From NCBI GenBank assembly GCA_945860415.1, contig CAMAQA010000003.1, forward strand, positions 8,982 through 72,981: a DNA stretch of 64,000 nucleotides, in the 5' to 3' direction. Within the stretch, counting starts at the first letter, position 1, and every line of letters begins with the position of its first letter. Positions 1 through 64,000 of this stretch are shown here, in pieces. The position numbers were made by a program, and so were the translations under genes. The DNA comes from Bacteriovorax stolpii. Its GTDB lineage: Bacteria; Bdellovibrionota; UBA1018. The notes below the pieces were generated by a model. It searched no databases and was not told where the DNA came from. It saw only the letters and a program-made list of their open reading frames with translations.

Positions 1-17
1 GGCTTACGGAAGGTTCA

Positions 18-590
18 GTGCCCGACTGGCTTCCTCACTGGAGCCCTTCGCTTATTGCGGTCCTCGCCTTGGTTACCGGGATAGGGCTAGTCGCCACGCT
101 CTTTTCTAATAAGCGTCGTTTTCTATCCGGACTCGTGACAGTTCCGTTCGTCATCTCGATTCAACTCCTCCTCTTCTGGGCCGGCGACCGAGAAATGACC
201 GGTCTTCGAGCCTACCTGAATGAAAACGTGTCTCACCGCTCACTCTGCTATCTGAACCTGGAAAAAAACATCTGGAATGAACTGGGCTACCTCTCCTTCA
301 CGCTCGGAGAGCGTGTCAAAAGCTGTCACACTCCTGCGTTGGCGGCTGAGCACCTGCGTACCGGAGGAACCCTGATCGTCATGCGTCCGGAGCAGCTCGA
401 AGAGCTGGCATCAACGCCGCAAGTCTCAGGAATGTCCCTCGGCTCGCAGACTTGGAAACGCTGGGGCCGTCACGCCCACATTCCCCGGAACGGCAGATCA
501 CCACTCCAGGAAGTCCGCACCACTGGAAACTGGAGCTCGCTCGAACGCGACTTCCTGCTCGTGATTCAGAAAACTCCGGGACATGGCTAA
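18..590 (+). CDS. Hypothetical protein with N-terminal TM helices; possibly the 3' part of a gene that starts upstream of the window
   Basis: The ORF is open to the window edge, has a hydrophobic N-terminus, and shows no recognisable catalytic motif. Confidence 0.35.
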   Translation: MPDWLPHWSPSLIAVLALVTGIGLVATLFSNKRRFLSGLVTVPFVISIQLLLFWAGDREMTGLRAYLNENVSHRSLCYLNLEKNIWNELGYLSFTLGERVKSCHTPALAAEHLRTGGTLIVMRPEQLEELASTPQVSGMSLGSQTWKRWGRHAHIPRNGRSPLQEVRTTGNWSSLERDFLLVIQKTPGHG

Positions 591-1749
591 GGCTCGATTA
601 GCTTCCACGATCCTGCTGGTTCTGGCGGGTTTTCTGGTGATCCAGGGAACCCTGATGCACGTCCTGTCTCCGGGCACACGCTGCGATCTCGACATCCTAT
701 TGCTCGCGGGTCAGCGATTTCTGGAACATTCGAGCATCTATCGGCTCGATGACTTGAACGAGCATACCAAACCCCCTCTCTTGTCGCCGCTGCTCGCTCT
801 CCTCTCCTCCATGCCGCGCGAAGTCATTCGTACGGCTTGGGATGCAATGAACGTGATTCTGCCGATCGCCGCACTTTCACTCTGGTGGAAAAACAACAGC
901 GTCGAACGGACCCTCCGTCATCGGCAGTTCTGGGTTGCGACTGCGGCAAGCCTCATCATGCTCCGGGGTTTTTGGCGCAATGAAATGGACCTGGCTCAGT
1001 ACAACCTTTTCGTACTTGTGCTCACGCTTTACGCCCACTGCCTGGCTTCACGCGGGGCTATCCTCTCCTCAGGAGCGTTCTTTGCGTTGGGTTTTCTCAT
1101 CAAGCCGACGCAGCTTTTCTTTCTGCCCTGGTTGCTCTCAGCCAGCCCGCGCCTCAATGCGCGGATCCTCCTGCGGTACTGCCTCGGAGCTGCGGCGCTC
1201 GCCGGGAGTCTGTCATTGCTCTATCTTTTTCAGTATTCGGCGGACGAAATGGTCAGGTCGCATCTGGACTGGCTTCACTTCCTTCCCGAGTCGACACACA
1301 AACACATCCTCAGGACAGATAACTGGGGATTACCTTCGATCCTGGCGAGAATGGGATGGTTCGGAGGGACGTCCCCATTATTCACTCTGTTCGGAGTTGC
1401 GGCACTAGCGATGACTTCACGGAAGTGGCGAACGAGCCCAGAGGGCCTTTTTCATCTGAGCGCCTGGACTTCGCTCGCGCTGTCCCCGATGGCCTGGACC
1501 CAGAATTTCGTTGTTCTCTTTCCTCTTGCCTTTTCACTGGCTTATCGAGTGATGAACAACGACGGAAGACTGGCTGCCGGATTCGGCTGTATTGCGCTCT
1601 TCCTACCGAACGCCATCCGGGCACAGTCACTCCCCGAGCCTCTTCATGCGGCTTGGCTCGCGTTTTCAGCTCCGCTGCTCCTGGCGCTCGTTGCCATGAT
1701 CGTGGCCGTGAAGCGCCTCAGGATTCGGAAGGAATCTTCGCCCGCGTAA
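583..1749 (+). CDS. Polytopic membrane protein, putative GT-C-type (DUF2029/GT87-like) glycosyltransferase
   Basis: 388 aa with roughly 9 or more predicted TM helices. It sits in a glycosylation locus beside polyprenyl-P-sugar synthase-like GT2s. Confidence 0.5.
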   Translation: MAKARLASTILLVLAGFLVIQGTLMHVLSPGTRCDLDILLLAGQRFLEHSSIYRLDDLNEHTKPPLLSPLLALLSSMPREVIRTAWDAMNVILPIAALSLWWKNNSVERTLRHRQFWVATAASLIMLRGFWRNEMDLAQYNLFVLVLTLYAHCLASRGAILSSGAFFALGFLIKPTQLFFLPWLLSASPRLNARILLRYCLGAAALAGSLSLLYLFQYSADEMVRSHLDWLHFLPESTHKHILRTDNWGLPSILARMGWFGGTSPLFTLFGVAALAMTSRKWRTSPEGLFHLSAWTSLALSPMAWTQNFVVLFPLAFSLAYRVMNNDGRLAAGFGCIALFLPNAIRAQSLPEPLHAAWLAFSAPLLLALVAMIVAVKRLRIRKESSPA

Positions 1750-2506
1750 GGCCGCGCAGGAATCCGGCCGTGTAAATACCGTTTCGCGCCACGAGCATCA
1801 GCAGCGAATTTGCCACGCAACCCAGGCCGTACTTCACGCTGCGGCGAAAATTAATCGAGGAAGCCTCCTCGAAGTACTTCGTCGGGCAGGACACCTCACC
1901 GAAGCGGTAGCCGGCCAGCGCAGCCTGGACGATCATCTGGTTATCAAAGATAAAATCGTCATCGTTGCTTTCGAGAGGAAGCTCCTGCAGCACCTGCTTC
2001 GAGAAAGCTCGATATCCCGTATGGTACTCGGAGAGCTTAAGTCCCATGCAAAGGTTCTGGAATCCAGTCAGTATCCGATTGGCGATGTACTTGTAGAGCG
2101 GCATCCCCCCCTGGAGCGCGGTGCCACCGAGAATGCGCGACGCCATCACGACGTCATAAAGGCCGCTGCCCACCATGTGAGCCATCACCGGGACGAGCTT
2201 CGGCGTGTACTGATAATCAGGATGCAGCATGATGACGATGTCCGCGCCGCGCGCAAGGGCCTCGCGGTAACACGTCTTCTGGTTGCCCCCATAACCCCGG
2301 TTTTTTTCATGACGAACGACATGCAGGCCGAGCTCGCGGGCTCGTTCGGAAGTTCCGTCACGGCTGCAGTCATCCACCAGGATGATGTCGTCGACGATGG
2401 TCCGGTCCACCTCCGCGAGGGTACGATCGAGGGTCTTCTCGGCGTTGTACGCCGGCATCACGACGATGACTTTCTTGCCGAAGATCATGAGGATTCGTGA
2501 TGACAT
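1718..2506 (-). CDS. Family-2 glycosyltransferase, Dpm1/ArnC-like polyprenyl-phosphate sugar synthase
   Basis: The N-terminus reads VVMPAYNAEKTL..VDDCSRDGT, the typical GT-A DxD/DDxS region of a 262 aa GT2. Confidence 0.85.
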   Translation of the reverse strand: MSSRILMIFGKKVIVVMPAYNAEKTLDRTLAEVDRTIVDDIILVDDCSRDGTSERARELGLHVVRHEKNRGYGGNQKTCYREALARGADIVIMLHPDYQYTPKLVPVMAHMVGSGLYDVVMASRILGGTALQGGMPLYKYIANRILTGFQNLCMGLKLSEYHTGYRAFSKQVLQELPLESNDDDFIFDNQMIVQAALAGYRFGEVSCPTKYFEEASSINFRRSVKYGLGCVANSLLMLVARNGIYTAGFLRGLTRAKIPSES

Positions 2507-2594
2507 GCGCCCTCCCGAATTTCAACCAGACAGGTGCTCCTCGCATGCAGGATTGTCTTTGCTCCGTAGATCTCTCGGACTAGTGTTCGGTCGC

Positions 2595-4148
2595 ATGGGT
2601 GTTCTTCGCGCATCGCGGCTGATTCCACTTGCTCTTTTCGCGGCCGCGCTCGTCGTCATCGCACCCTGGAGCAACTTTCCCCTCAACGATGACTGGGTCT
2701 ACGCGAGAAATGCAGTCGCTTCGGCCGAGGCCGGGCGGCTCGAGATCACTTTTCCCCAGTTCGCCTGGGCGATTCCTCAGACGATCATCGGAGCGCTGGT
2801 CGGGGCCTCTGCAAAAGAGCTCCATTCCGAACTCCGCTGGGTCGGAATCCTATCGCTGATCATCTCCTGGGCCCTGCTGTTTCGAATCGCTCCGATCGAG
2901 CGCGGAGACCGCATCCACGACACGTCGGTTGCCACGGCAACCCTCTTCCTGACGCCGCTATTTCTGGTCAGCCTGTCTTTTATGTCGGACACTCCCTTTC
3001 TCGCCTGCTGGATCGCCAGCATGAGTGCGTGGATGGCATGGTCCCGGCGGCCGACTCCCGTGCGCCTGCTGGTTGCAATCGCAGTCTCGAGCGCGTGCCT
3101 CGCCCAGCGACAGTTCGGTCTCCTCATTCCAGCAGCAATGGGTGTCGTTTTGACCCTCGAGTTCCTGCGCGGAAGGACCCGGCGAGCGGCCTTTCGCATG
3201 CTGGCTCCTGTTCCCACACTCGCCGTTTACGCCCTGCTCCACTCCTGGTGGAAAGATCATGCGCCTCTGGCCAGCGCCCCGTTGGATCTGACGCTTTCAC
3301 CGGTCTATGTTCTCGGCACCGCATTTGCGTCCCTCAGCCATCTCGGAATGCTGGGTCTTCCCTGGATAGCCGCGCCCCTTTCGCCGAAAAGTCGAAAAAT
3401 TCTGAGTGACCGAAGGTTCCAAGTCCTCTTTGGGGGGTTCGTTCTCTATTCTCTCGGCCACCAGCTTCGCTCCGGGAGCGCCTTTCCGTACCTCTCGAAC
3501 CAGATGTCCCGATTTGGTTTCTTCGGCGCAAACGAGATCCTCTACGGCGATCGCCTTCCGATTTTTGGCCTTCCGCTCGAGATGGTACTCACAGTGGTCT
3601 CGCTTGCGGGCGCGCTCAGGCTGGCGCTGGGATGCCTTGTATGGATTCGCGAACCCGGCAAGTCTCGGGCGGACCAGCTCGTGCTGGTTTCTGGGCTCGC
3701 CTATTTTGCCCTGAGCTGCTTTCGCGCCACCTTCTTCGATCGGTATGCTCTTCCTCTCCTTCCTTTCGCTCTCTACTGCTTGACGCGATCCGCGGATTCG
3801 TCGCAGATCCATCGCCCCGCGCGGATCGCCGGCGCTGCCGCCACTGCCGGACTTGTTCTGCTCTCAACAACGCTGGTCCACGATTACTTTCGGTGGAACG
3901 AGTCCCGATGGGAGGCAGCGCGTTTCGCTGTGGCGTCGGGGTGGCCCTCGAAGCAGATCGGGGCGGGATACGAATACTTTGGAGAGGTGGATGCCAGCGG
4001 AGCGGCCCCCAGTAAAGATCCCCGGTCTTACCCCGTGGTCGTTAGCTTCTCTCGACTTCCGGGATTCGAATCGATCCGTGAGTTTCCCTACCAATCGGCA
4101 TGGCACCCTCGCGGCGCAAGCATCCACCTGCTGAAACGCCTCGATTGA
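2595..4148 (+). CDS. GT-C fold membrane glycosyltransferase, ArnT/PMT-like (GT39/GT83 family)
   Basis: About 11 TM segments. The first periplasmic loop has an NDDWVY motif, matching the DE/DD loop-1 motif of ArnT and PMT enzymes. Start chosen at ATG 2595 to avoid overlap with the divergent GT2. Confidence 0.55.
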   Translation: MGVLRASRLIPLALFAAALVVIAPWSNFPLNDDWVYARNAVASAEAGRLEITFPQFAWAIPQTIIGALVGASAKELHSELRWVGILSLIISWALLFRIAPIERGDRIHDTSVATATLFLTPLFLVSLSFMSDTPFLACWIASMSAWMAWSRRPTPVRLLVAIAVSSACLAQRQFGLLIPAAMGVVLTLEFLRGRTRRAAFRMLAPVPTLAVYALLHSWWKDHAPLASAPLDLTLSPVYVLGTAFASLSHLGMLGLPWIAAPLSPKSRKILSDRRFQVLFGGFVLYSLGHQLRSGSAFPYLSNQMSRFGFFGANEILYGDRLPIFGLPLEMVLTVVSLAGALRLALGCLVWIREPGKSRADQLVLVSGLAYFALSCFRATFFDRYALPLLPFALYCLTRSADSSQIHRPARIAGAAATAGLVLLSTTLVHDYFRWNESRWEAARFAVASGWPSKQIGAGYEYFGEVDASGAAPSKDPRSYPVVVSFSRLPGFESIREFPYQSAWHPRGASIHLLKRLD

Positions 4149-4179
4149 CCCCATCTCATTCTGAAGGTAACCAGAACCC

Positions 4180-5148
4180 ATGCCTAGAAAGCTGATCTCG
4201 GTCGTCACTCCCTGCTACAATGAGGAGGAAAACGTCGCGGAACTCGTGAAACAGATCCGCGAGGTCTTTGCCCACGAACTATCCGGCTACGATTACGAGC
4301 ACATTCTCATCGATAACGCCTCAACGGACGGCACCGTCGCCATCCTCCGAAAAATCTGCGCCGAGGATCCACGAGTCAAGCTCATCATCAATACGCGCAA
4401 CTTCGGGCATATCCGGTCTCCCTACCACGGGCTGCTCCAAGGCAGTGGCGACGCGGTTATCGTGATGGCGTCGGACTTCCAGGACCCGATCGATCTCATC
4501 CCGCAGTTCATCCGCGAATGGGAGAACGGGTTCAAGGTCGTCAAGGCCGTGAAGGCGGAATCCAATGAGTCGCCGACGATGTTTGCCATTCGAAACTTCT
4601 ATTATCAGCTGATCGGTCGGCTTTCCGACATCCGGCTGACCAAGAACTACACCGGCACCGGACTTTATGATCGAGAAGTGATCCGCGTCCTCCGCGAAAT
4701 CCGGGATCCCTATCCTTACTTTCGCGGGCTAATCGCCGATCTCGGCTATGAAGCCGCGATCGTGAAATTCCACCAGCCTGCGCGCCGTCGCGGAATCACC
4801 AAGAACAATTTCTACACGCTCTATGATGTCGCCATGCTCGGCATCACCAATCATTCCAAGGTGCCCCTTCGCCTGGCAACGCTTTCAGGATTTGCTCTTG
4901 GAGCCATGAGCCTGCTGGTCGCCCTCGGGTACCTGGCCGCAAAGCTCATCTTCTGGGATACTTTCATGTTCGGTACGGCCCCGCTGCTGATCGGCATCTT
5001 TTTCTTCTCCTCCGTACAGCTGTTCTTCATTGGAATTCTGGGCGAGTACATTGGGTCGATCCACACCCAGGTCCTGAATCGACCGCTGGTCATCGAGAGA
5101 GAGCGCATCAACTTCAAACCGGCTTCGGCAGACAGGAGCACGCCATGA
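4180..5148 (+). CDS. GT2 polyprenyl-phosphate glycosyltransferase (ArnC/GtrB-like) with two C-terminal TM helices
   Basis: N-terminus VVTPCYNEEENV..IDNASTDGT. The C-terminus has two TM helices (SGFALGAMSLLVAL, LLIGIFFFSSVQLFFIGILGEY), the diagnostic ArnC/GtrB architecture. Confidence 0.85.
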   Translation: MPRKLISVVTPCYNEEENVAELVKQIREVFAHELSGYDYEHILIDNASTDGTVAILRKICAEDPRVKLIINTRNFGHIRSPYHGLLQGSGDAVIVMASDFQDPIDLIPQFIREWENGFKVVKAVKAESNESPTMFAIRNFYYQLIGRLSDIRLTKNYTGTGLYDREVIRVLREIRDPYPYFRGLIADLGYEAAIVKFHQPARRRGITKNNFYTLYDVAMLGITNHSKVPLRLATLSGFALGAMSLLVALGYLAAKLIFWDTFMFGTAPLLIGIFFFSSVQLFFIGILGEYIGSIHTQVLNRPLVIERERINFKPASADRSTP

Positions 5149-5969
5149 AATCGTTGATCGACCACCGCAATGTTCCGGTCTTCATCCTCGCCGGAGGCCT
5201 CGGCACTCGGCTTGCGGAAGAAACCCAGTCGAAACCCAAGCCCATGGTGGAAATCGGCGATCTTCCGATCCTGCTGCACATCATGCGCAACTACTACCGG
5301 CACGGCTTCAACGACTTCGTCATTTGCGCCGGCTATCGATCGTGGGAGATCAAGAACTACTTCATGAACTACGAGTTCCGCGATCGGCACCTCGAGATCG
5401 ATCATCGCACCGAACTCGACACACCGGCTCGCCCTCTGGGCAACTCCGTTCGCCAGGAAAAGTGGCGTGTCCGCGTGATCGACACGGGCCTGAACACGAT
5501 GACCGGGGGCCGTGTGGCTCGTGCTTTCGATGTCGCAGCAGCCGACACCTCCTTCGAGCAGTTTGCGGTCACCTACGGCGACGGCCTGACTGATGCGAAC
5601 CTGACGAAGGAACTCCAGTTCCATGCCGAGCACGGCAAGGTGGGCACCGTATTGGCTGTTCATCCGATGGCCCGCTTTGGTGAACTCGAAACCACAGCCG
5701 ATGGAACCGTCCGGCAATTCTCCGAAAAGCCTCAGGCCACCCAGGGGCGAATCAATGGCGGCTTTTTCTTCTTCAAGAAGTCCTTCCGCGACTACGTCTC
5801 GACCGATGAGTCCTGCATCCTCGAGCGAGAGCCGATGGTGAAACTCTCCGGCGAACAGCAGCTCAAGATCTTTCCGCACGACGGGTTCTGGCAGCCGATG
5901 GACACATTACGCGACAAGCACCAGCTCGAGGCACTATGGCAGAGCGGAAAAGCTCCCTGGCTGGCCTGA
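5145..5969 (+). CDS. rfbF: Glucose-1-phosphate cytidylyltransferase
   Basis: ILAGGLGTRLAEET.KPKPMVEIG..PIL.HIM. ... GINDF.IC.GY is an RfbF/DdhA signature. Length is 274 aa. Confidence 0.9.
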   Translation: MKSLIDHRNVPVFILAGGLGTRLAEETQSKPKPMVEIGDLPILLHIMRNYYRHGFNDFVICAGYRSWEIKNYFMNYEFRDRHLEIDHRTELDTPARPLGNSVRQEKWRVRVIDTGLNTMTGGRVARAFDVAAADTSFEQFAVTYGDGLTDANLTKELQFHAEHGKVGTVLAVHPMARFGELETTADGTVRQFSEKPQATQGRINGGFFFFKKSFRDYVSTDESCILEREPMVKLSGEQQLKIFPHDGFWQPMDTLRDKHQLEALWQSGKAPWLA

Positions 5970-7969
5970 TCCAGGCCCGCGAGTGCTGGAGTTCAGCCCC
6001 ATCGATCACCCGCTTTCATGTCGCATGGTGGGCCGCCTTCCGGGCAGTCCTGCTCTCGCTGCTGATCGCCGTGCCAGTGGGCCTTTTTGTGGCTCGGCCG
6101 CCCTCCCCGGAGATTCTTGAGGCCCTGATCCGTCCATTCCTGCTAAAGGACTGCAGGCCGGAACCGGGCGAGCAGCTGAGTTATGCGCTGTTCCTACTCC
6201 TTCTGACGCCTTCCTTCCTGTTTTTTCTGGGTCGAGCCCTACGTCGTCCCATCGATCCTTCGGCCGTCGAGCGTACCACGTTCAAGAGCCAGCTTTTCCT
6301 GCTGGGACTGTTCCTGTTTACCGGCCTTCGTTTACGGGAATGGTGGAGATTTTTTCCCGATTCGACCGTCCTGATCGTTGCCGCTGCTGCAGCCTACTGG
6401 CTTCGCGATCGTTTCCCAAAAGCTCGTCTGAAACGCCTTATCGACGGAATCCCTCAACGCGAGCTCCTGGCGTGGTCAGGGGCGGCGGCACTGACGGCCT
6501 TGTCACTCATTCACTCGATCTTCTCCGAATACGCGCTGGGCAGCGCGGGAGACGTTGTGAGATATCATTACAGTTACGCTTTGGATGAAGTAGCTGCAGT
6601 TGCTTCCGGAAATACCGTGCTCGTCGATTTCTTCCCCCAATATGTCCGTGTGCTTCCGTATCTGCTCGAACCCATTTTCCACCGCGTCGGTCTTTCCATT
6701 ACCAGCTTCAGCCTGAGCATGGCGCTCCTGAATGGCATCGCGCTGTTTTGTGGGTGGATCCTGATCCGTCGCTCCGTCCGGACACCACTGAAGGCCATGG
6801 CCTGCTTCGCGGCCATTACAGGCCTTTTCGCCCATCAGGATGCCGGCGCACGTTACGCCAGTGTCTTGACCTACCATGCGGTGGGCCCCTTCCGAATCTT
6901 CCTACCGATGCTCTCGCTCGTGTCGCTTTCCAGCGCGCTTCGCTCCGACTCTCGAACCTGGGCGTCTGTCGCAGCCCTCGTCTCCAGCACGGCGCTGCTC
7001 AACAACCCCGACTTCGGCCTGCCGACTTGGGTGGCCGTATCCGCTGCGCTGACGATCTTCGGATCGCGCCCGATGCGTTCGCTGCTAGTCTCGCTCTCGT
7101 CGCTTGGGGCAGTAATCGCTGCATTCATCGCCTTCACGTGGGCTCGATCCGGCCAGTGGCCGGACTTCTCAGTCGGCCTCGAATTCCAGCGGCTTTTTGC
7201 CTGGTCAGGTTTCTTCATGCTGAAGCTACCGGCCATCGGAATCTACCAATGGGTCTTCGCAACCTGCTTCTCCGGAATGATCGTGGCGTTAACCCGTAGA
7301 GTCCTGAACGCGCCTCAGGAGATCGATCGGCACCGCAATGGCTTGCTGCTGGCCACCGGCTTGATGGGCATGGGATGCCTCATTTATTATGTCGGGCGCT
7401 CCCAGTGGATCGTGACCACGGCAACTTTCTGGATTTTTTCGCTCTGCCTGGTGCTCCTTGTGGTGGAGGCTTTCCCGCTCCGGGCCACGCGCACTGCAAA
7501 GATTCCCCTGCTGATCTCATCGTTATTCCTGCTCGGCGGAATATCCATCCTGCCGTTGAGAGTGCTCGATCTTGGCCCGAAACTGACTGAACTGAGCGAG
7601 ACGGGGGGCGAGTTGAGCCGCCGCCTCGAAGCGACGACGAAAGAGGTCCGGACACGATCGACCTCGCATCCCGTGGCCCTGATCTTTCCTTATGGGCAGC
7701 TGGTGGCGACACGCGCGGGCGTGCGGAACGCTTCACCCTTTGCCGAGGAGGGCTCGATGATCTCGCGATCACAGCTCCAGCGGCTTGGAGCTGCGATTGA
7801 AAGAAATTGCGTGACGCTGGTGGCCTTCAAGGAACCCAAGAATGACCTGCTCGAGATACTCTCGCACTCCGGGTTTCGGCAGGCCTCGATCATCGATGAA
7901 ATCCGCTTCTGGGAACGTCCGCTCACTCGCCTGCCTGCGCCATGTACTGTCGCAGCTGCTGGCGCGTGA
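5936..7969 (+). CDS. Large polytopic membrane protein (677 aa), function unknown; possible GT-C glycosyltransferase or polymerase
   Basis: At least 12 hydrophobic segments and a soluble C-terminal domain. Embedded between rfbF and rfbG. Confidence 0.45.
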   Translation: MAERKSSLAGLIQARECWSSAPSITRFHVAWWAAFRAVLLSLLIAVPVGLFVARPPSPEILEALIRPFLLKDCRPEPGEQLSYALFLLLLTPSFLFFLGRALRRPIDPSAVERTTFKSQLFLLGLFLFTGLRLREWWRFFPDSTVLIVAAAAAYWLRDRFPKARLKRLIDGIPQRELLAWSGAAALTALSLIHSIFSEYALGSAGDVVRYHYSYALDEVAAVASGNTVLVDFFPQYVRVLPYLLEPIFHRVGLSITSFSLSMALLNGIALFCGWILIRRSVRTPLKAMACFAAITGLFAHQDAGARYASVLTYHAVGPFRIFLPMLSLVSLSSALRSDSRTWASVAALVSSTALLNNPDFGLPTWVAVSAALTIFGSRPMRSLLVSLSSLGAVIAAFIAFTWARSGQWPDFSVGLEFQRLFAWSGFFMLKLPAIGIYQWVFATCFSGMIVALTRRVLNAPQEIDRHRNGLLLATGLMGMGCLIYYVGRSQWIVTTATFWIFSLCLVLLVVEAFPLRATRTAKIPLLISSLFLLGGISILPLRVLDLGPKLTELSETGGELSRRLEATTKEVRTRSTSHPVALIFPYGQLVATRAGVRNASPFAEEGSMISRSQLQRLGAAIERNCVTLVAFKEPKNDLLEILSHSGFRQASIIDEIRFWERPLTRLPAPCTVAAAGA

Positions 7970-9005
7970 ACTCCGCCATCGATGACTTTGAGTCGTAAAA
8001 CTGGCGGTACCACTCGCTCGTGGCCTTCGCAGCTTCCGGCATCTCCCAAATCGGATGCCAGGAAAGTTCCTGGGCCGCCTTGTCGATACTGAGCCTCAGA
8101 AAGCGCGCTTCGTAAAGATCCTTCGAGCGGTCGCCGGCAACCTGCCACTTCGCCCCCGGCCAATTCTTCGTCAGCTCGGCCACGAGCTCCAGTACTGTTG
8201 CTCCGTGCCCGTGGGCCGGACCAAAGTTGAAGCCCTGGCCCGAGAATCGAGCCGGATCGCCCGCCGCACGCTCGGCCAGCCGCAAGTAGCCGGAGAGACA
8301 ATCCAGGACGTGCTGCCAGGGACGAGTTGCCGAAGGATTTCGAAGCTGAACGGCCCTGCCTTCGCCCCAGCTCTTTACGCAATCCACGACGATGCGATCC
8401 TTCGACCAGTCTCCGCCGCCGATGACATTGCCGGCTCGTGCGGTAACGACGACCGGAGCATCCGGGTCTCCGATGAAAAAGGAACGCGCGAACGACGAGA
8501 ATACCAACTCGGCGCAGCCCTTCGATGCACTGTAGGGGTCGCGCCCCCCCATCGGGTCATTCTCGCGGTAGGAATACACCCACTCGCGGTTTTCGTAGCA
8601 CTTGTCACTCGTGACGTTGACCAGCACGCGGACGCTTTTGCAATGTCGCAAGGCTTGCATCAGATTGGCCGTGCCGATGACATTCGTGGCGAGTGTTCCG
8701 ACCGGATCGTCGTAGGAAAGCCGAACCAACGGCTGGGCCGCCAGATGGAAAATGACCTCCGGCTGGAACTCGTCCAACGACTTCTGGAGTGCCGCCTGAT
8801 CGCGAATGTCGCCACGGAAGTCACGAATCTGGGACGAAAGCCCCAGGACCTCGAAAAGCGAAGGCTGGGTCGGAATCACATCGGAATATCCAGCCACCGT
8901 CGCTCCCATTTCGAGGAGCCACTGAGTCAGCCAGGAACCCTTGAACCCGGTGTGCCCGGTCACGAGCACCCGCTTGCCGCGATAGAATCCGCCCAGATCT
9001 GCCAT
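7923..9005 (-). CDS. rfbG: CDP-glucose 4,6-dehydratase
   Basis: GKRV.VTGHTGFKGSWL..WL.EMGA.V.GY ... YREN.PMGG.DPYS.SKGCAEL, very close to DdhB/RfbG. Confidence 0.9.
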   Translation of the reverse strand: MADLGGFYRGKRVLVTGHTGFKGSWLTQWLLEMGATVAGYSDVIPTQPSLFEVLGLSSQIRDFRGDIRDQAALQKSLDEFQPEVIFHLAAQPLVRLSYDDPVGTLATNVIGTANLMQALRHCKSVRVLVNVTSDKCYENREWVYSYRENDPMGGRDPYSASKGCAELVFSSFARSFFIGDPDAPVVVTARAGNVIGGGDWSKDRIVVDCVKSWGEGRAVQLRNPSATRPWQHVLDCLSGYLRLAERAAGDPARFSGQGFNFGPAHGHGATVLELVAELTKNWPGAKWQVAGDRSKDLYEARFLRLSIDKAAQELSWHPIWEMPEAAKATSEWYRQFYDSKSSMAEFTRQQLRQYMAQAGE

Positions 9006-9078
9006 GATTTCCGATTAAGCCGAGAAACCCTCAAGATTCAACGTGATTTCCCCAGTCCGATCGATTATCGAAATCCTC

Positions 9079-10410
9079 ATGAATCCAGCCCAGCTCCGCG
9101 AACAGATTGTCGGACAGTCGCGTGAATTTTTCGCCCTTCAGCACTCACCGAAGGCCTTCGTTCCGGGCCAGAGCTACATCCCGGTCACGACCAAGGTGAT
9201 GGACGCCGATGACATGGCATCACTGATCGATGCCTCGCTGGACCTCTGGCTCACCGCCGGCCGGTACTCGAAGGAGTTCGAAGCCGAGATTCCCAAGTTC
9301 TTCGGACGGACCAACAGCGGACTTCTCGTCAACAGCGGCTCGAGTGCCAACCTCGTTGCCGTTTCGAGCCTCGGGTCGCGTCTCATGAGGCAGTTCAAGA
9401 TGCGGCCGATCGAGAAGGGTGACGAGATCATCACCGCGGCAGCAGGATTTCCAACCACGGTGAACCCGATCCTCCAGAACGGCTGGAAGCCCGTCTTCGT
9501 GGATGTCGATCTGAAGACGCTTAATGCATTGCCCGAAGCCATCATGGCCGCCAAGACTTCGCGCACTCGTGCCGTGGTCCTCGCTCACACCCTCGGCAAT
9601 CCGTACCAGGCCAAGGTGCTGGCGGACTGGTGCGCCAGGGAAGACCTCTACCTCGTGGAAGACTGCTGCGACGCTCTCGGCGCAACGGTCGAAGGCCAGC
9701 CCGTCGGCTCGTTCGGTCATTACGCCACGCTCAGCTTCTACCCCGCCCACCACATCACGATGGGCGAAGGCGGAGCGGTCATCGCCCGTGACGGCAAGCT
9801 CCGCCGAGTTGCCGAAAGCATGCGCGACTGGGGACGCGACTGCTGGTGCGAGCCTGGACAGGACAACACCTGCGGCAAGCGTTTTTCGCAGACGCTCGGG
9901 CAGCTCCCCTGCGGCTATGACCACAAGTACACGTACTCGAGCATCGGCTATAACCTGAAGGTCACCGACATGCAGGCGGCCGTCGGAGTCTCGCAGCTCA
10001 AGAAGGTCGCCCGATTCGTCGAGGCTCGTCGCGCGAACTGGAAGGCACTCCATGCCGGAATCCAGTCTTCTCCGAAGCTCCGCGAAGCCTTCACTCCCGT
10101 GGAGCCGACGCCGGGAACGGAGCCCAGCTGGTTCGGCTTTCCGATCCACTGCTCGGAGTCGATCGATCGCGAAAAGGTGGTTCGTCAGCTCGAGGAGCGC
10201 AAGGTCGGTACGCGGCTGGTGTTCGCGGGAAATCTGACCAAGCAGCCGGCCTATGAGGGCGCGGATTACCGGGTGCATGGTTCGCTCCAGAACTCCGACT
10301 TCATCATGAAGCAGACGTTCTGGATCGGCGTCCATCCGGCGCTGACTGCCGCACACCTCCAGTACATGCTCGAGCAGCTGGAAGCGGTCATCCCCCTCAG
10401 CAAGAAATGA
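9079..10410 (+). CDS. rfbH: CDP-6-deoxy-D-xylo-4-hexulose 3-dehydrase (E1), PMP-dependent DegT/RfbH family
   Basis: Contains SFYPAHHITMGEGGAV, DWGRDCWCEPGQDNTCGKRF, YDHKYTYS.IGYNLK.TDMQAA, and LFAGNLT.QP, all hallmarks of DdhC/RfbH. An alternative start at 9043 is possible. Confidence 0.9.
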   Translation: MNPAQLREQIVGQSREFFALQHSPKAFVPGQSYIPVTTKVMDADDMASLIDASLDLWLTAGRYSKEFEAEIPKFFGRTNSGLLVNSGSSANLVAVSSLGSRLMRQFKMRPIEKGDEIITAAAGFPTTVNPILQNGWKPVFVDVDLKTLNALPEAIMAAKTSRTRAVVLAHTLGNPYQAKVLADWCAREDLYLVEDCCDALGATVEGQPVGSFGHYATLSFYPAHHITMGEGGAVIARDGKLRRVAESMRDWGRDCWCEPGQDNTCGKRFSQTLGQLPCGYDHKYTYSSIGYNLKVTDMQAAVGVSQLKKVARFVEARRANWKALHAGIQSSPKLREAFTPVEPTPGTEPSWFGFPIHCSESIDREKVVRQLEERKVGTRLVFAGNLTKQPAYEGADYRVHGSLQNSDFIMKQTFWIGVHPALTAAHLQYMLEQLEAVIPLSKK

Positions 10411-11453
10411 AGCCACTCTTCCACTCCGACCTCGACGAAATTCTCGATCTCTCGCGTGAAGATCTACTCGCGCTTCGCGGGGCGAGGATCTTCATCACCG
10501 GAGGAACGGGTTTCTTCGGAAAATGGATCGTCGAGAGCCTCATGCACGCCCGCGAACGTCTCCTCGGCGGCAAGCTCGAAATCACCGTCCTGACTCGCAG
10601 CCGGGCGAACGCCCGGACAGTCTTTGAGGGCGCGTTCGATCTCGACCAGGTCCACTGGCACGAGGGAGAGATCGCCTCGTTTTCATTTCCGTCTGGTTCC
10701 TTCAGCCACGTGATCCATGCGGCGACTCCGGCGCGCGCCAGCATCAATGACAACGATCCGCTCCGGATGCTCGAGATCACGATCTCGGGCACACGACACA
10801 TCCTCTACTTTGCACGGCAGGCCCAAAGCTCCCGCCTTCTCCTGACCAGCTCCGGGGCGGTCTACGGAGCCCAGTCGCCAGATCTTTACGGCGTGCCCGA
10901 ATCGCACCCCGGATTTGTCGATCCCCTCGAACCGAAGAACGCCTACGCCGTCGGAAAGCTCGTGTCGGAACACTTCTGCACGCAGTTCTCTTCTGACAAG
11001 CTGGCGTGCCTCATTGCCCGCTGCTTTGCCTTCGTCGGTCCGGGGCTTCCGCTCGACGAGCACTTTGCGATCGGAAATTTCATCGGCGACGCCCTCGCCG
11101 GGCGCAAGATCACCATCAAGGGAGACGGCACCCCGTATCGTTCGTATCTCTATCCCACGGACCTGATTGCCCAACTCCTGGCGATACTCGTTCGGGGCGT
11201 GAGCTGCAGGCCCTATAATGTCGGCCACCCGCAGGCATTCAACTTGAGGGAGATCGCCGAAGCCGTTTCTGCGCAGACAAACGTCGGAACGGAAATCCTG
11301 GGCAAGCCTCAACCGGGGGCCCGCTCGGTTCGGTACGTACCTGACCTGTCTCGCCTGCAATCTGAACTCGGCGCAGTGCCTCGCGTGAACCTCTCGGAAG
11401 CGATTCGGCGAACTCTCGCGTGGCACCGACATTCTGACCAAAAAAGGAAGTAA
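10407..11453 (+). CDS. Extended SDR NAD(P)-dependent epimerase/reductase, likely a CDP-deoxyhexose 4-reductase or epimerase (CDP-abequose/paratose-synthase-like or YerF-like)
   Basis: TGGTGFFGKWIVESL Rossmann motif and a YxxxK region (YAVGK). Located directly downstream of rfbFGH. Confidence 0.65.
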   Translation: MKPLFHSDLDEILDLSREDLLALRGARIFITGGTGFFGKWIVESLMHARERLLGGKLEITVLTRSRANARTVFEGAFDLDQVHWHEGEIASFSFPSGSFSHVIHAATPARASINDNDPLRMLEITISGTRHILYFARQAQSSRLLLTSSGAVYGAQSPDLYGVPESHPGFVDPLEPKNAYAVGKLVSEHFCTQFSSDKLACLIARCFAFVGPGLPLDEHFAIGNFIGDALAGRKITIKGDGTPYRSYLYPTDLIAQLLAILVRGVSCRPYNVGHPQAFNLREIAEAVSAQTNVGTEILGKPQPGARSVRYVPDLSRLQSELGAVPRVNLSEAIRRTLAWHRHSDQKRK

Positions 11454-11459
11454 CGTCAC

Positions 11460-13274
11460 ATGAGCACGATCCGCGTTGCCGACTACATCACCCAGTTCCT
11501 CGCCTCTCGCGGCGTTCGCCACGTTTTTCTGGTCACGGGCGGGGGCGCGATGCACCTCAACGACGCTTTCGGCCGTACCAAGGAAATCGAATACGTCGCC
11601 TGCCATCACGAGCAGGCCTGCGCGATGGCGGCGGAAAGCTACTATCGCCTCAGCGGCCGGGTCGCAGCCGTCAACGTCACCACGGGTCCTGGCGGCACGA
11701 ACGCACTCACCGGAATTTTCGGCGCCTACACCGATTCTTGTGGAGTCTTCGTCGTTTCCGGACAGGTGAAGACCGAAACCATCATCGCCTCGACCGGCCT
11801 GCCGCTTCGACAGATGGGCGATCAGGAAGTCGACATCATCTCGATGGCCCGCCCCATTACCAAATATGCGGAGATGGTCACCGACCCCACCACGATTCGG
11901 TATCATCTCGAGAAGGCCTGGCACCTCTGCACGACCGGACGCCCCGGACCCGTGTGGCTGGACATCCCCATCAACATTCAGTCGTCCATGATCGACCCGG
12001 CTTCACTGAAGGGGTTTGAACCCACAGAAGCAAAAATCGCCTGGGAGACCGCCGACCTCAAGGCCACGTGCGCCCGCATTCTCGACGACATCCGGCGAGC
12101 CAAACGGCCGGTGATCATGGCCGGAAGCGGCGTTCGGATATCCGGAACGACGAGCCAATTCCTCGCGCTCGTTGAACGCCTAGGTGTTCCGGTGGCGACT
12201 GCGTTCAATGCGCACGACCTCGTCTGGAATGATCATCCGCTCTACGCGGGCAGGCCGGGTACCGTGGGCGATCGTCCCGGAAATTTTGCGGTCCAGAACG
12301 CCGATTACGTTCTCGTGCTGGGCTGTCGCCTCAATATCCGCCAGGTCAGTTACAATTATCGCAGCTTCGCTCGCGCAGCGAAGGTCGCCATGGTGGATAT
12401 CGACGCCGCCGAGCTCAAGAAGCCCACACTGAAGATCGATGAGCCCGTCCACGCCGACCTGAACGACTTCTTTGCCACCTGCGCGACAATTAAAACGGAA
12501 GGCCCCACTCCGGAGCACTCGGCCTACGTGGCTCGGTGCAAGGAATGGCTCGCAAAGTATCCAGTGGTCCTGCCCGAGTACCGGGCCAATCGCTACAAGA
12601 TCAACCCTTACATCTTCATGGATCAGCTCTTCGAGCAGCTCGGGCCGGACGCGACGGTGGTCACCGCCAATGCCACGGCCTGCGTGACCGCATTCCAGAC
12701 TGCGACGATTCGCAAGGGCCAGCGCCTCTACTCGAACAGCGGCTGCGCCACGATGGGATTCGACCTGCCTTCGGCAATCGGTGCCACGTTCGCCGCTGGT
12801 CGCAAGCCGGTGATCTGCCTGGCCGGCGACGGCTCGATCCAGATGAACGTGCAGGAGCTGCAGACGATCGCTACCCACCGGCTGCCGATCAAGATCTTCC
12901 TGCTCAATAATCTGGGGTACCAGTCGATCAAGCTGACCCAGCAGAATTTCTTCTCGGACAACATTGTCGGCTGCGGCACGGACAGCGGCCTCGGATTTCC
13001 GAACTTCGCCCTGCTCGCCCAGGCCTACGGTCTGAAGTACTTCTCGGCGCAGACTCAGGACGCCTCTCCGGCAGCGATTCGCGAGGCACTCGCCGAACCA
13101 GGCCCAGTCCTTTGCGAAATCGAACTCGACGAACGTCAGCCGTTCGCGCCGAAGCTGAGCTCGCGCCGACTACCCGACGGACGAATGGTCTCCTCGCCAC
13201 TGGAAGACATGGCCCCATTCCTGCCGCGGGACGAATTTAAGGCCAACATGATCATTCCGATCATGGACGAGTGA
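11460..13274 (+). CDS. Thiamine-diphosphate-dependent enzyme, acetolactate-synthase large-subunit family (YerE-like two-carbon branch-attaching enzyme candidate)
   Basis: N-terminal ThDP PYR domain (VTGGGAMHLNDAF..TTGPGGTNAL), a central domain, and a C-terminal GDGS..N ThDP-binding motif (LAGDGSIQMNVQELQT). Length is 604 aa. Confidence 0.75.
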   Translation: MSTIRVADYITQFLASRGVRHVFLVTGGGAMHLNDAFGRTKEIEYVACHHEQACAMAAESYYRLSGRVAAVNVTTGPGGTNALTGIFGAYTDSCGVFVVSGQVKTETIIASTGLPLRQMGDQEVDIISMARPITKYAEMVTDPTTIRYHLEKAWHLCTTGRPGPVWLDIPINIQSSMIDPASLKGFEPTEAKIAWETADLKATCARILDDIRRAKRPVIMAGSGVRISGTTSQFLALVERLGVPVATAFNAHDLVWNDHPLYAGRPGTVGDRPGNFAVQNADYVLVLGCRLNIRQVSYNYRSFARAAKVAMVDIDAAELKKPTLKIDEPVHADLNDFFATCATIKTEGPTPEHSAYVARCKEWLAKYPVVLPEYRANRYKINPYIFMDQLFEQLGPDATVVTANATACVTAFQTATIRKGQRLYSNSGCATMGFDLPSAIGATFAAGRKPVICLAGDGSIQMNVQELQTIATHRLPIKIFLLNNLGYQSIKLTQQNFFSDNIVGCGTDSGLGFPNFALLAQAYGLKYFSAQTQDASPAAIREALAEPGPVLCEIELDERQPFAPKLSSRRLPDGRMVSSPLEDMAPFLPRDEFKANMIIPIMDE

Positions 13275-13285
13275 TCAGAGCCGGC

Positions 13286-14170
13286 TCAGCTTTTACGGCA
13301 GGCCAGCTGGAAGACGTGGGTGGCGCTTCCTCCTCCTACGATCGAGAGGGTTTCAAGCGATAGGACCGAGAGCCCACAGCCCTCCACGAGCCGCCGCAGT
13401 GAGGCTTCCGAATGGAAGTTGATGTGCTCGTGCCAGTGGCGCTTCTTCAGCCAGAAGTTCGGGTCGTCGCCCCGGTGCCGGATCAGGTCTTCCTGGGGCA
13501 CCTCGATGTAGAGGACCGTGTCCTTCTTCATCACACTGCCGATCTCCAGGATCTGCTCCCGGGGAAACGGAATATGCTCCAACACGTGGCTGCTCACGAT
13601 CAGGTCATAATGACCCTCGAGCGCGCGGAAGTAGTTCACCTTCGCGGCACCCGCGATGACCGGCCGATCGCTGATGTCAAAAATGTCCAGCGCGCTCGCA
13701 CGCGACCTGAAGGGAGTGTTGATTCCGGTGTCCCCGCCCCAGTCCAGCACCCGGGGAGCGGCGTTCACCAGCCATGGGCTCAGGAAGTCCTCGATCTTGT
13801 CCAAGTGGACGACGCCGGCCGCAATTCTGCTGTTCCGTTCACGGTAACCGGGCTCGTACCTATCCCGAAGGGCGACGTACTCCTCATCACGGTATCCCGA
13901 ATAAAGCGCCGCCATTTCACGGTCATCGAATCGAATGTCGAGGAAGACCAGATCACAGAACTCGCAATGCAGGGTGTTGCAGAGGGAATAAGCCATTCCC
14001 TGGCTGATGCTCCTCAGGCCCCAGGACTCATCGATCCTCACCGGCTCCCAGCCAAAAACCCGATGAGCAACGAACGGCATCAGAATGGCGGAGTTCCTAT
14101 GCAGGTTCCTCGAACCACAGGTCACGCACTCTGAGGCGATTCTGGGCTGTCCGGAAGTCGGTTTCATCAA
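13286..14170 (-). CDS. Class I SAM-dependent methyltransferase with an N-terminal Cys4 zinc ribbon (sugar C/O-methyltransferase-like)
   Basis: CVTCGS...CNTLHCEFCD zinc ribbon, MTase motif I VLDWGGDTG, and motif LIVSSHVLEHIPFP. Confidence 0.7.
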   Translation of the reverse strand: MMKPTSGQPRIASECVTCGSRNLHRNSAILMPFVAHRVFGWEPVRIDESWGLRSISQGMAYSLCNTLHCEFCDLVFLDIRFDDREMAALYSGYRDEEYVALRDRYEPGYRERNSRIAAGVVHLDKIEDFLSPWLVNAAPRVLDWGGDTGINTPFRSRASALDIFDISDRPVIAGAAKVNYFRALEGHYDLIVSSHVLEHIPFPREQILEIGSVMKKDTVLYIEVPQEDLIRHRGDDPNFWLKKRHWHEHINFHSEASLRRLVEGCGLSVLSLETLSIVGGGSATHVFQLACRKS

Positions 14171-14198
14171 TGCAAGCCTCCCTTGCGTCCCTTGAGGG

Positions 14199-15392
14199 TT
14201 GAAGCTATTTCATAGCGAACACCCCGAGGAATTTGCAATGTCTGTCTTCCACGACATCTGGCGAGAAATTCAGCCGACATCACGATGCCTGGAGATCGCC
14301 CGCGACACTCTTGCCCAGGGAGGCCGGATCGCTGTCTACGGGACGGGCACGGCAGCCTCAGATGTGATCCGGCTGCTCAGAAAGAAGGACCTGTCCCCAT
14401 CGCTGGTTCTCGATGCAAAGAGCAACAAGAGTTCACTCGAAGGTCTCGAGGTCAGTGACCCCGGCTCGCCCTCCTTCTCTCAGCCGGACAAGCAAAGAAC
14501 CGTCGTCTTCATGGGAATTTTCAATCCCGCCGTCGACCTCACGGGCCTCCGTCAGCATCTCATTTCACTCGGTTGGACGAACTCGATTGACTTCGTCGAG
14601 CTCCATGCAGCAGCACCTGAGGAACTCGGCGACCGCTACTGGCTTACCGACAGATCTTTCTATCAACGGCATCAGGCCGAAATTACTGCCGCAGCCAAAC
14701 TCTGGGCGGACGACCACAGTCGTAAGCTGTATGAAGATACCTTGCGTTTTCGATTGCTGGGAGATGATTCAGGCCTGCGGGCACCGGATCTCCACCATCA
14801 GTACTTTCCGCTCGATCTGGCCCCCCTTCAGACTCGACTGAAACGCAGCCCGCTTCGGCTAATAGACTGCGGCGCCTGTGTTGGCGACGTCTTGAAACAT
14901 ATCCGAAAGCAGGGATACCCGATCGAATCGGTAGCTTGTTTCGAACCCGACCCCAGAAATTATCAGGGGCTGATCGAGACCGTGAACTCTGGAGCGCAAA
15001 TACCGGAGGGAGCATTCCTGTTTCCATGCGGAGTTTCTTCGCGCTTCGAGGTTCTTCGTTTTTCCTCCTCACAAGGCGCGGCCAGCGCCGTTTCCGCTGA
15101 TGGAGACCTGGCCATCAATTGCCTTTCGATCGACGAATCTCTGCCCGGATATGCTCCGAATTTCATCAAAATGGATGTGGAAGGGGCCGAATCCGCCGCC
15201 CTGGACGGAGCGAGACGCACGATCAGCAGCAGTCGACCGGCCCTGGCCATCAGTGCGTATCATCGACCCGCGGATCTTTGGGAGCTTCCGCACCTCATCG
15301 AGGCATGGCAGCTCGACTATGAGTTCCACCTTCGTCAGCACATGTTTCGAGGGTTCGACTTGGTTTTATACGCAATTCCTCGTATGAACTAA
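14199..15392 (+). CDS. FkbM-family methyltransferase with an N-terminal Rossmann-like extension
   Basis: The C-terminal half reads LIDCGACVGD..FEPDPRNY..FIKMDVEGAE..L.GA, a Methyltransf_21/FkbM signature. Confidence 0.7.
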   Translation: MKLFHSEHPEEFAMSVFHDIWREIQPTSRCLEIARDTLAQGGRIAVYGTGTAASDVIRLLRKKDLSPSLVLDAKSNKSSLEGLEVSDPGSPSFSQPDKQRTVVFMGIFNPAVDLTGLRQHLISLGWTNSIDFVELHAAAPEELGDRYWLTDRSFYQRHQAEITAAAKLWADDHSRKLYEDTLRFRLLGDDSGLRAPDLHHQYFPLDLAPLQTRLKRSPLRLIDCGACVGDVLKHIRKQGYPIESVACFEPDPRNYQGLIETVNSGAQIPEGAFLFPCGVSSRFEVLRFSSSQGAASAVSADGDLAINCLSIDESLPGYAPNFIKMDVEGAESAALDGARRTISSSRPALAISAYHRPADLWELPHLIEAWQLDYEFHLRQHMFRGFDLVLYAIPRMN

Positions 15393-15421
15393 CTTCAAAA
15401 ATTTGAACTGAGGGGACCATC

Positions 15422-16510
15422 ATGTCTGTCATCCACGGAAACATCTTCGACGAGCTTTTTGTTCTCGAACTAGCCAGCAATCACTGGGGCCGACTCGAGC
15501 GCGGCATCAAGATCGTCCATGACTTCGGCCGAATCGTCCGCCACAACAACGTCAAGGCGGCGATCAAGCTCCAGTTCCGTGATGTCGACAACTTCATCCA
15601 CAAGGATTTCCGCGGCCGGACGGACATCCGCTACATCAAGAAGACCCTCGACACCCAGATGCCCTGGGAGAAATATCGGATCCTCTGCGAGGAGGTCCGC
15701 AAGAACAACTGCATGATCATGGCCACGCCGTTTGATGAAGTTGGCGTCGAGAAGTGCGTCGAGTTCAACTGCGCCATCATCAAGATCGCCAGCTCCGACC
15801 TGAATGACTGGGTACTGCTCGAAAAAATCGCCAAGACCAAGAAGCCGGTGATCGCCTCGACCGGCGGATCAAGCCTGAAGGACATCGACGATCTCGTGAC
15901 CTTCTTCACGAATCGGAACATTCCGATCGCGATCAATCACTGCGTCTCCATTTATCCTTCCGAGGACAAGGAGCTCGAACTCAACCAGATCGACTTCCTG
16001 AAGGCGCGATACCCGCACCTGACCATCGGATTTTCGACGCACGAGCAGCACAGCTGGGATGCCTCGATCATGATGGCCTACGCCAAGGGTGCGCGTACGT
16101 TCGAGCGTCACATCGACATCGACGCGGATGGAATTCCCGTTTCGCCCTACTGCACGACTCCCGAAAACTGCGACAAGTGGTTCCGGGCCTTCCACAAGGC
16201 CAAGGAAATGTGTGGAGCCCCTGGCACTGCCAAGCGCATTCCGCCGGAGAAGGAAATCAAGTACCTCGACGGCCTCGTTCGTGGAATTTACGCCAGCCAC
16301 GACCTGCCGGAAGGTCATGTCGTCACGGAGAAGGACATTTACCTCTCCATCCCGCTGCAAAAGGGCCAGATCTCCTGCCGCGAACTGTTTTTCGGTGAAA
16401 AGCTGATCCGCCCCGTGAAGGCGGATGGCGCGATCACGATCGACCACATGGACACTCCGTATTCGCAGAACCCGGAGCTCCGTCAGTTGATCATGAACCG
16501 CGGCATCTGA
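15422..16510 (+). CDS. NeuB-family ulosonic-acid synthase (N-acylneuraminate / KDN-9-phosphate synthase-like) with a C-terminal SAF domain
   Basis: ELASNHWG..., IKIASSDLND, STGGSSL.DIDD, and IAINHCVS.YP are conserved NeuB TIM-barrel motifs. The C-terminal region is antifreeze-like. Confidence 0.85.
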   Translation: MSVIHGNIFDELFVLELASNHWGRLERGIKIVHDFGRIVRHNNVKAAIKLQFRDVDNFIHKDFRGRTDIRYIKKTLDTQMPWEKYRILCEEVRKNNCMIMATPFDEVGVEKCVEFNCAIIKIASSDLNDWVLLEKIAKTKKPVIASTGGSSLKDIDDLVTFFTNRNIPIAINHCVSIYPSEDKELELNQIDFLKARYPHLTIGFSTHEQHSWDASIMMAYAKGARTFERHIDIDADGIPVSPYCTTPENCDKWFRAFHKAKEMCGAPGTAKRIPPEKEIKYLDGLVRGIYASHDLPEGHVVTEKDIYLSIPLQKGQISCRELFFGEKLIRPVKADGAITIDHMDTPYSQNPELRQLIMNRGI

Positions 16511-17172
16511 TGGCCCACCTCTTTTTTGACCTCGATGGAACCCTGCTGGACCCCAGCGAGGGTTTCGCGCTTTCGCTGGCGCACGCGTTTTCCCGGAGCG
16601 GGCTGAACGTTCCCCCGCGCGAGGTGCTCGTGACGGCCATTGGCCCTCCCGCAGACGAGTGGTCGATGCATTTTGGGGAAGATCGGCTTCCGGCCTCTCG
16701 CCTCTCCGAATTGATCGTCCACTATCGCGAACACTACGAGCGCGAAGGCCTCTACCTGCAATCTCATTATCCCGGACTGCGCGAGAGCATCGAGGCCCTG
16801 CGCCTGGCAGGCCACTCACTCTCCATTGCCACTTCAAAACCCCAGAAGCAGGCTGAAACCGTGCTGTCGCATTTCGGCTTCGAGCCGATGTTCACGGGCA
16901 GGATCTTCGGGCGAGATCTCTCGCAGTCGGGAGACAAGACCACGATCCTGGGCCGGGGCCTGCGAAGCACTGGCCATGAGCCCGCGCAATCCATCATGAT
17001 CGGCGACCGGCTTCATGACTGCCGCGCCGCCCGAAATCTCGGGCTCACCAGCATCGGCGTGCTTTATGGTTTTGGCTCACGACAGGAGCTCGAGGGCGCC
17101 GGCGCGACGCTGATCTGCGAAGCTCCGAGTCAGCTCGTTGCCTGCGTGACCCGAGTGATCTCCGGGGCCTGA
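16510..17172 (+). CDS. HAD-superfamily hydrolase, subfamily IA (phosphoglycolate-phosphatase-like); candidate sugar-phosphate phosphatase partnering the NeuB-like synthase
   Basis: DLDGTLLD motif I, S.ATSK motif II region, and GD..D motif IV (IGDRLHDCRAA). Confidence 0.75.
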   Translation: MAHLFFDLDGTLLDPSEGFALSLAHAFSRSGLNVPPREVLVTAIGPPADEWSMHFGEDRLPASRLSELIVHYREHYEREGLYLQSHYPGLRESIEALRLAGHSLSIATSKPQKQAETVLSHFGFEPMFTGRIFGRDLSQSGDKTTILGRGLRSTGHEPAQSIMIGDRLHDCRAARNLGLTSIGVLYGFGSRQELEGAGATLICEAPSQLVACVTRVISGA

Positions 17173-18452
17173 GCGTCCAGCTCCAGCACGGCAAGGTAGA
17201 CCAGCAGAGAATTCCAGAAATACAACCAGTAATGGCCGTTCAGGAGTAGAAAGAACGCCCACGCGGAGGCGCTCCAGGCCAGGACTCGCCGAGAGTTCGC
17301 GCGATCGCGAAACGCAAGCACGAGGAACACGAGCACGATGAGCCCCTGGACCCGCTGCTGCCATCCGGAGATGCCGAGGGCATAGAACACAGGAGAAAAA
17401 GTCAGCCCATAATCGCCAGGATATTCCGTGGACTGAACGGCTCCCTGGAACCAGAAGATCACCTTCCAGACTTCACCGAAGCTCGTCGAGGAATACAGCA
17501 GCGCAACGAGCCCTCCCACGAGCGCAAGTGAGGCTCCCCCGAGCAGCAGCACCCGGCGCAGATTCGTGCGCCACGAGTTGGAGACCAGGGTGAGCGCCCA
17601 GAACGGCGTCATCACCCACGCCCACTGCCGCGAGATCACCAGTGCCGGCAGGAGAAAAACCCAGGCTGCAGGATAAAGTACCAGCAGTACGAGCCCCAGG
17701 ATGAAGCCCTCGAAATACAGCTCGTGCCGAAAATTCATGTAAGGCGAAAGCGCCAGCCAGACGAGCGCCCCTGCTGCGGACGTTCCGAAAGACTGCGTCT
17801 TTCGAAGCCGTATCCACACGAGCAGCATCCATGCACTCCGGTACAGGACCGTATTCCAGCGCAAGTCGAGTCCGAGGGCCCAGGCAGGCCAGTTCATGAA
17901 CAGCGTTCCGGGCAGGTATCCCATCCGGTTCGTCCGCCCCGCCATTTCGAACAGAGAATAGGGACTCGATCCGGCCGACCACAAATCCAATCCCTTCTGG
18001 ATGACCGGCAGCATGTCCGAGCGAAGCGGATTCACCGGAAAATGCAGGATGGATCCGATCAGGACCACGAGATTCAGACCAAACGCTGCGCCAACGAGCA
18101 GCTCAGGCCTGCGCGCCGATCCGGGCAGGAAAAGTACGGCAAGGGCCAGCCCCGCCCCGATCAGTGCGAACCATGGAAACTCGTAGCCCATCGGCGCGAA
18201 CCGAACGGTGCTCATTCCGAGATAGGCAAAGTTCAGGACGGCCCAGGTTCCGAGCGCCCCACGATGATGAAGCCAGGCGCCCCACTGCTCGCGCCGAGGC
18301 AGCCGCCGGAGCACAGCAAGCACGACCAGCAAGGCAGTGGCCGCCAGCCAAAGGAGTCTTCCCAGTTGAAACGGAAGAGATCCCCACGGAATATTTCGCC
18401 CGACAGCGAGAGTCTGGGCCAGGAGCAGGGGTAGAAATATCAAAACATTCAT
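17130..18452 (-). CDS. Polytopic membrane protein (440 aa), possible GT-C family glycosyltransferase
   Basis: At least 12 TM segments. No soluble catalytic domain recognised. Confidence 0.45.
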   Translation of the reverse strand: MNVLIFLPLLLAQTLAVGRNIPWGSLPFQLGRLLWLAATALLVVLAVLRRLPRREQWGAWLHHRGALGTWAVLNFAYLGMSTVRFAPMGYEFPWFALIGAGLALAVLFLPGSARRPELLVGAAFGLNLVVLIGSILHFPVNPLRSDMLPVIQKGLDLWSAGSSPYSLFEMAGRTNRMGYLPGTLFMNWPAWALGLDLRWNTVLYRSAWMLLVWIRLRKTQSFGTSAAGALVWLALSPYMNFRHELYFEGFILGLVLLVLYPAAWVFLLPALVISRQWAWVMTPFWALTLVSNSWRTNLRRVLLLGGASLALVGGLVALLYSSTSFGEVWKVIFWFQGAVQSTEYPGDYGLTFSPVFYALGISGWQQRVQGLIVLVFLVLAFRDRANSRRVLAWSASAWAFFLLLNGHYWLYFWNSLLVYLAVLELDAQAPEITRVTQATS

Positions 18453-18480
18453 TCAACCACTCGTTTCAAAACCAACCCTG

Positions 18481-19428
18481 TCAGGAAAAGAGCACGTATA
18501 CGATTCTGCGTAGAGTTCCCAGCCCGGCAGGAATAAACCCATACCGGATCATTTTTAACTTCCTTCGAATTGGGCCATCAGAGGACAGCAAAGAAAACTC
18601 TTCAAGCATTCTCTTTTGCGGCTGGGGCAGCCGCTCTGAATATTGCGACAGGAACGCTCGCGCCTGAAGCTCTCTTGCAGACCAATTCCGAGCCTCCGGG
18701 CCTCGGGCCATGAAACGCTTCAATCGCACAAAAAACGATGTTCGGTGCGCACCGACGGCATTCAACCCATGTTGTCGATACAGAATCAGCGGAGAATCGA
18801 CTGACCCAATGATCCCGAAAGCACTGGCACAAAGTGCTACCCAATGATCATGTAAAATGGCGCTCCTGGGAATCGGCTTCGCCAAATCAGCGAGGGCTCG
18901 ATTCATCAGTACAGTACATCCGGTCACTGTATTGCTCACCAGCAGCTGATCCAGCCCATTCCTGGAGGGATCCACACCCGCGAATTTCCAGAAGGAGTCT
19001 GCAATGGGTTCCAGCTCGGCGCCGACAACCTTCATATCCGAATGGACGAGGATCGGCTTTTCCCGGCCATGTTGCCCCTCAATTCTCCTCATTCGGGTGA
19101 GCAGAACCGCCAATTTCTCTTTGCTCCAAACGTCGTCCTGATCAGAAAACGCAAGGTAAGCGCCAGAGCCTGCCACCAGCAACTCACCAAAGGAGCCAGA
19201 AGCGCCGAGGCGCCCCCCCCCTCTCAGCCTCTGAAACCTGCCCGGAAAGCGATCTTCGTATTCGGTCAGAATCTGATTCGAATCATCCGACGAACCATCG
19301 TCGCGGAAAACGACCCTGGTTCGAACCGACGCCTGACCAAGAATGCTATCCAGCTGCTCCCGGACGAACCGACCGCCGTTGAAAACCGAAAGCAGCACGA
19401 CCACTTCTTCACTTCCGTCTTCGACCAA
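18481..19428 (-). CDS. GT2 glycosyltransferase, rhamnosyltransferase (WbbL)-like
   Basis: VLLSVFNGGRFVREQLDSI..DDGSSDDS, SDQDDVW, and YRQHG.N.VGA motifs. Paralogous to the CDS at 24031..24975. Confidence 0.75.
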   Translation of the reverse strand: MVEDGSEEVVVLLSVFNGGRFVREQLDSILGQASVRTRVVFRDDGSSDDSNQILTEYEDRFPGRFQRLRGGGRLGASGSFGELLVAGSGAYLAFSDQDDVWSKEKLAVLLTRMRRIEGQHGREKPILVHSDMKVVGAELEPIADSFWKFAGVDPSRNGLDQLLVSNTVTGCTVLMNRALADLAKPIPRSAILHDHWVALCASAFGIIGSVDSPLILYRQHGLNAVGAHRTSFFVRLKRFMARGPEARNWSARELQARAFLSQYSERLPQPQKRMLEEFSLLSSDGPIRRKLKMIRYGFIPAGLGTLRRIVYVLFS

Positions 19429-19490
19429 CCAGCCCTCCTGACCGGGCTCCCGCCCATTGAAATGTCGCCCCTGGCGAGTTAATTGGAATC

Positions 19491-20273
19491 ATGGTCAATC
19501 TCTGGGAGTTCTTCTGCTTTCACAAGAAGTTCCTCGTCTACACGATGGTGACCAGAAATCTGAAGATCAAGTACCGGCGGTCGGTCCTGGGCTTCCTATG
19601 GACCTTGCTCATCCCCATCCTTCAGGCCGGTATCTATTACCTCGTATTCAACCGAATCCTTAAAGTGCAGGCGGACAACTACGTCCTATTCATCCTGACG
19701 AGTCTCCTGCTGTGGGGCTTCTTCTCCAACACCCTCACGGAAGCACAGGAATCGCTCCTGATGCACTCGAACCTCATCACGAAAATCAATATCCCGCTTC
19801 ATGCATTCCCGTGGATCGCATCAATCACTCATGCAATTATCCTCTTTCTGAGCCTACCCGTAGTGGTCGGAATCTCTCTACTTCATGGAATTCGTCCTAC
19901 GCCCTCCTACTTTTATCTTCCTGTTTTGATCCTCCAGCTGCTTCTGTTTGCATACTCAATGGGCCTGGTTCTCTCGATCATCGTCATATTCTTCAGAGAC
20001 CTGAGGCACCTTCTTGCGATCGGACTGCAGATTTGGATGTATTCAACCCCCGTACTGTACCAGGCCAAGATGCTTCCACCTGAATTCAGCTGGGTGCTGT
20101 GGGCGAACCCTCTCGGGTTCATATTTTCATCAGCGCACAGGATCGTCCTAGAAGGAAGCTGGCCGACTCTTACCCAGTTCACTGTCCCAACTCTTTGGGC
20201 AATCGGAGCTGCCTGGGTTGCTAGAGCCGCCCTGAACCGCGCGCGGACAATGGGAGTGACAGAATGGCTTTAA
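19491..20273 (+). CDS. wzm: ABC-2 type polysaccharide export permease
   Basis: The RNLKIKYRRSVLGFLW...L.P signature of Wzm/KpsM with 6 TM segments. Confidence 0.85.
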   Translation: MVNLWEFFCFHKKFLVYTMVTRNLKIKYRRSVLGFLWTLLIPILQAGIYYLVFNRILKVQADNYVLFILTSLLLWGFFSNTLTEAQESLLMHSNLITKINIPLHAFPWIASITHAIILFLSLPVVVGISLLHGIRPTPSYFYLPVLILQLLLFAYSMGLVLSIIVIFFRDLRHLLAIGLQIWMYSTPVLYQAKMLPPEFSWVLWANPLGFIFSSAHRIVLEGSWPTLTQFTVPTLWAIGAAWVARAALNRARTMGVTEWL

Positions 20274-21058
20274 GCTCCAGATCCGTGACGATTGAACTAC
20301 GCAGGGTCTGCAAGTCCTTCCGGAACTGGGATGCCCGCCCGTTCTCCATCAAGGAATTCCTGGTCAACCTTTCTCGCTTCAGGTCGGGCTTCAAGCGTGG
20401 CGAAACCGTACAGGTCCTCAGGGACGTCTCATTTTCCATTCACTCAGGTGAGTTTGTCGGAATCATGGGTCCGAATGGCGCGGGCAAAAGCACGATACTG
20501 AAGGTAATTTCCGGAATTTATCTACCCACCTCCGGAACGGCAATCTCGCATGGCCAGATAGCGCCTCTGATCGAATTGGGCGCAGGCCTCCATCAAGACC
20601 TGAGCGGCCTGGAGAATATTTATCTCAATGGGGCAATTCTGGGATTCGGCAGGGCGGCCGTTAGCTCCAAGATCTCGGAGATTCTGGAATTCGCGGACCT
20701 CGGTGAAAAGATTCATATGCCGGTCCGATATTACTCCAATGGCATGCTGGCCCGGCTCGGGTTTTCAATTGCCACACACCTGCCTGCGCCCATTCTCCTC
20801 ATTGATGAAATTCTTGCCGTAGGCGACCTAACTTTTCAGGAAAAGTGCATTCGGAAAATCAACGAACTGCACGATCAAGGCCGCACGATCGTTTTGGTTT
20901 CTCATGACCCGAAGGCGATCGCTTCATACTGTGATCGATGCGTCGTGATATCCGCCGGCGGTGTATTTTATGACGGTCCCGCCGAACACGCGGAAGCCCA
21001 GTACCGTGCCGGACTCGATCTAAACTTGATGCGCTCTCCGGTCGAAAACCAGGATTGA
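20264..21058 (+). CDS. wzt: ABC polysaccharide export ATP-binding protein (short form without C-terminal carbohydrate-binding domain)
   Basis: Walker A GPNGAGKST, signature YSNGMLARLGFS, Walker B LLIDEIL. Overlaps wzm by 10 nt. Confidence 0.9.
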   Translation: MALSSRSVTIELRRVCKSFRNWDARPFSIKEFLVNLSRFRSGFKRGETVQVLRDVSFSIHSGEFVGIMGPNGAGKSTILKVISGIYLPTSGTAISHGQIAPLIELGAGLHQDLSGLENIYLNGAILGFGRAAVSSKISEILEFADLGEKIHMPVRYYSNGMLARLGFSIATHLPAPILLIDEILAVGDLTFQEKCIRKINELHDQGRTIVLVSHDPKAIASYCDRCVVISAGGVFYDGPAEHAEAQYRAGLDLNLMRSPVENQD

Positions 21059-21089
21059 CAAAGAAGCATGGTCTGAGACACCTCTTCGC

Positions 21090-21965
21090 ATGACGCTACC
21101 TTTTAGCAGCCTCTTCAGGCCGTCGAAAAACATCCCGACCCGCGGTACCCGCGAGAGAGGGTTGAGCCCCCAGTTTCTTCGTTCGCTTTCCGCGGCCCAA
21201 AAAGAATATGAATCAAAGGGGTTTGCAGTAATACCGGAGGTCTTTACTCCCGAGGAAATCAACCGACTCAGGGCTGCCAGCTTGATCGCTCTCACCCAGC
21301 TCGGCGAGATCAAGAAACATTACACTCATGAACCACTTGAGACGACCAGCAAGAGCGGTTTTGAAAGTCCGGCGCTCCTCTTCTGGCCCCGCCTGGCCAA
21401 TCGCGAATTTGCGGAATTCTCAGATGACCCGCGCCTTCGCGCAGTCGTCCAGGCGTTTCTGGGTGACTCCGTCAAGCAACTGAATAATCAGTTTTATTAC
21501 CGGCTCCCAGGGGATGGAGACCAGTTCTCATGGCATCAGGACATCATGTTTCGAACCCCCCTGGAACAATACCCTGGGGTCGTCGAAGAGGATGGGTACC
21601 TGCAGACTGCGATTCTGGTGGATGATTTTTTGGAATCCAATGCTCCTGTGACCTTCATTGCAGGCTCGCACAAGCTTGGAAATCTGGAGTTGCAGAAGGA
21701 CATCAAACAGTCCGTTCTTAGGGATCTTAACGGCACAAAGCTGCCGAAAGCCCTGGAATCACTTTCTCTCGAGAATCTTCTCGGTAAATCCGGGTCGATT
21801 GCCGTCTGGTCGTCATTGACGGCACACAGGTCCAGTCCCAATCTCGGGCTATCCAGCCGCTTCTACCTGATGAATGGGTTCGCTCGCGCACGAAACTCGA
21901 GACCATGGCCGTGGTACATGAAAGATGGGGCACTTTGTGATCTCGATCCACGGATGATTCCATGA
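21090..21965 (+). CDS. Phytanoyl-CoA dioxygenase (PhyH)-family Fe(II)/2-oxoglutarate-dependent oxygenase
   Basis: FSWHQDIMF (HxD) and a distal H in FIAGSHKLGN, matching the PhyH-family double-stranded beta-helix. Confidence 0.75.
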   Translation: MTLPFSSLFRPSKNIPTRGTRERGLSPQFLRSLSAAQKEYESKGFAVIPEVFTPEEINRLRAASLIALTQLGEIKKHYTHEPLETTSKSGFESPALLFWPRLANREFAEFSDDPRLRAVVQAFLGDSVKQLNNQFYYRLPGDGDQFSWHQDIMFRTPLEQYPGVVEEDGYLQTAILVDDFLESNAPVTFIAGSHKLGNLELQKDIKQSVLRDLNGTKLPKALESLSLENLLGKSGSIAVWSSLTAHRSSPNLGLSSRFYLMNGFARARNSRPWPWYMKDGALCDLDPRMIP

Positions 21966-22516
21966 GCTCTTCGAGCCAGAACAAAATTCAAAGCGCAGAC
22001 GAATTGAACCAGCACTACTCCGCGGAGGACCCCTGGGAGTACGAATCGAACCCGCACGATGCAGTTCGCATCCAAAGATTTAAAAGGCTGATCGCTGGTC
22101 GGCGTTTTCGTCGTGCTCTCGACATCGGATGTGGAAACGGTTTTCTAACACGAGAGATCCCAGCTGCAGAAGTGATGGGAATCGACCTTTCCACCGCTGC
22201 GATCGAGATAGCCAGATCCAAGCTTCCAGATCCAAGATTCCAGTTCGATTCATTATCGGTCTTCGACGCCCACTCGAGGACCCTTGGTCAATTCGACCTC
22301 GTGGTCATTACCGGAGTCCTCTACCCTCAATACATCGGAGGTGCGTACCGATTGATTGACGCCAACCTTCGCTCGCTGCTTTGTCCTGGCGGCCGGCTCA
22401 TTCATTGTCATATCTTTGAGTGGCTCAGATACACTCCCACCCTGAATTTGCTATCGAGAGAGACTTACCAATACAGGGATTACACTCACGTCTTGGAAGA
22501 GCGGGTTGCCGAATGA
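21962..22516 (+). CDS. Small class I SAM-dependent methyltransferase
   Basis: ALDIGCGNGFLT motif I. 184 aa. Its stop overlaps the next start as ATGA. Confidence 0.7.
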   Translation: MSSSSQNKIQSADELNQHYSAEDPWEYESNPHDAVRIQRFKRLIAGRRFRRALDIGCGNGFLTREIPAAEVMGIDLSTAAIEIARSKLPDPRFQFDSLSVFDAHSRTLGQFDLVVITGVLYPQYIGGAYRLIDANLRSLLCPGGRLIHCHIFEWLRYTPTLNLLSRETYQYRDYTHVLEERVAE

Positions 22517-24018
22517 TCCTCTGCTACCACAAGGTATCACCCGAGCGGAAAACGCCATGGTGGGTGAGTGTCGACAAATTTTACTCAGATATGATCGCGC
22601 TTCGTAGTCGGAAGGTGGTTAGCCTGGACGATTACGATCCACTGAATCCCGATCATGTCGTCATCACTTTTGATGGCGTCTACAAGAACATTGCCCAATA
22701 CGCTGCCCCAATTCTGCAAGAGTTCAGATATCCTTTCGAGCTCTTCGTCATTGGTGACTACATAGGGCGGGACAACGAATTCGACGTTTCCGAGCCGCTG
22801 ACCCCATTCGCTTCAATCGAATATCTCAAGCGCATGGAGGCAATGGGAGGAAAGGTGCAATGGCATACTCGTACCCACGCACTCCTCACTCAGCAGGACC
22901 CGGCATTGTCAGCTGGCGAGCTTGAAATCCCTGAGCCGATCAGACGGTGCTTTCCACTGCCTCATTTCAATTGGTTCGCCTATCCACACGCCCTGTCGAG
23001 CAAGGGCTCCAGGGCACTGGTTCGCACGAAATTCAAAGGTGCGATTGCGTGTGAGAACGGAGATCCGAGCGATCAGTGGAACCTGCCTCGCAAACTGGTA
23101 TTTGAGGGCACATCCGTGCGAAACAAGAAGATCTCGATTATTATTCCGAACTTCAACTATGGCCACCTCGTCCATGAGGCAATTGATTCAGCCCTGGGAC
23201 AAACCTATCCTGCGGATGAGATTCTCGTCATTGACGACTGCAGCACGGACAATTCTCGCGAACGCATCTCCACATTTCGAAACAGGGTCCGCGTCGAATT
23301 CAATGAGCGAAATCTTGGAATCATCGATAATTTCAACAAGGCCGTGTCGCTTGCAACGGGCGACTTCATTGTATTTCTGGGCGCGGACAACAGGATGCGC
23401 GCCGACTACCTTGAAAAGACTGTGCCCATCCTTCTTGCACAAGAAGAGGTAGGGGTTGTCTATACGGACATGATGTTGTTTGGTGACAGATCTCATCTTC
23501 TCGCCGAGAAAGTCGGGGCACAGCAGGTCACGCACGAGAACTGGATTTGGCAGTTTCCAGAGTACAACGCTGAAGCGTTATCCAAGCTGGAAAATGTCAA
23601 CTTTATCCACGGTTCCTCGATCTTTCGACGAAAAGCATATGACGCGGTCGGAGGATACAGAAAGTCCGGCCGCCCGGAAGATCATGATTTTTTTCACCGG
23701 ATCCTGATGCACGGATGGAAGGCAGCCCGCAGCCCACATGCTTTGATCGAGTATCGGCAGCATTCCGAAAACCAGGCCAACACCAAGCTCTCCAATGAAA
23801 TGGAAATTGCCTTACTGAAACGCGAGCTGGCCTTCGCCTTGGAGGGCACGAAGTCGAGCAACATTGTCCAGCTGGGCACGAAAATCGAGCGATTCAGCCA
23901 AAAAATTCCGTACTTGAATCGTTCTCTCAACTTTTTGTCTGGCACGATCCTGAAGTCACTTGGAGTACTGAAGACCATCGTAAGGACTATGAAGTTGATG
24001 AGACCCCGACGATCCTGA
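22513..24018 (+). CDS. Bifunctional polysaccharide deacetylase (NodB/CE4-like) - GT2 glycosyltransferase fusion
   Basis: N-terminal LCYHKV...ITFDGVY...H.H... is deacetylase-like. Central ISIIIPNFNYGHLV..DDCSTDNS with DxD is GT2. Confidence 0.75.
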   Translation: MILCYHKVSPERKTPWWVSVDKFYSDMIALRSRKVVSLDDYDPLNPDHVVITFDGVYKNIAQYAAPILQEFRYPFELFVIGDYIGRDNEFDVSEPLTPFASIEYLKRMEAMGGKVQWHTRTHALLTQQDPALSAGELEIPEPIRRCFPLPHFNWFAYPHALSSKGSRALVRTKFKGAIACENGDPSDQWNLPRKLVFEGTSVRNKKISIIIPNFNYGHLVHEAIDSALGQTYPADEILVIDDCSTDNSRERISTFRNRVRVEFNERNLGIIDNFNKAVSLATGDFIVFLGADNRMRADYLEKTVPILLAQEEVGVVYTDMMLFGDRSHLLAEKVGAQQVTHENWIWQFPEYNAEALSKLENVNFIHGSSIFRRKAYDAVGGYRKSGRPEDHDFFHRILMHGWKAARSPHALIEYRQHSENQANTKLSNEMEIALLKRELAFALEGTKSSNIVQLGTKIERFSQKIPYLNRSLNFLSGTILKSLGVLKTIVRTMKLMRPRRS

Positions 24019-24030
24019 GCGGAAGGATGT

Positions 24031-24975
24031 TCAGAGTATCATTCCGATGAGCCTGCCCGCAGCAGCCCGGGCCAGCACCGGATCACTCCACCAGTAACGA
24101 ACCACGAAGGTCAGCAGCTTGAGGATTCCGGGAGCACGGGCGTCCACTCCGCGTTCGGAGAGAGCCTGGGCCACGGTAGCAGTTTCGTGCCACCGCGAAC
24201 GAAAATGTCGAATGAGGTGACTGATGCCCCGAACGCGACCTCCCGAGGGCAGCGCCCACCTGCCATTGAAGGTGCTGGCACCCACGACGTTGTTTCCATG
24301 CTGACGATAGCAGACGAGCGGCTGCGGCACGGCGTAGACACCACCCAATCCGGCCGCCAGAGCCGAATACCACTGATCGTGGTAGCCCACGGACTCCGGG
24401 ATCGGGCCGAAGCGGCGCGCCAGTTCAGCATCAAACATCATGGCCGCACCATTGACGATCGTGCGCAGGAGCATGTGATCCAATCCCGAGTTCCGGGTGT
24501 TGCGTCGCTCGGCACCCCAGAGCGTCTGACGGCTGGAATCGGCGGCCTCGCCGGGAGGGGATCCGGAGAACAGGATCATGTCGGAATGGACCAGCGACAG
24601 CCGGGGAGACTGCTCCAGCTCACGAGCCAGAACGGAAAGCTTGGACGGCCGCCAGATATCGTCCTGATCGCTGCAGGCGATGGCATCCACATCGGGTTGC
24701 CGTGCGAGCAGCTGGATAGCTCGATCAAAGTTAGCCTTGTGGCCTAGGCGGGTCGTATTTTCCAGGAATTCGAATTGGGGATCCGAAAAGAATCGCGCGA
24801 GTCGCGGATGGGCCCGAAGCTCGGCAAGTTCGGAATCGCTGGTGGCCACGCAGCACCAGTCGGGAAAGTCCTGCGCTTCGATGCTCTCCAGCTGTTCCGC
24901 AAAAACCAATGGATCAGGCCGGTAGATGGTCAGTGCAATGCCGATTTTTTTTATGGATCCTCGGGGCTCAGCCAT
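24031..24975 (-). CDS. GT2 glycosyltransferase, rhamnosyltransferase-like paralog
   Basis: IGIALTIYRPD, SDQDDIW, LVHSDM, and YRQHGNNVVGA. Clear paralog of 18481..19428. Start set at ATG 24975 rather than 25158. Confidence 0.75.
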   Translation of the reverse strand: MAEPRGSIKKIGIALTIYRPDPLVFAEQLESIEAQDFPDWCCVATSDSELAELRAHPRLARFFSDPQFEFLENTTRLGHKANFDRAIQLLARQPDVDAIACSDQDDIWRPSKLSVLARELEQSPRLSLVHSDMILFSGSPPGEAADSSRQTLWGAERRNTRNSGLDHMLLRTIVNGAAMMFDAELARRFGPIPESVGYHDQWYSALAAGLGGVYAVPQPLVCYRQHGNNVVGASTFNGRWALPSGGRVRGISHLIRHFRSRWHETATVAQALSERGVDARAPGILKLLTFVVRYWWSDPVLARAAAGRLIGMIL

Positions 24976-25051
24976 TCCCCTTCGTGATGCCTGAAAGCGT
25001 GAGGGAAGTGAAGCATCCCGATGAAATCCCCCTCTTGGCCTTTTCAGTCGT

Positions 25052-26038
25052 TTGGGCATACGATTCATCACGGAAAACCCTGTGAAAAATCTCCTGTTCA
25101 TCAAACTGGGCGCAGTCGGGGACGTGGTGATGGCCATGACCGCGGCCCGGCGTGCCATCCAGAAGGGTCAAAGCTGCATCACTTGGCTCGCCGGAACGCA
25201 GGTCCTGCCGCTGATCCGTCGAGTTCTTCCGGAGATCGAGCCCATCGCCGTTGACGAGGTCCGACTCCTCAAGTCCGGAAGTCTCGCTTCCGTGCTCGAA
25301 CTCGCGCGAGTCAACCGGCTGCTGGCATTTCGCCGGTTCGATCATCTTGCTTCGGGATATCGCGACCCACGATATCGCCTGATGGCACTGAGCTGCCGCT
25401 CGCGATCGACCACCCCGGAGTTCGCTCCGGAGCCCGGGCGCTACCATGCGGAAGCCTATTACGAACTCCTATCCGGCAGGAGGCTGGAACCTGCGGAAGC
25501 TCCGCTCCATCCGTCGTCACTGATTCCCTCGGCCTCATCACGCGGCGGGGGCATCGTCCTTGCGCCCGGTGGAGCGAAGAACCTCCTGCGAGACGATGCC
25601 CTGCGTCGATATCCGATCTCCTCCTACGTTCGCCTCGCCCGGCTCGCCCTAGACTCCGGAAAGTCCGTCACGGTCATGGGCGCAAATTCCGATGACTGGG
25701 TCCGGCCCTATTTTGAAGGCCTGCCGATTCGGTTCGAGCTCGGGACCCTGCTCCTCGAGGAAGTGCCCTTCTGGCTCCAGCAGTTTGAGCGCCTGATCAC
25801 CCACGATAGCGGTCCGATGCACCTCGGCTTCCTGGCGGGCATTCCCGTTACCGCCCTCTTCGGACCGACCCGGGCTGACGAAAAGGTACCACGCGACTAT
25901 GCCCGAAACGGCTCGGTAGTCATCCAGGCGGGCCGGCACCTTTCCTGTGCTCCCTGTTACAATGGCCGAGACTATCCCGACTGCCCACATCAGCGATGCC
26001 TCAACGAGCTCATTCCCGAGCCCGAATTTATCGGGTAA
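25052..26038 (+). CDS. Family-9 glycosyltransferase (LPS heptosyltransferase-like)
   Basis: N-terminal LLFIKLGAVGDVVMAM and C-terminal THDSGPMHLG..G.P..ALFGPT are GT9 signatures. The true start may be GTG 25082. Confidence 0.8.
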   Translation: MGIRFITENPVKNLLFIKLGAVGDVVMAMTAARRAIQKGQSCITWLAGTQVLPLIRRVLPEIEPIAVDEVRLLKSGSLASVLELARVNRLLAFRRFDHLASGYRDPRYRLMALSCRSRSTTPEFAPEPGRYHAEAYYELLSGRRLEPAEAPLHPSSLIPSASSRGGGIVLAPGGAKNLLRDDALRRYPISSYVRLARLALDSGKSVTVMGANSDDWVRPYFEGLPIRFELGTLLLEEVPFWLQQFERLITHDSGPMHLGFLAGIPVTALFGPTRADEKVPRDYARNGSVVIQAGRHLSCAPCYNGRDYPDCPHQRCLNELIPEPEFIG

Positions 26039-26047
26039 GTCCCCATC

Positions 26048-27040
26048 ATGAAACGCGCCCTGATCACTGGAATCACCGGACAGGATGGCTCCTATCTGGC
26101 TGAACTGCTCCTGGAAAAGGGCTACGCCGTCCACGGGCTTGTACGCCAGGGCGGCTCGACCGATCGGATCGAGCCGATCCTGCGAGATCACGGCCCTCGC
26201 GGAGCCTTGGTTCTCCACGCTGTGGACCTGTCAGACTCCGCTCTGCTCACGAAGACCTTGGGGAAGGTCCAGCCGGATGAGGTCTATCATCTGGCTGCGC
26301 AAACCCATGTCGGACTGAGCTTCGAAGTGCCTGAATATACGGCCGATATCACGGGAACGGGCACGGTTCGGGTCCTCGAAGCAATCAGGGCCACAGGAAG
26401 CCAGGCGCGATTCTATCAAGCATCGAGCTCCGAGATGTTCGGAAGGGCACTGGAAAGCCCACAACGCGAAACAACACCCTTCTACCCTCGCAGCCCTTAT
26501 GGAGCAGCAAAGGTTTATGGGTACTGGATCACCGTCAATTATCGCGAGGCCCATCGAATCCACGCGTCAAATGGCATTCTGTTCAACCATGAGTCGCCTC
26601 GTCGGGGAGAGAGCTTTGTCACGAGAAAGATCACCCGGGCATTGGCGCGGATCCTGTCGGGACGACAGCAGGAACTACTACTTGGGAACCTCGATGCAAA
26701 ACGGGACTGGGGATATGCCCGGGATTACGTGGGGGCCATGTGGCTGATGCTGCAGCAGCCGGAGGGTGACGACTACGTCATTGCGACGGGAGAGACCCAT
26801 TCTGTCAGAGAGTTTCTCGATATCGCCTTCGGGTCCGTGGGACGCGACTGGCACCCCGTGGTCCGGATTGATCCCCGATATTATCGCCCCACGGAAGTGG
26901 ATCGGCTGATCGGGGATTCGACCAAGGCAAGACGGGTTCTCGGATGGACCCCCCGCTGCTCCTTTTCCGAGCTCGTCAGGTTGATGGTTGCCGAGGACCT
27001 CAGGCTGGAAGGGCTGGATCCCGAGAAATGGATGCGTTGA
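26048..27040 (+). CDS. gmd: GDP-mannose 4,6-dehydratase
   Basis: [37 protein letters not shown](F)G, and SPYG.AK.Y, near-canonical Gmd. Confidence 0.95.
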
Positions 27041-27134
27041 CCGATCCCGCCGTCACGCTTGCCCGCTGTCCGGGAACGGCTACTGACTGACGGACGAGGT
27101 TCCCAGCAGCCGATTTTTCGGCTAATCCACTCTT

Positions 27135-28193
27135 ATGGGCAACCTGCACACCATTCTCCTCACCGGCGGCGCCGGATTCATAGGCAGCAACTTCGTCGAA
27201 CTCGCGGTCAGGCGCGGACACCGGGTGATCATCTTGGACGCCCTGACCTACGCCGGGCACCGAGAGAACCTCGACACGATCCCGCAGCGAACGGCCTCGC
27301 ATCCCGGCTCCTGGGAATTGGCCATCGGTGACATTCGCGATGCTCGCCTCGTCCCCGAGCTCCTGGCAAAAAACCAGTGCACGGCGCTCCTGAACTTCGC
27401 GGCCGAAAGCCACGTCGATCGCTCGATCACCGGGCCATCGGCCTTCATCGACACCAATATCCTGGGCACCTACAACCTGCTCCAGGCAGCCCGTGGCTAC
27501 GTGGACGCTCTTCCTGCTGACTCCGCGCTCAAGAAGTCCTTCCGCTACCTCCAGGTCTCGACGGATGAGGTCTATGGGGCACTGGGCGACACCGGAAAGT
27601 TCTCCGAAACGACCCCGTACGCGCCGAACTCTCCGTATTCGGCGTCCAAGGCCGCAAGCGATCACCTCGTCCGCGCCTGGCACCACACCTACGGACTGAA
27701 CGTCGTCACCACGAACTGCTCGAACAATTATGGTCCGAAGCAGTTTCCGGAAAAGCTCATCCCGCACATGATCCAGTGCGCACTGGCTGGCAAGCCGCTG
27801 CCGGTTTATGGAAAAGGCGCGAACGTGCGCGACTGGATCTTTGTTCTCGACCACTGTGAGGGCATCCTGCTGGCGCTCGAACGCGGCAAGGCGGGCGAAA
27901 CCTACTGCTTCGGCGGAAATTCGGAACGCAAGAACCTGGATGTCGTCCATGCCCTGTGCGCCGTGCTGGACGAGGTCAAGCCGCGCACGGATGAAAAATC
28001 CTATCGCGAGCAGATCAGCTTCGTTCAGGACCGCGCCGGCCACGACTGGCGTTATGCCATCGACGACACCAAGGCCCAGCAGGAGTTGGGCTTCACGCGC
28101 TCGATGAAGAACTTCGAGCAGGGCCTGCGCTCGACGGTCGAGTGGTATCTGTCGAACGACGTTTGGGTCAGGGCGGTTCTCGCGAAGGACTGA
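27135..28193 (+). CDS. rfbB: dTDP-glucose 4,6-dehydratase
   Basis: TGGAGFIGSNFV and YSASKAASDHLVRAWHHTYGL, canonical RmlB. Confidence 0.95.
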   Translation: MGNLHTILLTGGAGFIGSNFVELAVRRGHRVIILDALTYAGHRENLDTIPQRTASHPGSWELAIGDIRDARLVPELLAKNQCTALLNFAAESHVDRSITGPSAFIDTNILGTYNLLQAARGYVDALPADSALKKSFRYLQVSTDEVYGALGDTGKFSETTPYAPNSPYSASKAASDHLVRAWHHTYGLNVVTTNCSNNYGPKQFPEKLIPHMIQCALAGKPLPVYGKGANVRDWIFVLDHCEGILLALERGKAGETYCFGGNSERKNLDVVHALCAVLDEVKPRTDEKSYREQISFVQDRAGHDWRYAIDDTKAQQELGFTRSMKNFEQGLRSTVEWYLSNDVWVRAVLAKD

Positions 28194-28222
28194 GTGGCGT
28201 GCGGCCTGCTTTACTCGGCATC

Positions 28223-28738
28223 ATGACGATGCCAACAGAGCCGTTCACTTCGATCGAAACCAAGATTCATGTCATCCGCGCTCAGCGGGTGATGCTCGAC
28301 TCCGACCTGGCCGAGCTTTACGGGATTCAGACGATGCACCTAAACCAGGCGGTGCGTCGCAACGCCGATCGCTTTCCTTCTGATTTTATGTTTACCCTGA
28401 CAATTCAGGAGCTTAGGAACTTGATATCACAGAATGTGATATCAAGTTCGGCATGGGGCGGCCGCCGTAAACCCGCTCTCGCCTTCACCGAACAGGGCGT
28501 GGCCATGCTGTCTTCGGTGCTCAATAGCCCTACCGCCATTCAGGTCAATATCGCCATCATGCGGGCCTTCGTTCAAATGCGCCGAGTCCTACTTTCGAAC
28601 GCGGAGTTCGAAACTCGACTGAACGAGCTCGAGTCCAAATACGACCGCAATTTTGGAATCGTCTTCAAGGCCATCCGCGACCTCATGGATGTCGCCTCCA
28701 CTCCTCGGAAGAGAATCCAGGGCCTCGGGTCGGAGTAG
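28223..28738 (+). CDS. ORF6N-domain protein (phage KilA/antirepressor N-terminal-like)
   Basis: VMLDSDLAELYG..T..LNQAVRRN..RFP.DFMF.LT matches the ORF6N consensus. A 31-bp palindrome lies inside the CDS. Confidence 0.65.
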   Translation: MTMPTEPFTSIETKIHVIRAQRVMLDSDLAELYGIQTMHLNQAVRRNADRFPSDFMFTLTIQELRNLISQNVISSSAWGGRRKPALAFTEQGVAMLSSVLNSPTAIQVNIAIMRAFVQMRRVLLSNAEFETRLNELESKYDRNFGIVFKAIRDLMDVASTPRKRIQGLGSE

Positions 28739-28796
28739 ACTGTCTGGCTCAACCCGGGCTGCTCGGCGCAGGCGGCCAAGAATGTTTGCTCCTCAT

Positions 28797-28825
28797 ACCT
28801 CCATTTTTATGATAAAAATGGAGGT
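28797..28825. promoter_or_regulatory. 12-bp perfect inverted repeat (ACCTCCATTTTT-ATGAT-AAAAATGGAGGT) that abuts the AAA-ATPase start codon and includes its GGAGG Shine-Dalgarno sequence
   Basis: Read directly from the sequence. It would form a hairpin in the mRNA that sequesters the RBS, or could be an operator. Confidence 0.5.
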
Positions 28826-29989
28826 ATGATCTCCAGATCCATTAAACATCCGGAACAAACGAGTTTTTTTCTATTTGGACCGCGCGGTACGGGCAAGTCC
28901 ACATGGCTGAAACAGGAGTTTCCCGCTGATGTTCTGGTCGACTGCCTCGACGACAGCGTCTTCCGCCGGCTGCTCGCCCACCCCGAGCGCCTCAGTGATT
29001 GGATTCCACCGGCTCATACCGGGTGGGTGATCATCGACGAGGTTCAACGCATCCCCGCGGTTCTCAACGAGGTCCACCGGCTGATCGAGGGTCGGGGGCT
29101 GAAGTTCATCCTGACAGGGTCGAGCGCCCGAAAGCTACGGCGAGAGACCGCCAATCTGCTCGCCGGACGGGCCATCCGAAAAGAGATGCATCCCCTGTCA
29201 GCGATCGAGCTCAAAAGCGATTTTCACCTCGATCGTGCCCTGAACCGCGGGCTGCTTCCTCAGGCTTACCTTGCCGACAGCGACGCCCTGGCACGCTCGT
29301 ATCTCGAAAGCTATCTGGCAACCTACCTGAAAGAGGAAGTGCAGGAGGAGAGACTCGTGCGCCGGCTGGACGACTTCGCGAGATTTCTCGAAGCGGCGTC
29401 CTACTCGCAAGGCGCCGTACTGAACGTTTCGAGAGTGGCCGAAGACTGCTCGATCGGAAGAAAGGCAGCCGAGGGGTACTTTGAAATCCTGATCGATCTC
29501 TTGATTGCGCATCGTCTGCCGATTTTTTCGCGACGAGCGAAAAGAAAACTCATTCGTCATGAAAAGTTCTATTTCTTCGACGCCGGAGTCTTCCGCGCAC
29601 TGCGCCCCAGGGGCCCGCTCGACAGCGAGGCAGAGATCAACGGGCTTGCGCTCGAAACCCTCGTTTTTCAAGAGCTTCGAGCGGTCAACGATGCGCTCGA
29701 ACTCGGGTACCAGCTGTATTTTTGGCGAACGCACCAGCAGCAGGAGGTCGATTTTGTTCTGTATGGACGGCAGGGGTTTCACGCCATCGAGATCAAGGCA
29801 TCGGCCAGACTTCGCGAAACCGAAGACCTCAGGGACCTGAAAGCCTTTCTACAAGATTATCCCGAGGCCTCAGCCACGCTGTTTTACCTCGGCCAGCAGA
29901 CGATGCACCTCGGCGCCATGACCGTCCGGCCCGTTCAGGACCTCTTCGACGGCACCTGGTGGTCGTCGATTGCACCGGCCGGGAATTGA
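28826..29989 (+). CDS. AAA+ ATPase, AAA_14 + DUF4143 architecture
   Basis: Walker A GPRGTGKST, Walker B IIDEVQ, and a C-terminal DUF4143-like region. Preceded by a 12-bp inverted repeat that includes the RBS. Confidence 0.8.
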   Translation: MISRSIKHPEQTSFFLFGPRGTGKSTWLKQEFPADVLVDCLDDSVFRRLLAHPERLSDWIPPAHTGWVIIDEVQRIPAVLNEVHRLIEGRGLKFILTGSSARKLRRETANLLAGRAIRKEMHPLSAIELKSDFHLDRALNRGLLPQAYLADSDALARSYLESYLATYLKEEVQEERLVRRLDDFARFLEAASYSQGAVLNVSRVAEDCSIGRKAAEGYFEILIDLLIAHRLPIFSRRAKRKLIRHEKFYFFDAGVFRALRPRGPLDSEAEINGLALETLVFQELRAVNDALELGYQLYFWRTHQQQEVDFVLYGRQGFHAIEIKASARLRETEDLRDLKAFLQDYPEASATLFYLGQQTMHLGAMTVRPVQDLFDGTWWSSIAPAGN

Positions 29990-29994
29990 GGGCG

Positions 29995-30381
29995 CTACTT
30001 TTTCGGACGCATGCGACGCTCGAGCCAGCTCGCGATGACTGCGAGATCACACTTCTCTTGAATCACCTTCTGGATGATGAATGCCTCACCGTCGGACGCA
30101 GAGACTTCGATGCGAAACCCGTTGACGCTCAAAAAAACGGCCGCCGCCGCAAAGGCCACTCTCTTATTGCCATCGATGAAAGCGTGATTCAGGGCGAAAC
30201 TCTGTAAAAGAGCCGCCGCCTGAATGGAAAGGGTCTCGTAATAGCCACTTTTTGGCCGATGAATGGCGCTCTCGACGAGACCTAAATCTCGAACCCCAGG
30301 GCTTCCGCCGAATTGCTCGATGAGCATTTGGTGAAGTTCTAAAGCTTCTTCGACCGAAAGGTAACCCGTCGTCTTGGTCAT
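29995..30381 (-). CDS. doc: Type II toxin, death-on-curing (Doc)/Fic family
   Basis: HAFIDGNKRVAFAAA, the Doc variant of the Fic motif HxFxDGNKR. 128 aa. Confidence 0.85.
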   Translation of the reverse strand: MTKTTGYLSVEEALELHQMLIEQFGGSPGVRDLGLVESAIHRPKSGYYETLSIQAAALLQSFALNHAFIDGNKRVAFAAAAVFLSVNGFRIEVSASDGEAFIIQKVIQEKCDLAVIASWLERRMRPKK

Positions 30382-30611
30382 TTCGCCAGCCGATCCAACA
30401 ACTCAGCGTGTTCCGCCAGAACCTCTTGAGCGGCCTCACGAAAGGCGGGGCGAAGTCGCGCACGAGTGAGGTACTCTTGAACGGCGTCCGTCAGCACTGA
30501 AGAGATGCTTCGGTCATTCTCTTTCACGAAGGCCTTGAGCTCGTTCAGAGTTTCTTCATCGATTTGAGAGGCGAATTTGACTGCTTTGGCCATAGTGGTG
30601 CTAGTATTCAT
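30378..30611 (-). CDS. Antitoxin, ribbon-helix-helix (CopG/Phd-like), partner of Doc
   Basis: 77 aa with a 4-nt overlap to doc. Contains an RHH-like segment (SISSVLTDAVQEYL). Confidence 0.65.
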   Translation of the reverse strand: MNTSTTMAKAVKFASQIDEETLNELKAFVKENDRSISSVLTDAVQEYLTRARLRPAFREAAQEVLAEHAELLDRLAK

Positions 30612-30624
30612 GAAATTTCATGAA
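30607..30624. promoter_or_regulatory. 18-bp perfect palindrome TTCATGAAATTTCATGAA overlapping the Phd-antitoxin start codon, within an AT-rich divergent intergenic region
   Basis: Read directly from the sequence. The 30612..30767 region is far more AT-rich than the flanks and also carries direct repeats CGTTTCACGTTTCGTTTCAC. Confidence 0.5.
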
Positions 30625-30767
30625 CCGTCAAGATGATAAACCTGCGGCACCAGCGCCATTTGTTTCGTGGGACAACGCAAATAATTAATTTTTATCCATT
30701 ATTTCAATGACTTATTTGTATTATTTCGTTTCACGTTTCGTTTCACATCCTGTGCTATCCTGCCTCT

Positions 30768-32129
30768 GTGCCCCTACCGAAGCGCCCACCCTCTGACCGC
30801 TCCGCCGCCCTCGTTGCGGCGCTACGCACCGGGCCCAAGAGTACCCGCGATCTGATCGATCAGCTTCAGATCAGCCGAGCCACCCTGTCGCGCCTGGTAG
30901 GCACCCTCTCTGACCGAGTACTTCGGATCGGCGCTACACGCTCGACCCGCTACGCCCTGATCGAGCCAATTCCCGACCTGGGGCATCCGCTTCCGTACTT
31001 CAGGGTCACAGAAGAGGGGCAGTTGCTGCCCGCCGGAAAGCTGAGCTTGCTTGGCGGAACCCCCCGGCACTCGCAGTTTCACGTCGATCCGCTCGATGAA
31101 ATCCTGCAGGGTCTGCCCCCCGAAATGGCGGACATGACTCCGCAAGGATTTCTCGGTCGCCACTTCGCTCGCGAGCATGCCGAGAGCCTGAACATTCCCT
31201 CACGTCCTCAGGACTGGTCGAATGCCCACATCCTTCGGTTCGAAGCGCTCCGAGGAGAGAATCTTCCTGGAAACCTGATTCTGGGCGAGTCCAGCGCCGA
31301 ACGATTTCTGAACAGCGCCGTCGCACCGATCGCGGGCGAGCATGACTATCCTGCGGTCGCCCTGCAGGCACTCCGGGGACAGTCGGCGGGCTCGTCGGCA
31401 GGCGGAGAGCAGCCGAAGTTTTCGGTGCTGACGGCCCGCGGTCACGCCTTGGTCAAGTTTGCCGGACGAACCGCCCCCAATCAACCGCCCACACCCGCGC
31501 AAGCTCGATGGCGCGACCTGCTTCACGCCGAATTCGTTGCACTGAAGGTGATTCGAGAAGCGGGCCTGCCGGCAGCCGAGGCGCGCCTCATCGACACTCC
31601 GGAACTGACCTTTCTAGAAGTGCTGCGCTTTGATCGGTGCGGACCGAGAGGCCGCCGCCCCGTCCTCACCCTTGCAGCGGTCGACCTTCATCTCTTTGGC
31701 CAGATGGATACCTGGAGTCGGTCGGCTGCGCGTCTCGCACACTTGAAAATCCTCAGTGAGGCCGACCGACGCGCGATTCAGCTCATCGAGGCTTTCAGCA
31801 TCCTGATCGAGGATACCGACCGGCACTTTCACAATCTGGCTTTCTTTCGAGTCGGTCTTCCGGATGCTGAATTAGGAATTCCTGCTGGCACTCCGTCGCT
31901 GCAGCTTGCTCCGATCTTTGACAAGCTACCGATGATGCACGCACCCGTTGCTGAGCGCGTTTTTACTCCTGAAGAACGACGAACCCAGCTGACGAAAAAT
32001 GTACCGCCTCCACCCGAGCTCTGGGACGCCTGGGCGGCCGCAGAAAAGCTAGCCCAGCGCTACCGTGACGAAATCGCCGAAACTCAGGCGCTATCGCCCG
32101 CATTCCGCCGGGCGCTGAGCCAGCGCTAG
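30768..32129 (+). CDS. hipA: HipA-family serine/threonine kinase toxin with a fused N-terminal HTH region (GTG start)
   Basis: GEQPKFSV (HipA GxQxKF motif) and DTDRHFHNLAF (HipA catalytic D.H.N motif). The N-terminal 60 aa are HTH-like. Confidence 0.7.
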   Translation: MPLPKRPPSDRSAALVAALRTGPKSTRDLIDQLQISRATLSRLVGTLSDRVLRIGATRSTRYALIEPIPDLGHPLPYFRVTEEGQLLPAGKLSLLGGTPRHSQFHVDPLDEILQGLPPEMADMTPQGFLGRHFAREHAESLNIPSRPQDWSNAHILRFEALRGENLPGNLILGESSAERFLNSAVAPIAGEHDYPAVALQALRGQSAGSSAGGEQPKFSVLTARGHALVKFAGRTAPNQPPTPAQARWRDLLHAEFVALKVIREAGLPAAEARLIDTPELTFLEVLRFDRCGPRGRRPVLTLAAVDLHLFGQMDTWSRSAARLAHLKILSEADRRAIQLIEAFSILIEDTDRHFHNLAFFRVGLPDAELGIPAGTPSLQLAPIFDKLPMMHAPVAERVFTPEERRTQLTKNVPPPPELWDAWAAAEKLAQRYRDEIAETQALSPAFRRALSQR

Positions 32130-32237
32130 CCAGATTTAAAGTGACAGTTTAAATTCGGCTATTGCAACTGGGATGGCATGTCGGCCGGATGATGACCTTG
32201 CCTTTTCTCTCCCCCTGCGGCTAACTCGACAACCATC

Positions 32238-33113
32238 ATGAAAGGCATTCTCCTCGCAGGCGGCAGCGGAACGCGGCTCTATCCATTGACCCTGGCAGTC
32301 AGCAAGCAGCTGCTGCCGGTGTATGACAAGCCGACCATCTACTATCCCCTCTCGACTCTGATGCTGGCGGGCATCCGCGAAATTCTGGTCATCAGCACGC
32401 CTCGAGATCTGCCGATGATTCGCGCACTCCTGGGCGACGGATCAGATTACGGAATTCACCTCGAGTACGCCGAACAGGCCAAGCCCGAAGGCATTGCGCA
32501 GGCGTTTCATCTGGGCGCAGACTTTCTGGGCAACAGCCCCGCCTGCCTGATCCTGGGCGATAACCTCTTTTACGGCCACGACATGGTTCCGCTTCTTGGG
32601 CAGGCCGCGCGGCTCCAAACGGGGGCCTGTGTTTTTGGCTACCATGTCCACGACCCCGAACGTTACGGCGTGGTCGAGTTCGACTCGCACGGCAAAGCCC
32701 TTTCACTCGAAGAAAAGCCGAAAAAACCCAAGAGCAATTGGGCCGTCACGGGCCTGTACTTTTACGACGGCTCGGTGGTCGACCGTGCGCGGGCACTGAA
32801 GCCCTCCGCGCGCGGAGAGTACGAGATTACCGACCTGAACAAATCCTACCTCGCTGATGGTTCGCTCGATGTGAAGCTTCTGGGTCGCGGCGTGGCCTGG
32901 CTGGATACCGGCACTCCCGAATCGCTCATTTCGTCGTCACAGTTCGTTCAGACGATCGAACTGCGCCAGGGGCTCAAGATTGCCTGCCTCGAAGAAATTG
33001 CCTACGGCCAGGGATTCATCTCCCGCGACAAGCTTGCTGAACGCGCCGAGTTCCTCGGCAAGAGCGCCTACGGCCAGTACCTGAAATGGCTGCTGAATCC
33101 GCGAGCCTTGTAA
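32238..33113 (+). CDS. rfbA: Glucose-1-phosphate thymidylyltransferase
   Basis: [17 protein letters not shown]...[27 protein letters not shown], canonical RmlA. Confidence 0.95.
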
Positions 33114-33134
33114 AAATCGTCATGATGACGAAAA

Positions 33135-33155
33135 TTGCAAGGGCCTTGCATTTTT
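33135..33155 (+). terminator. Rho-independent terminator after rfbA
   Basis: The GC stem TTGCAAGG / CCTTGCA is followed by TTTTT. Confidence 0.6.
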
Positions 33156-33181
33156 CGTCATCATGCTAAAAAATACAAGGC

Positions 33182-34402
33182 ATGTTCCACTTTCGTCCGC
33201 GCCACGGACTGGAACTCTTTAGAAACCTTTCGAGCTTCAGCCCGATCGTCGGCATCTTCGGCCACCGTCAGGTGGGAAAAACCACCTTTGCCGAGCGTTT
33301 GGCGTCTTCGTATTGCACGTTCGACTCGAAGTCGACGCGCGATGCGGCGACGGCTGATCCCGCCCAATTCCTCGCTGCCCTCGGACGAAAACCTGCGGTG
33401 ATTGACGAGTGCCAGATGGTTCCTGACCTGTTTCCGGAGCTCAAAGACTACGTTCGAACCCATAAAAAACCGGGACAGATCATCCTCACCGGCTCGGTCC
33501 GCTTTTCGAGCCGTCGTGCCATTCGTGAATCCCTGACCGGGCGGATCGTGACACTCGAACTACTTCCGTTCTGCCTGACCGAGATTCTCGGGCACCCACG
33601 CTCCACCCTGGCACTAAAGCTGATCGGACTGCCTCGGCTCTCGGCCGCATGGGAGAATTCGCTCGGGCGAGGCGAACTTTCGGCCCGACAGCGCGCACTT
33701 CAAGACTACCTGGTGAGTGGCGGCCTCCCTGGTCTTTTCGCCATGCGAAACCCTCGGCTAAGAACCGAACGACTACGAGACCAGGTCGAGCTGATCCTGA
33801 GCCGTGACCTTCAACTCGTGCATCCGACCAGCCTGCCGTTCACCCAAATGATGGACCTGATGCGCGCCCTCAGCCGAGGCGAAAGCCACCCCGTCCATCC
33901 GACGCTCATTCGCAAGGAAACCCGGATTTCAGAAACCACCCAGAAAAAGCTACTGGGGGCGCTGGAGTCGGTTTTTCTGATCCGGCAGATTCCAGTGGAA
34001 GGCCAGCGAAAAGGAGTCAGCGTCTTCTTTGAAGACCAGCTCGAGCATCGCCACCTTCACGGTGAGGGCGTTTCGCCCGATCATGCCTTTGAAATGGCGG
34101 TCTGGCGAAACCTTCGTGCCACCTTCAACTATGAAACCGGCCTCGACTGGAGCTGTTTTCAGTTCATCGAAAAAGCGGGCCGAAGGCGCGTGCCATTCGC
34201 GTTCAGAACTCCTGGTGGCACGATCGCCATTCTACCTACTCTGGACAAAACGCCGAGCCGGCAGACTCTTGATTCAGCGCGGGAGTTTCTCCAGCGCTAC
34301 AATCAATCCCTGGCGCTCATCGTGACCCAGGGCCAACCGTCGACCGAGGTCCTTGACCCGAGAATTTTGCAAATTCCCGCCGAAAGGCTACTTTTCGAAT
34401 GA
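33182..34402 (+). CDS. AAA+ ATPase, AAA_14 + DUF4143 architecture (second copy, divergent paralog)
   Basis: Walker A GHRQVGKTT and Walker B VIDECQ. Inserted between rfbA and rfbD. Confidence 0.8.
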   Translation: MFHFRPRHGLELFRNLSSFSPIVGIFGHRQVGKTTFAERLASSYCTFDSKSTRDAATADPAQFLAALGRKPAVIDECQMVPDLFPELKDYVRTHKKPGQIILTGSVRFSSRRAIRESLTGRIVTLELLPFCLTEILGHPRSTLALKLIGLPRLSAAWENSLGRGELSARQRALQDYLVSGGLPGLFAMRNPRLRTERLRDQVELILSRDLQLVHPTSLPFTQMMDLMRALSRGESHPVHPTLIRKETRISETTQKKLLGALESVFLIRQIPVEGQRKGVSVFFEDQLEHRHLHGEGVSPDHAFEMAVWRNLRATFNYETGLDWSCFQFIEKAGRRRVPFAFRTPGGTIAILPTLDKTPSRQTLDSAREFLQRYNQSLALIVTQGQPSTEVLDPRILQIPAERLLFE

Positions 34403-34457
34403 CGACCCGCAAACTGCCCTTGCCCGCCGGCTGCGCGGAAACTACGGTGGATTCGAA

Positions 34458-35393
34458 ATGAATTCCGCCTTTGATCGCGTTCTCGTCACGGGAGTCACCG
34501 GCCAGGTGGGCCGAGCCCTCATCGAACAGCTCGGCGTTCACCGCTGCGTGGCTGCATCACGAGCCGTGCTTCCGCTCGACTTTCCGGAAACCATCCCGCA
34601 TCGGCTGGATTACTTTCGCCCTCGCGCCATCATCAACGCCGGGGCCTACACGGCCGTGGACCAGGCAGAATCGCCCGATGAGGCCATTTTCGTGAAAGCC
34701 ATCAACGAGGAGTCGCCCGCGAAGATGGGCCAGTGGTGCGCGAGGAACAGAGTACCTCTCATTCACTTCTCGACCGATTACGTCTTCGACGGCTCCGGAG
34801 ATGCCCCCCGGACCGAAGAGTCGCCCACGGGTCCGCTGAATGCTTACGGTTTGAGCAAACGTGCGGGTGAAGAGGCCATTCTGGCAAGCGGCTGCCGCGC
34901 GCTGATCTTTCGGACCTCGTGGGTCTATGATCATCAGGGAAAAAACTTCTTCCGGACGATGTTGAAGCTCGGAGCCGAGCGCGAGCAGCTGCGAGTGGTC
35001 GGAGACCAGATCGGCGCCCCGACCTTTGCCCCCCAGCTTGCCCACGCGGCGATCCTCGCACTCGAGAATGCTCTCGAGATCGAGGAGAAAACAGGTCAGT
35101 TTCCGACGGGCGTCTACCACCTCTGCCACTCTGGAGACACCTCGTGGCATGGCTTTGCCGAGGAGATCTTCGAAGGCGCTCGCGAACGCGGAATTCCGCT
35201 CCAGGTTGAGGAAGTGAAGCAGATCGCCACCGCGGAATACCCTACGCCAGCTCGACGCCCGCTCAACTCGCGGCTCGATTGCTCGAAAGCGGACCGGGTA
35301 CTCGGAGTGCGCCTCCCGGACTGGCATCTGGGCCTGGAGGAGTGCCTGGATTTGTGGCTCGAACACCACTCTCGAGGAGACTCGACCTCATGA
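34458..35393 (+). CDS. rfbD: dTDP-4-dehydrorhamnose reductase
   Basis: VLVTGVTGQVGRAL, STDYVFDG, and YG.SK..GE, canonical RmlD. Confidence 0.9.
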   Translation: MNSAFDRVLVTGVTGQVGRALIEQLGVHRCVAASRAVLPLDFPETIPHRLDYFRPRAIINAGAYTAVDQAESPDEAIFVKAINEESPAKMGQWCARNRVPLIHFSTDYVFDGSGDAPRTEESPTGPLNAYGLSKRAGEEAILASGCRALIFRTSWVYDHQGKNFFRTMLKLGAEREQLRVVGDQIGAPTFAPQLAHAAILALENALEIEEKTGQFPTGVYHLCHSGDTSWHGFAEEIFEGARERGIPLQVEEVKQIATAEYPTPARRPLNSRLDCSKADRVLGVRLPDWHLGLEECLDLWLEHHSRGDSTS

Positions 35394-35953
35394 GCACGAC
35401 ACCTTTTTCGGTCACCTCACTCGAGCTGGAAGGCCTCAAGCTGGTACAGCTGGCAGTCCATGGCGATTCACGCGGATTTTTCGTCGAGCGCTTCCAGCTG
35501 GAGCGCTTCAGGCAGAATGGGCTTCCGACGGAGTTCGCGCAGGACAATCATTCGCGCTCCGCTCCAGGCGTGCTCCGCGGGCTTCACTACCAAATGAATC
35601 CAGCCCAGGGAAAACTCGTGGGTGTGGTGCGCGGCGCGATACTCGATGTCGTCGTCGACATCCGCAAGGCGTCGGCCACCTTTGGCCGCCATATCGCGGT
35701 CGAGCTCTCCGACCTGAACGGCCGGATGCTCTGGGTTCCGGCCGGATTTGCTCATGGCTTTTGCGTGCTCGGCAGTGAACCCGCTGATGTCGTGTACAAG
35801 GTCGACGCGCTCTACAACCCCCAGTCCGAAGCCGGCATTCATCCGCTCGACCCGGATCTGGGAATCCAGTGGCCCGTGGCTTCGGCTCAGCTTTCAAAGC
35901 GCGACTCGACACTGCCCCGCTGGAGACAGTACTTCCAAGAGCCGTCCTTCTAA
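35390..35953 (+). CDS. rfbC: dTDP-4-dehydrorhamnose 3,5-epimerase
   Basis: D.RGFF.E.F...F..Q.N.S.S..GVLRGLHYQ ... P.G.AHGF, canonical RmlC. Its ATG overlaps the rfbD stop as ATGA. Confidence 0.92.
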   Translation: MSTTPFSVTSLELEGLKLVQLAVHGDSRGFFVERFQLERFRQNGLPTEFAQDNHSRSAPGVLRGLHYQMNPAQGKLVGVVRGAILDVVVDIRKASATFGRHIAVELSDLNGRMLWVPAGFAHGFCVLGSEPADVVYKVDALYNPQSEAGIHPLDPDLGIQWPVASAQLSKRDSTLPRWRQYFQEPSF

Positions 35954-37389
35954 CCCTCGTCCCTAAAAGACAGAGTCCACACCCCGGACATCGAAAGCAC
36001 ACTCACCGTCCAGCACTGCGTGGCAAACAAGGTGACACGATTTGCACTCGTGCCGAGATGCCACAAAAGGTCATTGGGGGTGCCGAGGTACACGACAACC
36101 AGAAACACCATATAACCCATGCCAGTGAGAAGGAGGACGCCACTCATCCGGGCATCTTCACGACTAGCTTTCCGACGCCAACCGAGCATCACCGCGAAGA
36201 AAGAGAACAAGAAGAGCACACCTGCATGGCTTGCAGACAAAAATAGCGACCGAAAAATCTCCACCACCGACTGTCCGTCGGTAGCCCTCGCGAGAACCCT
36301 GCTCAGGAATGACCAGTTCACGCCACCGAGATCATTTTCAACGCCAAGCCTCGAGCGAATCTCATACCAGACGATGACGCTCAGCAGACACACCCACCCG
36401 CCTCGATTCACCAAGGATCGGATCCCGATTCCGGCCACCTGACGAACCGGCAAGATCAGGAACGAAGCGCAAATGATGCAGGCCGCCGCTACTGCGCCTT
36501 CCAGTTTGCAATGCAGTGCAAGCGCCAGGAACACCAGCGACTGAACACCATGAGACGAGAACCGAGGCCCGGCCAGGGCACACAGCGCATGCAGCAGGCC
36601 CAGTAGGCCGAAATTCGCGGTCCACAAATCCATGTACCCATTCCAGGCCTTTTGACCCGGAATCATGAAAAGAATGCAAAATATTGCCAGCGAACCGATT
36701 GACGTGCGTCGGGGCAGCGCAACCCAGCCTGCCATCTGTGCAAGAAAAAAGATCACCAGGGAGCCCTTGGCCAGGCCGTCCGACCATGAAACGAATGCAG
36801 AGCCCCATGGAGAAAAGAATAAAGCTGAGCTCAGAATCGAATTCAGCCGGGGATAATCGGGATGAGAAAACGAAAACTCGGGCAGGCTCCAGCCTGCCGC
36901 AGATCCGGTGGTTCCTGAGAAAACGATCAGCTTGGAGTGCAAGAACCAGATCGAGCGGGAGTCCCAGCCCTCCAGGGGCGAGCGGAAGATCACCAGAATC
37001 AGCACAATCGATAACGAGATAATGGCAGCCCATTCTCGTCCAGGGCGATCCGTGCCGCGCTTGAATCTCAGTAACCCAAAACCTTTCGCCCAACCGAGGA
37101 CAGCAAACAAGCTCGCCAGTGGACGATGAACTGAAACTTCCGGGGCGATGAGAGCAAGCACGAGATACGCCAAAATACCCAGGCTCAGGTCGAGCGATTG
37201 CCTGAGAGCCCAGGCTTCATCACCGTGATCGGACATTCGATTCCTAAACAGGCGCCCGAAACCCACCAGAGTGAGCACCAGCAGAACAAAGGAGCTACCG
37301 GCAACGAGCAAGAACCACTCCCCCTTCACGATCGACTGGAACACACGGAGAAACCTCTTCACCAGCCAAATAGAATCGCAACGCCGCAT
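35950..37389 (-). CDS. Polytopic membrane protein (479 aa), possible O-antigen ligase/polymerase or GT-C glycosyltransferase
   Basis: At least 10 TM segments. The start codon is uncertain. Confidence 0.45.
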   Translation of the reverse strand: MRRCDSIWLVKRFLRVFQSIVKGEWFLLVAGSSFVLLVLTLVGFGRLFRNRMSDHGDEAWALRQSLDLSLGILAYLVLALIAPEVSVHRPLASLFAVLGWAKGFGLLRFKRGTDRPGREWAAIISLSIVLILVIFRSPLEGWDSRSIWFLHSKLIVFSGTTGSAAGWSLPEFSFSHPDYPRLNSILSSALFFSPWGSAFVSWSDGLAKGSLVIFFLAQMAGWVALPRRTSIGSLAIFCILFMIPGQKAWNGYMDLWTANFGLLGLLHALCALAGPRFSSHGVQSLVFLALALHCKLEGAVAAACIICASFLILPVRQVAGIGIRSLVNRGGWVCLLSVIVWYEIRSRLGVENDLGGVNWSFLSRVLARATDGQSVVEIFRSLFLSASHAGVLFLFSFFAVMLGWRRKASREDARMSGVLLLTGMGYMVFLVVVYLGTPNDLLWHLGTSANRVTLFATQCWTVSVLSMSGVWTLSFRDEG

Positions 37390-37690
37390 CTGCGGAAGGC
37401 CGCCGCGGCAGCAGGGCGAAGATCACATGTTGATGGCTGGCTGCACGCCTCCATCCCTCAGAAAACCAGTACGTGCCACACTCGGTTCTTCCACAAATCA
37501 ACATCGCTGAATTCAGGTGGGCCTGAATCACCGGTAATACTGTCGAGGCAAGAACGGGGACCTGGAGCGTGAATAAATTTCGCAATGAGATGAAAAAAAT
37601 CATCGCACCCAACAAACCACGCAGAACTGTCGTCAACTTCATCCTGTTCGAATCAGCCTCTAGCGACATTTTCATTCCCAGTGTTATAGC

Positions 37691-38446
37691 TTGGACATGC
37701 CCAAGCTAACCCTGGTCATCCCCGTTTACAATGAGTCGCGCCAGCTCGAGGAAGTCGTCCGTCTGCTGATGAACTCTCCGTGTCCGATCGAGCGCGAATG
37801 GATCTTCGTGGATGACGAATCCAAGGACGGAAGTCGAGACATCCTGCGGAGGCTCCGCGATGAGTTCGGCTTCACCCTACTCGAGCAGACCCCCAACCAG
37901 GGCAAGGGCGCTGCCGTCATCCGCGGCATTCGCGAATCCACCGGCGATTTCGTCGTGATCCAGGACGCCGACTTCGAGTACGACCCCAACGATATTCCAA
38001 GCCTGCTCCAGCCCCTGCTCGAGGGACGCGCGGACGTGGTCTACGGAAGCCGCTTCAAATCCAGTCATCAAGTCCGGCGCACGTACCACTATTTCGTGAA
38101 CCGCTTCCTGACTATCCTGAGCAACCTGATGTCGGGCATCTACCTGACCGACATGGAGACCTGCTACAAGCTCTTCCGCGCAGAAATCCTGAAGCCGATG
38201 AAGCTCCAATCGAAGCGCTTCGGAATCGAAGTCGAGTTCACGGCGTACGTTGCGAAGACCCGAGCCCGCGTCTATGAGCTTCCGATTTCGTACTTCCCGC
38301 GTACTCGGCTTCAGGGAAAAAAGATCAACTGGAAGGACGGCGTGGCGGCGCTCGTGCACCTGGTTCGCTTCAACTGGATGACAGGAATTGACGATGCGTT
38401 TGATCTCCGGAAGCTGCCAACGAAGTACTTTCCCAGCGACCGCTAA
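37691..38446 (+). CDS. GT2 glycosyltransferase, Dpm1-like polyprenyl-phosphate sugar synthase (soluble form)
   Basis: [18 protein letters not shown], and [10 protein letters not shown] (the DAD motif). Confidence 0.8.
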
Positions 38447-40317
38447 ACCTGCTGCTCGACGTAGAGCGACACTTCGACCAAACGATCCATGAGCTCACTC
38501 GGGCTCGCGCCCGGAAAGTTCTTCTGCACCAGCTCTTTTGAAAACAGCCGCAGGATGTATCGCAGTCGGAGGGCCTTCGTTTGAGATGCGAAGATGAAAT
38601 CTCGATGACCGCTGTTGATCACGATCAGCTCACGCGCCTCATCATAGCGCGATCTCCAGAGCTGTCCGGGTGAGCGTTCGAACGTGTATCCGGGCAGTCC
38701 TCTCGACGAACCAGAACGACTGGCTTCTCCGCGGGGGGCGACCTGCTCCACCACCGTTACCATGGCCTCGGCACCGACCTGGACCTCGCCCTGGCGAATC
38801 ACCACGCTGAGACGGCACATTCCCGGTTCTCCGGGCGCGCGAAAGCGAACCACCGCCGGAGAAAGCACCTCGAACTCGCCGCCTCCTTCAACGAGGCTCC
38901 ACTCATACTCGAGCTGATCGGCATGCTTTCGTTTTCGATCATATCCCACGGCTCGAAACTCTCGGCCCTGGCCGACCCCGAGGATACTGGACCCTGGAAG
39001 AACTCGGGCCGAGTGGAGCGGACCTGGAAACTCAAAGAAGGCTCTCTGCGACTCTTCGCCCACTTCGGACCCCGCGCCCGATGTCGCCGATGGGGCATGG
39101 GCGTCGGATAGGATCGTCGTCTCCTGCGCTCCTTCCTGAGGCGACGGACCTTCTGCAGTCGACCTTCCGGGCAGCTCGCCCTTCGATGAAACGACGGCGA
39201 ACCAGTCGTAATCCTCGGCAGGAAGCATCTGCACCGCATCTCGGAAAGCCTTCTGAATTGCCTCAAGGGTGGCCTTCGAGGACTCTTCTTCTTCAGCGAT
39301 CTTCATCTGCTCCAGAGACTGGATCAAAGTCGGCTCGAGACTGGAAATCGCCGATATCGCATCCTCAAAGGCCTGGTCGTGAATCACGCCAAGACGGCTT
39401 GCGGGCGAGAGCTGTAGGTCGGGGCAATCCACCCACCCTTGGAAATAGCCCGAACTCCATGGGACTCGCTGAAAGGCCTCAAGCTGAGAAATCTGCTCGA
39501 GCACCCGCGTTCCTCGCCGATACAACGCGATACCAGCACTCTTCTGAGGATCGACCAGATAAAGCTCGACAGAAATTTTCTGGCGAGAAAGCTCGGGATT
39601 CGTGGGCAGCACCAGCGGAGCCCCCTCGAAGCGTCGCGCCTCGACGACCCGGTCCATTCGCGACAGTCGATCGAGGATCCGAATCTTCACGCCCGTCGAA
39701 AGGATGCGATTGCGAAGCTCAGCCGCAAGATACGCCTCCAGGCGCTCTCCACTCAGCTGGCGAAGTCCGGGAAGCAGCGGTCCAATCATCAGCTCGGTTC
39801 CCTGGCGACCGACCAGCTGGCGGGTGGGCTGCACCTCGAACTTGTTCTTCGATCGATGCATGGTCATCTGATAGGTCTTTCCATCAGAGCCTGCGCACTT
39901 CATCGTCAGGGTTTCGCCCACAGTCCAGAAGCTCAGCAACCCGATGCCAAACTCGCCCTGAAGCGCCGAGGTATTCTGTTCGAGCTTGATTCGTCGCTTG
40001 AGCGAGTCGCAGATATGGGTACCCACGTAGTGGAAGTCGGGCTTTCCCTCGGAGTCGAGCGGTACCCCTCTACCGTTGTCGACGATGCGCAGGTACGATT
40101 CTCCGGCCTCGCGACCCCGAATGACCTGAATCTCCGTGGCTCCGGCATCAATGCTGTTTTCAACGAACTCGGCCACCGCCTTCAGCGGATTCGACTGAGA
40201 GAGCGCGATGATCGTGATGGCATTCCACTGGTCACCGATTTTCATCGACCGGCGACGGCCATCACCTCTGGAGCGCGCTGAAAGCTTCTTGGTGGAACCC
40301 GCTCGCTGTCGCTTCAT
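38443..40317 (-). CDS. GHKL-superfamily ATPase of the MutL/MORC type (HATPase_c_3-like) with a ~400 aa uncharacterised C-terminal region
   Basis: [19 protein letters not shown]...[11 protein letters not shown] is the N-box/G1 of MutL/MORC-type Bergerat folds. [10 protein letters not shown] is a G2-like motif. No MutL DNA_mis_repair or MutL_C motifs were recognised. The start overlaps the purB stop as ATGA. An alternative start lies at 40245. Confidence 0.55.
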
Positions 40318-41633
40318 TTCCTCGCCCCCGCCCGACGAAAAATACGCCCTGCGTTTCGAGTTGCGTAGGAGACACTCAGGAATCGCCGCAGCTCTCGCGC
40401 CTTCAGGTACCTGACGATATGCGAATCTGCTTCGAGTGCCGCCAGAAAGGCATTCGAGTCCGTTCCGGCCCCCAGAGCTGCTGACTGAACCCACCGATAA
40501 GCCTCGTCTCTGGCCGCCCCCCGCTTCACCAGTTCAAGCAGGATCGTGCCGGAATACACCTTCAGTCCTGCCGACTCCAGATTCGCGCGAATACGATCAC
40601 GGTCAATTTCGAGGGATGCAACGACGCCGGCGAGTCGTGACACGGCATAATGCGCAAGCATCAGCGCATCGGCGAGGGCCACGCGCTCGACGGCGGAGTG
40701 ACTGATATCGCGCTCATGCCAGAGCGCCACGCTCTCGAGTCCTGCAACGGCGTAGCCTCGGAGCATGCGGGCACATCCGGTGATATTCTCGCTCGAGATC
40801 GGATTGCGCTTGTGAGGCATCGCACTCGAACCCTTCTGGGTCTTCGAGAAGCCTTCCTTGAGCTCTCCGACTTCGGATCGCTGGAGATGCCGAATTTCCG
40901 TACCGATTCGCTCCATTCCACCACCCAGAACGGCAAGCGCCGAATAAAGTTCAGCGTGGCGATCACGCGGAATGACCTGGGTCGACACCGGCTCGACTCC
41001 GAGCCCAAGGCGCTTCATCACGGATTTTTCGAAGGCCGGATCCAGATGGGCATAGACCCCGACCGCTCCCGAGAGCTTGCCAAAGGCCAGCCCCTCAAAG
41101 GCCCGGGCGAGGCGCTCGCGGTTGCGGCGCATTTCTTCGAGAAAGCCGAGAAACTTCAGTCCAAAGATGGTCGGCTCCGCGTGCATTCCGTGGGTGCGGC
41201 CGATGCAGGGAAGATTGGCGGTTTCACGAGCGGACTTTTCCAGGGCGACCATCAGTCGATCGAGCTCCGACAACACGAGCGCCCCAGCGTCGCGGAGCTG
41301 AAGAGCAAGCCCAGTATCGAGCACATCCGAAGAGGTCAGCCCGAAATGAACCCAACGCCCTTCCTTGCCGAGCCCGGCGACCACTGCAGTCACGAACGCG
41401 ATGACATCGTGATGGACCTTCGCCTCTTCCTCACGAACACGGGCGGGATCCACGCCTCCGGCGGACTCGATTCGTCGGAGTCCTGCAATAAGCTTCTTGC
41501 CCTCGGTCGTGGAGATCCAGCCACGAGCCGTCATCTCCTCGCACGCCGCGCGCTCGACCTTCAAGCAATAGAGCCAGCGCGAACGCTCGGTGAACAGCGC
41601 TGCCATCTCAGGTCTGCTGTAACGATCGATCAT
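40314..41633 (-). CDS. purB: Adenylosuccinate lyase
   Basis: RYSRPEM...[11 protein letters not shown], and the [11 protein letters not shown] signature of the fumarate-lyase family, PurB subtype. Confidence 0.92.
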
Positions 41634-42103
41634 CGGTGTCCTCCGGAGGATGCGGATGATTTACGTCCTCCGAGGAGCCGAGAAAAGAGCCAAAGAGGTC
41701 CGATGAGCAGGTGCTCGAGATTTTTCAGGAATGCCGGCCTGTTGCGCTCGTAACGGGCATGGCCGACGCCCTGGATGATCCAACCGACGACGAAAGCAGC
41801 CACCAGCGTTGAAAGCGGGAGTTCTCGGGCCCCGAGGTAGATCAGGAATGAGAGACCCGAAAACATGACCCCGAGCTGGCGCCCCCACACCACGTAATAG
41901 GCCGCTGCCGCTAACCAGAGGAGGAATCCTCCATCCATGGGGTCGCTGATGGAAAGGAACGAAAAGAACCCCAGGATGGCCAGCATGATCATGGGCACGC
42001 CCACGTAGTGCAGGCGCTCGTTCATCGGATGGCGATGGTACGAGTCATATTCGGTGAACTGCGCCTCGAGTCGTGAGCCTGGAGCCGGTTGGAGCTTCAT
42101 CAT
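41630..42103 (-). CDS. DUF962 (Mpo1-like) family membrane protein
   Basis: F.EY..YHRHP.N...H..GVP region followed by 3-4 TM helices. Confidence 0.55.
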   Translation of the reverse strand: MMKLQPAPGSRLEAQFTEYDSYHRHPMNERLHYVGVPMIMLAILGFFSFLSISDPMDGGFLLWLAAAAYYVVWGRQLGVMFSGLSFLIYLGARELPLSTLVAAFVVGWIIQGVGHARYERNRPAFLKNLEHLLIGPLWLFSRLLGGRKSSASSGGHR

Positions 42104-43092
42104 CTGTCCTCAAACACGATCGCGCGCCACTCGTTTCGCGCAAGAACCCTGGAGATCCTACTTGGAAGCAATGCCGAGTACGCCGCTCGCACCGGCTCCA
42201 CGTCGGCCTCGATCAGGCCGGAGAGGATCATCACGCCCCCACTCCTCACGCGACCGCAAAGAGACTGCGAGAACTCGAGGAGCACGGGCTTGAGAATGTT
42301 GGCGAAGACGACGGAATAGCCGCCGACGGGCGCCTCGCCCTCCAATATCGAGAGATCGGTTTCGTACCGGATTCGCTCATAAACCTCGTTCAGCCGCGCA
42401 TTCTCGCGCGCATTGTCGATCGCGAGGCGATCGATCTCGACAGCGTGCACCTGCCTGGCTCCGCGAAGTGCAGCACCAATCGCCAGAATTCCCGAGCCGC
42501 TGCCGAAGTCGAGCACCGACTCTGGTTCCAGCCCCCCGGCGAGGGATTCCGAAAACGCCTGAAGGCAGAGCTGGGTCGTTTCGTGTGTTCCGGTGCCGAA
42601 TCCGGCACCCGGATTCACGACCAGAAGATGCCTGCCTGGAGCTCCCTTTTGGGCTTCCCAAGGCGGGACGATCTTCCAATCCGGAGGAACCTCGACCCCG
42701 CGGAAGTTGCGCTTCCATTCGGCGTCCCAGTCCTGGTTCGGCTGCTCAAAAATGCGAACCACGGTGCAGCCTGAGATTCCCTCGAGCCGCTCCTGCGCCT
42801 GGCGCGCGTCGGCTTCGCTTGGAAAGTACAGCTGCGGATTTTCCTGCGACTGCGCTCCGACCCAATCTCGGTTGCTCGGGGCTTCGCCCGAATCCACGAG
42901 CCATGACTCCGTCTCGAGACCGGCTTCCGCAGCCTCGTCACAGAGCATGGTTCCTTCATGGACTCCCTGGAGACTGCAGTCTGCCAGTTCCTGCCAGAGC
43001 CAGGCGAAGAAATCCTCGCGTCCGAGCCGCTCGCCCGATGGAAGCCGAACCTCAGCGTTCAGCGCCAGTTCCGCGATCCAGAAGGACGACAT
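42100..43092 (-). CDS. prmA: Ribosomal protein L11 methyltransferase
   Basis: GAGFGTGTHETTQLCL and LDFGSGSGILAIGA, canonical PrmA. Confidence 0.85.
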   Translation of the reverse strand: MSSFWIAELALNAEVRLPSGERLGREDFFAWLWQELADCSLQGVHEGTMLCDEAAEAGLETESWLVDSGEAPSNRDWVGAQSQENPQLYFPSEADARQAQERLEGISGCTVVRIFEQPNQDWDAEWKRNFRGVEVPPDWKIVPPWEAQKGAPGRHLLVVNPGAGFGTGTHETTQLCLQAFSESLAGGLEPESVLDFGSGSGILAIGAALRGARQVHAVEIDRLAIDNARENARLNEVYERIRYETDLSILEGEAPVGGYSVVFANILKPVLLEFSQSLCGRVRSGGVMILSGLIEADVEPVRAAYSALLPSRISRVLARNEWRAIVFEDR

Positions 43093-43097
43093 GGATC

Positions 43098-46000
43098 TTA
43101 TTCAACTGGGGGCTGAGAATGGCCGCCTTCTCCGCCGCCGCCGCCACCGTTGCCACCACCACCGCCGCCATTACCGCCATTGCTCGGTCCGTCGTCGCGC
43201 TGGGGGCGAGGTCCGCCACCGCCACCACCGCCCTGGGCATGGCGTCCGCCGCCACCGCCGCCGCCACCGCCGCCGCCGCCGCGGTTGCGATCTCGTCCGC
43301 GATCTCGGTCGCGTCCGCCGCGACGTCCCCCACGGCGATCGCGATCGCGTCCACCGCGACCACCACCGCCGCCGCCTCCACCATTCTGGTGGCGCGGGCC
43401 GGGTCCGCGGTTGCCATTCGCTTCATTACGGCTCATGCCGGCAATCGCCGCATCCTGCGCAGCCTGGGCGCGCAGGTAAGCGAGGCGGTCCTCTTCATCC
43501 ATCTCCTCGTCCCAGCCTGGCTGCTGGCGAGGCCCACCCTGCGGCTGCTGGAATCCGGTCGTCGCACTCTGAAGGTGCGTCGGCACATCCGCCCGGTTGC
43601 CGATCATATCGGGATCCATTGGAGTCTGAATCTGCTGACTCTGAATCTGAGTCTGAGTCTGAATCTGGGGCTGGGGCTGACGATCCTGATCTCGGCCGTG
43701 CTGGCGATCGTCGTCACGATTCTGATGACGTTCACCACGGTCGCCACGATCACCGCGATTGCGATTCCGGTCGCGATTGCGATCGCGGCCATCGCGGTCG
43801 CGCTGATTCCGCTGACCGCCGCCTTCAGCCTGCTGGATCGTCGGCTCGTTGGCCATTTCTTCGACCATGGCTGGCATGTCGGCAGCCTGGATCGCGCGCG
43901 ACTGACGCTGGGCTTCGAGACGGGCGCGAACGGCTTCACGTTCCTTCTCGCGCTCCTTCTCCATGCGTTCGCGTTCCTTCTGACGCTCGTTGCGGCGATC
44001 GCGTTCGCGATCACGCTCACGGTCGCGACCCACGCGCTCACGCGCGGAACGTCCCGGAGTGCTTTCCGCGATGACTTCGAACTGCTCCATGTGGAAGTCG
44101 CCCATCGCCTGCAGGTAGATCGGCTTGCGGAAACGGCGCTCGAGCTGGTCGAGAGTTTCACGCTCGTCGATGGCGAGTAGGTCGATCACTTCCGAGTGCG
44201 CCTGAACGAGGATCTTCGTGACATCGCGGTCGATGCCGTCACGTTCGACATCACGGAGCACTTCATAGGCCACCGTCTGGCGGCTCTTGACGAAGCCCTT
44301 GCCTTCGCAATGCGAACACGCTTCGCAGAGCGCGCGAACCATGGTGTCGCGCGTGCGCTTGCGGGTCATTTCAATGAGGCCGAGTTCGGAGATCTTCTGG
44401 ATCGTCGGACGAGCGCGGTCCTTGCGGAGCGCCTCTTCCAGCGCGCGATACACGCGCTGCTTGTTCTCTTCCTTCTCCATGTCGATCAGGTCGAGGACGA
44501 TGATGCCGCCACAGTTGCGAAGGCGCAGCTGGTAGGCAATCTCCTGGACGGCTTCGAGGTTCGTCTTGAGGATCGTGTCCTCGAGGTTCTTCTTTCCGAC
44601 GAATCGGCCGGTGTTGACGTCGATCGCGACGAGGGCTTCCGCCTGGTCGATCACGAGATAGCCGCCCGACTTGAGCCACACCTTGCGCTCCAGAGCCCGC
44701 GAGAGCTCGGAGGAAATGTTGTAGGCGTCAAAGATCGGCACATCGCCCTGGTAGAGCTCGGCCTTCTGGCGCAGCGACGGCATGAAGTGGCTGACGAAGC
44801 GCTGGATGTCGTTGAAGTGGTAGCGCGAGTCGACCACGATCTTGTCGATCTCCTCGTTGACCCAGTCACGGATCGAACGCAGGACAGCGTTCAGGTCTTC
44901 GTACACCAGAGCCGGTGCGGAAACCGTGCGAGCCTTCTCCTGGATTTCTCCCCAGAGACGGGTCAGGTACTCGATGTCCTGCTTGACGCGTTTTTCGGAC
45001 TGCTTGCCGCTGGCCGTACGGACGATGAAGCCCAGGGCCTTCGGACGATTGCGCTCGACGAAGTCGCGAAGACGGCGGCGCTCGTCGTCGCGCTCAATGC
45101 GGCGCGAGACACCGACGTGATCGATCGTCGGCATGCAGACCAGGTGACGACCCGGCAGGCTGATATGGCAGGTCAGACGCGCGCCCTTGGTCGCGATCGG
45201 GTCCTTGGCGACCTGAACGAGCACTTCTTGGCCTTCCTTCAGAAGGTCCTGAATGTTGACCTGAGCACGAGACTGCGAGCGCGGGGCGGCAGCCTTCGGC
45301 TTGATCCGGCGGTTCTTGTCGCGATTCTCTCGGAATTCCGGACGTGAGCCCTGAGCATTCGTACCGGCGGAAACCGGAATCGGGCCGGAACGGCCAGAAC
45401 CGGTGGACTGAGGACGGCTGGACTCTTCGTCCCCAGCATCCTGGACGCCCAGCTCTGAGCGATCGGAATCCACATGCCCCTCATCGGCGAGGTGCTCGGA
45501 GAATGCCTCATGGTCTTCCGAGTCGTGTCCCTGAGCCGAAACTCCAGATCCAGCCTGCTGCTCTTCACCTTCACGACCACGACGACGATTACGTCCGCCA
45601 CGACGACCACGACGACGTTTGCGACGACTCTCTTCCGACTCGCCTGCCGGTCCGGCCTGCTTCTCGCCACCTTGTTCGCCGCCCTGCTCGCCACCTTCGG
45701 CGGGAGCAGCAGCAGCCGGGGCAACGGTGCCTTCCGGAGCATCTCCTCCGGATTCGCCGTTGCCACCCTCGGCGCCCATTCCGACCGGACCCTCGTCATC
45801 AGAGTCCTCGTCGAGCTCCTCATCTTCCTCGATGGTAAAATCGTCTTCTTCGTCCTGTGCCTCGGCACCCTCCGAGCCTTCTTCTCCAGACTCAGATGGT
45901 TCTGCTTTGGGCTGGGCAGCCTGACCGGCCTGCACCGGCACGATCACGGCTTCACTCTGTTCGCCCCCTGAGGATTCCTGAGATCCGCGCGAGTTGGGTC

Positions 46001-46274
46001 GACGACCTTCTTCGGTAGCGGCCTCTTCTTCTTCCCAGACTTCGGAGTGAACGAAAACGTCATCCACGTAGAGGAACGCGGCCTTCTCAAGACCGATATC
46101 CACGAACGCAGCCTGCATTCCTGGAAGGACACGCGTCACGCGTCCCTTGTAGATGTTTCCGACAATTCCTTTTCCCGAGGCCCTTTCGATCAGGAGCTCC
46201 TGGATTTCTCCATTCTCCAACAGGGCAATGCGCGTTTCAGGAAGGGATGCATTGATAATCAGCTCAGTCGACAT
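43098..46274 (-). CDS. rne: Ribonuclease E/G family endoribonuclease with a long low-complexity C-terminal scaffold region
   Basis: The N-terminal S1 and DNase-I-like catalytic domain (GNIYKGRVTRVLPGMQAAFVDIG, GGIIVLDLIDM) are conserved. The C-terminal ~550 aa are RD/RE/RGG/poly-Gly/QPQ repeats. Confidence 0.9.
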   Translation of the reverse strand: MSTELIINASLPETRIALLENGEIQELLIERASGKGIVGNIYKGRVTRVLPGMQAAFVDIGLEKAAFLYVDDVFVHSEVWEEEEAATEEGRRPNSRGSQESSGGEQSEAVIVPVQAGQAAQPKAEPSESGEEGSEGAEAQDEEDDFTIEEDEELDEDSDDEGPVGMGAEGGNGESGGDAPEGTVAPAAAAPAEGGEQGGEQGGEKQAGPAGESEESRRKRRRGRRGGRNRRRGREGEEQQAGSGVSAQGHDSEDHEAFSEHLADEGHVDSDRSELGVQDAGDEESSRPQSTGSGRSGPIPVSAGTNAQGSRPEFRENRDKNRRIKPKAAAPRSQSRAQVNIQDLLKEGQEVLVQVAKDPIATKGARLTCHISLPGRHLVCMPTIDHVGVSRRIERDDERRRLRDFVERNRPKALGFIVRTASGKQSEKRVKQDIEYLTRLWGEIQEKARTVSAPALVYEDLNAVLRSIRDWVNEEIDKIVVDSRYHFNDIQRFVSHFMPSLRQKAELYQGDVPIFDAYNISSELSRALERKVWLKSGGYLVIDQAEALVAIDVNTGRFVGKKNLEDTILKTNLEAVQEIAYQLRLRNCGGIIVLDLIDMEKEENKQRVYRALEEALRKDRARPTIQKISELGLIEMTRKRTRDTMVRALCEACSHCEGKGFVKSRQTVAYEVLRDVERDGIDRDVTKILVQAHSEVIDLLAIDERETLDQLERRFRKPIYLQAMGDFHMEQFEVIAESTPGRSARERVGRDRERDRERDRRNERQKERERMEKEREKEREAVRARLEAQRQSRAIQAADMPAMVEEMANEPTIQQAEGGGQRNQRDRDGRDRNRDRNRNRGDRGDRGERHQNRDDDRQHGRDQDRQPQPQIQTQTQIQSQQIQTPMDPDMIGNRADVPTHLQSATTGFQQPQGGPRQQPGWDEEMDEEDRLAYLRAQAAQDAAIAGMSRNEANGNRGPGPRHQNGGGGGGGGRGGRDRDRRGGRRGGRDRDRGRDRNRGGGGGGGGGGGGRHAQGGGGGGGPRPQRDDGPSNGGNGGGGGGNGGGGGGEGGHSQPPVE
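43130..43830. repeat. Coding low-complexity DNA repeats inside rne (GCC/GGC runs, CTGAATCTGAGTCTG repeats, GCGATCGCG repeats)
   Basis: Visible short tandem repeats in the DNA, encoding the Gly-rich, QPQ/QTQ, and RDR tracts of the RNase E tail. Confidence 0.8.
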
Positions 46275-46948
46275 TTCAAACCTCTCAAACTGCTATGGAG
46301 AGGCACCAGGCTCCCGAGGACGGGATCAGCAGACTGAAGCGGGAAGCAGCTCCGCAAGCCACAAACCGCGATCGAACGCGGATCGCGGAGCCCTTTCGGG
46401 CCGGCTCCTCACGCTTCGGTGGTGATTGTGGAATGACAAGTAGATTGCTCCCAAACTTTAGTCCCATCGTACCTGAGTACCGATGGCTCTCCGTTGTTGT
46501 ACGGCGAAAGCTCCACACCAACTGCCGGGCGCCATGTGCATCCCGTGGTGTGAGCGAAAACTTTCCCAAATTTCTGACTGGAAGGGCTCCTTGGACTCTT
46601 CTTCCAGCTTCGGACAGGGCTGGTGCACTTCGCACTTCTCATGGCGCGTACTGCCCACGCCGGCCCTGCTGATCTATCACCGGCTCAAATTCCGCCGGAG
46701 TACGACATCTTTTCAGATTTCGGGAGGGACCTTCCCTTCCCGGGGTCAGCCGAGACTCACCAGCTCACGATCAATTCCGGGTGCTGACTTGCTCTTTCGG
46801 CTTCGGCCTTTCCTGATTATCTCGGGGGTCACCCACAGGAACAATCGGAAGTTTTTGCCGCAGTCTCGTCCAACCATTGACGGACTTCTTTCCTTTTTCC
46901 AAGGTCAGGGGTAGCTAATTCCTCGATCGACTTCAAGAAAATAAACCC

Positions 46949-47761
46949 ATGAAACGACGACCAAAGCCTTCCGCCAAGAGTCTTGAATCCCAGCTCCATG
47001 AGCTGGTGCGCCAGCTCATGGACCACACGGGGCCCGCCGCAGCAAAGCTGCCCGCTCGCCGATCACCGACGCGTTCCAGCGCCAGCGCAACCGCCCTCGC
47101 CCGGCGAATCGATCACACCATTTTGAAGCCCGAATCCACCCTGTCTCAGGTGCTGGCCGCCTGCAGCGAGGCCCGAGAACACGAATTCGCTTCCGTATGC
47201 GTGCACAGCCACTGGCTGCCTGAGGTGGTTCGAGCCCTCAAAGGAAGCCGCACCCTTCCGATCGCCGTGGTGGGATTCCCGCACGGCTCGATGCTCCCTC
47301 AGGCCAAGGCTTTCGAAACGCGCCTCGCCGCAAAAGCTGGAGCGCGCGAAATTGACATGGTCGTGAATCTCGGCCGGCTCAAGTCTCGTGACTGGAAGGC
47401 AGTGTTCGAAGACATCCGTGGAGTGGTGAAGGCCGCAGGAAAAATTCCTGTGAAAGTGATCCTCGAAACCGGACTCCTCACGAATGAGGAAAAGGTCGCG
47501 ACGGCGGTGCTCTGCGAGCTCGCAGGAGCGGCGTTCGTGAAAACCTCGACTGGTTTTGCAACCGGAGGAGCTACGGTGGAGGACATCCACCTCCTTCGCA
47601 AAGTCTTGAATCCGAGGGTTCGACTAAAGGCTTCGGGAGGAATACGCACACGCGAGATCGCCGAGGCCCTGATTTCTGCCGGAGCAGACCGCCTCGGAGC
47701 CTCCAGCAGCATCGCCATCGTCGAAGGAAGCAGCCCGGCACAAGCCCCGGGATCGTACTGA
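46949..47761 (+). CDS. deoC: Deoxyribose-phosphate aldolase (with an N-terminal extension of about 40 aa)
   Basis: [14 protein letters not shown], Schiff-base lysine region FVKTSTGF, and ASGGIRT. Confidence 0.85.
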
Positions 47762-47771
47762 AGGAGCATCC

Positions 47772-49043
47772 ATGCAGGCGCAAATGAATCGAGTGATCTG
47801 GATCGTGCTGGACGGCGTGGGTGCCGGTGAATTGCCGGATGCCGCAAAGTACGGCGACACCGGATCCAACAGTCTCGGAAATCTCGGCTCGCATTTTCCG
47901 AGGAAGACCGGAAGACCGCTGAATTTGCCGAACCTGCGCAAGCTCGGGCTCGGAAACCTCACGTCGATTGATGGGGTCCCCCCTTGCAGACCGGGCGAGG
48001 GCGCAGGAGCCTTCGCGCGCGCCAGCGAAAAATCGCTCGGAAAGGACACCACCTCCGGACATTGGGAAATGGCCGGCCTCGTCGTGTCGAAGGCGTTTGC
48101 CACCTTTCCGAACGGATTCTCGCAGGAAGTCATCGACCGCTGGTGTCGTGAGAACAACCTGCCTGGAGTGCTCGGCAACAAGACCGCCAGCGGCACCGAG
48201 ATCATCGACGAACTGGGCGCCGAGCACCTTGCCACTGGAAAGCCCATTCTCTACACCAGTGCCGACAGCGTATGGCAGGTTGCCGCCCATGAGGAAGTCT
48301 TCGGCCTCGAACGGCTTTACGCAATCTGCAAGTCCGCACGGAAGATCTGCGACGAGCTCCAGATCAGCCGAGTGATTGCGCGTCCGTTCATTGGCAACCC
48401 CCAGGAGGGAACGCCGTTCAAGCGCACCTACAACCGCAAAGACTACGCCCAGCTTCCGGATCGCCCGACGCTGCTCGATCTGCTGCAGAACCAGGAGGTC
48501 CGAACGATCGGCATCGGAAAGATTTCGAACATTTTTGCAGGCCAGGGAATTCCGGAGAATATTGACACGGCTGGAAACACCGATGGCATTCGCGTGCTGC
48601 TCGAGCAGATCGAAAAGCGACGCGAGCCTGGAACCCTCCTCTTCTGCAACCTCATCGACTTCGACATGCTCTACGGACACCGGCGAGATGTGCAGGGTTA
48701 TGGCGGCGCACTCGAAGAGTTTGACGCTGCACTTCCGAAAATTCTCGAATCCATGGACGAGCGCGATCTCCTGATTCTCGCCTCGGATCACGGCAATGAT
48801 CCGACCTATCCAGGAACGGACCATACGCGCGAGTACATTCCGATCCTTGCCTACTCGCCTCTTTTTCACGGTGAAAAATCCGAAAGAAAAGGCCTGGTCG
48901 ATCTTGGCATTCGCTCCTGCTTCGGAGATGTCGGAGCCACGATCTATGAGGCGCTGACCGGACAGTCGATTCCGGCAGACTCCAGACTCGAGGGCATGTC
49001 CTTCCTGGGCCAACTCTCCGGCAATTCCGCGGGTGGCGCGTGA
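47772..49043 (+). CDS. deoB: Phosphopentomutase
   Basis: [23 protein letters not shown] and HGNDPT, canonical DeoB. Confidence 0.9.
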
Positions 49044-50371
49044 ACATCAACCCGGTTCTGCTCATTGAAAAGAAGCGGGATGGCCACGAACTCGAGGCTG
49101 CCGAGCTGGAGTCCTTCATCAAGGGGATCACCAGCGGCAGCGTCGAGGATTATCAGGCCGCAGCGTTCCTGATGGCGACGTACTTCAAAGGCATGACGCC
49201 GGCCGAAACCGTCGCACTCACGAAAGCCATGCTCGAGAGCGGCGAGCGCATTGACCTGTCTTCGATTCCGGGCGCAAAGGTGGACAAGCACTCGACCGGC
49301 GGCGTGGGCGACAAGGTCTCGCTGATTCTGGCCCCGCTGGCGGCCGCCTGCGGACTCGTCGTCCCGATGATGGCCGGACGCGGACTCGGACACAGCGGCG
49401 GCACGCTCGACAAGCTCGAGTCGATCGATGGATTCCGCGTGAACCTGCAGCGACAGGAGTACCTGCGCGCGCTCAAGCGACTCGGCTGCGCGATCATCGG
49501 CCAGACGGCAACCATCGCCCCAGCGGACAAAAAGTTGTACGCGCTTCGGGACGTGACCGGAACGGTTCCCTGCATTCCGCTGATCTGCGGATCCATCCTC
49601 TCGAAGAAACTCGCCGAAGGCACTGAGGCCCTGCTCCTCGACGTCAAGGTCGGAAGCGGCGCCTTCATGAAGACCCTCGGCGAAGCCAAGGCACTGGCGA
49701 AAGCCCTCATCGCCGTGGCGAAAAAGATGGGGCTGCCGGCGCGCGCTCTGATCACCGACATGAACCAGCCACTCGGATACTCCGCGGGCAACTCGCTGGA
49801 AGTGATCGAGTGCATCGAGGTGCTGCGAGGCCGCAAGCTGGCGCAGGCGGACCTTTCTTCGCTGGACCTTCGCGAGCTGACCATCACGCAATGCGCCCAC
49901 ATGCTGGTTCTCGGGAGGAAGGCCAAGGGAATGAAGGAAGGCCGCATGTTGGCGCTGGCTCGCCTGCAGGATGGCTCGGCGTGGGAGAAGTTCCGCAGCA
50001 TGGTCGTGGAACAGGGCGGGAATCCGGCATGGATCGATGATCCTTCGAAATTTCCAGCCGCCCCGATTCGTGTCGAATGGAAGGCGCGGAAGCGTGGCTT
50101 CCTGAAAACCATGGATACGGAAGCAATGGGCAAGATCCTCGTCGAACTCGGCGGAGGCCGAAAAAAGGCCTCCGACTCCGTCGATCCTGCAGTCGGGTTC
50201 TGGTTCCACGCCAAGCCTGGAACGAAGGTTACTGCAGGCCAGACCCTGGCGACCGTATTTGCCGCGAACGAAAAACCACTGAAGGATCTCGAGCAGTGGT
50301 TCCAGGATTCGATCGAGATCACCGGCACTCGACCCAAGGTTCCACCTCTCATTCACGCCGAGATGACCTGA
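49040..50371 (+). CDS. deoA: Thymidine/pyrimidine-nucleoside phosphorylase
   Basis: KKRDG.EL and [11 protein letters not shown], canonical. Confidence 0.9.
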
Positions 50372-50417
50372 AAGTTCTTTTGACGGAGCCGTTTAGCACC
50401 GGTTAGTCTAAGGCCCC

Positions 50418-51275
50418 ATGGCTTCCGCTCCGTCGAGGCTCTTCGAACGCATCCAGGACTCCGTGCGTGCCATCCAGGCGCACACCTCGCTTATTCCTGA
50501 AATCGGCGTGGTCCTCGGTTCCGGACTGGGAGCCCTCGCCGACCAGGCGACGGACGTCGTGACCATTCCCTACACGGATATCCCCCACTTTCACGGCACC
50601 TCAATCGAAGGGCATTCCGGGCAGATGATCCTCGGAAGACTGGCGGACGTTCCAGTCGTCATCCTGCAGGGTCGCTTCCATCGATACGAAGGCTATCCGA
50701 TGGAAGACGTGGTCTTTCCGACTCGCGTGATCAGCGCACTGGGCATTCACACTCTCCTGCTGACGAACTCGGCAGGCGGAGTGAATACCCGCTTCCGTCC
50801 CGGCGACCTGATGCTGATCGAGGATCACCTGAACCTCATGGGTGATAATCCGCTCATGGGACCAAACATCGCCGAGCTCGGTCCTCGATTTCCGGATATG
50901 ACGGAGACCTACAGTGGCTTCTGCCTGGAGCTGCTCGAGACAACAGCCAAGGAGCTTCAGATCACCACTTCGCGCGGCGTGTATGCAGGCGTTCTCGGTC
51001 CGACATATGAAACGCCGGCAGAAGTTCGGATGCTCCGGACTCTGGGCGCAGATGCGGTGGGAATGTCGACGGTACCTGAAGCGATCGCCGCCAAGCACCT
51101 CGGTGTCCGAGTCGCCGGCATCAGCTGCATTGCCAATCTTGCCGCCGGTCTTTCCGGACGGAACCTCACTCACCAGGAAGTGGTCGCAAACGCCCGCCTG
51201 GCCACTTCCAAACTCTGCAGCCTGGTGGAGAAGTCGCTGCCCCGGCTGGCCCGAATCAAGGGAGCAACCGCATGA
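50418..51275 (+). CDS. punA: Purine nucleoside phosphorylase (PNP/MTAP family I, PunA-like)
   Basis: IGVVLGSGLG, EGHSGQ, and STVPEAIAA motifs. Confidence 0.85.
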   Translation: MASAPSRLFERIQDSVRAIQAHTSLIPEIGVVLGSGLGALADQATDVVTIPYTDIPHFHGTSIEGHSGQMILGRLADVPVVILQGRFHRYEGYPMEDVVFPTRVISALGIHTLLLTNSAGGVNTRFRPGDLMLIEDHLNLMGDNPLMGPNIAELGPRFPDMTETYSGFCLELLETTAKELQITTSRGVYAGVLGPTYETPAEVRMLRTLGADAVGMSTVPEAIAAKHLGVRVAGISCIANLAAGLSGRNLTHQEVVANARLATSKLCSLVEKSLPRLARIKGATA

Positions 51276-51700
51276 AGAAAGCTACTCCAACGAAGGTTCC
51301 GGCGCGCCTCAAGCGCCTTTATGATCTGGCGAGAAGATCGCGCGAGATTTCCTACAGCCCCTACAGCGGCCACAAGGTCGGTGCTGCCATCCGCACCTCG
51401 GACGGCAAGCTCTACGGAGGCTGCAACGTCGAGAACTCGTCCTACGGAGCAACAGTCTGCGCCGAACGTGTCGCGATCCAAAAGGCCGTCAGCGAAGGCC
51501 GGACTCGAGTGATCGAAGTCATGGTCGTCACGGATTCCACTCCCCCGTGGCCTCCTTGCGGAATGTGCCGGCAGGTCATTGCGGAATTCGGACCGGATGC
51601 AAAGCTCCACACGGCAAACCTCAAGGGCGAGATGGAGAGCTTTGAGTTCCAGAAGATTTTTCCGCACGCCTTCACGCCAGGACACCTGAAGAAAAAATGA
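51272..51700 (+). CDS. cdd: Cytidine deaminase
   Basis: CAER.AI ... PCGMCRQ zinc motifs. 142 aa. Confidence 0.9.
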   Translation: MKKATPTKVPARLKRLYDLARRSREISYSPYSGHKVGAAIRTSDGKLYGGCNVENSSYGATVCAERVAIQKAVSEGRTRVIEVMVVTDSTPPWPPCGMCRQVIAEFGPDAKLHTANLKGEMESFEFQKIFPHAFTPGHLKKK

Positions 51701-53100
51701 GCCGCAAGACCTCGATCGCCCGCGAAACCTGGATCACCGGTGCGTGGATCGTCACGCAAGACTCGAAGCGCTCCGTTTTCGAGGGCTCCGTCCGGATCGT
51801 CGGCGACACCATTGCCGAGGTCCGGAAAGGACGGCCGTCGCGCATCTCCAAAGGCGCCACGGTCATCGAGGCGCGCGGAAGGGCCCTGATTCCGGGATTC
51901 GTCCAGGCACATATCCACCTTTGCCAGACCCTGTTTCGCAATCTCGCGGATGACCTCGAACTCCTCGACTGGCTCTCGCAGCGCATCTGGGTTTATGAGG
52001 CGGCCCACACTCCATCGACCCTCAGGACCAGCGCACTTCTCGGCATCCATGAGCTTCTGGCCGGAGGCACGACGTGCATCCTGGACATGGGCACGGTCAA
52101 GCACACCGGCAGTATCATCGAGGTCGTTCGCGAAACCGGAATCCGGGCGAGCGTTGGCAAGTGCCTGATGGATCATCCGAAGACCACGCCTCCGGGACTT
52201 CGCGAAAAGACGCGCGAGGCGCTGCACGAAGCCAAATCGCTTTTTGAGCAGTGGAATGGAGCTGAAAACGACCGTATTCGCATTTCGTATGCCCCGCGCT
52301 TTGTCGTGAGCTGCACCGAAGAGCTCATGCTCGAAGTCGCGCGACTGTCACGAGAGCAGAATGCGATCATCCACACGCACGCAAGCGAGAACCTCAAGGA
52401 GATCCAGCTCGTCAAAAAGCTCGTCGGCTGCGAGAACATCGAGTACCTGCACCAGCTCGGCCTCGCTACCGATCGACTCGTGCTCGCCCACTGCATCTGG
52501 CTCAAACCCAACGAGATGGGAATCCTCAAGCGCACGGGCACGAATGTCGTCCATTGCCCGAGCTCGAATCTGAAGCTTGCATCAGGAATCGCGCGCGTGC
52601 CGGAGATGCGTGAAAAGGGAATTCGCGTGGCGCTCGGCGCCGACGGCGCACCGTGCAACAACAACCTGAACGCCTTCCAGGAAATGCGCCTTGCAGCGCT
52701 GATTCAGAAGCCCGGAAACGGGCCACGCTCGATGCGGGCACAGGAAGCGCTCGACATGGCCACTCGCGAAGGCGCCAAGGCGCTGCATTGGTTCGACAAG
52801 ATCGGCTCGATCGAATCTGGAAAACGCGCCGATCTGGCGCTCGTGGACCTCAGTCGTCCTGAGAATCTGGCACCCTTTCCGCGAACGAAAGGAACCCTGG
52901 CCGAAGGGATCATCTCTTCACTCGTTTATTCCGCACAACCGCAGCATGTCGAGGCAACGTGGGTGGACGGCAGGCTTCTTTACGCGAACGGAAAAGTAAA
53001 GACCATCGACTCCAGGACCCTCATTACCGATGCACGAAAGGCCCAGGAGCAGATCCTCCGGGGGCGTCGGCCAGGCGGCGCACGAAAGTCCGGACGATGA
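51697..53100 (+). CDS. Amidohydrolase of the MtaD/SsnA/TRZ-ATZ type (nucleoside or nucleobase deaminase)
   Basis: PGFVQAHIHLCQT (HxH metal site), and the HTHASE and HCIWL regions typical of MtaD-like deaminases. Confidence 0.75.
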   Translation: MSRKTSIARETWITGAWIVTQDSKRSVFEGSVRIVGDTIAEVRKGRPSRISKGATVIEARGRALIPGFVQAHIHLCQTLFRNLADDLELLDWLSQRIWVYEAAHTPSTLRTSALLGIHELLAGGTTCILDMGTVKHTGSIIEVVRETGIRASVGKCLMDHPKTTPPGLREKTREALHEAKSLFEQWNGAENDRIRISYAPRFVVSCTEELMLEVARLSREQNAIIHTHASENLKEIQLVKKLVGCENIEYLHQLGLATDRLVLAHCIWLKPNEMGILKRTGTNVVHCPSSNLKLASGIARVPEMREKGIRVALGADGAPCNNNLNAFQEMRLAALIQKPGNGPRSMRAQEALDMATREGAKALHWFDKIGSIESGKRADLALVDLSRPENLAPFPRTKGTLAEGIISSLVYSAQPQHVEATWVDGRLLYANGKVKTIDSRTLITDARKAQEQILRGRRPGGARKSGR

Positions 53101-54098
53101 GCACTCCGCCACTGAGCCATGCAGCGCAGGCGAGCTACTCGGACTTGTTCTTCCGACTGCTCGAACCGGCATTCCTGCTCGATGCCGGCTCATTGAAAAT
53201 TCTCGAACTGAATAATGCGGCGGAAAAGATGCTGGGCGGATCCGCCGCAGACCTTCAGGGCGAATCGATCCTGCGCTGGATTCCGGAAGATCTTCGAGCG
53301 GAGTTCCAGAAGCAGTCCCGCGTGACGCTCCGACGTTACCACCCTCGAGGCCACGAGACTCGATTCGTTTCAGGAGATGGCCATGAACGGCTCTTTCGCT
53401 GCGACCTTTGCCAGCTTCAGGCCGCCGAAGGCGCCACTCCTCTCCTTCAGCTGATCGCCCATGACATTACGGCCCAGCGCGAAGCGGAAGAGCGAGCCGA
53501 AAACTACCTTTCCGAGCTGAAATCAGCGCTTGTCGAGCTCAAGTCGGCCAATGACCGTCTGCGGGAGATGACCATCACGGACGAGATGACCCGCGTGAAC
53601 AATTTCCGCTATTTCAAGCAGCGCCAGGAGATTGAGCACCAGCGGTCGGTTCGCTTTAAACGACCGTACGCCATCCTGTTTTTCGATCTCGACAGCTTCA
53701 AGCATTACAACGACCGCAACGGACACCCCGCCGGAGACCGGCTCCTGACGGAACTCGCCCAGCTGCTCAAGCGCTCCTCGCGCGAGACCGACTGCGTAGC
53801 CCGTTATGGCGGCGAAGAGTTTGTGATCCTCGCGCCTGAAACGTCGGAGTCGCAGGGTGCGGAGTTTGCGGAACGACTTCGAAAGGCGATCGTTGCCGCT
53901 GGATTTCCTCACGCGACAGAGCAGCCCCTGGGAATCATCTCCGCCAGCATTGGCGTTGCCTCTTATCCTGCTGCCGGCGGCACTCCCGACCAGATCCTGA
54001 AAGCCGCCGATGAAGCCATGTACCGCTCGAAAAAATCCGGAAAAAATCGGGTTACGACTTTCGGGGTCATGGATCCAGACGCAACTGAAAAACCCTGA
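53097..54098 (+). CDS. PAS-domain diguanylate cyclase (GGDEF)
   Basis: The C-terminus has RYGGEEF and the DxF..ND..GH.AGD inhibitory/active-site context. The N-terminus is a PAS fold. The start overlaps the amidohydrolase stop as ATGA. Confidence 0.85.
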   Translation: MSTPPLSHAAQASYSDLFFRLLEPAFLLDAGSLKILELNNAAEKMLGGSAADLQGESILRWIPEDLRAEFQKQSRVTLRRYHPRGHETRFVSGDGHERLFRCDLCQLQAAEGATPLLQLIAHDITAQREAEERAENYLSELKSALVELKSANDRLREMTITDEMTRVNNFRYFKQRQEIEHQRSVRFKRPYAILFFDLDSFKHYNDRNGHPAGDRLLTELAQLLKRSSRETDCVARYGGEEFVILAPETSESQGAEFAERLRKAIVAAGFPHATEQPLGIISASIGVASYPAAGGTPDQILKAADEAMYRSKKSGKNRVTTFGVMDPDATEKP

Positions 54099-54438
54099 AA
54101 TTCTTCGCAATTTCAGGAACTTCGGCGGCAGTACGGCAAACAGAGTCCACACGAACAGGAAAACTCAACCCGCCTGCGAGGAGCGCTTCTACCCGGTCGA
54201 TGGCCTCACGAGATGCCTGAACGACCACCTCGACTTCGCCTCCAGGCAGGTTTCGCACCCACCCGGCGATCGGCTCCTGCAGCTCCTTCGCGAGTGCGCT
54301 CACGCGCTTCTGGACTTGGGCCCGGCAGCCCACTCCCTGCACCCTGCCCCGGAGTTCCCACCGGACCGTGATTCTCTCAGCATTTTTCACAGCTTGATTG
54401 TTGACAGGCCTCAGGCGTTCGGGCAAGTTGCAACGCCT

Positions 54439-54957
54439 ATGTACGCAGTCATTGAAACCGGTGGAAAACAGTATCGTGTCGCGCCCGGAGACCTGATTCA
54501 GGTCGAAAAGCTGGAAGGCGACAAGGGCTCCAAGATCAAGTTCGATAAGATTCTTTTCGCGAGCAAGGGCGCCGCTGATAGCGCGCAGATCTGGCTCGGC
54601 AAGCCTTACCTGAATGGCGCAGCGGTGGAAGCCGAAGTGCTCGCTCAGGGACGTGGCGAAAAGGTCCTCATCGTCAAGATGAAGCGCCGCAAGCAGTATC
54701 GCCGCACCCAGGGGCACCGTCAGGAACTCACGCAGCTCCTGATCACCCAGGTGTCGAACGGTGCTGGCGAATCCGCGACCTTGTCTGATGCAGACAAGTC
54801 TGCGAAGCTGGCCAAGTTCGTCAATCCGCTCAAGGCCAAGGGCCTCGCCCACACGCCGAAGACGGTCGGTTCGCGCAAGCGCCTGTCCGCAGCGGTCAAG
54901 GCCAAGAAGGCTGCAGCTCCGAAGGCTGCTGCCAAGACGACCAAGAAGTCCAAGTAA
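54439..54957 (+). CDS. rplU: 50S ribosomal protein L21 with a ~70 aa Lys/Ala-rich C-terminal extension
   Basis: MYAVIETGGKQYRV..GD.I.VEKL matches the canonical L21 start. The tail reads KAKKAAAPKAAAKTTKKSK. Confidence 0.9.
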   Translation: MYAVIETGGKQYRVAPGDLIQVEKLEGDKGSKIKFDKILFASKGAADSAQIWLGKPYLNGAAVEAEVLAQGRGEKVLIVKMKRRKQYRRTQGHRQELTQLLITQVSNGAGESATLSDADKSAKLAKFVNPLKAKGLAHTPKTVGSRKRLSAAVKAKKAAAPKAAAKTTKKSK

Positions 54958-55020
54958 TATTTGACCTCGTGTTCCCGCCCAGCAATGGGGTCCTGAGGAA
55001 GCGAGCTGAGGTAAAGAGTC

Positions 55021-55278
55021 ATGGCACACAAAAAAGCAGGCGGTAGTTCCAAGAACGGTCGCGATTCCAACCCGAAGATGCGTGGAGTGAAGCGCTATGG
55101 TGGCCAGGTCGTCCGCACCGGCGAAATCCTCTGCCGTCAGGTGGGAACCCAGTTTCACCCTGGCCGCAACGTCGGCCTCGGCCGCGATTTCACGATCTAT
55201 TCGTTGATCGATGGCGTCGTGAAGTTCGAGCGCCACGACAAGACCCGCAAGAAGATCTCCGTTTATCCGGCTGCCTAA
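55021..55278 (+). CDS. rpmA: 50S ribosomal protein L27
   Basis: [23 protein letters not shown], canonical. Confidence 0.95.
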
Positions 55279-55341
55279 GACAGCGGACGCCTCAGGGCGA
55301 ATGGATTCAACTGAACACGGTTGAGTCAGCGTGCATTTCTC

Positions 55342-55382
55342 GAGAGCCGGCCCGATCCCATGGGCTGGCTCTCTTGTTTTTT
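55342..55382 (+). terminator. Rho-independent terminator after rpmA
   Basis: GAGAGCCGGCCC..GGGCTGGCTCTC stem followed by TTGTTTTTT. Confidence 0.65.
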
Positions 55383-55481
55383 GGACTCCCGCTCACCCCT
55401 CGCCGCGCGCACCCCTGTTTTGTCGCTCCGCAAAAGAACTGTGCTTCGCTGCGTCAAACATGCTAGATCAGGCTCCAAATC

Positions 55482-56636
55482 ATGCGTTTTATCGACGAAG
55501 CCAAAATCAAAATCTCCGCCGGTCGCGGCGGCCCCGGATGCGTCAGCTTCCGTCGTGAGACTTTCGCTCCCCGCGGAGGACCGGACGGTGGAGAAGGCGG
55601 CAACGGGGGTGACCTCATTCTGGTGGCATCCACCAATCTGACCACGCTCCAGGACTTCCGCTTCAGGCGCGAGTACCGGGCCGGTAACGGCGAGCATGGC
55701 AGCAGCACCAACAAGTCCGGACGCGCGGGCGAAGACATCGAACTCAAGGTTCCGGTCGGCACCATTGTTCGGAATGCGGAGTCGGGCGAAGTTCTTTTTG
55801 AGTTCATGGAAAATGGACAGAGCTGGATCGCCTGCAAGGGCGGCCGCGGAGGAAAAGGCAACTCTCACTTCGTCACCTCCACTTTTCAGGCGCCTCGCTT
55901 TGCCCAGCCGGGCGAGGAAGGCGAATTCCGCGAGATCACGCTGGAGCTCAAGCTCCTGGCTGATGCAGCGATCATCGGTTTTCCGAATGCAGGAAAATCG
56001 ACGCTGATTTCACGAATCAGCGCAGCTCGCCCGAAGATCGCCGATTACGCGTTCACCACCCTCACTCCCAACCTCGGCGTCGTCTCGATGCCGAACTACC
56101 AGAGCTTTGTCGTCGCCGACATTCCTGGACTGATCGAAGGAGCCCATCGCGGCATGGGGCTCGGTCACCGCTTCCTGAAACACATTGAGCGCACGCGCGT
56201 ATTCATCCACCTGATGGACGGCACGAAGCTGCTCGAGGACGTCACGAAGCCGGGCGACCTGCAGACCAATATCGACAACGCGGTCGAGCAGGTGGTCGAG
56301 CGCTACAAGACCATTCGCAACGAGCTTGGCCTTTTCAACGAGGCCCTGCTCCACAAGCCGGAAATCGTCGCCCTCAACAAGGTCGACCTTTTTGAAAGCG
56401 ATCCGGAGATCGTCGAGCGCGCGCGGCTGACGCTGCGTCGCCGGCTCGCTTCGCTTCGCGGAACTCACCCGATCGGCGATGAGCCGTACATCCTGTCCGG
56501 AGTTTCCGGACGCGGCATCCCTGAACTTCTTCAGGCTGTTTTCGGCCAGATCCAGGAAGGCTGGGAGGCCGACGAGCGTTCGCGCAAGGGCTCGCATGTC
56601 GAGATCAAGATGCCGGACGACGAAGGACTGTATTGA
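55482..56636 (+). CDS. obg: GTPase Obg/CgtA
   Basis: MRFIDEAKI...AGRGG.G.VSFRRE and G-motifs GFPNAGKST and DIPGLIEGA. Confidence 0.95.
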   Translation: MRFIDEAKIKISAGRGGPGCVSFRRETFAPRGGPDGGEGGNGGDLILVASTNLTTLQDFRFRREYRAGNGEHGSSTNKSGRAGEDIELKVPVGTIVRNAESGEVLFEFMENGQSWIACKGGRGGKGNSHFVTSTFQAPRFAQPGEEGEFREITLELKLLADAAIIGFPNAGKSTLISRISAARPKIADYAFTTLTPNLGVVSMPNYQSFVVADIPGLIEGAHRGMGLGHRFLKHIERTRVFIHLMDGTKLLEDVTKPGDLQTNIDNAVEQVVERYKTIRNELGLFNEALLHKPEIVALNKVDLFESDPEIVERARLTLRRRLASLRGTHPIGDEPYILSGVSGRGIPELLQAVFGQIQEGWEADERSRKGSHVEIKMPDDEGLY

Positions 56637-57367
56637 ACGTGTTTTCGTGGAACCGCGTGATCGGAATCTTTGGCGGAAGCTTTGATCCGCCTCACGCAGG
56701 ACACCGCGCTGCAGTGGTAGGACTCTTTCAGCTTCCGGGACTCAAGGGCGTCTGGATCATGCCTTCCGGAAACCCGCCGTGGAAGGCGGCGTCCACGCCG
56801 GCTCAGAGCCGACTGGAGATGTCCGAACTGGCGTTTTCAGGAGTCAGTGATGTCCAGGTCGTGCCGTGGGAGATCGAGCTCGCCTCGCGCGCCCCTGGCG
56901 AAGCCACGACGACCTGGAAGCTTCTCGACTTCATCCAGCCACGGCTCCACGGAGCTGAGATCGCCTGGGTGATCGGAGCAGACCAGCTCCTCGGACTGGA
57001 CCGTTGGGACCGGTTTCCTGCGGTCCTGGGTCGCTGCCACTGGGTCGTGCTGCTGCGCAAGGGCGCAGAGCACGCCGAGGAAGCTGTCCATCGCAAGATG
57101 AGAGACTTTGAGACCGCGGGGCACGTGCGCCGCGACACACGCTCGGAAAATGCCTGGACGATTTCCGAGGCACTGACTGGCGGAAGACTCGTTCGTATGG
57201 AACTCGTGGCCACGGAGGCCCCTGAAGTGTCATCTACCCGGATCCGCGAAGAAGCGGCCCGGACGGGAGACGTGAAGGATGAGATCGCGAAAGGCTCGAT
57301 CAACCCGGCAGTCGCCCAGTATTTGAAGGAGAAAAAGCTGTATGGTACCCGAAATCATGACCTCTGA
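56633..57367 (+). CDS. nadD: Nicotinate-nucleotide adenylyltransferase
   Basis: GIFGGSFDPPH.GH and the ISST.IR region. Confidence 0.85.
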   Translation: MNVFSWNRVIGIFGGSFDPPHAGHRAAVVGLFQLPGLKGVWIMPSGNPPWKAASTPAQSRLEMSELAFSGVSDVQVVPWEIELASRAPGEATTTWKLLDFIQPRLHGAEIAWVIGADQLLGLDRWDRFPAVLGRCHWVVLLRKGAEHAEEAVHRKMRDFETAGHVRRDTRSENAWTISEALTGGRLVRMELVATEAPEVSSTRIREEAARTGDVKDEIAKGSINPAVAQYLKEKKLYGTRNHDL

Positions 57368-57776
57368 AACGAAGACCTCGGCCCGCACCCGCAATGATTC
57401 CGCCTCGCGCGAGCGCGCGCTGGAGTGCGCCCGTGCGGCACTCGACAAGAAGGCCGAAAACGTCCGCATCCTCGACCTGACGAAGCTCTCGGGCTTCACC
57501 GACTTCTTCGTCATCTGCAGTGGAGTGTCGGATCGACAGGTTCAGGCCATTGCCAGCTCTGTCGAGCAGCACCTGGAATCCCAGGGTGCCGAACTCGTGA
57601 ACTTCGAAGGCTTTTCGGATGGTCGCTGGGTGCTCATGGATTTCGGCGATGTCGTCGTCCACATCTTCCAGGATGCCCTTCGCGACTACTACGACCTCGA
57701 GAACCTCTGGGCCGATGCGCCTCGAGTTTCGATTCCTGCCGAATTTTACGGCGCCGGCGCAAGCACCCTAAACTGA
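57342..57776 (+). CDS. rsfS: Ribosomal silencing factor RsfS (Iojap)
   Basis: DFF.I.SG.S.RQ..AIA..V ... W.L.D.GDV.VHIF....R.YY.LE.LW. Confidence 0.85.
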   Translation: MVPEIMTSETKTSARTRNDSASRERALECARAALDKKAENVRILDLTKLSGFTDFFVICSGVSDRQVQAIASSVEQHLESQGAELVNFEGFSDGRWVLMDFGDVVVHIFQDALRDYYDLENLWADAPRVSIPAEFYGAGASTLN

Positions 57777-57793
57777 TCCGCGGCGGACCATTC

Positions 57794-58282
57794 GTGCGTC
57801 TGGAAGTCGCTGCCTTCGGAAAACTACGTGGCCCCGGACTGCGGGAAGCGGCGGACCATTACCTGAAACTGGCCTCGAAGTTCGTCGACGTTCAGGAGCG
57901 CGAGCTGAAGCCCGTTTCCGTTCCGGACAAGAGCGTCGCAACGCGGGCGCTCGTCCAGGAAAAGGAGGCAACCCTGCTGCTTTCCACCCAGAAGCCCGGA
58001 GAGCGTTCGGCGCTCTACCTCCTCGATGAAGGTGGAAAGACGTTGCGCACCGAGCAGTGGGCGCAGCTCCTCGACTCCTGGCGCAAGGATGGGCTGACGC
58101 AGGTGACCCTCGCCCTGGGCAGTTCGCTTGGATTTTCTCCCGCACTCAAAAGTCAGGCGCGCGGCGTGTTGTCGCTCGGACCGCAGACCCTGCCCCACGA
58201 GCTGGCTCGCGTCGTCCTCTACGAGCAGCTTTTTCGCTGCTCCAGCCTGCTTGCTGGCCACCCGTATCACGTCGAGGGGTGA
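57794..58282 (+). CDS. rlmH: 23S rRNA (pseudouridine1915-N3)-methyltransferase RlmH (GTG start)
   Basis: Follows rsfS directly, with the conserved order nadD-rsfS-rlmH. 163 aa with a SPOUT-like C-terminus (LSLG.QTLPHELAR..L.EQL.R). Confidence 0.8.
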   Translation: MRLEVAAFGKLRGPGLREAADHYLKLASKFVDVQERELKPVSVPDKSVATRALVQEKEATLLLSTQKPGERSALYLLDEGGKTLRTEQWAQLLDSWRKDGLTQVTLALGSSLGFSPALKSQARGVLSLGPQTLPHELARVVLYEQLFRCSSLLAGHPYHVEG

Positions 58283-58328
58283 GCTTCCGCTCTTGCGAAT
58301 TCAGGCGGAGTTGTCCGATGCTGGCGCC

Positions 58329-59078
58329 ATGAACAATTTCTTTTCGATGTCGATGCTGGCCCTGATCATCGGATGGAGCATTCCTGGCGGTGCGTTCGCC
58401 GAATCCAAAACAGCGCCCAAGTATGGGCCTGAGGCCTCGCGGCTGTATTCGCACCACACCTACGTCCAAAAAAATCCGGCGCCTGACTTCTGGGCCCTCA
58501 TTCCCCATTACGTGCAACAGCAGACCGGAAGTGCCTGCTCGATCGCCAGCGCAACGATGATCCTGAACGGCATTCGCGCTCCGGAAAACCTGACCTCATC
58601 AATTGAGCTCTTTACCCAGAATTCCGTCCTCGATCGCACCGGAAATTCCAAATGGAAGAAAGCAGTTGGAAAGATGGGCGGAGGCACCACGCTCGAAGAG
58701 CTGCGAGGATACCTTGCAGAGGCGCTCGAGAAGTTGAGCCTGAAAGACTGGCAGGTCGAGGCCATTCACGCTGATGGCGGTCCGGAGTTCGCCCGGCGAG
58801 TCCGCGAGCTTCTCACGGAAAATGAGAGATCGGATCGCAGCTTCATCATCACCAATTACCTGCAGAACGTGCTGACCGGAGACCCGGAGGGAGCCGTCGG
58901 ACATGTTGCTCCGATTGCAGCGTATGACGCGAAGTCCGAAAAGGTGCTCGTGATGGATCCTGACCGAGAGTACTACGAGCCCTACTGGGTCAGCGAAGCT
59001 GCGTTCATCCGGTCCATGAACACCGTTGACAAGGTCAGCGGAAAGACCCGTGGACTGCTCTGGATTCGGCAGAAATGA
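58329..59078 (+). CDS. Secreted phytochelatin-synthase-like papain-fold protein (bacterial PCS/glutathione-hydrolase-like)
   Basis: Signal peptide MNNFFSMSMLALIIGWSIPGGAFA. QQTGSACSIASATMILN has the Cys nucleophile context. GHVAPIAAYD...VLVMDP carries the His/Asp, paralleling GHFSPIGGY...VLILD of PCS. Confidence 0.65.
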   Translation: MNNFFSMSMLALIIGWSIPGGAFAESKTAPKYGPEASRLYSHHTYVQKNPAPDFWALIPHYVQQQTGSACSIASATMILNGIRAPENLTSSIELFTQNSVLDRTGNSKWKKAVGKMGGGTTLEELRGYLAEALEKLSLKDWQVEAIHADGGPEFARRVRELLTENERSDRSFIITNYLQNVLTGDPEGAVGHVAPIAAYDAKSEKVLVMDPDREYYEPYWVSEAAFIRSMNTVDKVSGKTRGLLWIRQK

Positions 59079-59678
59079 ACTCGCTCCGAGTACAAGCCGT
59101 TTCAACGCCGATCTTTCAGCCAGGCCATGACCTCCTGCAATTCGTGGTCTCCGCTCTCGAGTCGTCCCGGCGAAATCTGGAGGGATGCTGCCTCGTGATC
59201 AGCTCGAAGATCGTGAGCCTGGCGGAGTCCCGGCTCGTGCCGAAAGTCGAGACCAGCAAGGCTGCACTCATTCAGCGCGAGGCCGACCAGGTCCTCATGG
59301 ACCTGCCGTATGGCTCAATCCTGACGATCAAGCATGGCCTGCTGATCGCTTCGGCCGGAATCGACGAGTCCCTTGCGCCGAGGAGTCACCGGCGTCTCTC
59401 TCGCGCATCACGGATTTCACGGAGTACGAAACCAGATCGGACAGAAGGACCTCTTCGGAGCACAGCTGAAGATGACCCAGGTCAATGTGGCTGATGCCGT
59501 CGCCGCAGCGGCCGTCTTCTGCATGGGAGAATCCGACGAGCAGACTCCGCTGGCCATCGTCGAGGCACCACTCCAGTATGAAACCCGGCCCACGGTTGCA
59601 CACCGAAACGACTGCATCGTTCCGCTGAGCGAAGACCTTTACTCTCCGCTCCTCCTTCAGAAATCCGAGCCGAACTGA
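59075..59678 (+). pseudogene. CofE/F420-0:gamma-glutamyl-ligase-family gene split by a frameshift near 59375-59395
   Basis: The N-terminal half is in frame 1 (PIFQPGHDL...VISSKIVSLAE...ASAGIDES). The C-terminal half is in another frame (KDLFGAQLKMTQVNVADAVAAAAVFCMGESDEQTPLAIV). Both halves match the CofE-like fold consensus. Confidence 0.5.
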
Positions 59679-61780
59679 GCGGAGAACAGACCCAGCTTTT
59701 CCGAAAAATACGTCAACTGCAGCGCCTGCATCCGGATTCGCTGCTCCAGGTTGGCAGCTCCGGAATGCCCACCCTCGGTGTTCTCATAAAAAAGCACCGG
59801 GTATCCGAGAGACTTGAGCCTGGCTGCCATCTTTCGCGCATGGCCGGGATGAACTCGGTCATCGGCCGTGGAGCCCGTGAAGAAAATTTCAGGATACGCC
59901 TTTCCGGGCGCAACATTCTGGTACGGCGAATACTTTTCCAGGAACGTACGGTCTCGCGGATCGTCCGGGTTTCCGTACTCTCCCATCCAGCTCGCTCCTG
60001 CCAGAAGCCGGTGGTACCGAAGCATGTCGAGCAGCGGAACCGAGCACACCACCGCACCAAAGAGCTCCGGACGCTGGGTGAAGGCAACGCCCACGAGGAG
60101 CCCGCCGTTGCTCCCGCCCTCGATGCCGAGATGGTCAGGGCTGGTGATTCCTCGGCGGATCAGGTCCTCGGCAACGGCATAGAAATCATTGAACGCCACC
60201 TGCCGCCTCTCGCGTCGTGCTGCCTCGTGCCAGGCAGGACCGTACTCTCCGCCTCCCCGAATGTTCGCGACCACGTACACTCCATGGCGCTCGAGCCAGA
60301 TCTTTCCCAAAACCCCTGGATAGAACGGAGTCATCGGGACCATGAAGCCGCCATAGGCTGTCAGGATCGTCGGGTGGGATCCATCGAGCGTCATGTTCCT
60401 GGGCCGTACGATGGAATACGGAATCTGTACGCCGTCGAAAGACGTGGCGAAGTACTGCTCGGTGACCAGCCCGGAGGCATCAAACCGCTCGGGCGCGGAT
60501 TTCAGCGTTCGTGTCGCTCCGGTGGCGAAATTCACGAGCAGTGTCGAGGGAGGTGTCAGGAAATCCTGAAACGAAAGCACTCCCTCGTCGGAACTCTCCC
60601 AGACGGAGGAAAAAGAAATCAGGCCGGACTGCGGCACCGACAATGGATCGAGAGCCCAACCCGAGACACTCCGGGGATCTTCGCGAAGCCGAAAGACTCT
60701 CGATCGAACATGTTCGCGAAGATTGACGATGGCATGATCGCGAGTGACTGCGAGCCCCTGAAGCGATGAGACTGCCGTCGGCTGCCAGGCAATGCGCGCT
60801 CGTGCCAAATCCAGCTGATGCCTGGGGCCAATCGGAATGGAAACCAGCGCACCTGCCCGTGCGAGGCCGGCGGGAAGCGTCCAGTCGATTCTCCGGGAAA
60901 CGAATACCGTGCTTCGAGTGACGCCGAGGAGCTGCACGTCGACAGGCATGATCCAAGGATGCAGGACGCCCGAGGCATCCAGGACCGCCATCTCTCGCGT
61001 GAAAAAATCAATGGCTCGCGTGATCAGGATCGCTGACTGCGAAAAGATCGATGCTACCGATACGGTCACGTCCTTCGACTGGCCTTCAAAGACCAGTTTT
61101 GCAGAGCTCAGGGGCTCGCCCCTCTTCCAGATTCTCACCTGCCGGGGGTAGCCAGAGTCGGTCAGCGATCCGGGCCCGAAGTCGGTTCCGATCGCAAGGT
61201 GATCGGCGTCCATCCAGGCCGTTCCCGTCTTGGCTTCAGGCACGACAAAGCCAGCGCTCACGAAGTCTCTCGCGTTGATGTCGAACTCGCGGATGACCAC
61301 GGCATCGCGGCCACCATCGGAAAGCGACACCAAGCAACGCTCGTATGCAGGAGCCAGGCAATCGAGCCCCTTGTACACCCAGCGTTTCGACTCATTCGCC
61401 GACAAAACATCGAGATCGAGTACCGTCTCCCATACGGGGGATGGCGACTCGTAATTTGCAAGCGTGGTGCGTCGGAGGATTCCCTGAGGATGATCGACGT
61501 CCTGCCAAAAATTATAGACGAAGGATCCGAGCTTCCGAATTCCGGGAATGCGGTCTTTCGCGGTCAGGATGCTACGCGCCTCAGCCTCGAAGGTGCGGTA
61601 GGCAGGATGGGCTTCGAGCCGAGCGCTCGTCGACAGGTTCTGCGACTCGACCCACTGGATTGCGGAATTCCCTCGAATCTCCTCGAGCCAGAGAAAGGGG
61701 TCCTCCAGGCCAAAGGTGGATCCCGAAAGAAGCAGAACGGCGAAAAACCACCCCCACCATCTTCGAAGCAAGCTGCCCAT
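59657..61780 (-). CDS. Prolyl oligopeptidase (S9A) family serine peptidase, secreted
   Basis: N-terminal signal peptide, beta-propeller region, and C-terminal GGSNGGLLVG (GxSxGG nucleophile) and D..V..HG catalytic region. Confidence 0.85.
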   Translation of the reverse strand: MGSLLRRWWGWFFAVLLLSGSTFGLEDPFLWLEEIRGNSAIQWVESQNLSTSARLEAHPAYRTFEAEARSILTAKDRIPGIRKLGSFVYNFWQDVDHPQGILRRTTLANYESPSPVWETVLDLDVLSANESKRWVYKGLDCLAPAYERCLVSLSDGGRDAVVIREFDINARDFVSAGFVVPEAKTGTAWMDADHLAIGTDFGPGSLTDSGYPRQVRIWKRGEPLSSAKLVFEGQSKDVTVSVASIFSQSAILITRAIDFFTREMAVLDASGVLHPWIMPVDVQLLGVTRSTVFVSRRIDWTLPAGLARAGALVSIPIGPRHQLDLARARIAWQPTAVSSLQGLAVTRDHAIVNLREHVRSRVFRLREDPRSVSGWALDPLSVPQSGLISFSSVWESSDEGVLSFQDFLTPPSTLLVNFATGATRTLKSAPERFDASGLVTEQYFATSFDGVQIPYSIVRPRNMTLDGSHPTILTAYGGFMVPMTPFYPGVLGKIWLERHGVYVVANIRGGGEYGPAWHEAARRERRQVAFNDFYAVAEDLIRRGITSPDHLGIEGGSNGGLLVGVAFTQRPELFGAVVCSVPLLDMLRYHRLLAGASWMGEYGNPDDPRDRTFLEKYSPYQNVAPGKAYPEIFFTGSTADDRVHPGHARKMAARLKSLGYPVLFYENTEGGHSGAANLEQRIRMQALQLTYFSEKLGLFSAQFGSDF

Positions 61781-61802
61781 GGAAACAGAGGTATCGCAGC
61801 GA

Positions 61803-62576
61803 TCAGAGCCGCGCCAGAGCTTCCTGAAGGAGAGTCACTGCCGCAACAAGAAGCAGAAAAAAGGCAAATCCGCGACGAAGATTTTCCGGCTGTAACCCTC
61901 GTGCCAGCTTTCGACTCACCACCAGTCCGATCGAAGCGACGCCGACGAAGGCCAGGAGAACCGGAAGCCGAGACGCCGCATCGGCGCTCCAGCCGCTGGC
62001 AAATCCGAGGGCGCTGTTCAGGAAGATCACTGCAAGCGATGTTGCCGCAGCGGCCCTGAAGTTCAGACCCGCCCAGAGGCTCAGGATCGGTACGATCAAA
62101 AATCCGCCTCCTGCTCCGAGCAGCCCGGTCACTCCTCCGACCGCAAACGACCGTACGCCGAACTGTGCCATGGAGACAGGCCTGTCGGACGAATTTGCCG
62201 GGGTCTTTCGCAGCATCGCACGCGCGGCCAGGATCATGAGTGCCGCAAAAGCCAGCATCAGCATGAAGTCGAGACTCGGGGGAATCGAAGGCACGAGCCA
62301 CTTTCTCGCGAGGAGCACGCCCAGACTCGAGGGGATGAAAAATCGCACGGTCCACCGGAGGTCCACCTCACGAGACCGCCACGACTGCACGATTCCAAGA
62401 AGTGCCACAAGCCCGACGATTCCCAGCGAAAGATGCGTGGCCTCGCGAGCGGGAATCTCAAAAAGATAGACGAGCGCCGGGACGGCGAGAATGGCGCCTC
62501 CTGCACCCAGTACCCCGAGGATGCCCCCCACCAGGAGGGCGACCGCGAGGCCGAGAATGACATGAAGCGTGATCAC
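61803..62576 (-). CDS. TauE/SafE (DUF81) family sulfite/sulfur-compound exporter
   Basis: Two internal repeats of 4 TM each, with GxGGG motifs (GVLGAGGAIL, LLGAGGGFL). Confidence 0.85.
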   Translation of the reverse strand: MITLHVILGLAVALLVGGILGVLGAGGAILAVPALVYLFEIPAREATHLSLGIVGLVALLGIVQSWRSREVDLRWTVRFFIPSSLGVLLARKWLVPSIPPSLDFMLMLAFAALMILAARAMLRKTPANSSDRPVSMAQFGVRSFAVGGVTGLLGAGGGFLIVPILSLWAGLNFRAAAATSLAVIFLNSALGFASGWSADAASRLPVLLAFVGVASIGLVVSRKLARGLQPENLRRGFAFFLLLVAAVTLLQEALARL

Positions 62577-63322
62577 TTGAAGTTCTCGAAGAGAGATTCC
62601 TTGAGGATCTTCGGTGAAGGACCGGAATAGGCACCGGCTTCACGAACGAAGGTCTCGCGATCCTGGCTCAGGCTGGCATTTTCCTTGAGCTGCGTGGCCC
62701 ACGAGCTTGCACGCCCACCGGCACCATCATGTCCGGGCAGCATCACCATGTCCGGCGTAGCGTTTGCCTTGATAGTCTGCATCGATTCATAGTGCGCGGC
62801 AGAATCGCCTCCGGGAAGATCATCGCGTCCCGTGTCGGCATAGAGGAGCGTATCAGCACCGAGGATGAAAGGTCCCCAGATCAGCGTGATACAGTCGCCC
62901 GTGTGCCCCGGAGTGCAGAGCAGCTTGAATGGTCCTGCAGCGGTCGAAAGTGCCGTATCGCGCGAGACTCGAATATCCACGCGCCGACTCGGGGCCTTCT
63001 CGTGCTGTATCAGCGGAGACTGGGTGAGCTTGGCCAGATCTGCCGCGTTGGAAATGTGATCGGCATGCGTGTGCGAGTCGACCACGCCAATGAAGCGGTA
63101 GCCCTGCTCCATCAATTTGCGGGACTCAGCGGCAAGCGTCTCCCAGTCCTCGCGCATCGGGTCGATCCACGCGGCCTCTTTCGTCCTCTTGTTCCACATC
63201 AGGTAGGTGCAGTTGTCATCATTCAGCACCAGCCGCATATCCCAGTCCGGCCACTTCGCCGCGAGGTCGAATCGATCAGTGGCGATCTCTGCAAAAGTCT
63301 TGATGCGCGTAGGATGATTCAT
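62573..63322 (-). CDS. MBL-fold metallo-hydrolase, ETHE1/Blh-like persulfide dioxygenase candidate
   Basis: VVDSHTHADHIS (HxHxDH motif) and a distal LPGHD. Confidence 0.75.
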   Translation of the reverse strand: MNHPTRIKTFAEIATDRFDLAAKWPDWDMRLVLNDDNCTYLMWNKRTKEAAWIDPMREDWETLAAESRKLMEQGYRFIGVVDSHTHADHISNAADLAKLTQSPLIQHEKAPSRRVDIRVSRDTALSTAAGPFKLLCTPGHTGDCITLIWGPFILGADTLLYADTGRDDLPGGDSAAHYESMQTIKANATPDMVMLPGHDGAGGRASSWATQLKENASLSQDRETFVREAGAYSGPSPKILKESLFENFK

Positions 63323-63353
63323 AACAAGCCCTCTTTATTCCGGAGTCAGGTCT

Positions 63354-63881
63354 TCAGTTTTGGACAGCGCATGAAGGCAGTGGGACCTCTTTGACGCGAT
63401 TCCAGGGCATCTTCTGAAGAAGGATGGCCATGCCGCAAAATCCGGTCGAACCGGCAACGGTAAGACCAGCACCAACGAACAGAGGCAGGTAAATCCAGTT
63501 CGGATGGACCAGGATGGCCAGGAGCGAGCCTGCCAGGGTGATGAGTCCGGCTCCCAGCTGAACCTGACGCATGAGCGGAAGAACCCGAGTGGCCCTACCC
63601 TCGGTGGGCTTGCCCTGCTTCTTCCACTCGAGGATTCCGCCCGTATAAACCTCAGTCTTCGCAGGATCGATCAGCTGCATGAGCCTGAGCTTTTCATAGG
63701 CGATCTTGGCGCGACCACCGCTCCGGCACATGATCGTGATCGAACAGCTCTTGAGTGGCGTCAGGATGCCGGACGCCACCAGATCCAGCTGCGACAAGGG
63801 CAGATGCAGAGATCCGGGCACTCTCTCCTGCTTGAACTCATCGGCTTCACGAACATCAACCACCAGCTTCTGATTTTCCAT
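63354..63881 (-). CDS. Rhodanese-domain sulfurtransferase fused to a DUF2892-like membrane domain (YgaP-like)
   Basis: Rhodanese active-site loop MCRSGGRA, and 2 C-terminal TM helices. Confidence 0.8.
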   Translation of the reverse strand: MENQKLVVDVREADEFKQERVPGSLHLPLSQLDLVASGILTPLKSCSITIMCRSGGRAKIAYEKLRLMQLIDPAKTEVYTGGILEWKKQGKPTEGRATRVLPLMRQVQLGAGLITLAGSLLAILVHPNWIYLPLFVGAGLTVAGSTGFCGMAILLQKMPWNRVKEVPLPSCAVQN

Positions 63882-63896
63882 GTCTCTTTCCTTTCC

Positions 63897-64000
63897 TTAG
63901 TTCGCCGGATGGCAAAACGTTTCCTTCAGTGTCTTCACTAACTTTCCAATCCGAGGATCCTCGATCCGATAAAAGATCTGCTGTCCGTCCCGGCGGCAGG
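63897..64000 (-). CDS. ArsR/SmtB (BigR-like) family transcriptional regulator, 3' end only (gene continues beyond the window)
   Basis: The C-terminal peptide ...RDGQQIFYRIEDPRIGKLVKTLKETFCHPAN* resembles the ArsR wing and C-terminus. Confidence 0.5.
   Translation of the reverse strand, partial: CRRDGQQIFYRIEDPRIGKLVKTLKETFCHPAN

Follow-up and report, generated by a model that had tools for sequence, protein, structure and literature searches.

Gene and its neighbourhood in Bacteriovorax stolpii

In Bacteriovorax stolpii, the gene of a GHKL-family ATPase overlaps the end of purB and closes a row of genes headed by rne. Does this ATPase serve purine synthesis and RNA metabolism, or is its position unrelated to its function? 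A reading of the DNA made before any database search (the sequence-only reading) had described it as an orphan MutL/MORC-type protein functionally linked to purB and RNA metabolism. In the window, i.e. the whole 64-kb stretch of DNA that was analysed, the gene and its neighbours are:

38443..40317, minus strand: GHKL-family ATPase gene, complete, 624 aa, TAG stop at 38443-38445 (ORF list, translation, full-length homologs)
40314..41633, minus strand: purB, adenylosuccinate lyase (Pfam Lyase_1 1e-53 and ADSL_C); its TGA overlaps the GHKL ATG
41630-42103, minus strand: Mpo1-like gene, formerly DUF962 (ORF list and Pfam)
42100-43092, minus strand: prmA (ORF list and Pfam)
43098-46274, minus strand: rne, RNase E/G (ORF list and Pfam)
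37691..38446, plus strand: convergent family-2 glycosyltransferase gene (Pfam); its TAA (38444-38446) overlaps the GHKL TAG (38443-38445)

The longest possible GHKL reading frame is limited upstream by a GTG at 40494 (ORF list). On the plus strand, bases 40314-40317 are tcat; this gives ATGA on the opposite (minus) strand, in which the GHKL ATG shares bases with purB TGA. Both this overlap and the location at the end of the rne-prmA-DUF962-purB string had been reported in the sequence-only reading; the bases themselves confirm the former, Pfam identities and spacing the latter. The genes rne-prmA-Mpo1-purB-GHKL form a gap-free string of five on one strand, GHKL being the last, with four-nucleotide overlaps or a five-nucleotide gap at the junctions. 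Judged from the sequence, such arrangement implies co-transcription, and possibly translational coupling, in B. stolpii. However, four-nucleotide overlaps are also found at the prmA/Mpo1 and Mpo1/purB junctions and represent the usual packing style of the string.

Since the purB and glycosyltransferase genes overlap its ends, no intergenic sequence separates the GHKL gene from its two neighbours. In the window, purB lies on one side of it and cell-envelope genes on the other. As its codon usage and GC content match those of the host, the gene is an established resident and not a fresh insertion; recent horizontal insertion at this locus is rejected on these grounds. Nothing relevant came from scanning the window for Rfam families, tRNA genes, promoters and terminators.

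A large and patchily distributed family

We wondered if similar proteins occur in other bacteria. Among 8,000 candidates scored, at least 4,902 homolog clusters were found at E<=1e-3, the best non-self match having E of 4.7e-195. They cover at least 575 species in approximately 11 phyla, with patchy distribution, and the label "orphan" had to be abandoned. The relatives are full length, and their identity is 46-52% to the B. stolpii protein and about 60% to one another across phyla; closest relatives group by phylum. No viral relative was present in 2.9 million IMG/VR contigs, and phage origin was rejected on this basis. Literature on HATPase_c_3, GHKL, Hsp90-like and bacterial MORC proteins in defence context yielded no description of the family. 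By sequence comparison, the protein is a member of a large, strongly conserved and previously uncharacterised bacterial GHKL family.

Domain organization

To describe conserved features, 43 diverse family sequences were used for alignment (A1) and for a tally of charges. All parts listed are encoded on the minus strand, and their order from N- to C-terminus is that predicted by modelling:

40252..40317, minus strand: aa 1-22, disordered Lys/Arg-rich tail (pLDDT <50; net charge +8 here, family mean +3.8 in 43 sequences)
39763..40251, minus strand: aa 23-185, Bergerat-fold ATP-binding domain (Pfam HATPase_c_3 at aa 46-157; alignment A1)
39379..39762, minus strand: aa 186-313, alpha/beta middle (transducer-like) domain of Hsp90/MutL type (AF2 pLDDT 85-96; Foldseek alignments with Hsp90/TRAP1/HtpG)
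39214..39378, minus strand: aa 314-368, long conserved acidic helix (AF2 helices 315-325 and 328-364; net charge -4)
39028..39213, minus strand: aa 369-430, variable acidic disordered linker (pLDDT 30-41; mean charge -6)
38743..39027, minus strand: aa 431-525, Ig-like beta-sandwich domain (AF2 pLDDT 90-98; Foldseek)
38446..38682, minus strand: aa 546-624, small basic C-terminal domain (AF2 pLDDT 53-83, moderate; three short strands and two helices)

Homologs carry a similar basic tail of about 20 residues ahead of a conserved GKLRIGD (A1), and for this reason the ATG at 40317 is supported as the start. The Arg/Lys-rich tail that had been noticed previously is therefore real, although it needs no upstream start and lies downstream of this ATG.

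All four motifs by which the GHKL superfamily is recognized are present: I (ExxxNxxD) as E50/N54/D57 in the stretch aa 50-61, II (DxGxG) as D80-G82-G84 within IVDNGRGV at aa 78-85, III (GxxGxG) as Q120-G121-E-F-G124-I-G126, with GEFGIGL at aa 121-127, and IV (GT) as G173-T174. In A1, conservation of their residues, and of those of an N-terminal strap RIGDxWNAI inside the Bergerat domain, is complete or reaches at least 90%. With 36.9 bits (E 4.5e-9), Pfam HATPase_c_3 exceeds its cut-off of 25. By these motifs, the protein belongs to the Bergerat-fold ATPases (GHKL, HATPase_c_3) and has intact ATP-binding motifs, as had been recognized from the letters alone. That its C-terminal two-thirds are undescribed is likewise supported.

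Beyond aa ~185, sequence searches found no Pfam or PDB family. A profile of the middle domain matched nothing in PDB or Pfam, and Hsp90 did not appear among the PDB results; Pfam at E<=10 was empty for three sub-regions of aa 186-624, and aa 421-624 gave no Pfam or PDB match even at E<=10. The whole protein, compared with NCBIfam, PADLOC and PHROGs, matched nothing past the GHKL motifs. The opinion that the C-terminal part is unrecognisable thus stands for sequence and fails for predicted fold: aa 20-370 resemble Hsp90 N-terminal and middle (N+M) domains and aa 431-525 an Ig-like domain.

In the middle domain, R267-G-T-R271 and P305-x-x-R308-x-G310 are invariant (A1). In GHKL+transducer proteins (topoisomerase ATPase, MutL, Hsp90, MORC), a second alpha/beta domain of this kind lends a conserved basic residue to the active site. 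R267, R271 and R308 are candidates for such a residue reaching the ATP site, R308 being a candidate catalytic "finger". The long helix closes with a conserved LPxEEYDWF motif (conserved columns A341...W372), while the linker varies in both length and sequence (A1). Foldseek matches of the Ig-like domain (E 7e-6 to 1e-4) include the C-terminal Ig-like domain of lambda gpV, phi29 capsid protein (prohead entries), LigA, ICAM and titin. A protein of 2,478 aa (P0256) has 22 matches to this stretch, aa 431-525.

Invariant residues of the C-terminal domain are W554-R-S556, N568, H571-R-D573, Y587, R590, K594-E595 and N600-F-x-G603 (A1/A6). In the C-terminal part, neither nuclease nor other effector motifs were recognised. 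This domain is a candidate dimerisation and/or nucleic-acid-binding module. Mean net charges in the family are +3.8 for the tail, +1.8 for the middle domain, -10 for helix and linker together and +3.8 for the C-terminal domain; on charge, the protein probably binds nucleic acid. The combination of Hsp90-like N+M, Ig-like and novel basic C-terminal domains was not found described.

Genomic neighbourhoods of homologs

Is the association with purB shared by the relatives? Linkage to the purB string is observed at a single one of 88 homolog loci (L008), which belongs to the same organism. Near all 87 loci in other genomes (about 82 distinct places), purB, prmA, Mpo1 and rne are absent as judged by tblastn. 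In the reverse direction, none of 80 purB loci has a GHKL homolog within 6 kb (tblastn), the closest purB in this set being 53% identical and the set being without a close relative of the host. No conserved neighbour emerged from all-vs-all clustering of 638 flanking ORFs or, except for a minority SNF2 link, from counts of Pfam and PADLOC matches among 141 immediate neighbours. The neighbours vary between loci and belong for the most part to ordinary metabolism. The GHKL gene is normally stand-alone and, among the loci compared, it is packed behind purB only in B. stolpii.

The sequence-only reading had itself named missing purB linkage in relatives as evidence against its proposal, and at the loci from other genomes this linkage is missing. 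The proposal, a MutL/MORC-type ATPase coupled to the purB and RNase E operon and involved e.g. in purine-nucleotide sensing or RNA metabolism, draws on the ATGA overlap, the gap-free string and host-like codon usage. Against these stand the restriction of the linkage to B. stolpii, the generality of four-nucleotide overlaps in the string, the lack of a MORC motif and MutL model scores far below cut-off (see below). As the linkage is not conserved, the proposal is largely refuted and highly improbable. We tentatively prefer to see the place behind purB as a lineage-specific outcome of compact gene packing that would bring co-expression here and no shared function. Since coupling to purine synthesis or RNase E is unsupported, no new metabolic-regulatory link arises from this locus.

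The minority link mentioned above concerns a ZorD-like SNF2 helicase adjoining the gene in L005, L019, L024, L057 and L064, and a DUF3670-type SNF2 protein in L030, i.e. six of about 82 distinct places (~7%). As four of these six loci are related Pirellulales, they correspond to only two or three independent events; purB loci taken as control, 679 kb in total, contain no SNF2 gene. Schlafen-AlbA_2 proteins adjoin the gene in L005 and L078, and some loci have other neighbours of defence or mobile-element type (AbiEi/AbiEii, PIN toxin, toxin-antitoxin, DUF433/DUF5615, ISL3 and DDE transposases). Generic methyltransferase Pfam families account for 2 of 141 immediate neighbours, no restriction-nuclease family recurs, and mutS is not among the recurring families. 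The defence context formerly suggested is weakly supported, by neighbours at a minority of loci (SNF2, Schlafen-AlbA_2, AbiE, toxin-antitoxin, insertion sequences), most neighbours being metabolic.

These neighbours, along with patchy occurrence over about 11 phyla, would suit a paraMORC-like defence against mobile elements. Such a protein, acting singly or assisted by SNF2, would sense foreign DNA or a phage protein by its Ig-like domain and block replication by clamping or compacting DNA. Precedents of GHKL modules in defence exist in paraMORCs (PMC2292703) and GHKL-Shedu VcSduA (PMC12137116). On the other hand, neither our protein nor ten distant family members match significantly any of 5,027 PADLOC models of known anti-phage systems (PADLOC-DB 2.0), TmtA and MzaB being similar at motif I only. 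Further, no effector domain is recognised in the sequence, conservation is far above that usual for defence genes, most neighbours are not defence genes, viral contigs lack the family, and the locus here is situated between purB and cell-envelope genes. Dedicated defence of this kind is a candidate that we consider rather unlikely.

A putative ATP-gated clamp

What, then, could the protein do? Our best explanation, held with some reserve and based on analogy, is an autonomous ATP-gated homodimeric clamp that probably acts on nucleic acid. Similarly to other GHKL+transducer proteins, it would form a homodimer held together by the C-terminal part. ATP binding would close the N-terminal domains via the conserved strap, and an invariant arginine of the middle domain (R308, or R267/R271) would complete the active site. 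Two basic parts, the tail and the C-terminal domain, may engage nucleic acid, the Ig-like domain may provide a recognition or adaptor surface, and basic surfaces may stay hidden behind the acidic helix and linker until activation. The gene would be an autonomous accessory one, for which DNA transactions or genetic conflict seem the likeliest roles, with an SNF2 helicase as putative partner in some lineages.

Some observations run counter to such clamp or conflict role. Genes of conflict or defence are seldom as conserved between phyla as this family, with its identity of about 60%, and such conservation would rather suit a housekeeping-like client. The neighbours are mostly metabolic, independent SNF2 events are few and the C-terminal domain is modelled with moderate confidence.

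The family offers a well-defined target, being large and very strongly conserved, with intact catalytic motifs and an undescribed domain combination. Characterising one member would provide annotation for thousands of "ATP-binding protein" entries. It might also reveal if a nucleic-acid clamp resembling MORC/SMCHD1 exists in bacteria apart from the known R-M-linked paraMORCs.

Comparison with known GHKL systems

The predicted fold of aa 20-370, in which GHKL and middle domains are modelled with confidence, is best matched in Foldseek by N+M domains of Hsp90, TRAP1 and HtpG (E ~1e-12, 350-420 aligned columns, reaching past the GHKL domain), in which a Bergerat domain is likewise followed by an alpha/beta middle domain. 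Hsp90-family N+M domains occupy all of the first 50 places among fold matches in PDB. Matches in a viral fold library are GHKL+transducer proteins (Hsp90, topoisomerase II ATPase, RIIA). An equivalent of the Hsp82 catalytic-loop region (LYVRRVFI...GVVDSEDLPLNLSR) may exist: hhalign places LYRxGTRV...GIVDAPFLxLT on LYVRRVFI...GVVDSEDLPLN of the yeast Hsp82 M domain, a weak and not significant match (E 0.03, probability 1.6%).

The family could accordingly be divergent HtpG paralogs, specialised chaperones whose ATP clamp remodels protein clients and whose Ig-like domain binds a client or co-factor. Apart from the fold matches and the loop placement, this would be in line with a weak match in NCBIfam (model "HSP90 family protein"), very high conservation across phyla and frequent housekeeping neighbourhoods. 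Nevertheless, the match to NF010683 stays at 22.7 bits, far from its cut-off of 455, Pfam HSP90 is unmatched, and the C-terminal dimerisation domain of Hsp90 is missing; long helix, acidic linker, Ig-like and novel basic C-terminal domains are found instead. Hsp90 is an acidic protein, whereas the N-terminal half of our family (tail and middle domain) and its C-terminal domain are basic. Moreover, Hsp90 is near-universal and our family patchy, with SNF2 and Schlafen neighbours at some loci. The resemblance is one of fold only, membership in Hsp90/HtpG is rejected, and the chaperone role appears unlikely.

By sequence, motifs I-II are closest to MutL/MLH1/PMS2, which share a similar clamp logic, and MutL/MLH1 N-termini are the best PDB and NCBIfam matches. 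This would speak for a MutL paralog in DNA repair or recombination, were the matches not confined to these motifs (~45 residues). Of the models that define MutL (TIGR00585/PRK00095), TIGR00585 reaches 40.2 bits, its cut-off being 180, over aa 43-87 only, and PF01119 (DNA_mis_repair) and PF08676 (MutL_C) are unmatched. The MutL transducer and C-terminal endonuclease/dimerisation domain are lacking, no MutL structure is among the best 50 fold matches, and mutS does not recur next to the gene. A comparison by hhalign with a MutL N-terminal sequence has E 0.02 and probability ~2%, and serves as a lead only. MutL membership is therefore rejected, and a repair role of this type is very unlikely.

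Returning to the clamp, its layout of an N-terminal GHKL ATPase ahead of a C-terminal module is shared with TmtA (Tiamat), MzaB and VcSduA, a GHKL-Shedu defence protein whose N-terminal ATPase is thought to gate the C-terminal module (PMC12137116). The likeness to TmtA (15.7 bits, aa 41-88) and MzaB (12 bits) does not exceed the level of motif I. In contrast to GHKL-Shedu, DUF4263 or other nuclease is absent.

MORC proteins are characterised by GhXhhpXXRhl in the S5-fold domain (PMC2292703). A regular-expression search found it in 0 of 43 family sequences, the nearest string being one residue off register with non-conserved G (A1), so that MORC membership is rejected. With this result, MutL models far below cut-off and Hsp90 N+M as nearest folds, the designation "MutL/MORC-type" was not upheld. 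C-termini of paraMORC3, 4 and 5 carry RE-fold nuclease (E-D-ExK), TIR domain and HxH-motif domain, respectively (PMC2292703). No RE-fold nuclease, TIR, HxH or ExK on a strand is seen in our C-terminal part, inspected by eye (A1/A6) and by Pfam. The paraMORC2 signature, ExxxH where the S5 domain ends (PMC2292703), is likewise unseen in the A1 consensus, compared by eye with its description, and the Ig-like domain is undescribed for any paraMORC. While superfamily-II helicase and R-M neighbours are reported for ~70% of MORC loci (PMC2292703), SNF2 linkage is ~7% in our family.

In architecture, the family resembles MORCs and paraMORC1-5 by its HATPase_c_3-type GHKL domain, transducer-like domain and family-specific C-terminal extension, and further by sporadic spread in distant phyla. 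Its SNF2 neighbours at some loci are reminiscent of the SNF2 association that Iyer, Abhiman & Aravind 2008 (PMC2292703) reported in operons of MORCs and paraMORCs, and like part of paraMORC3 (PMC2292703) it is stand-alone. As a speculation that we consider rather unlikely, the family might represent unrecognised bacteria-wide Hsp90/MORC-like DNA-clamping ATPases with Ig-like sensor, which would silence or exclude foreign DNA alone or with SNF2, their high conservation reflecting a universal nucleic-acid target. They would be bacterial analogues of MORC and SMCHD1, GHKL ATPases of eukaryotic chromatin.

Gene and local gene string

The gene for the GHKL (Bergerat-fold) ATPase closes a string of five genes. 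The gene itself, its overlap with purB and the tight string around it, all described in the sequence-only reading, are real, and every motif quoted there is found in the translated protein.

Gene string and evidence
Upstream of purB: RNase E/G gene, prmA and Mpo1-like gene (formerly DUF962), by Pfam
Directly upstream of the GHKL gene: purB, adenylosuccinate lyase (Pfam Lyase_1, E 1e-53, and ADSL_C)
40494..38443, minus strand: maximal ORF of the GHKL gene (ORF listing)
40317..38443, minus strand: GHKL gene from the ATG at 40317, 624-aa protein (translation)

All junctions within the string are 4-nt overlaps, apart from one 5-nt gap. Plus-strand positions 40314-40317 read tcat, i.e. ATGA on the minus strand, so that the GHKL ATG overlaps the purB TGA by 4 nt, the same length as at the prmA/Mpo1 and Mpo1/purB junctions. 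Downstream, the GHKL TAG (38443-38445, minus strand) overlaps the TAA (38444-38446, plus strand) of a convergent family-2 (GT2) glycosyltransferase gene, with neither terminator nor intergenic DNA between the two at 38443-38446. The GHKL gene is thus devoid of intergenic DNA on both sides. The ATG at 40317 is supported as start, since in homologues the conserved GKLRIGD is preceded by a basic segment about 20 residues long. Within the window, the gene is host-like in both GC content and codon usage. It is an established resident that happens to lie packed in this gene string, and the ATGA overlap indicates co-expression in this organism, not shared function.

Several other genes of the window deserve mention. 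In RNase E (43098-46274, minus strand, 1,058 aa), the RNase_E_G catalytic domain is confined to residues 372-641; an N-terminal S1-like stretch gives way to some 290 residues of low-complexity sequence, acidic and rich in Gly and Arg, and the C-terminal 320 residues or so consist of Arg/Asp/Gly repeats with long poly-Gly runs. Rfam detected no 5' UTR family for rne. Divergent from it lies a nucleoside-catabolism-like cluster (46949-50371, plus strand) coding for a DeoC-family aldolase, a phosphopentomutase-like protein of the Metalloenzyme superfamily and a pyrimidine-nucleoside phosphorylase; purine and nucleoside genes therefore stand on both sides of the RNase E string. A HipA_C-domain gene (HipA-like kinase/toxin; 30768-32129, plus strand, 453 aa) has an N-terminal HVO_A0261-like segment. 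A multi-pass membrane protein of 479 aa (35950-37389, minus strand), flanked by the rhamnose genes and the GT2 gene, has no Pfam match and is possibly, as judged by eye, of O-antigen polymerase/ligase type.

Distribution and neighbourhoods of the family

The protein had been called an orphan, which is contradicted by the size of its family. A word-indexed protein search returned at least 4,902 proteins at E<=1e-3 (best non-self match 4.7e-195); the 120 matches listed are full length (about 600-640 aa) and 47-52% identical to the window protein, and named copies are all annotated as "ATP-binding protein" or "hypothetical". Exhaustive search of 50%-identity representatives gave 1,537 clusters at E<=1e-3, of which 273 reach E<=1e-30; among full-length relatives, identity falls to about 27%. 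At least 575 relatives were confirmed when each species was represented by a single genome; they belong to Beta- and Gammaproteobacteria, Acidobacteriota, Planctomycetota, Verrucomicrobiota, Omnitrophota, Spirochaetota, Nitrospirota, Bacteroidota/Rhodothermales, Desulfobacterota and Bdellovibrionota. A search of 2.9 million viral contigs gave no relative.

Between phyla, members of the family share about 58-68% identity, and best relatives usually come from the same phylum; given the patchy distribution, conservation is very high. With 52% identity to its closest relative, the window protein stands apart from the rest of the family. Host purB is similarly isolated (best match 53%), which simply reflects poor sampling of the host lineage.

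Linkage to purB is not shared by relatives. When the rne, prmA, Mpo1 and purB products were used as tblastn queries against 88 homologue loci, only one locus, from the same organism, matched (100% identity), and no relative of the ATPase occurs in 80 purB loci with 6 kb flank. Neither clustering of 638 flanking ORFs nor a Pfam tally of 141 immediate neighbours revealed a conserved partner gene. Neighbours on either side share the strand only about half the time, intergenic gaps are usual, and neighbourhoods vary widely. Functional coupling to purB and RNase E, as originally proposed, is the least likely of the readings.

Examples of neighbourhoods
ATP-synthase operon and PIN gene
MacB transporters and transposase
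AbiEi/AbiEii
Arsenic resistance genes, SNF2 and Schlafen-type genes
Sigma factor, NikR and GreA
DUF433/DUF5615 pair and ISL3 transposase

Recurrent neighbours

In five loci, four of Pirellulales-type Planctomycetota (L019, L024, L057, L064) and one of Bdellovibrionota FG-1 (L005), a helicase of the SNF2 type, about 890-1,000 aa long, directly adjoins the GHKL homologue, mostly in divergent transcription. A DUF3670-type SNF2 gene lies 3' of the homologue in a Usitatibacter locus (L030).

SNF2 genes next to GHKL homologues
L019:209-2884, minus strand
L024:4696-7374, minus strand
L057:5141-7849, minus strand
L064:537-3209, minus strand
L005:3372-6362, minus strand
L030:3500-6202, plus strand

PADLOC ZorD models match the SNF2 neighbours best (E down to 1e-119), DpdE and DrmD models too; no ZorA/B/C genes were seen near them at these loci. 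Such a helicase is absent from 679 kb of purB control loci. Schlafen-AlbA_2 proteins adjoin homologues in L005 (with HATPase_c_4 and a winged helix) and in L078. Weakly related AAA_14/DUF4143 ATPases occur near homologues in four loci (L003, L005, L054, L058) and once in the purB control loci. These associations concern less than 10% of loci, partly reflect shared ancestry and are suggestive only.

The window has its own AAA_14-type ATPase gene, 4 kb from the GHKL gene and inside a dTDP-rhamnose cluster.

AAA_14-type gene and dTDP-rhamnose cluster
32238-33113: NTP_transferase
33182-34402, plus strand: AAA_14-type ATPase
34353-35393: RmlD
35279-35953: RmlC-like

In a distant GHKL subfamily (L169 and L170), whose identity to the window protein is about 36%, the gene is tightly coupled to an upstream partner (L169:2-289, L170:105-881), with the partner's end lying 5 nt from the GHKL start. 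The C-terminal 93 or so residues of the two partners are 55% identical; the complete copy, in L170, is 258 aa long with a faint HTH_3 match. The family therefore includes partnered versions. Loci of the main family lack this partner.

Domain anatomy and conserved residues

An AlphaFold2 model was built from an alignment of 43 family sequences (mean pLDDT 74.8).

Domains of the window protein
1-19: disordered basic tail
20-185: Bergerat domain
190-310: alpha/beta middle domain (pLDDT 85-96)
315-364: long helix ending in conserved LPxEEYDWF
369-421: disordered, variable, acidic linker
436-523: beta-sandwich (pLDDT >90)
555-623: three short strands and two helices (moderate model confidence)

Invariant or nearly so in the same alignment are residues of motif I (E50, N54, D57), motif II (D80, G82, G84), motif III (G121, G124, G126), motif IV (G173, T174), the N-terminal strap (I27, G28, W31, N32) and the middle domain (R267, G269, T270, R271, P305, R308, G310). 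Because all these are conserved, the protein looks catalytically competent. Mean net charge is +3.8 for the N-terminal tail, +1.8 for the middle domain, about -10 for helix plus linker and +3.8 for the C-terminal domain.

Modelled separately, the last 204 residues contain an Ig-like domain, with Foldseek matches to the lambda gpV C-terminal domain, phi29 capsid protein (prohead entries), LigA, ICAM and titin (E 7e-6 to 1e-4); within a single 2,478-aa protein, this segment is matched 22 times. The last 80 residues or so are highly conserved (76% mean column identity) and match nothing in Pfam or PDB, even with the threshold relaxed to E<=10.

Family assignment

Pfam HATPase_c_3 matches the window protein with 36.9 bits (gathering score 25). 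The best 50 Foldseek matches in PDB are exclusively Hsp90-family chains (Hsp90, Hsc82, TRAP1, HtpG, Grp94; E about 1e-12), aligned over 350-420 columns spanning GHKL and middle domains; a viral structure library returned Hsp90, topoisomerase II ATPase subunits and RIIA. Searched against PDB by sequence, the middle-domain profile found nothing. With yeast Hsp82, hhalign placed NxVGLYRxGTRV...PWxSGYLQGIVDAPFLxLT on NNIKLYVRRVFI...PEWLSFVKGVVDSEDLPLN, where the Hsp90 catalytic loop lies, but only with E 0.03 and a probability of 1.6%. This is a lead in line with the fold result, not proof.

The initial MutL/MORC-type label does not hold. Likeness to MutL/MLH1 is confined to motifs I-II (TIGR00585 score 40 versus cut-off 180), and the MORC signature motif GhXhhpXXRhl (PMC2292703) is missing in all 43 family sequences. 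The RE nuclease, TIR or HxH C-terminal domains of paraMORC3-5 were not seen in the family. Hsp90 is rejected by sequence (NF010683 score 22.7 versus cut-off 455), and no PADLOC model of known defence proteins goes beyond motif-level similarity. The window protein is a GHKL ATPase, probably of the GHKL+transducer kind, and belongs to a family of its own, large and uncharacterised, with a domain combination that we have not found described.

Proposed mechanism and role

Every characterised GHKL+transducer protein serves as model for the mechanism. By analogy, the window protein would be a homodimer joined through the C-terminal part; ATP binding would cause N-terminal closure via strap exchange, and a middle-domain arginine would complete hydrolysis. 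The basic tail and C-terminal domain are likely to contact nucleic acid, the acidic helix and linker may act as an autoinhibitory mimic, and the Ig-like domain may offer a surface for recognition.

A role in DNA transactions or genetic conflict would be in keeping with the paraMORC precedent, SNF2 and Schlafen neighbours and patchy distribution. A chaperone role similar to that of Hsp90 is kept alive by the very high conservation and many housekeeping neighbourhoods. The gene matters as a characterisation target, not as evidence for a new metabolic coupling. Among known systems, the N-terminal and middle domains of Hsp90 are closest to the window protein in fold, and the paraMORC radiation is closest in overall logic.
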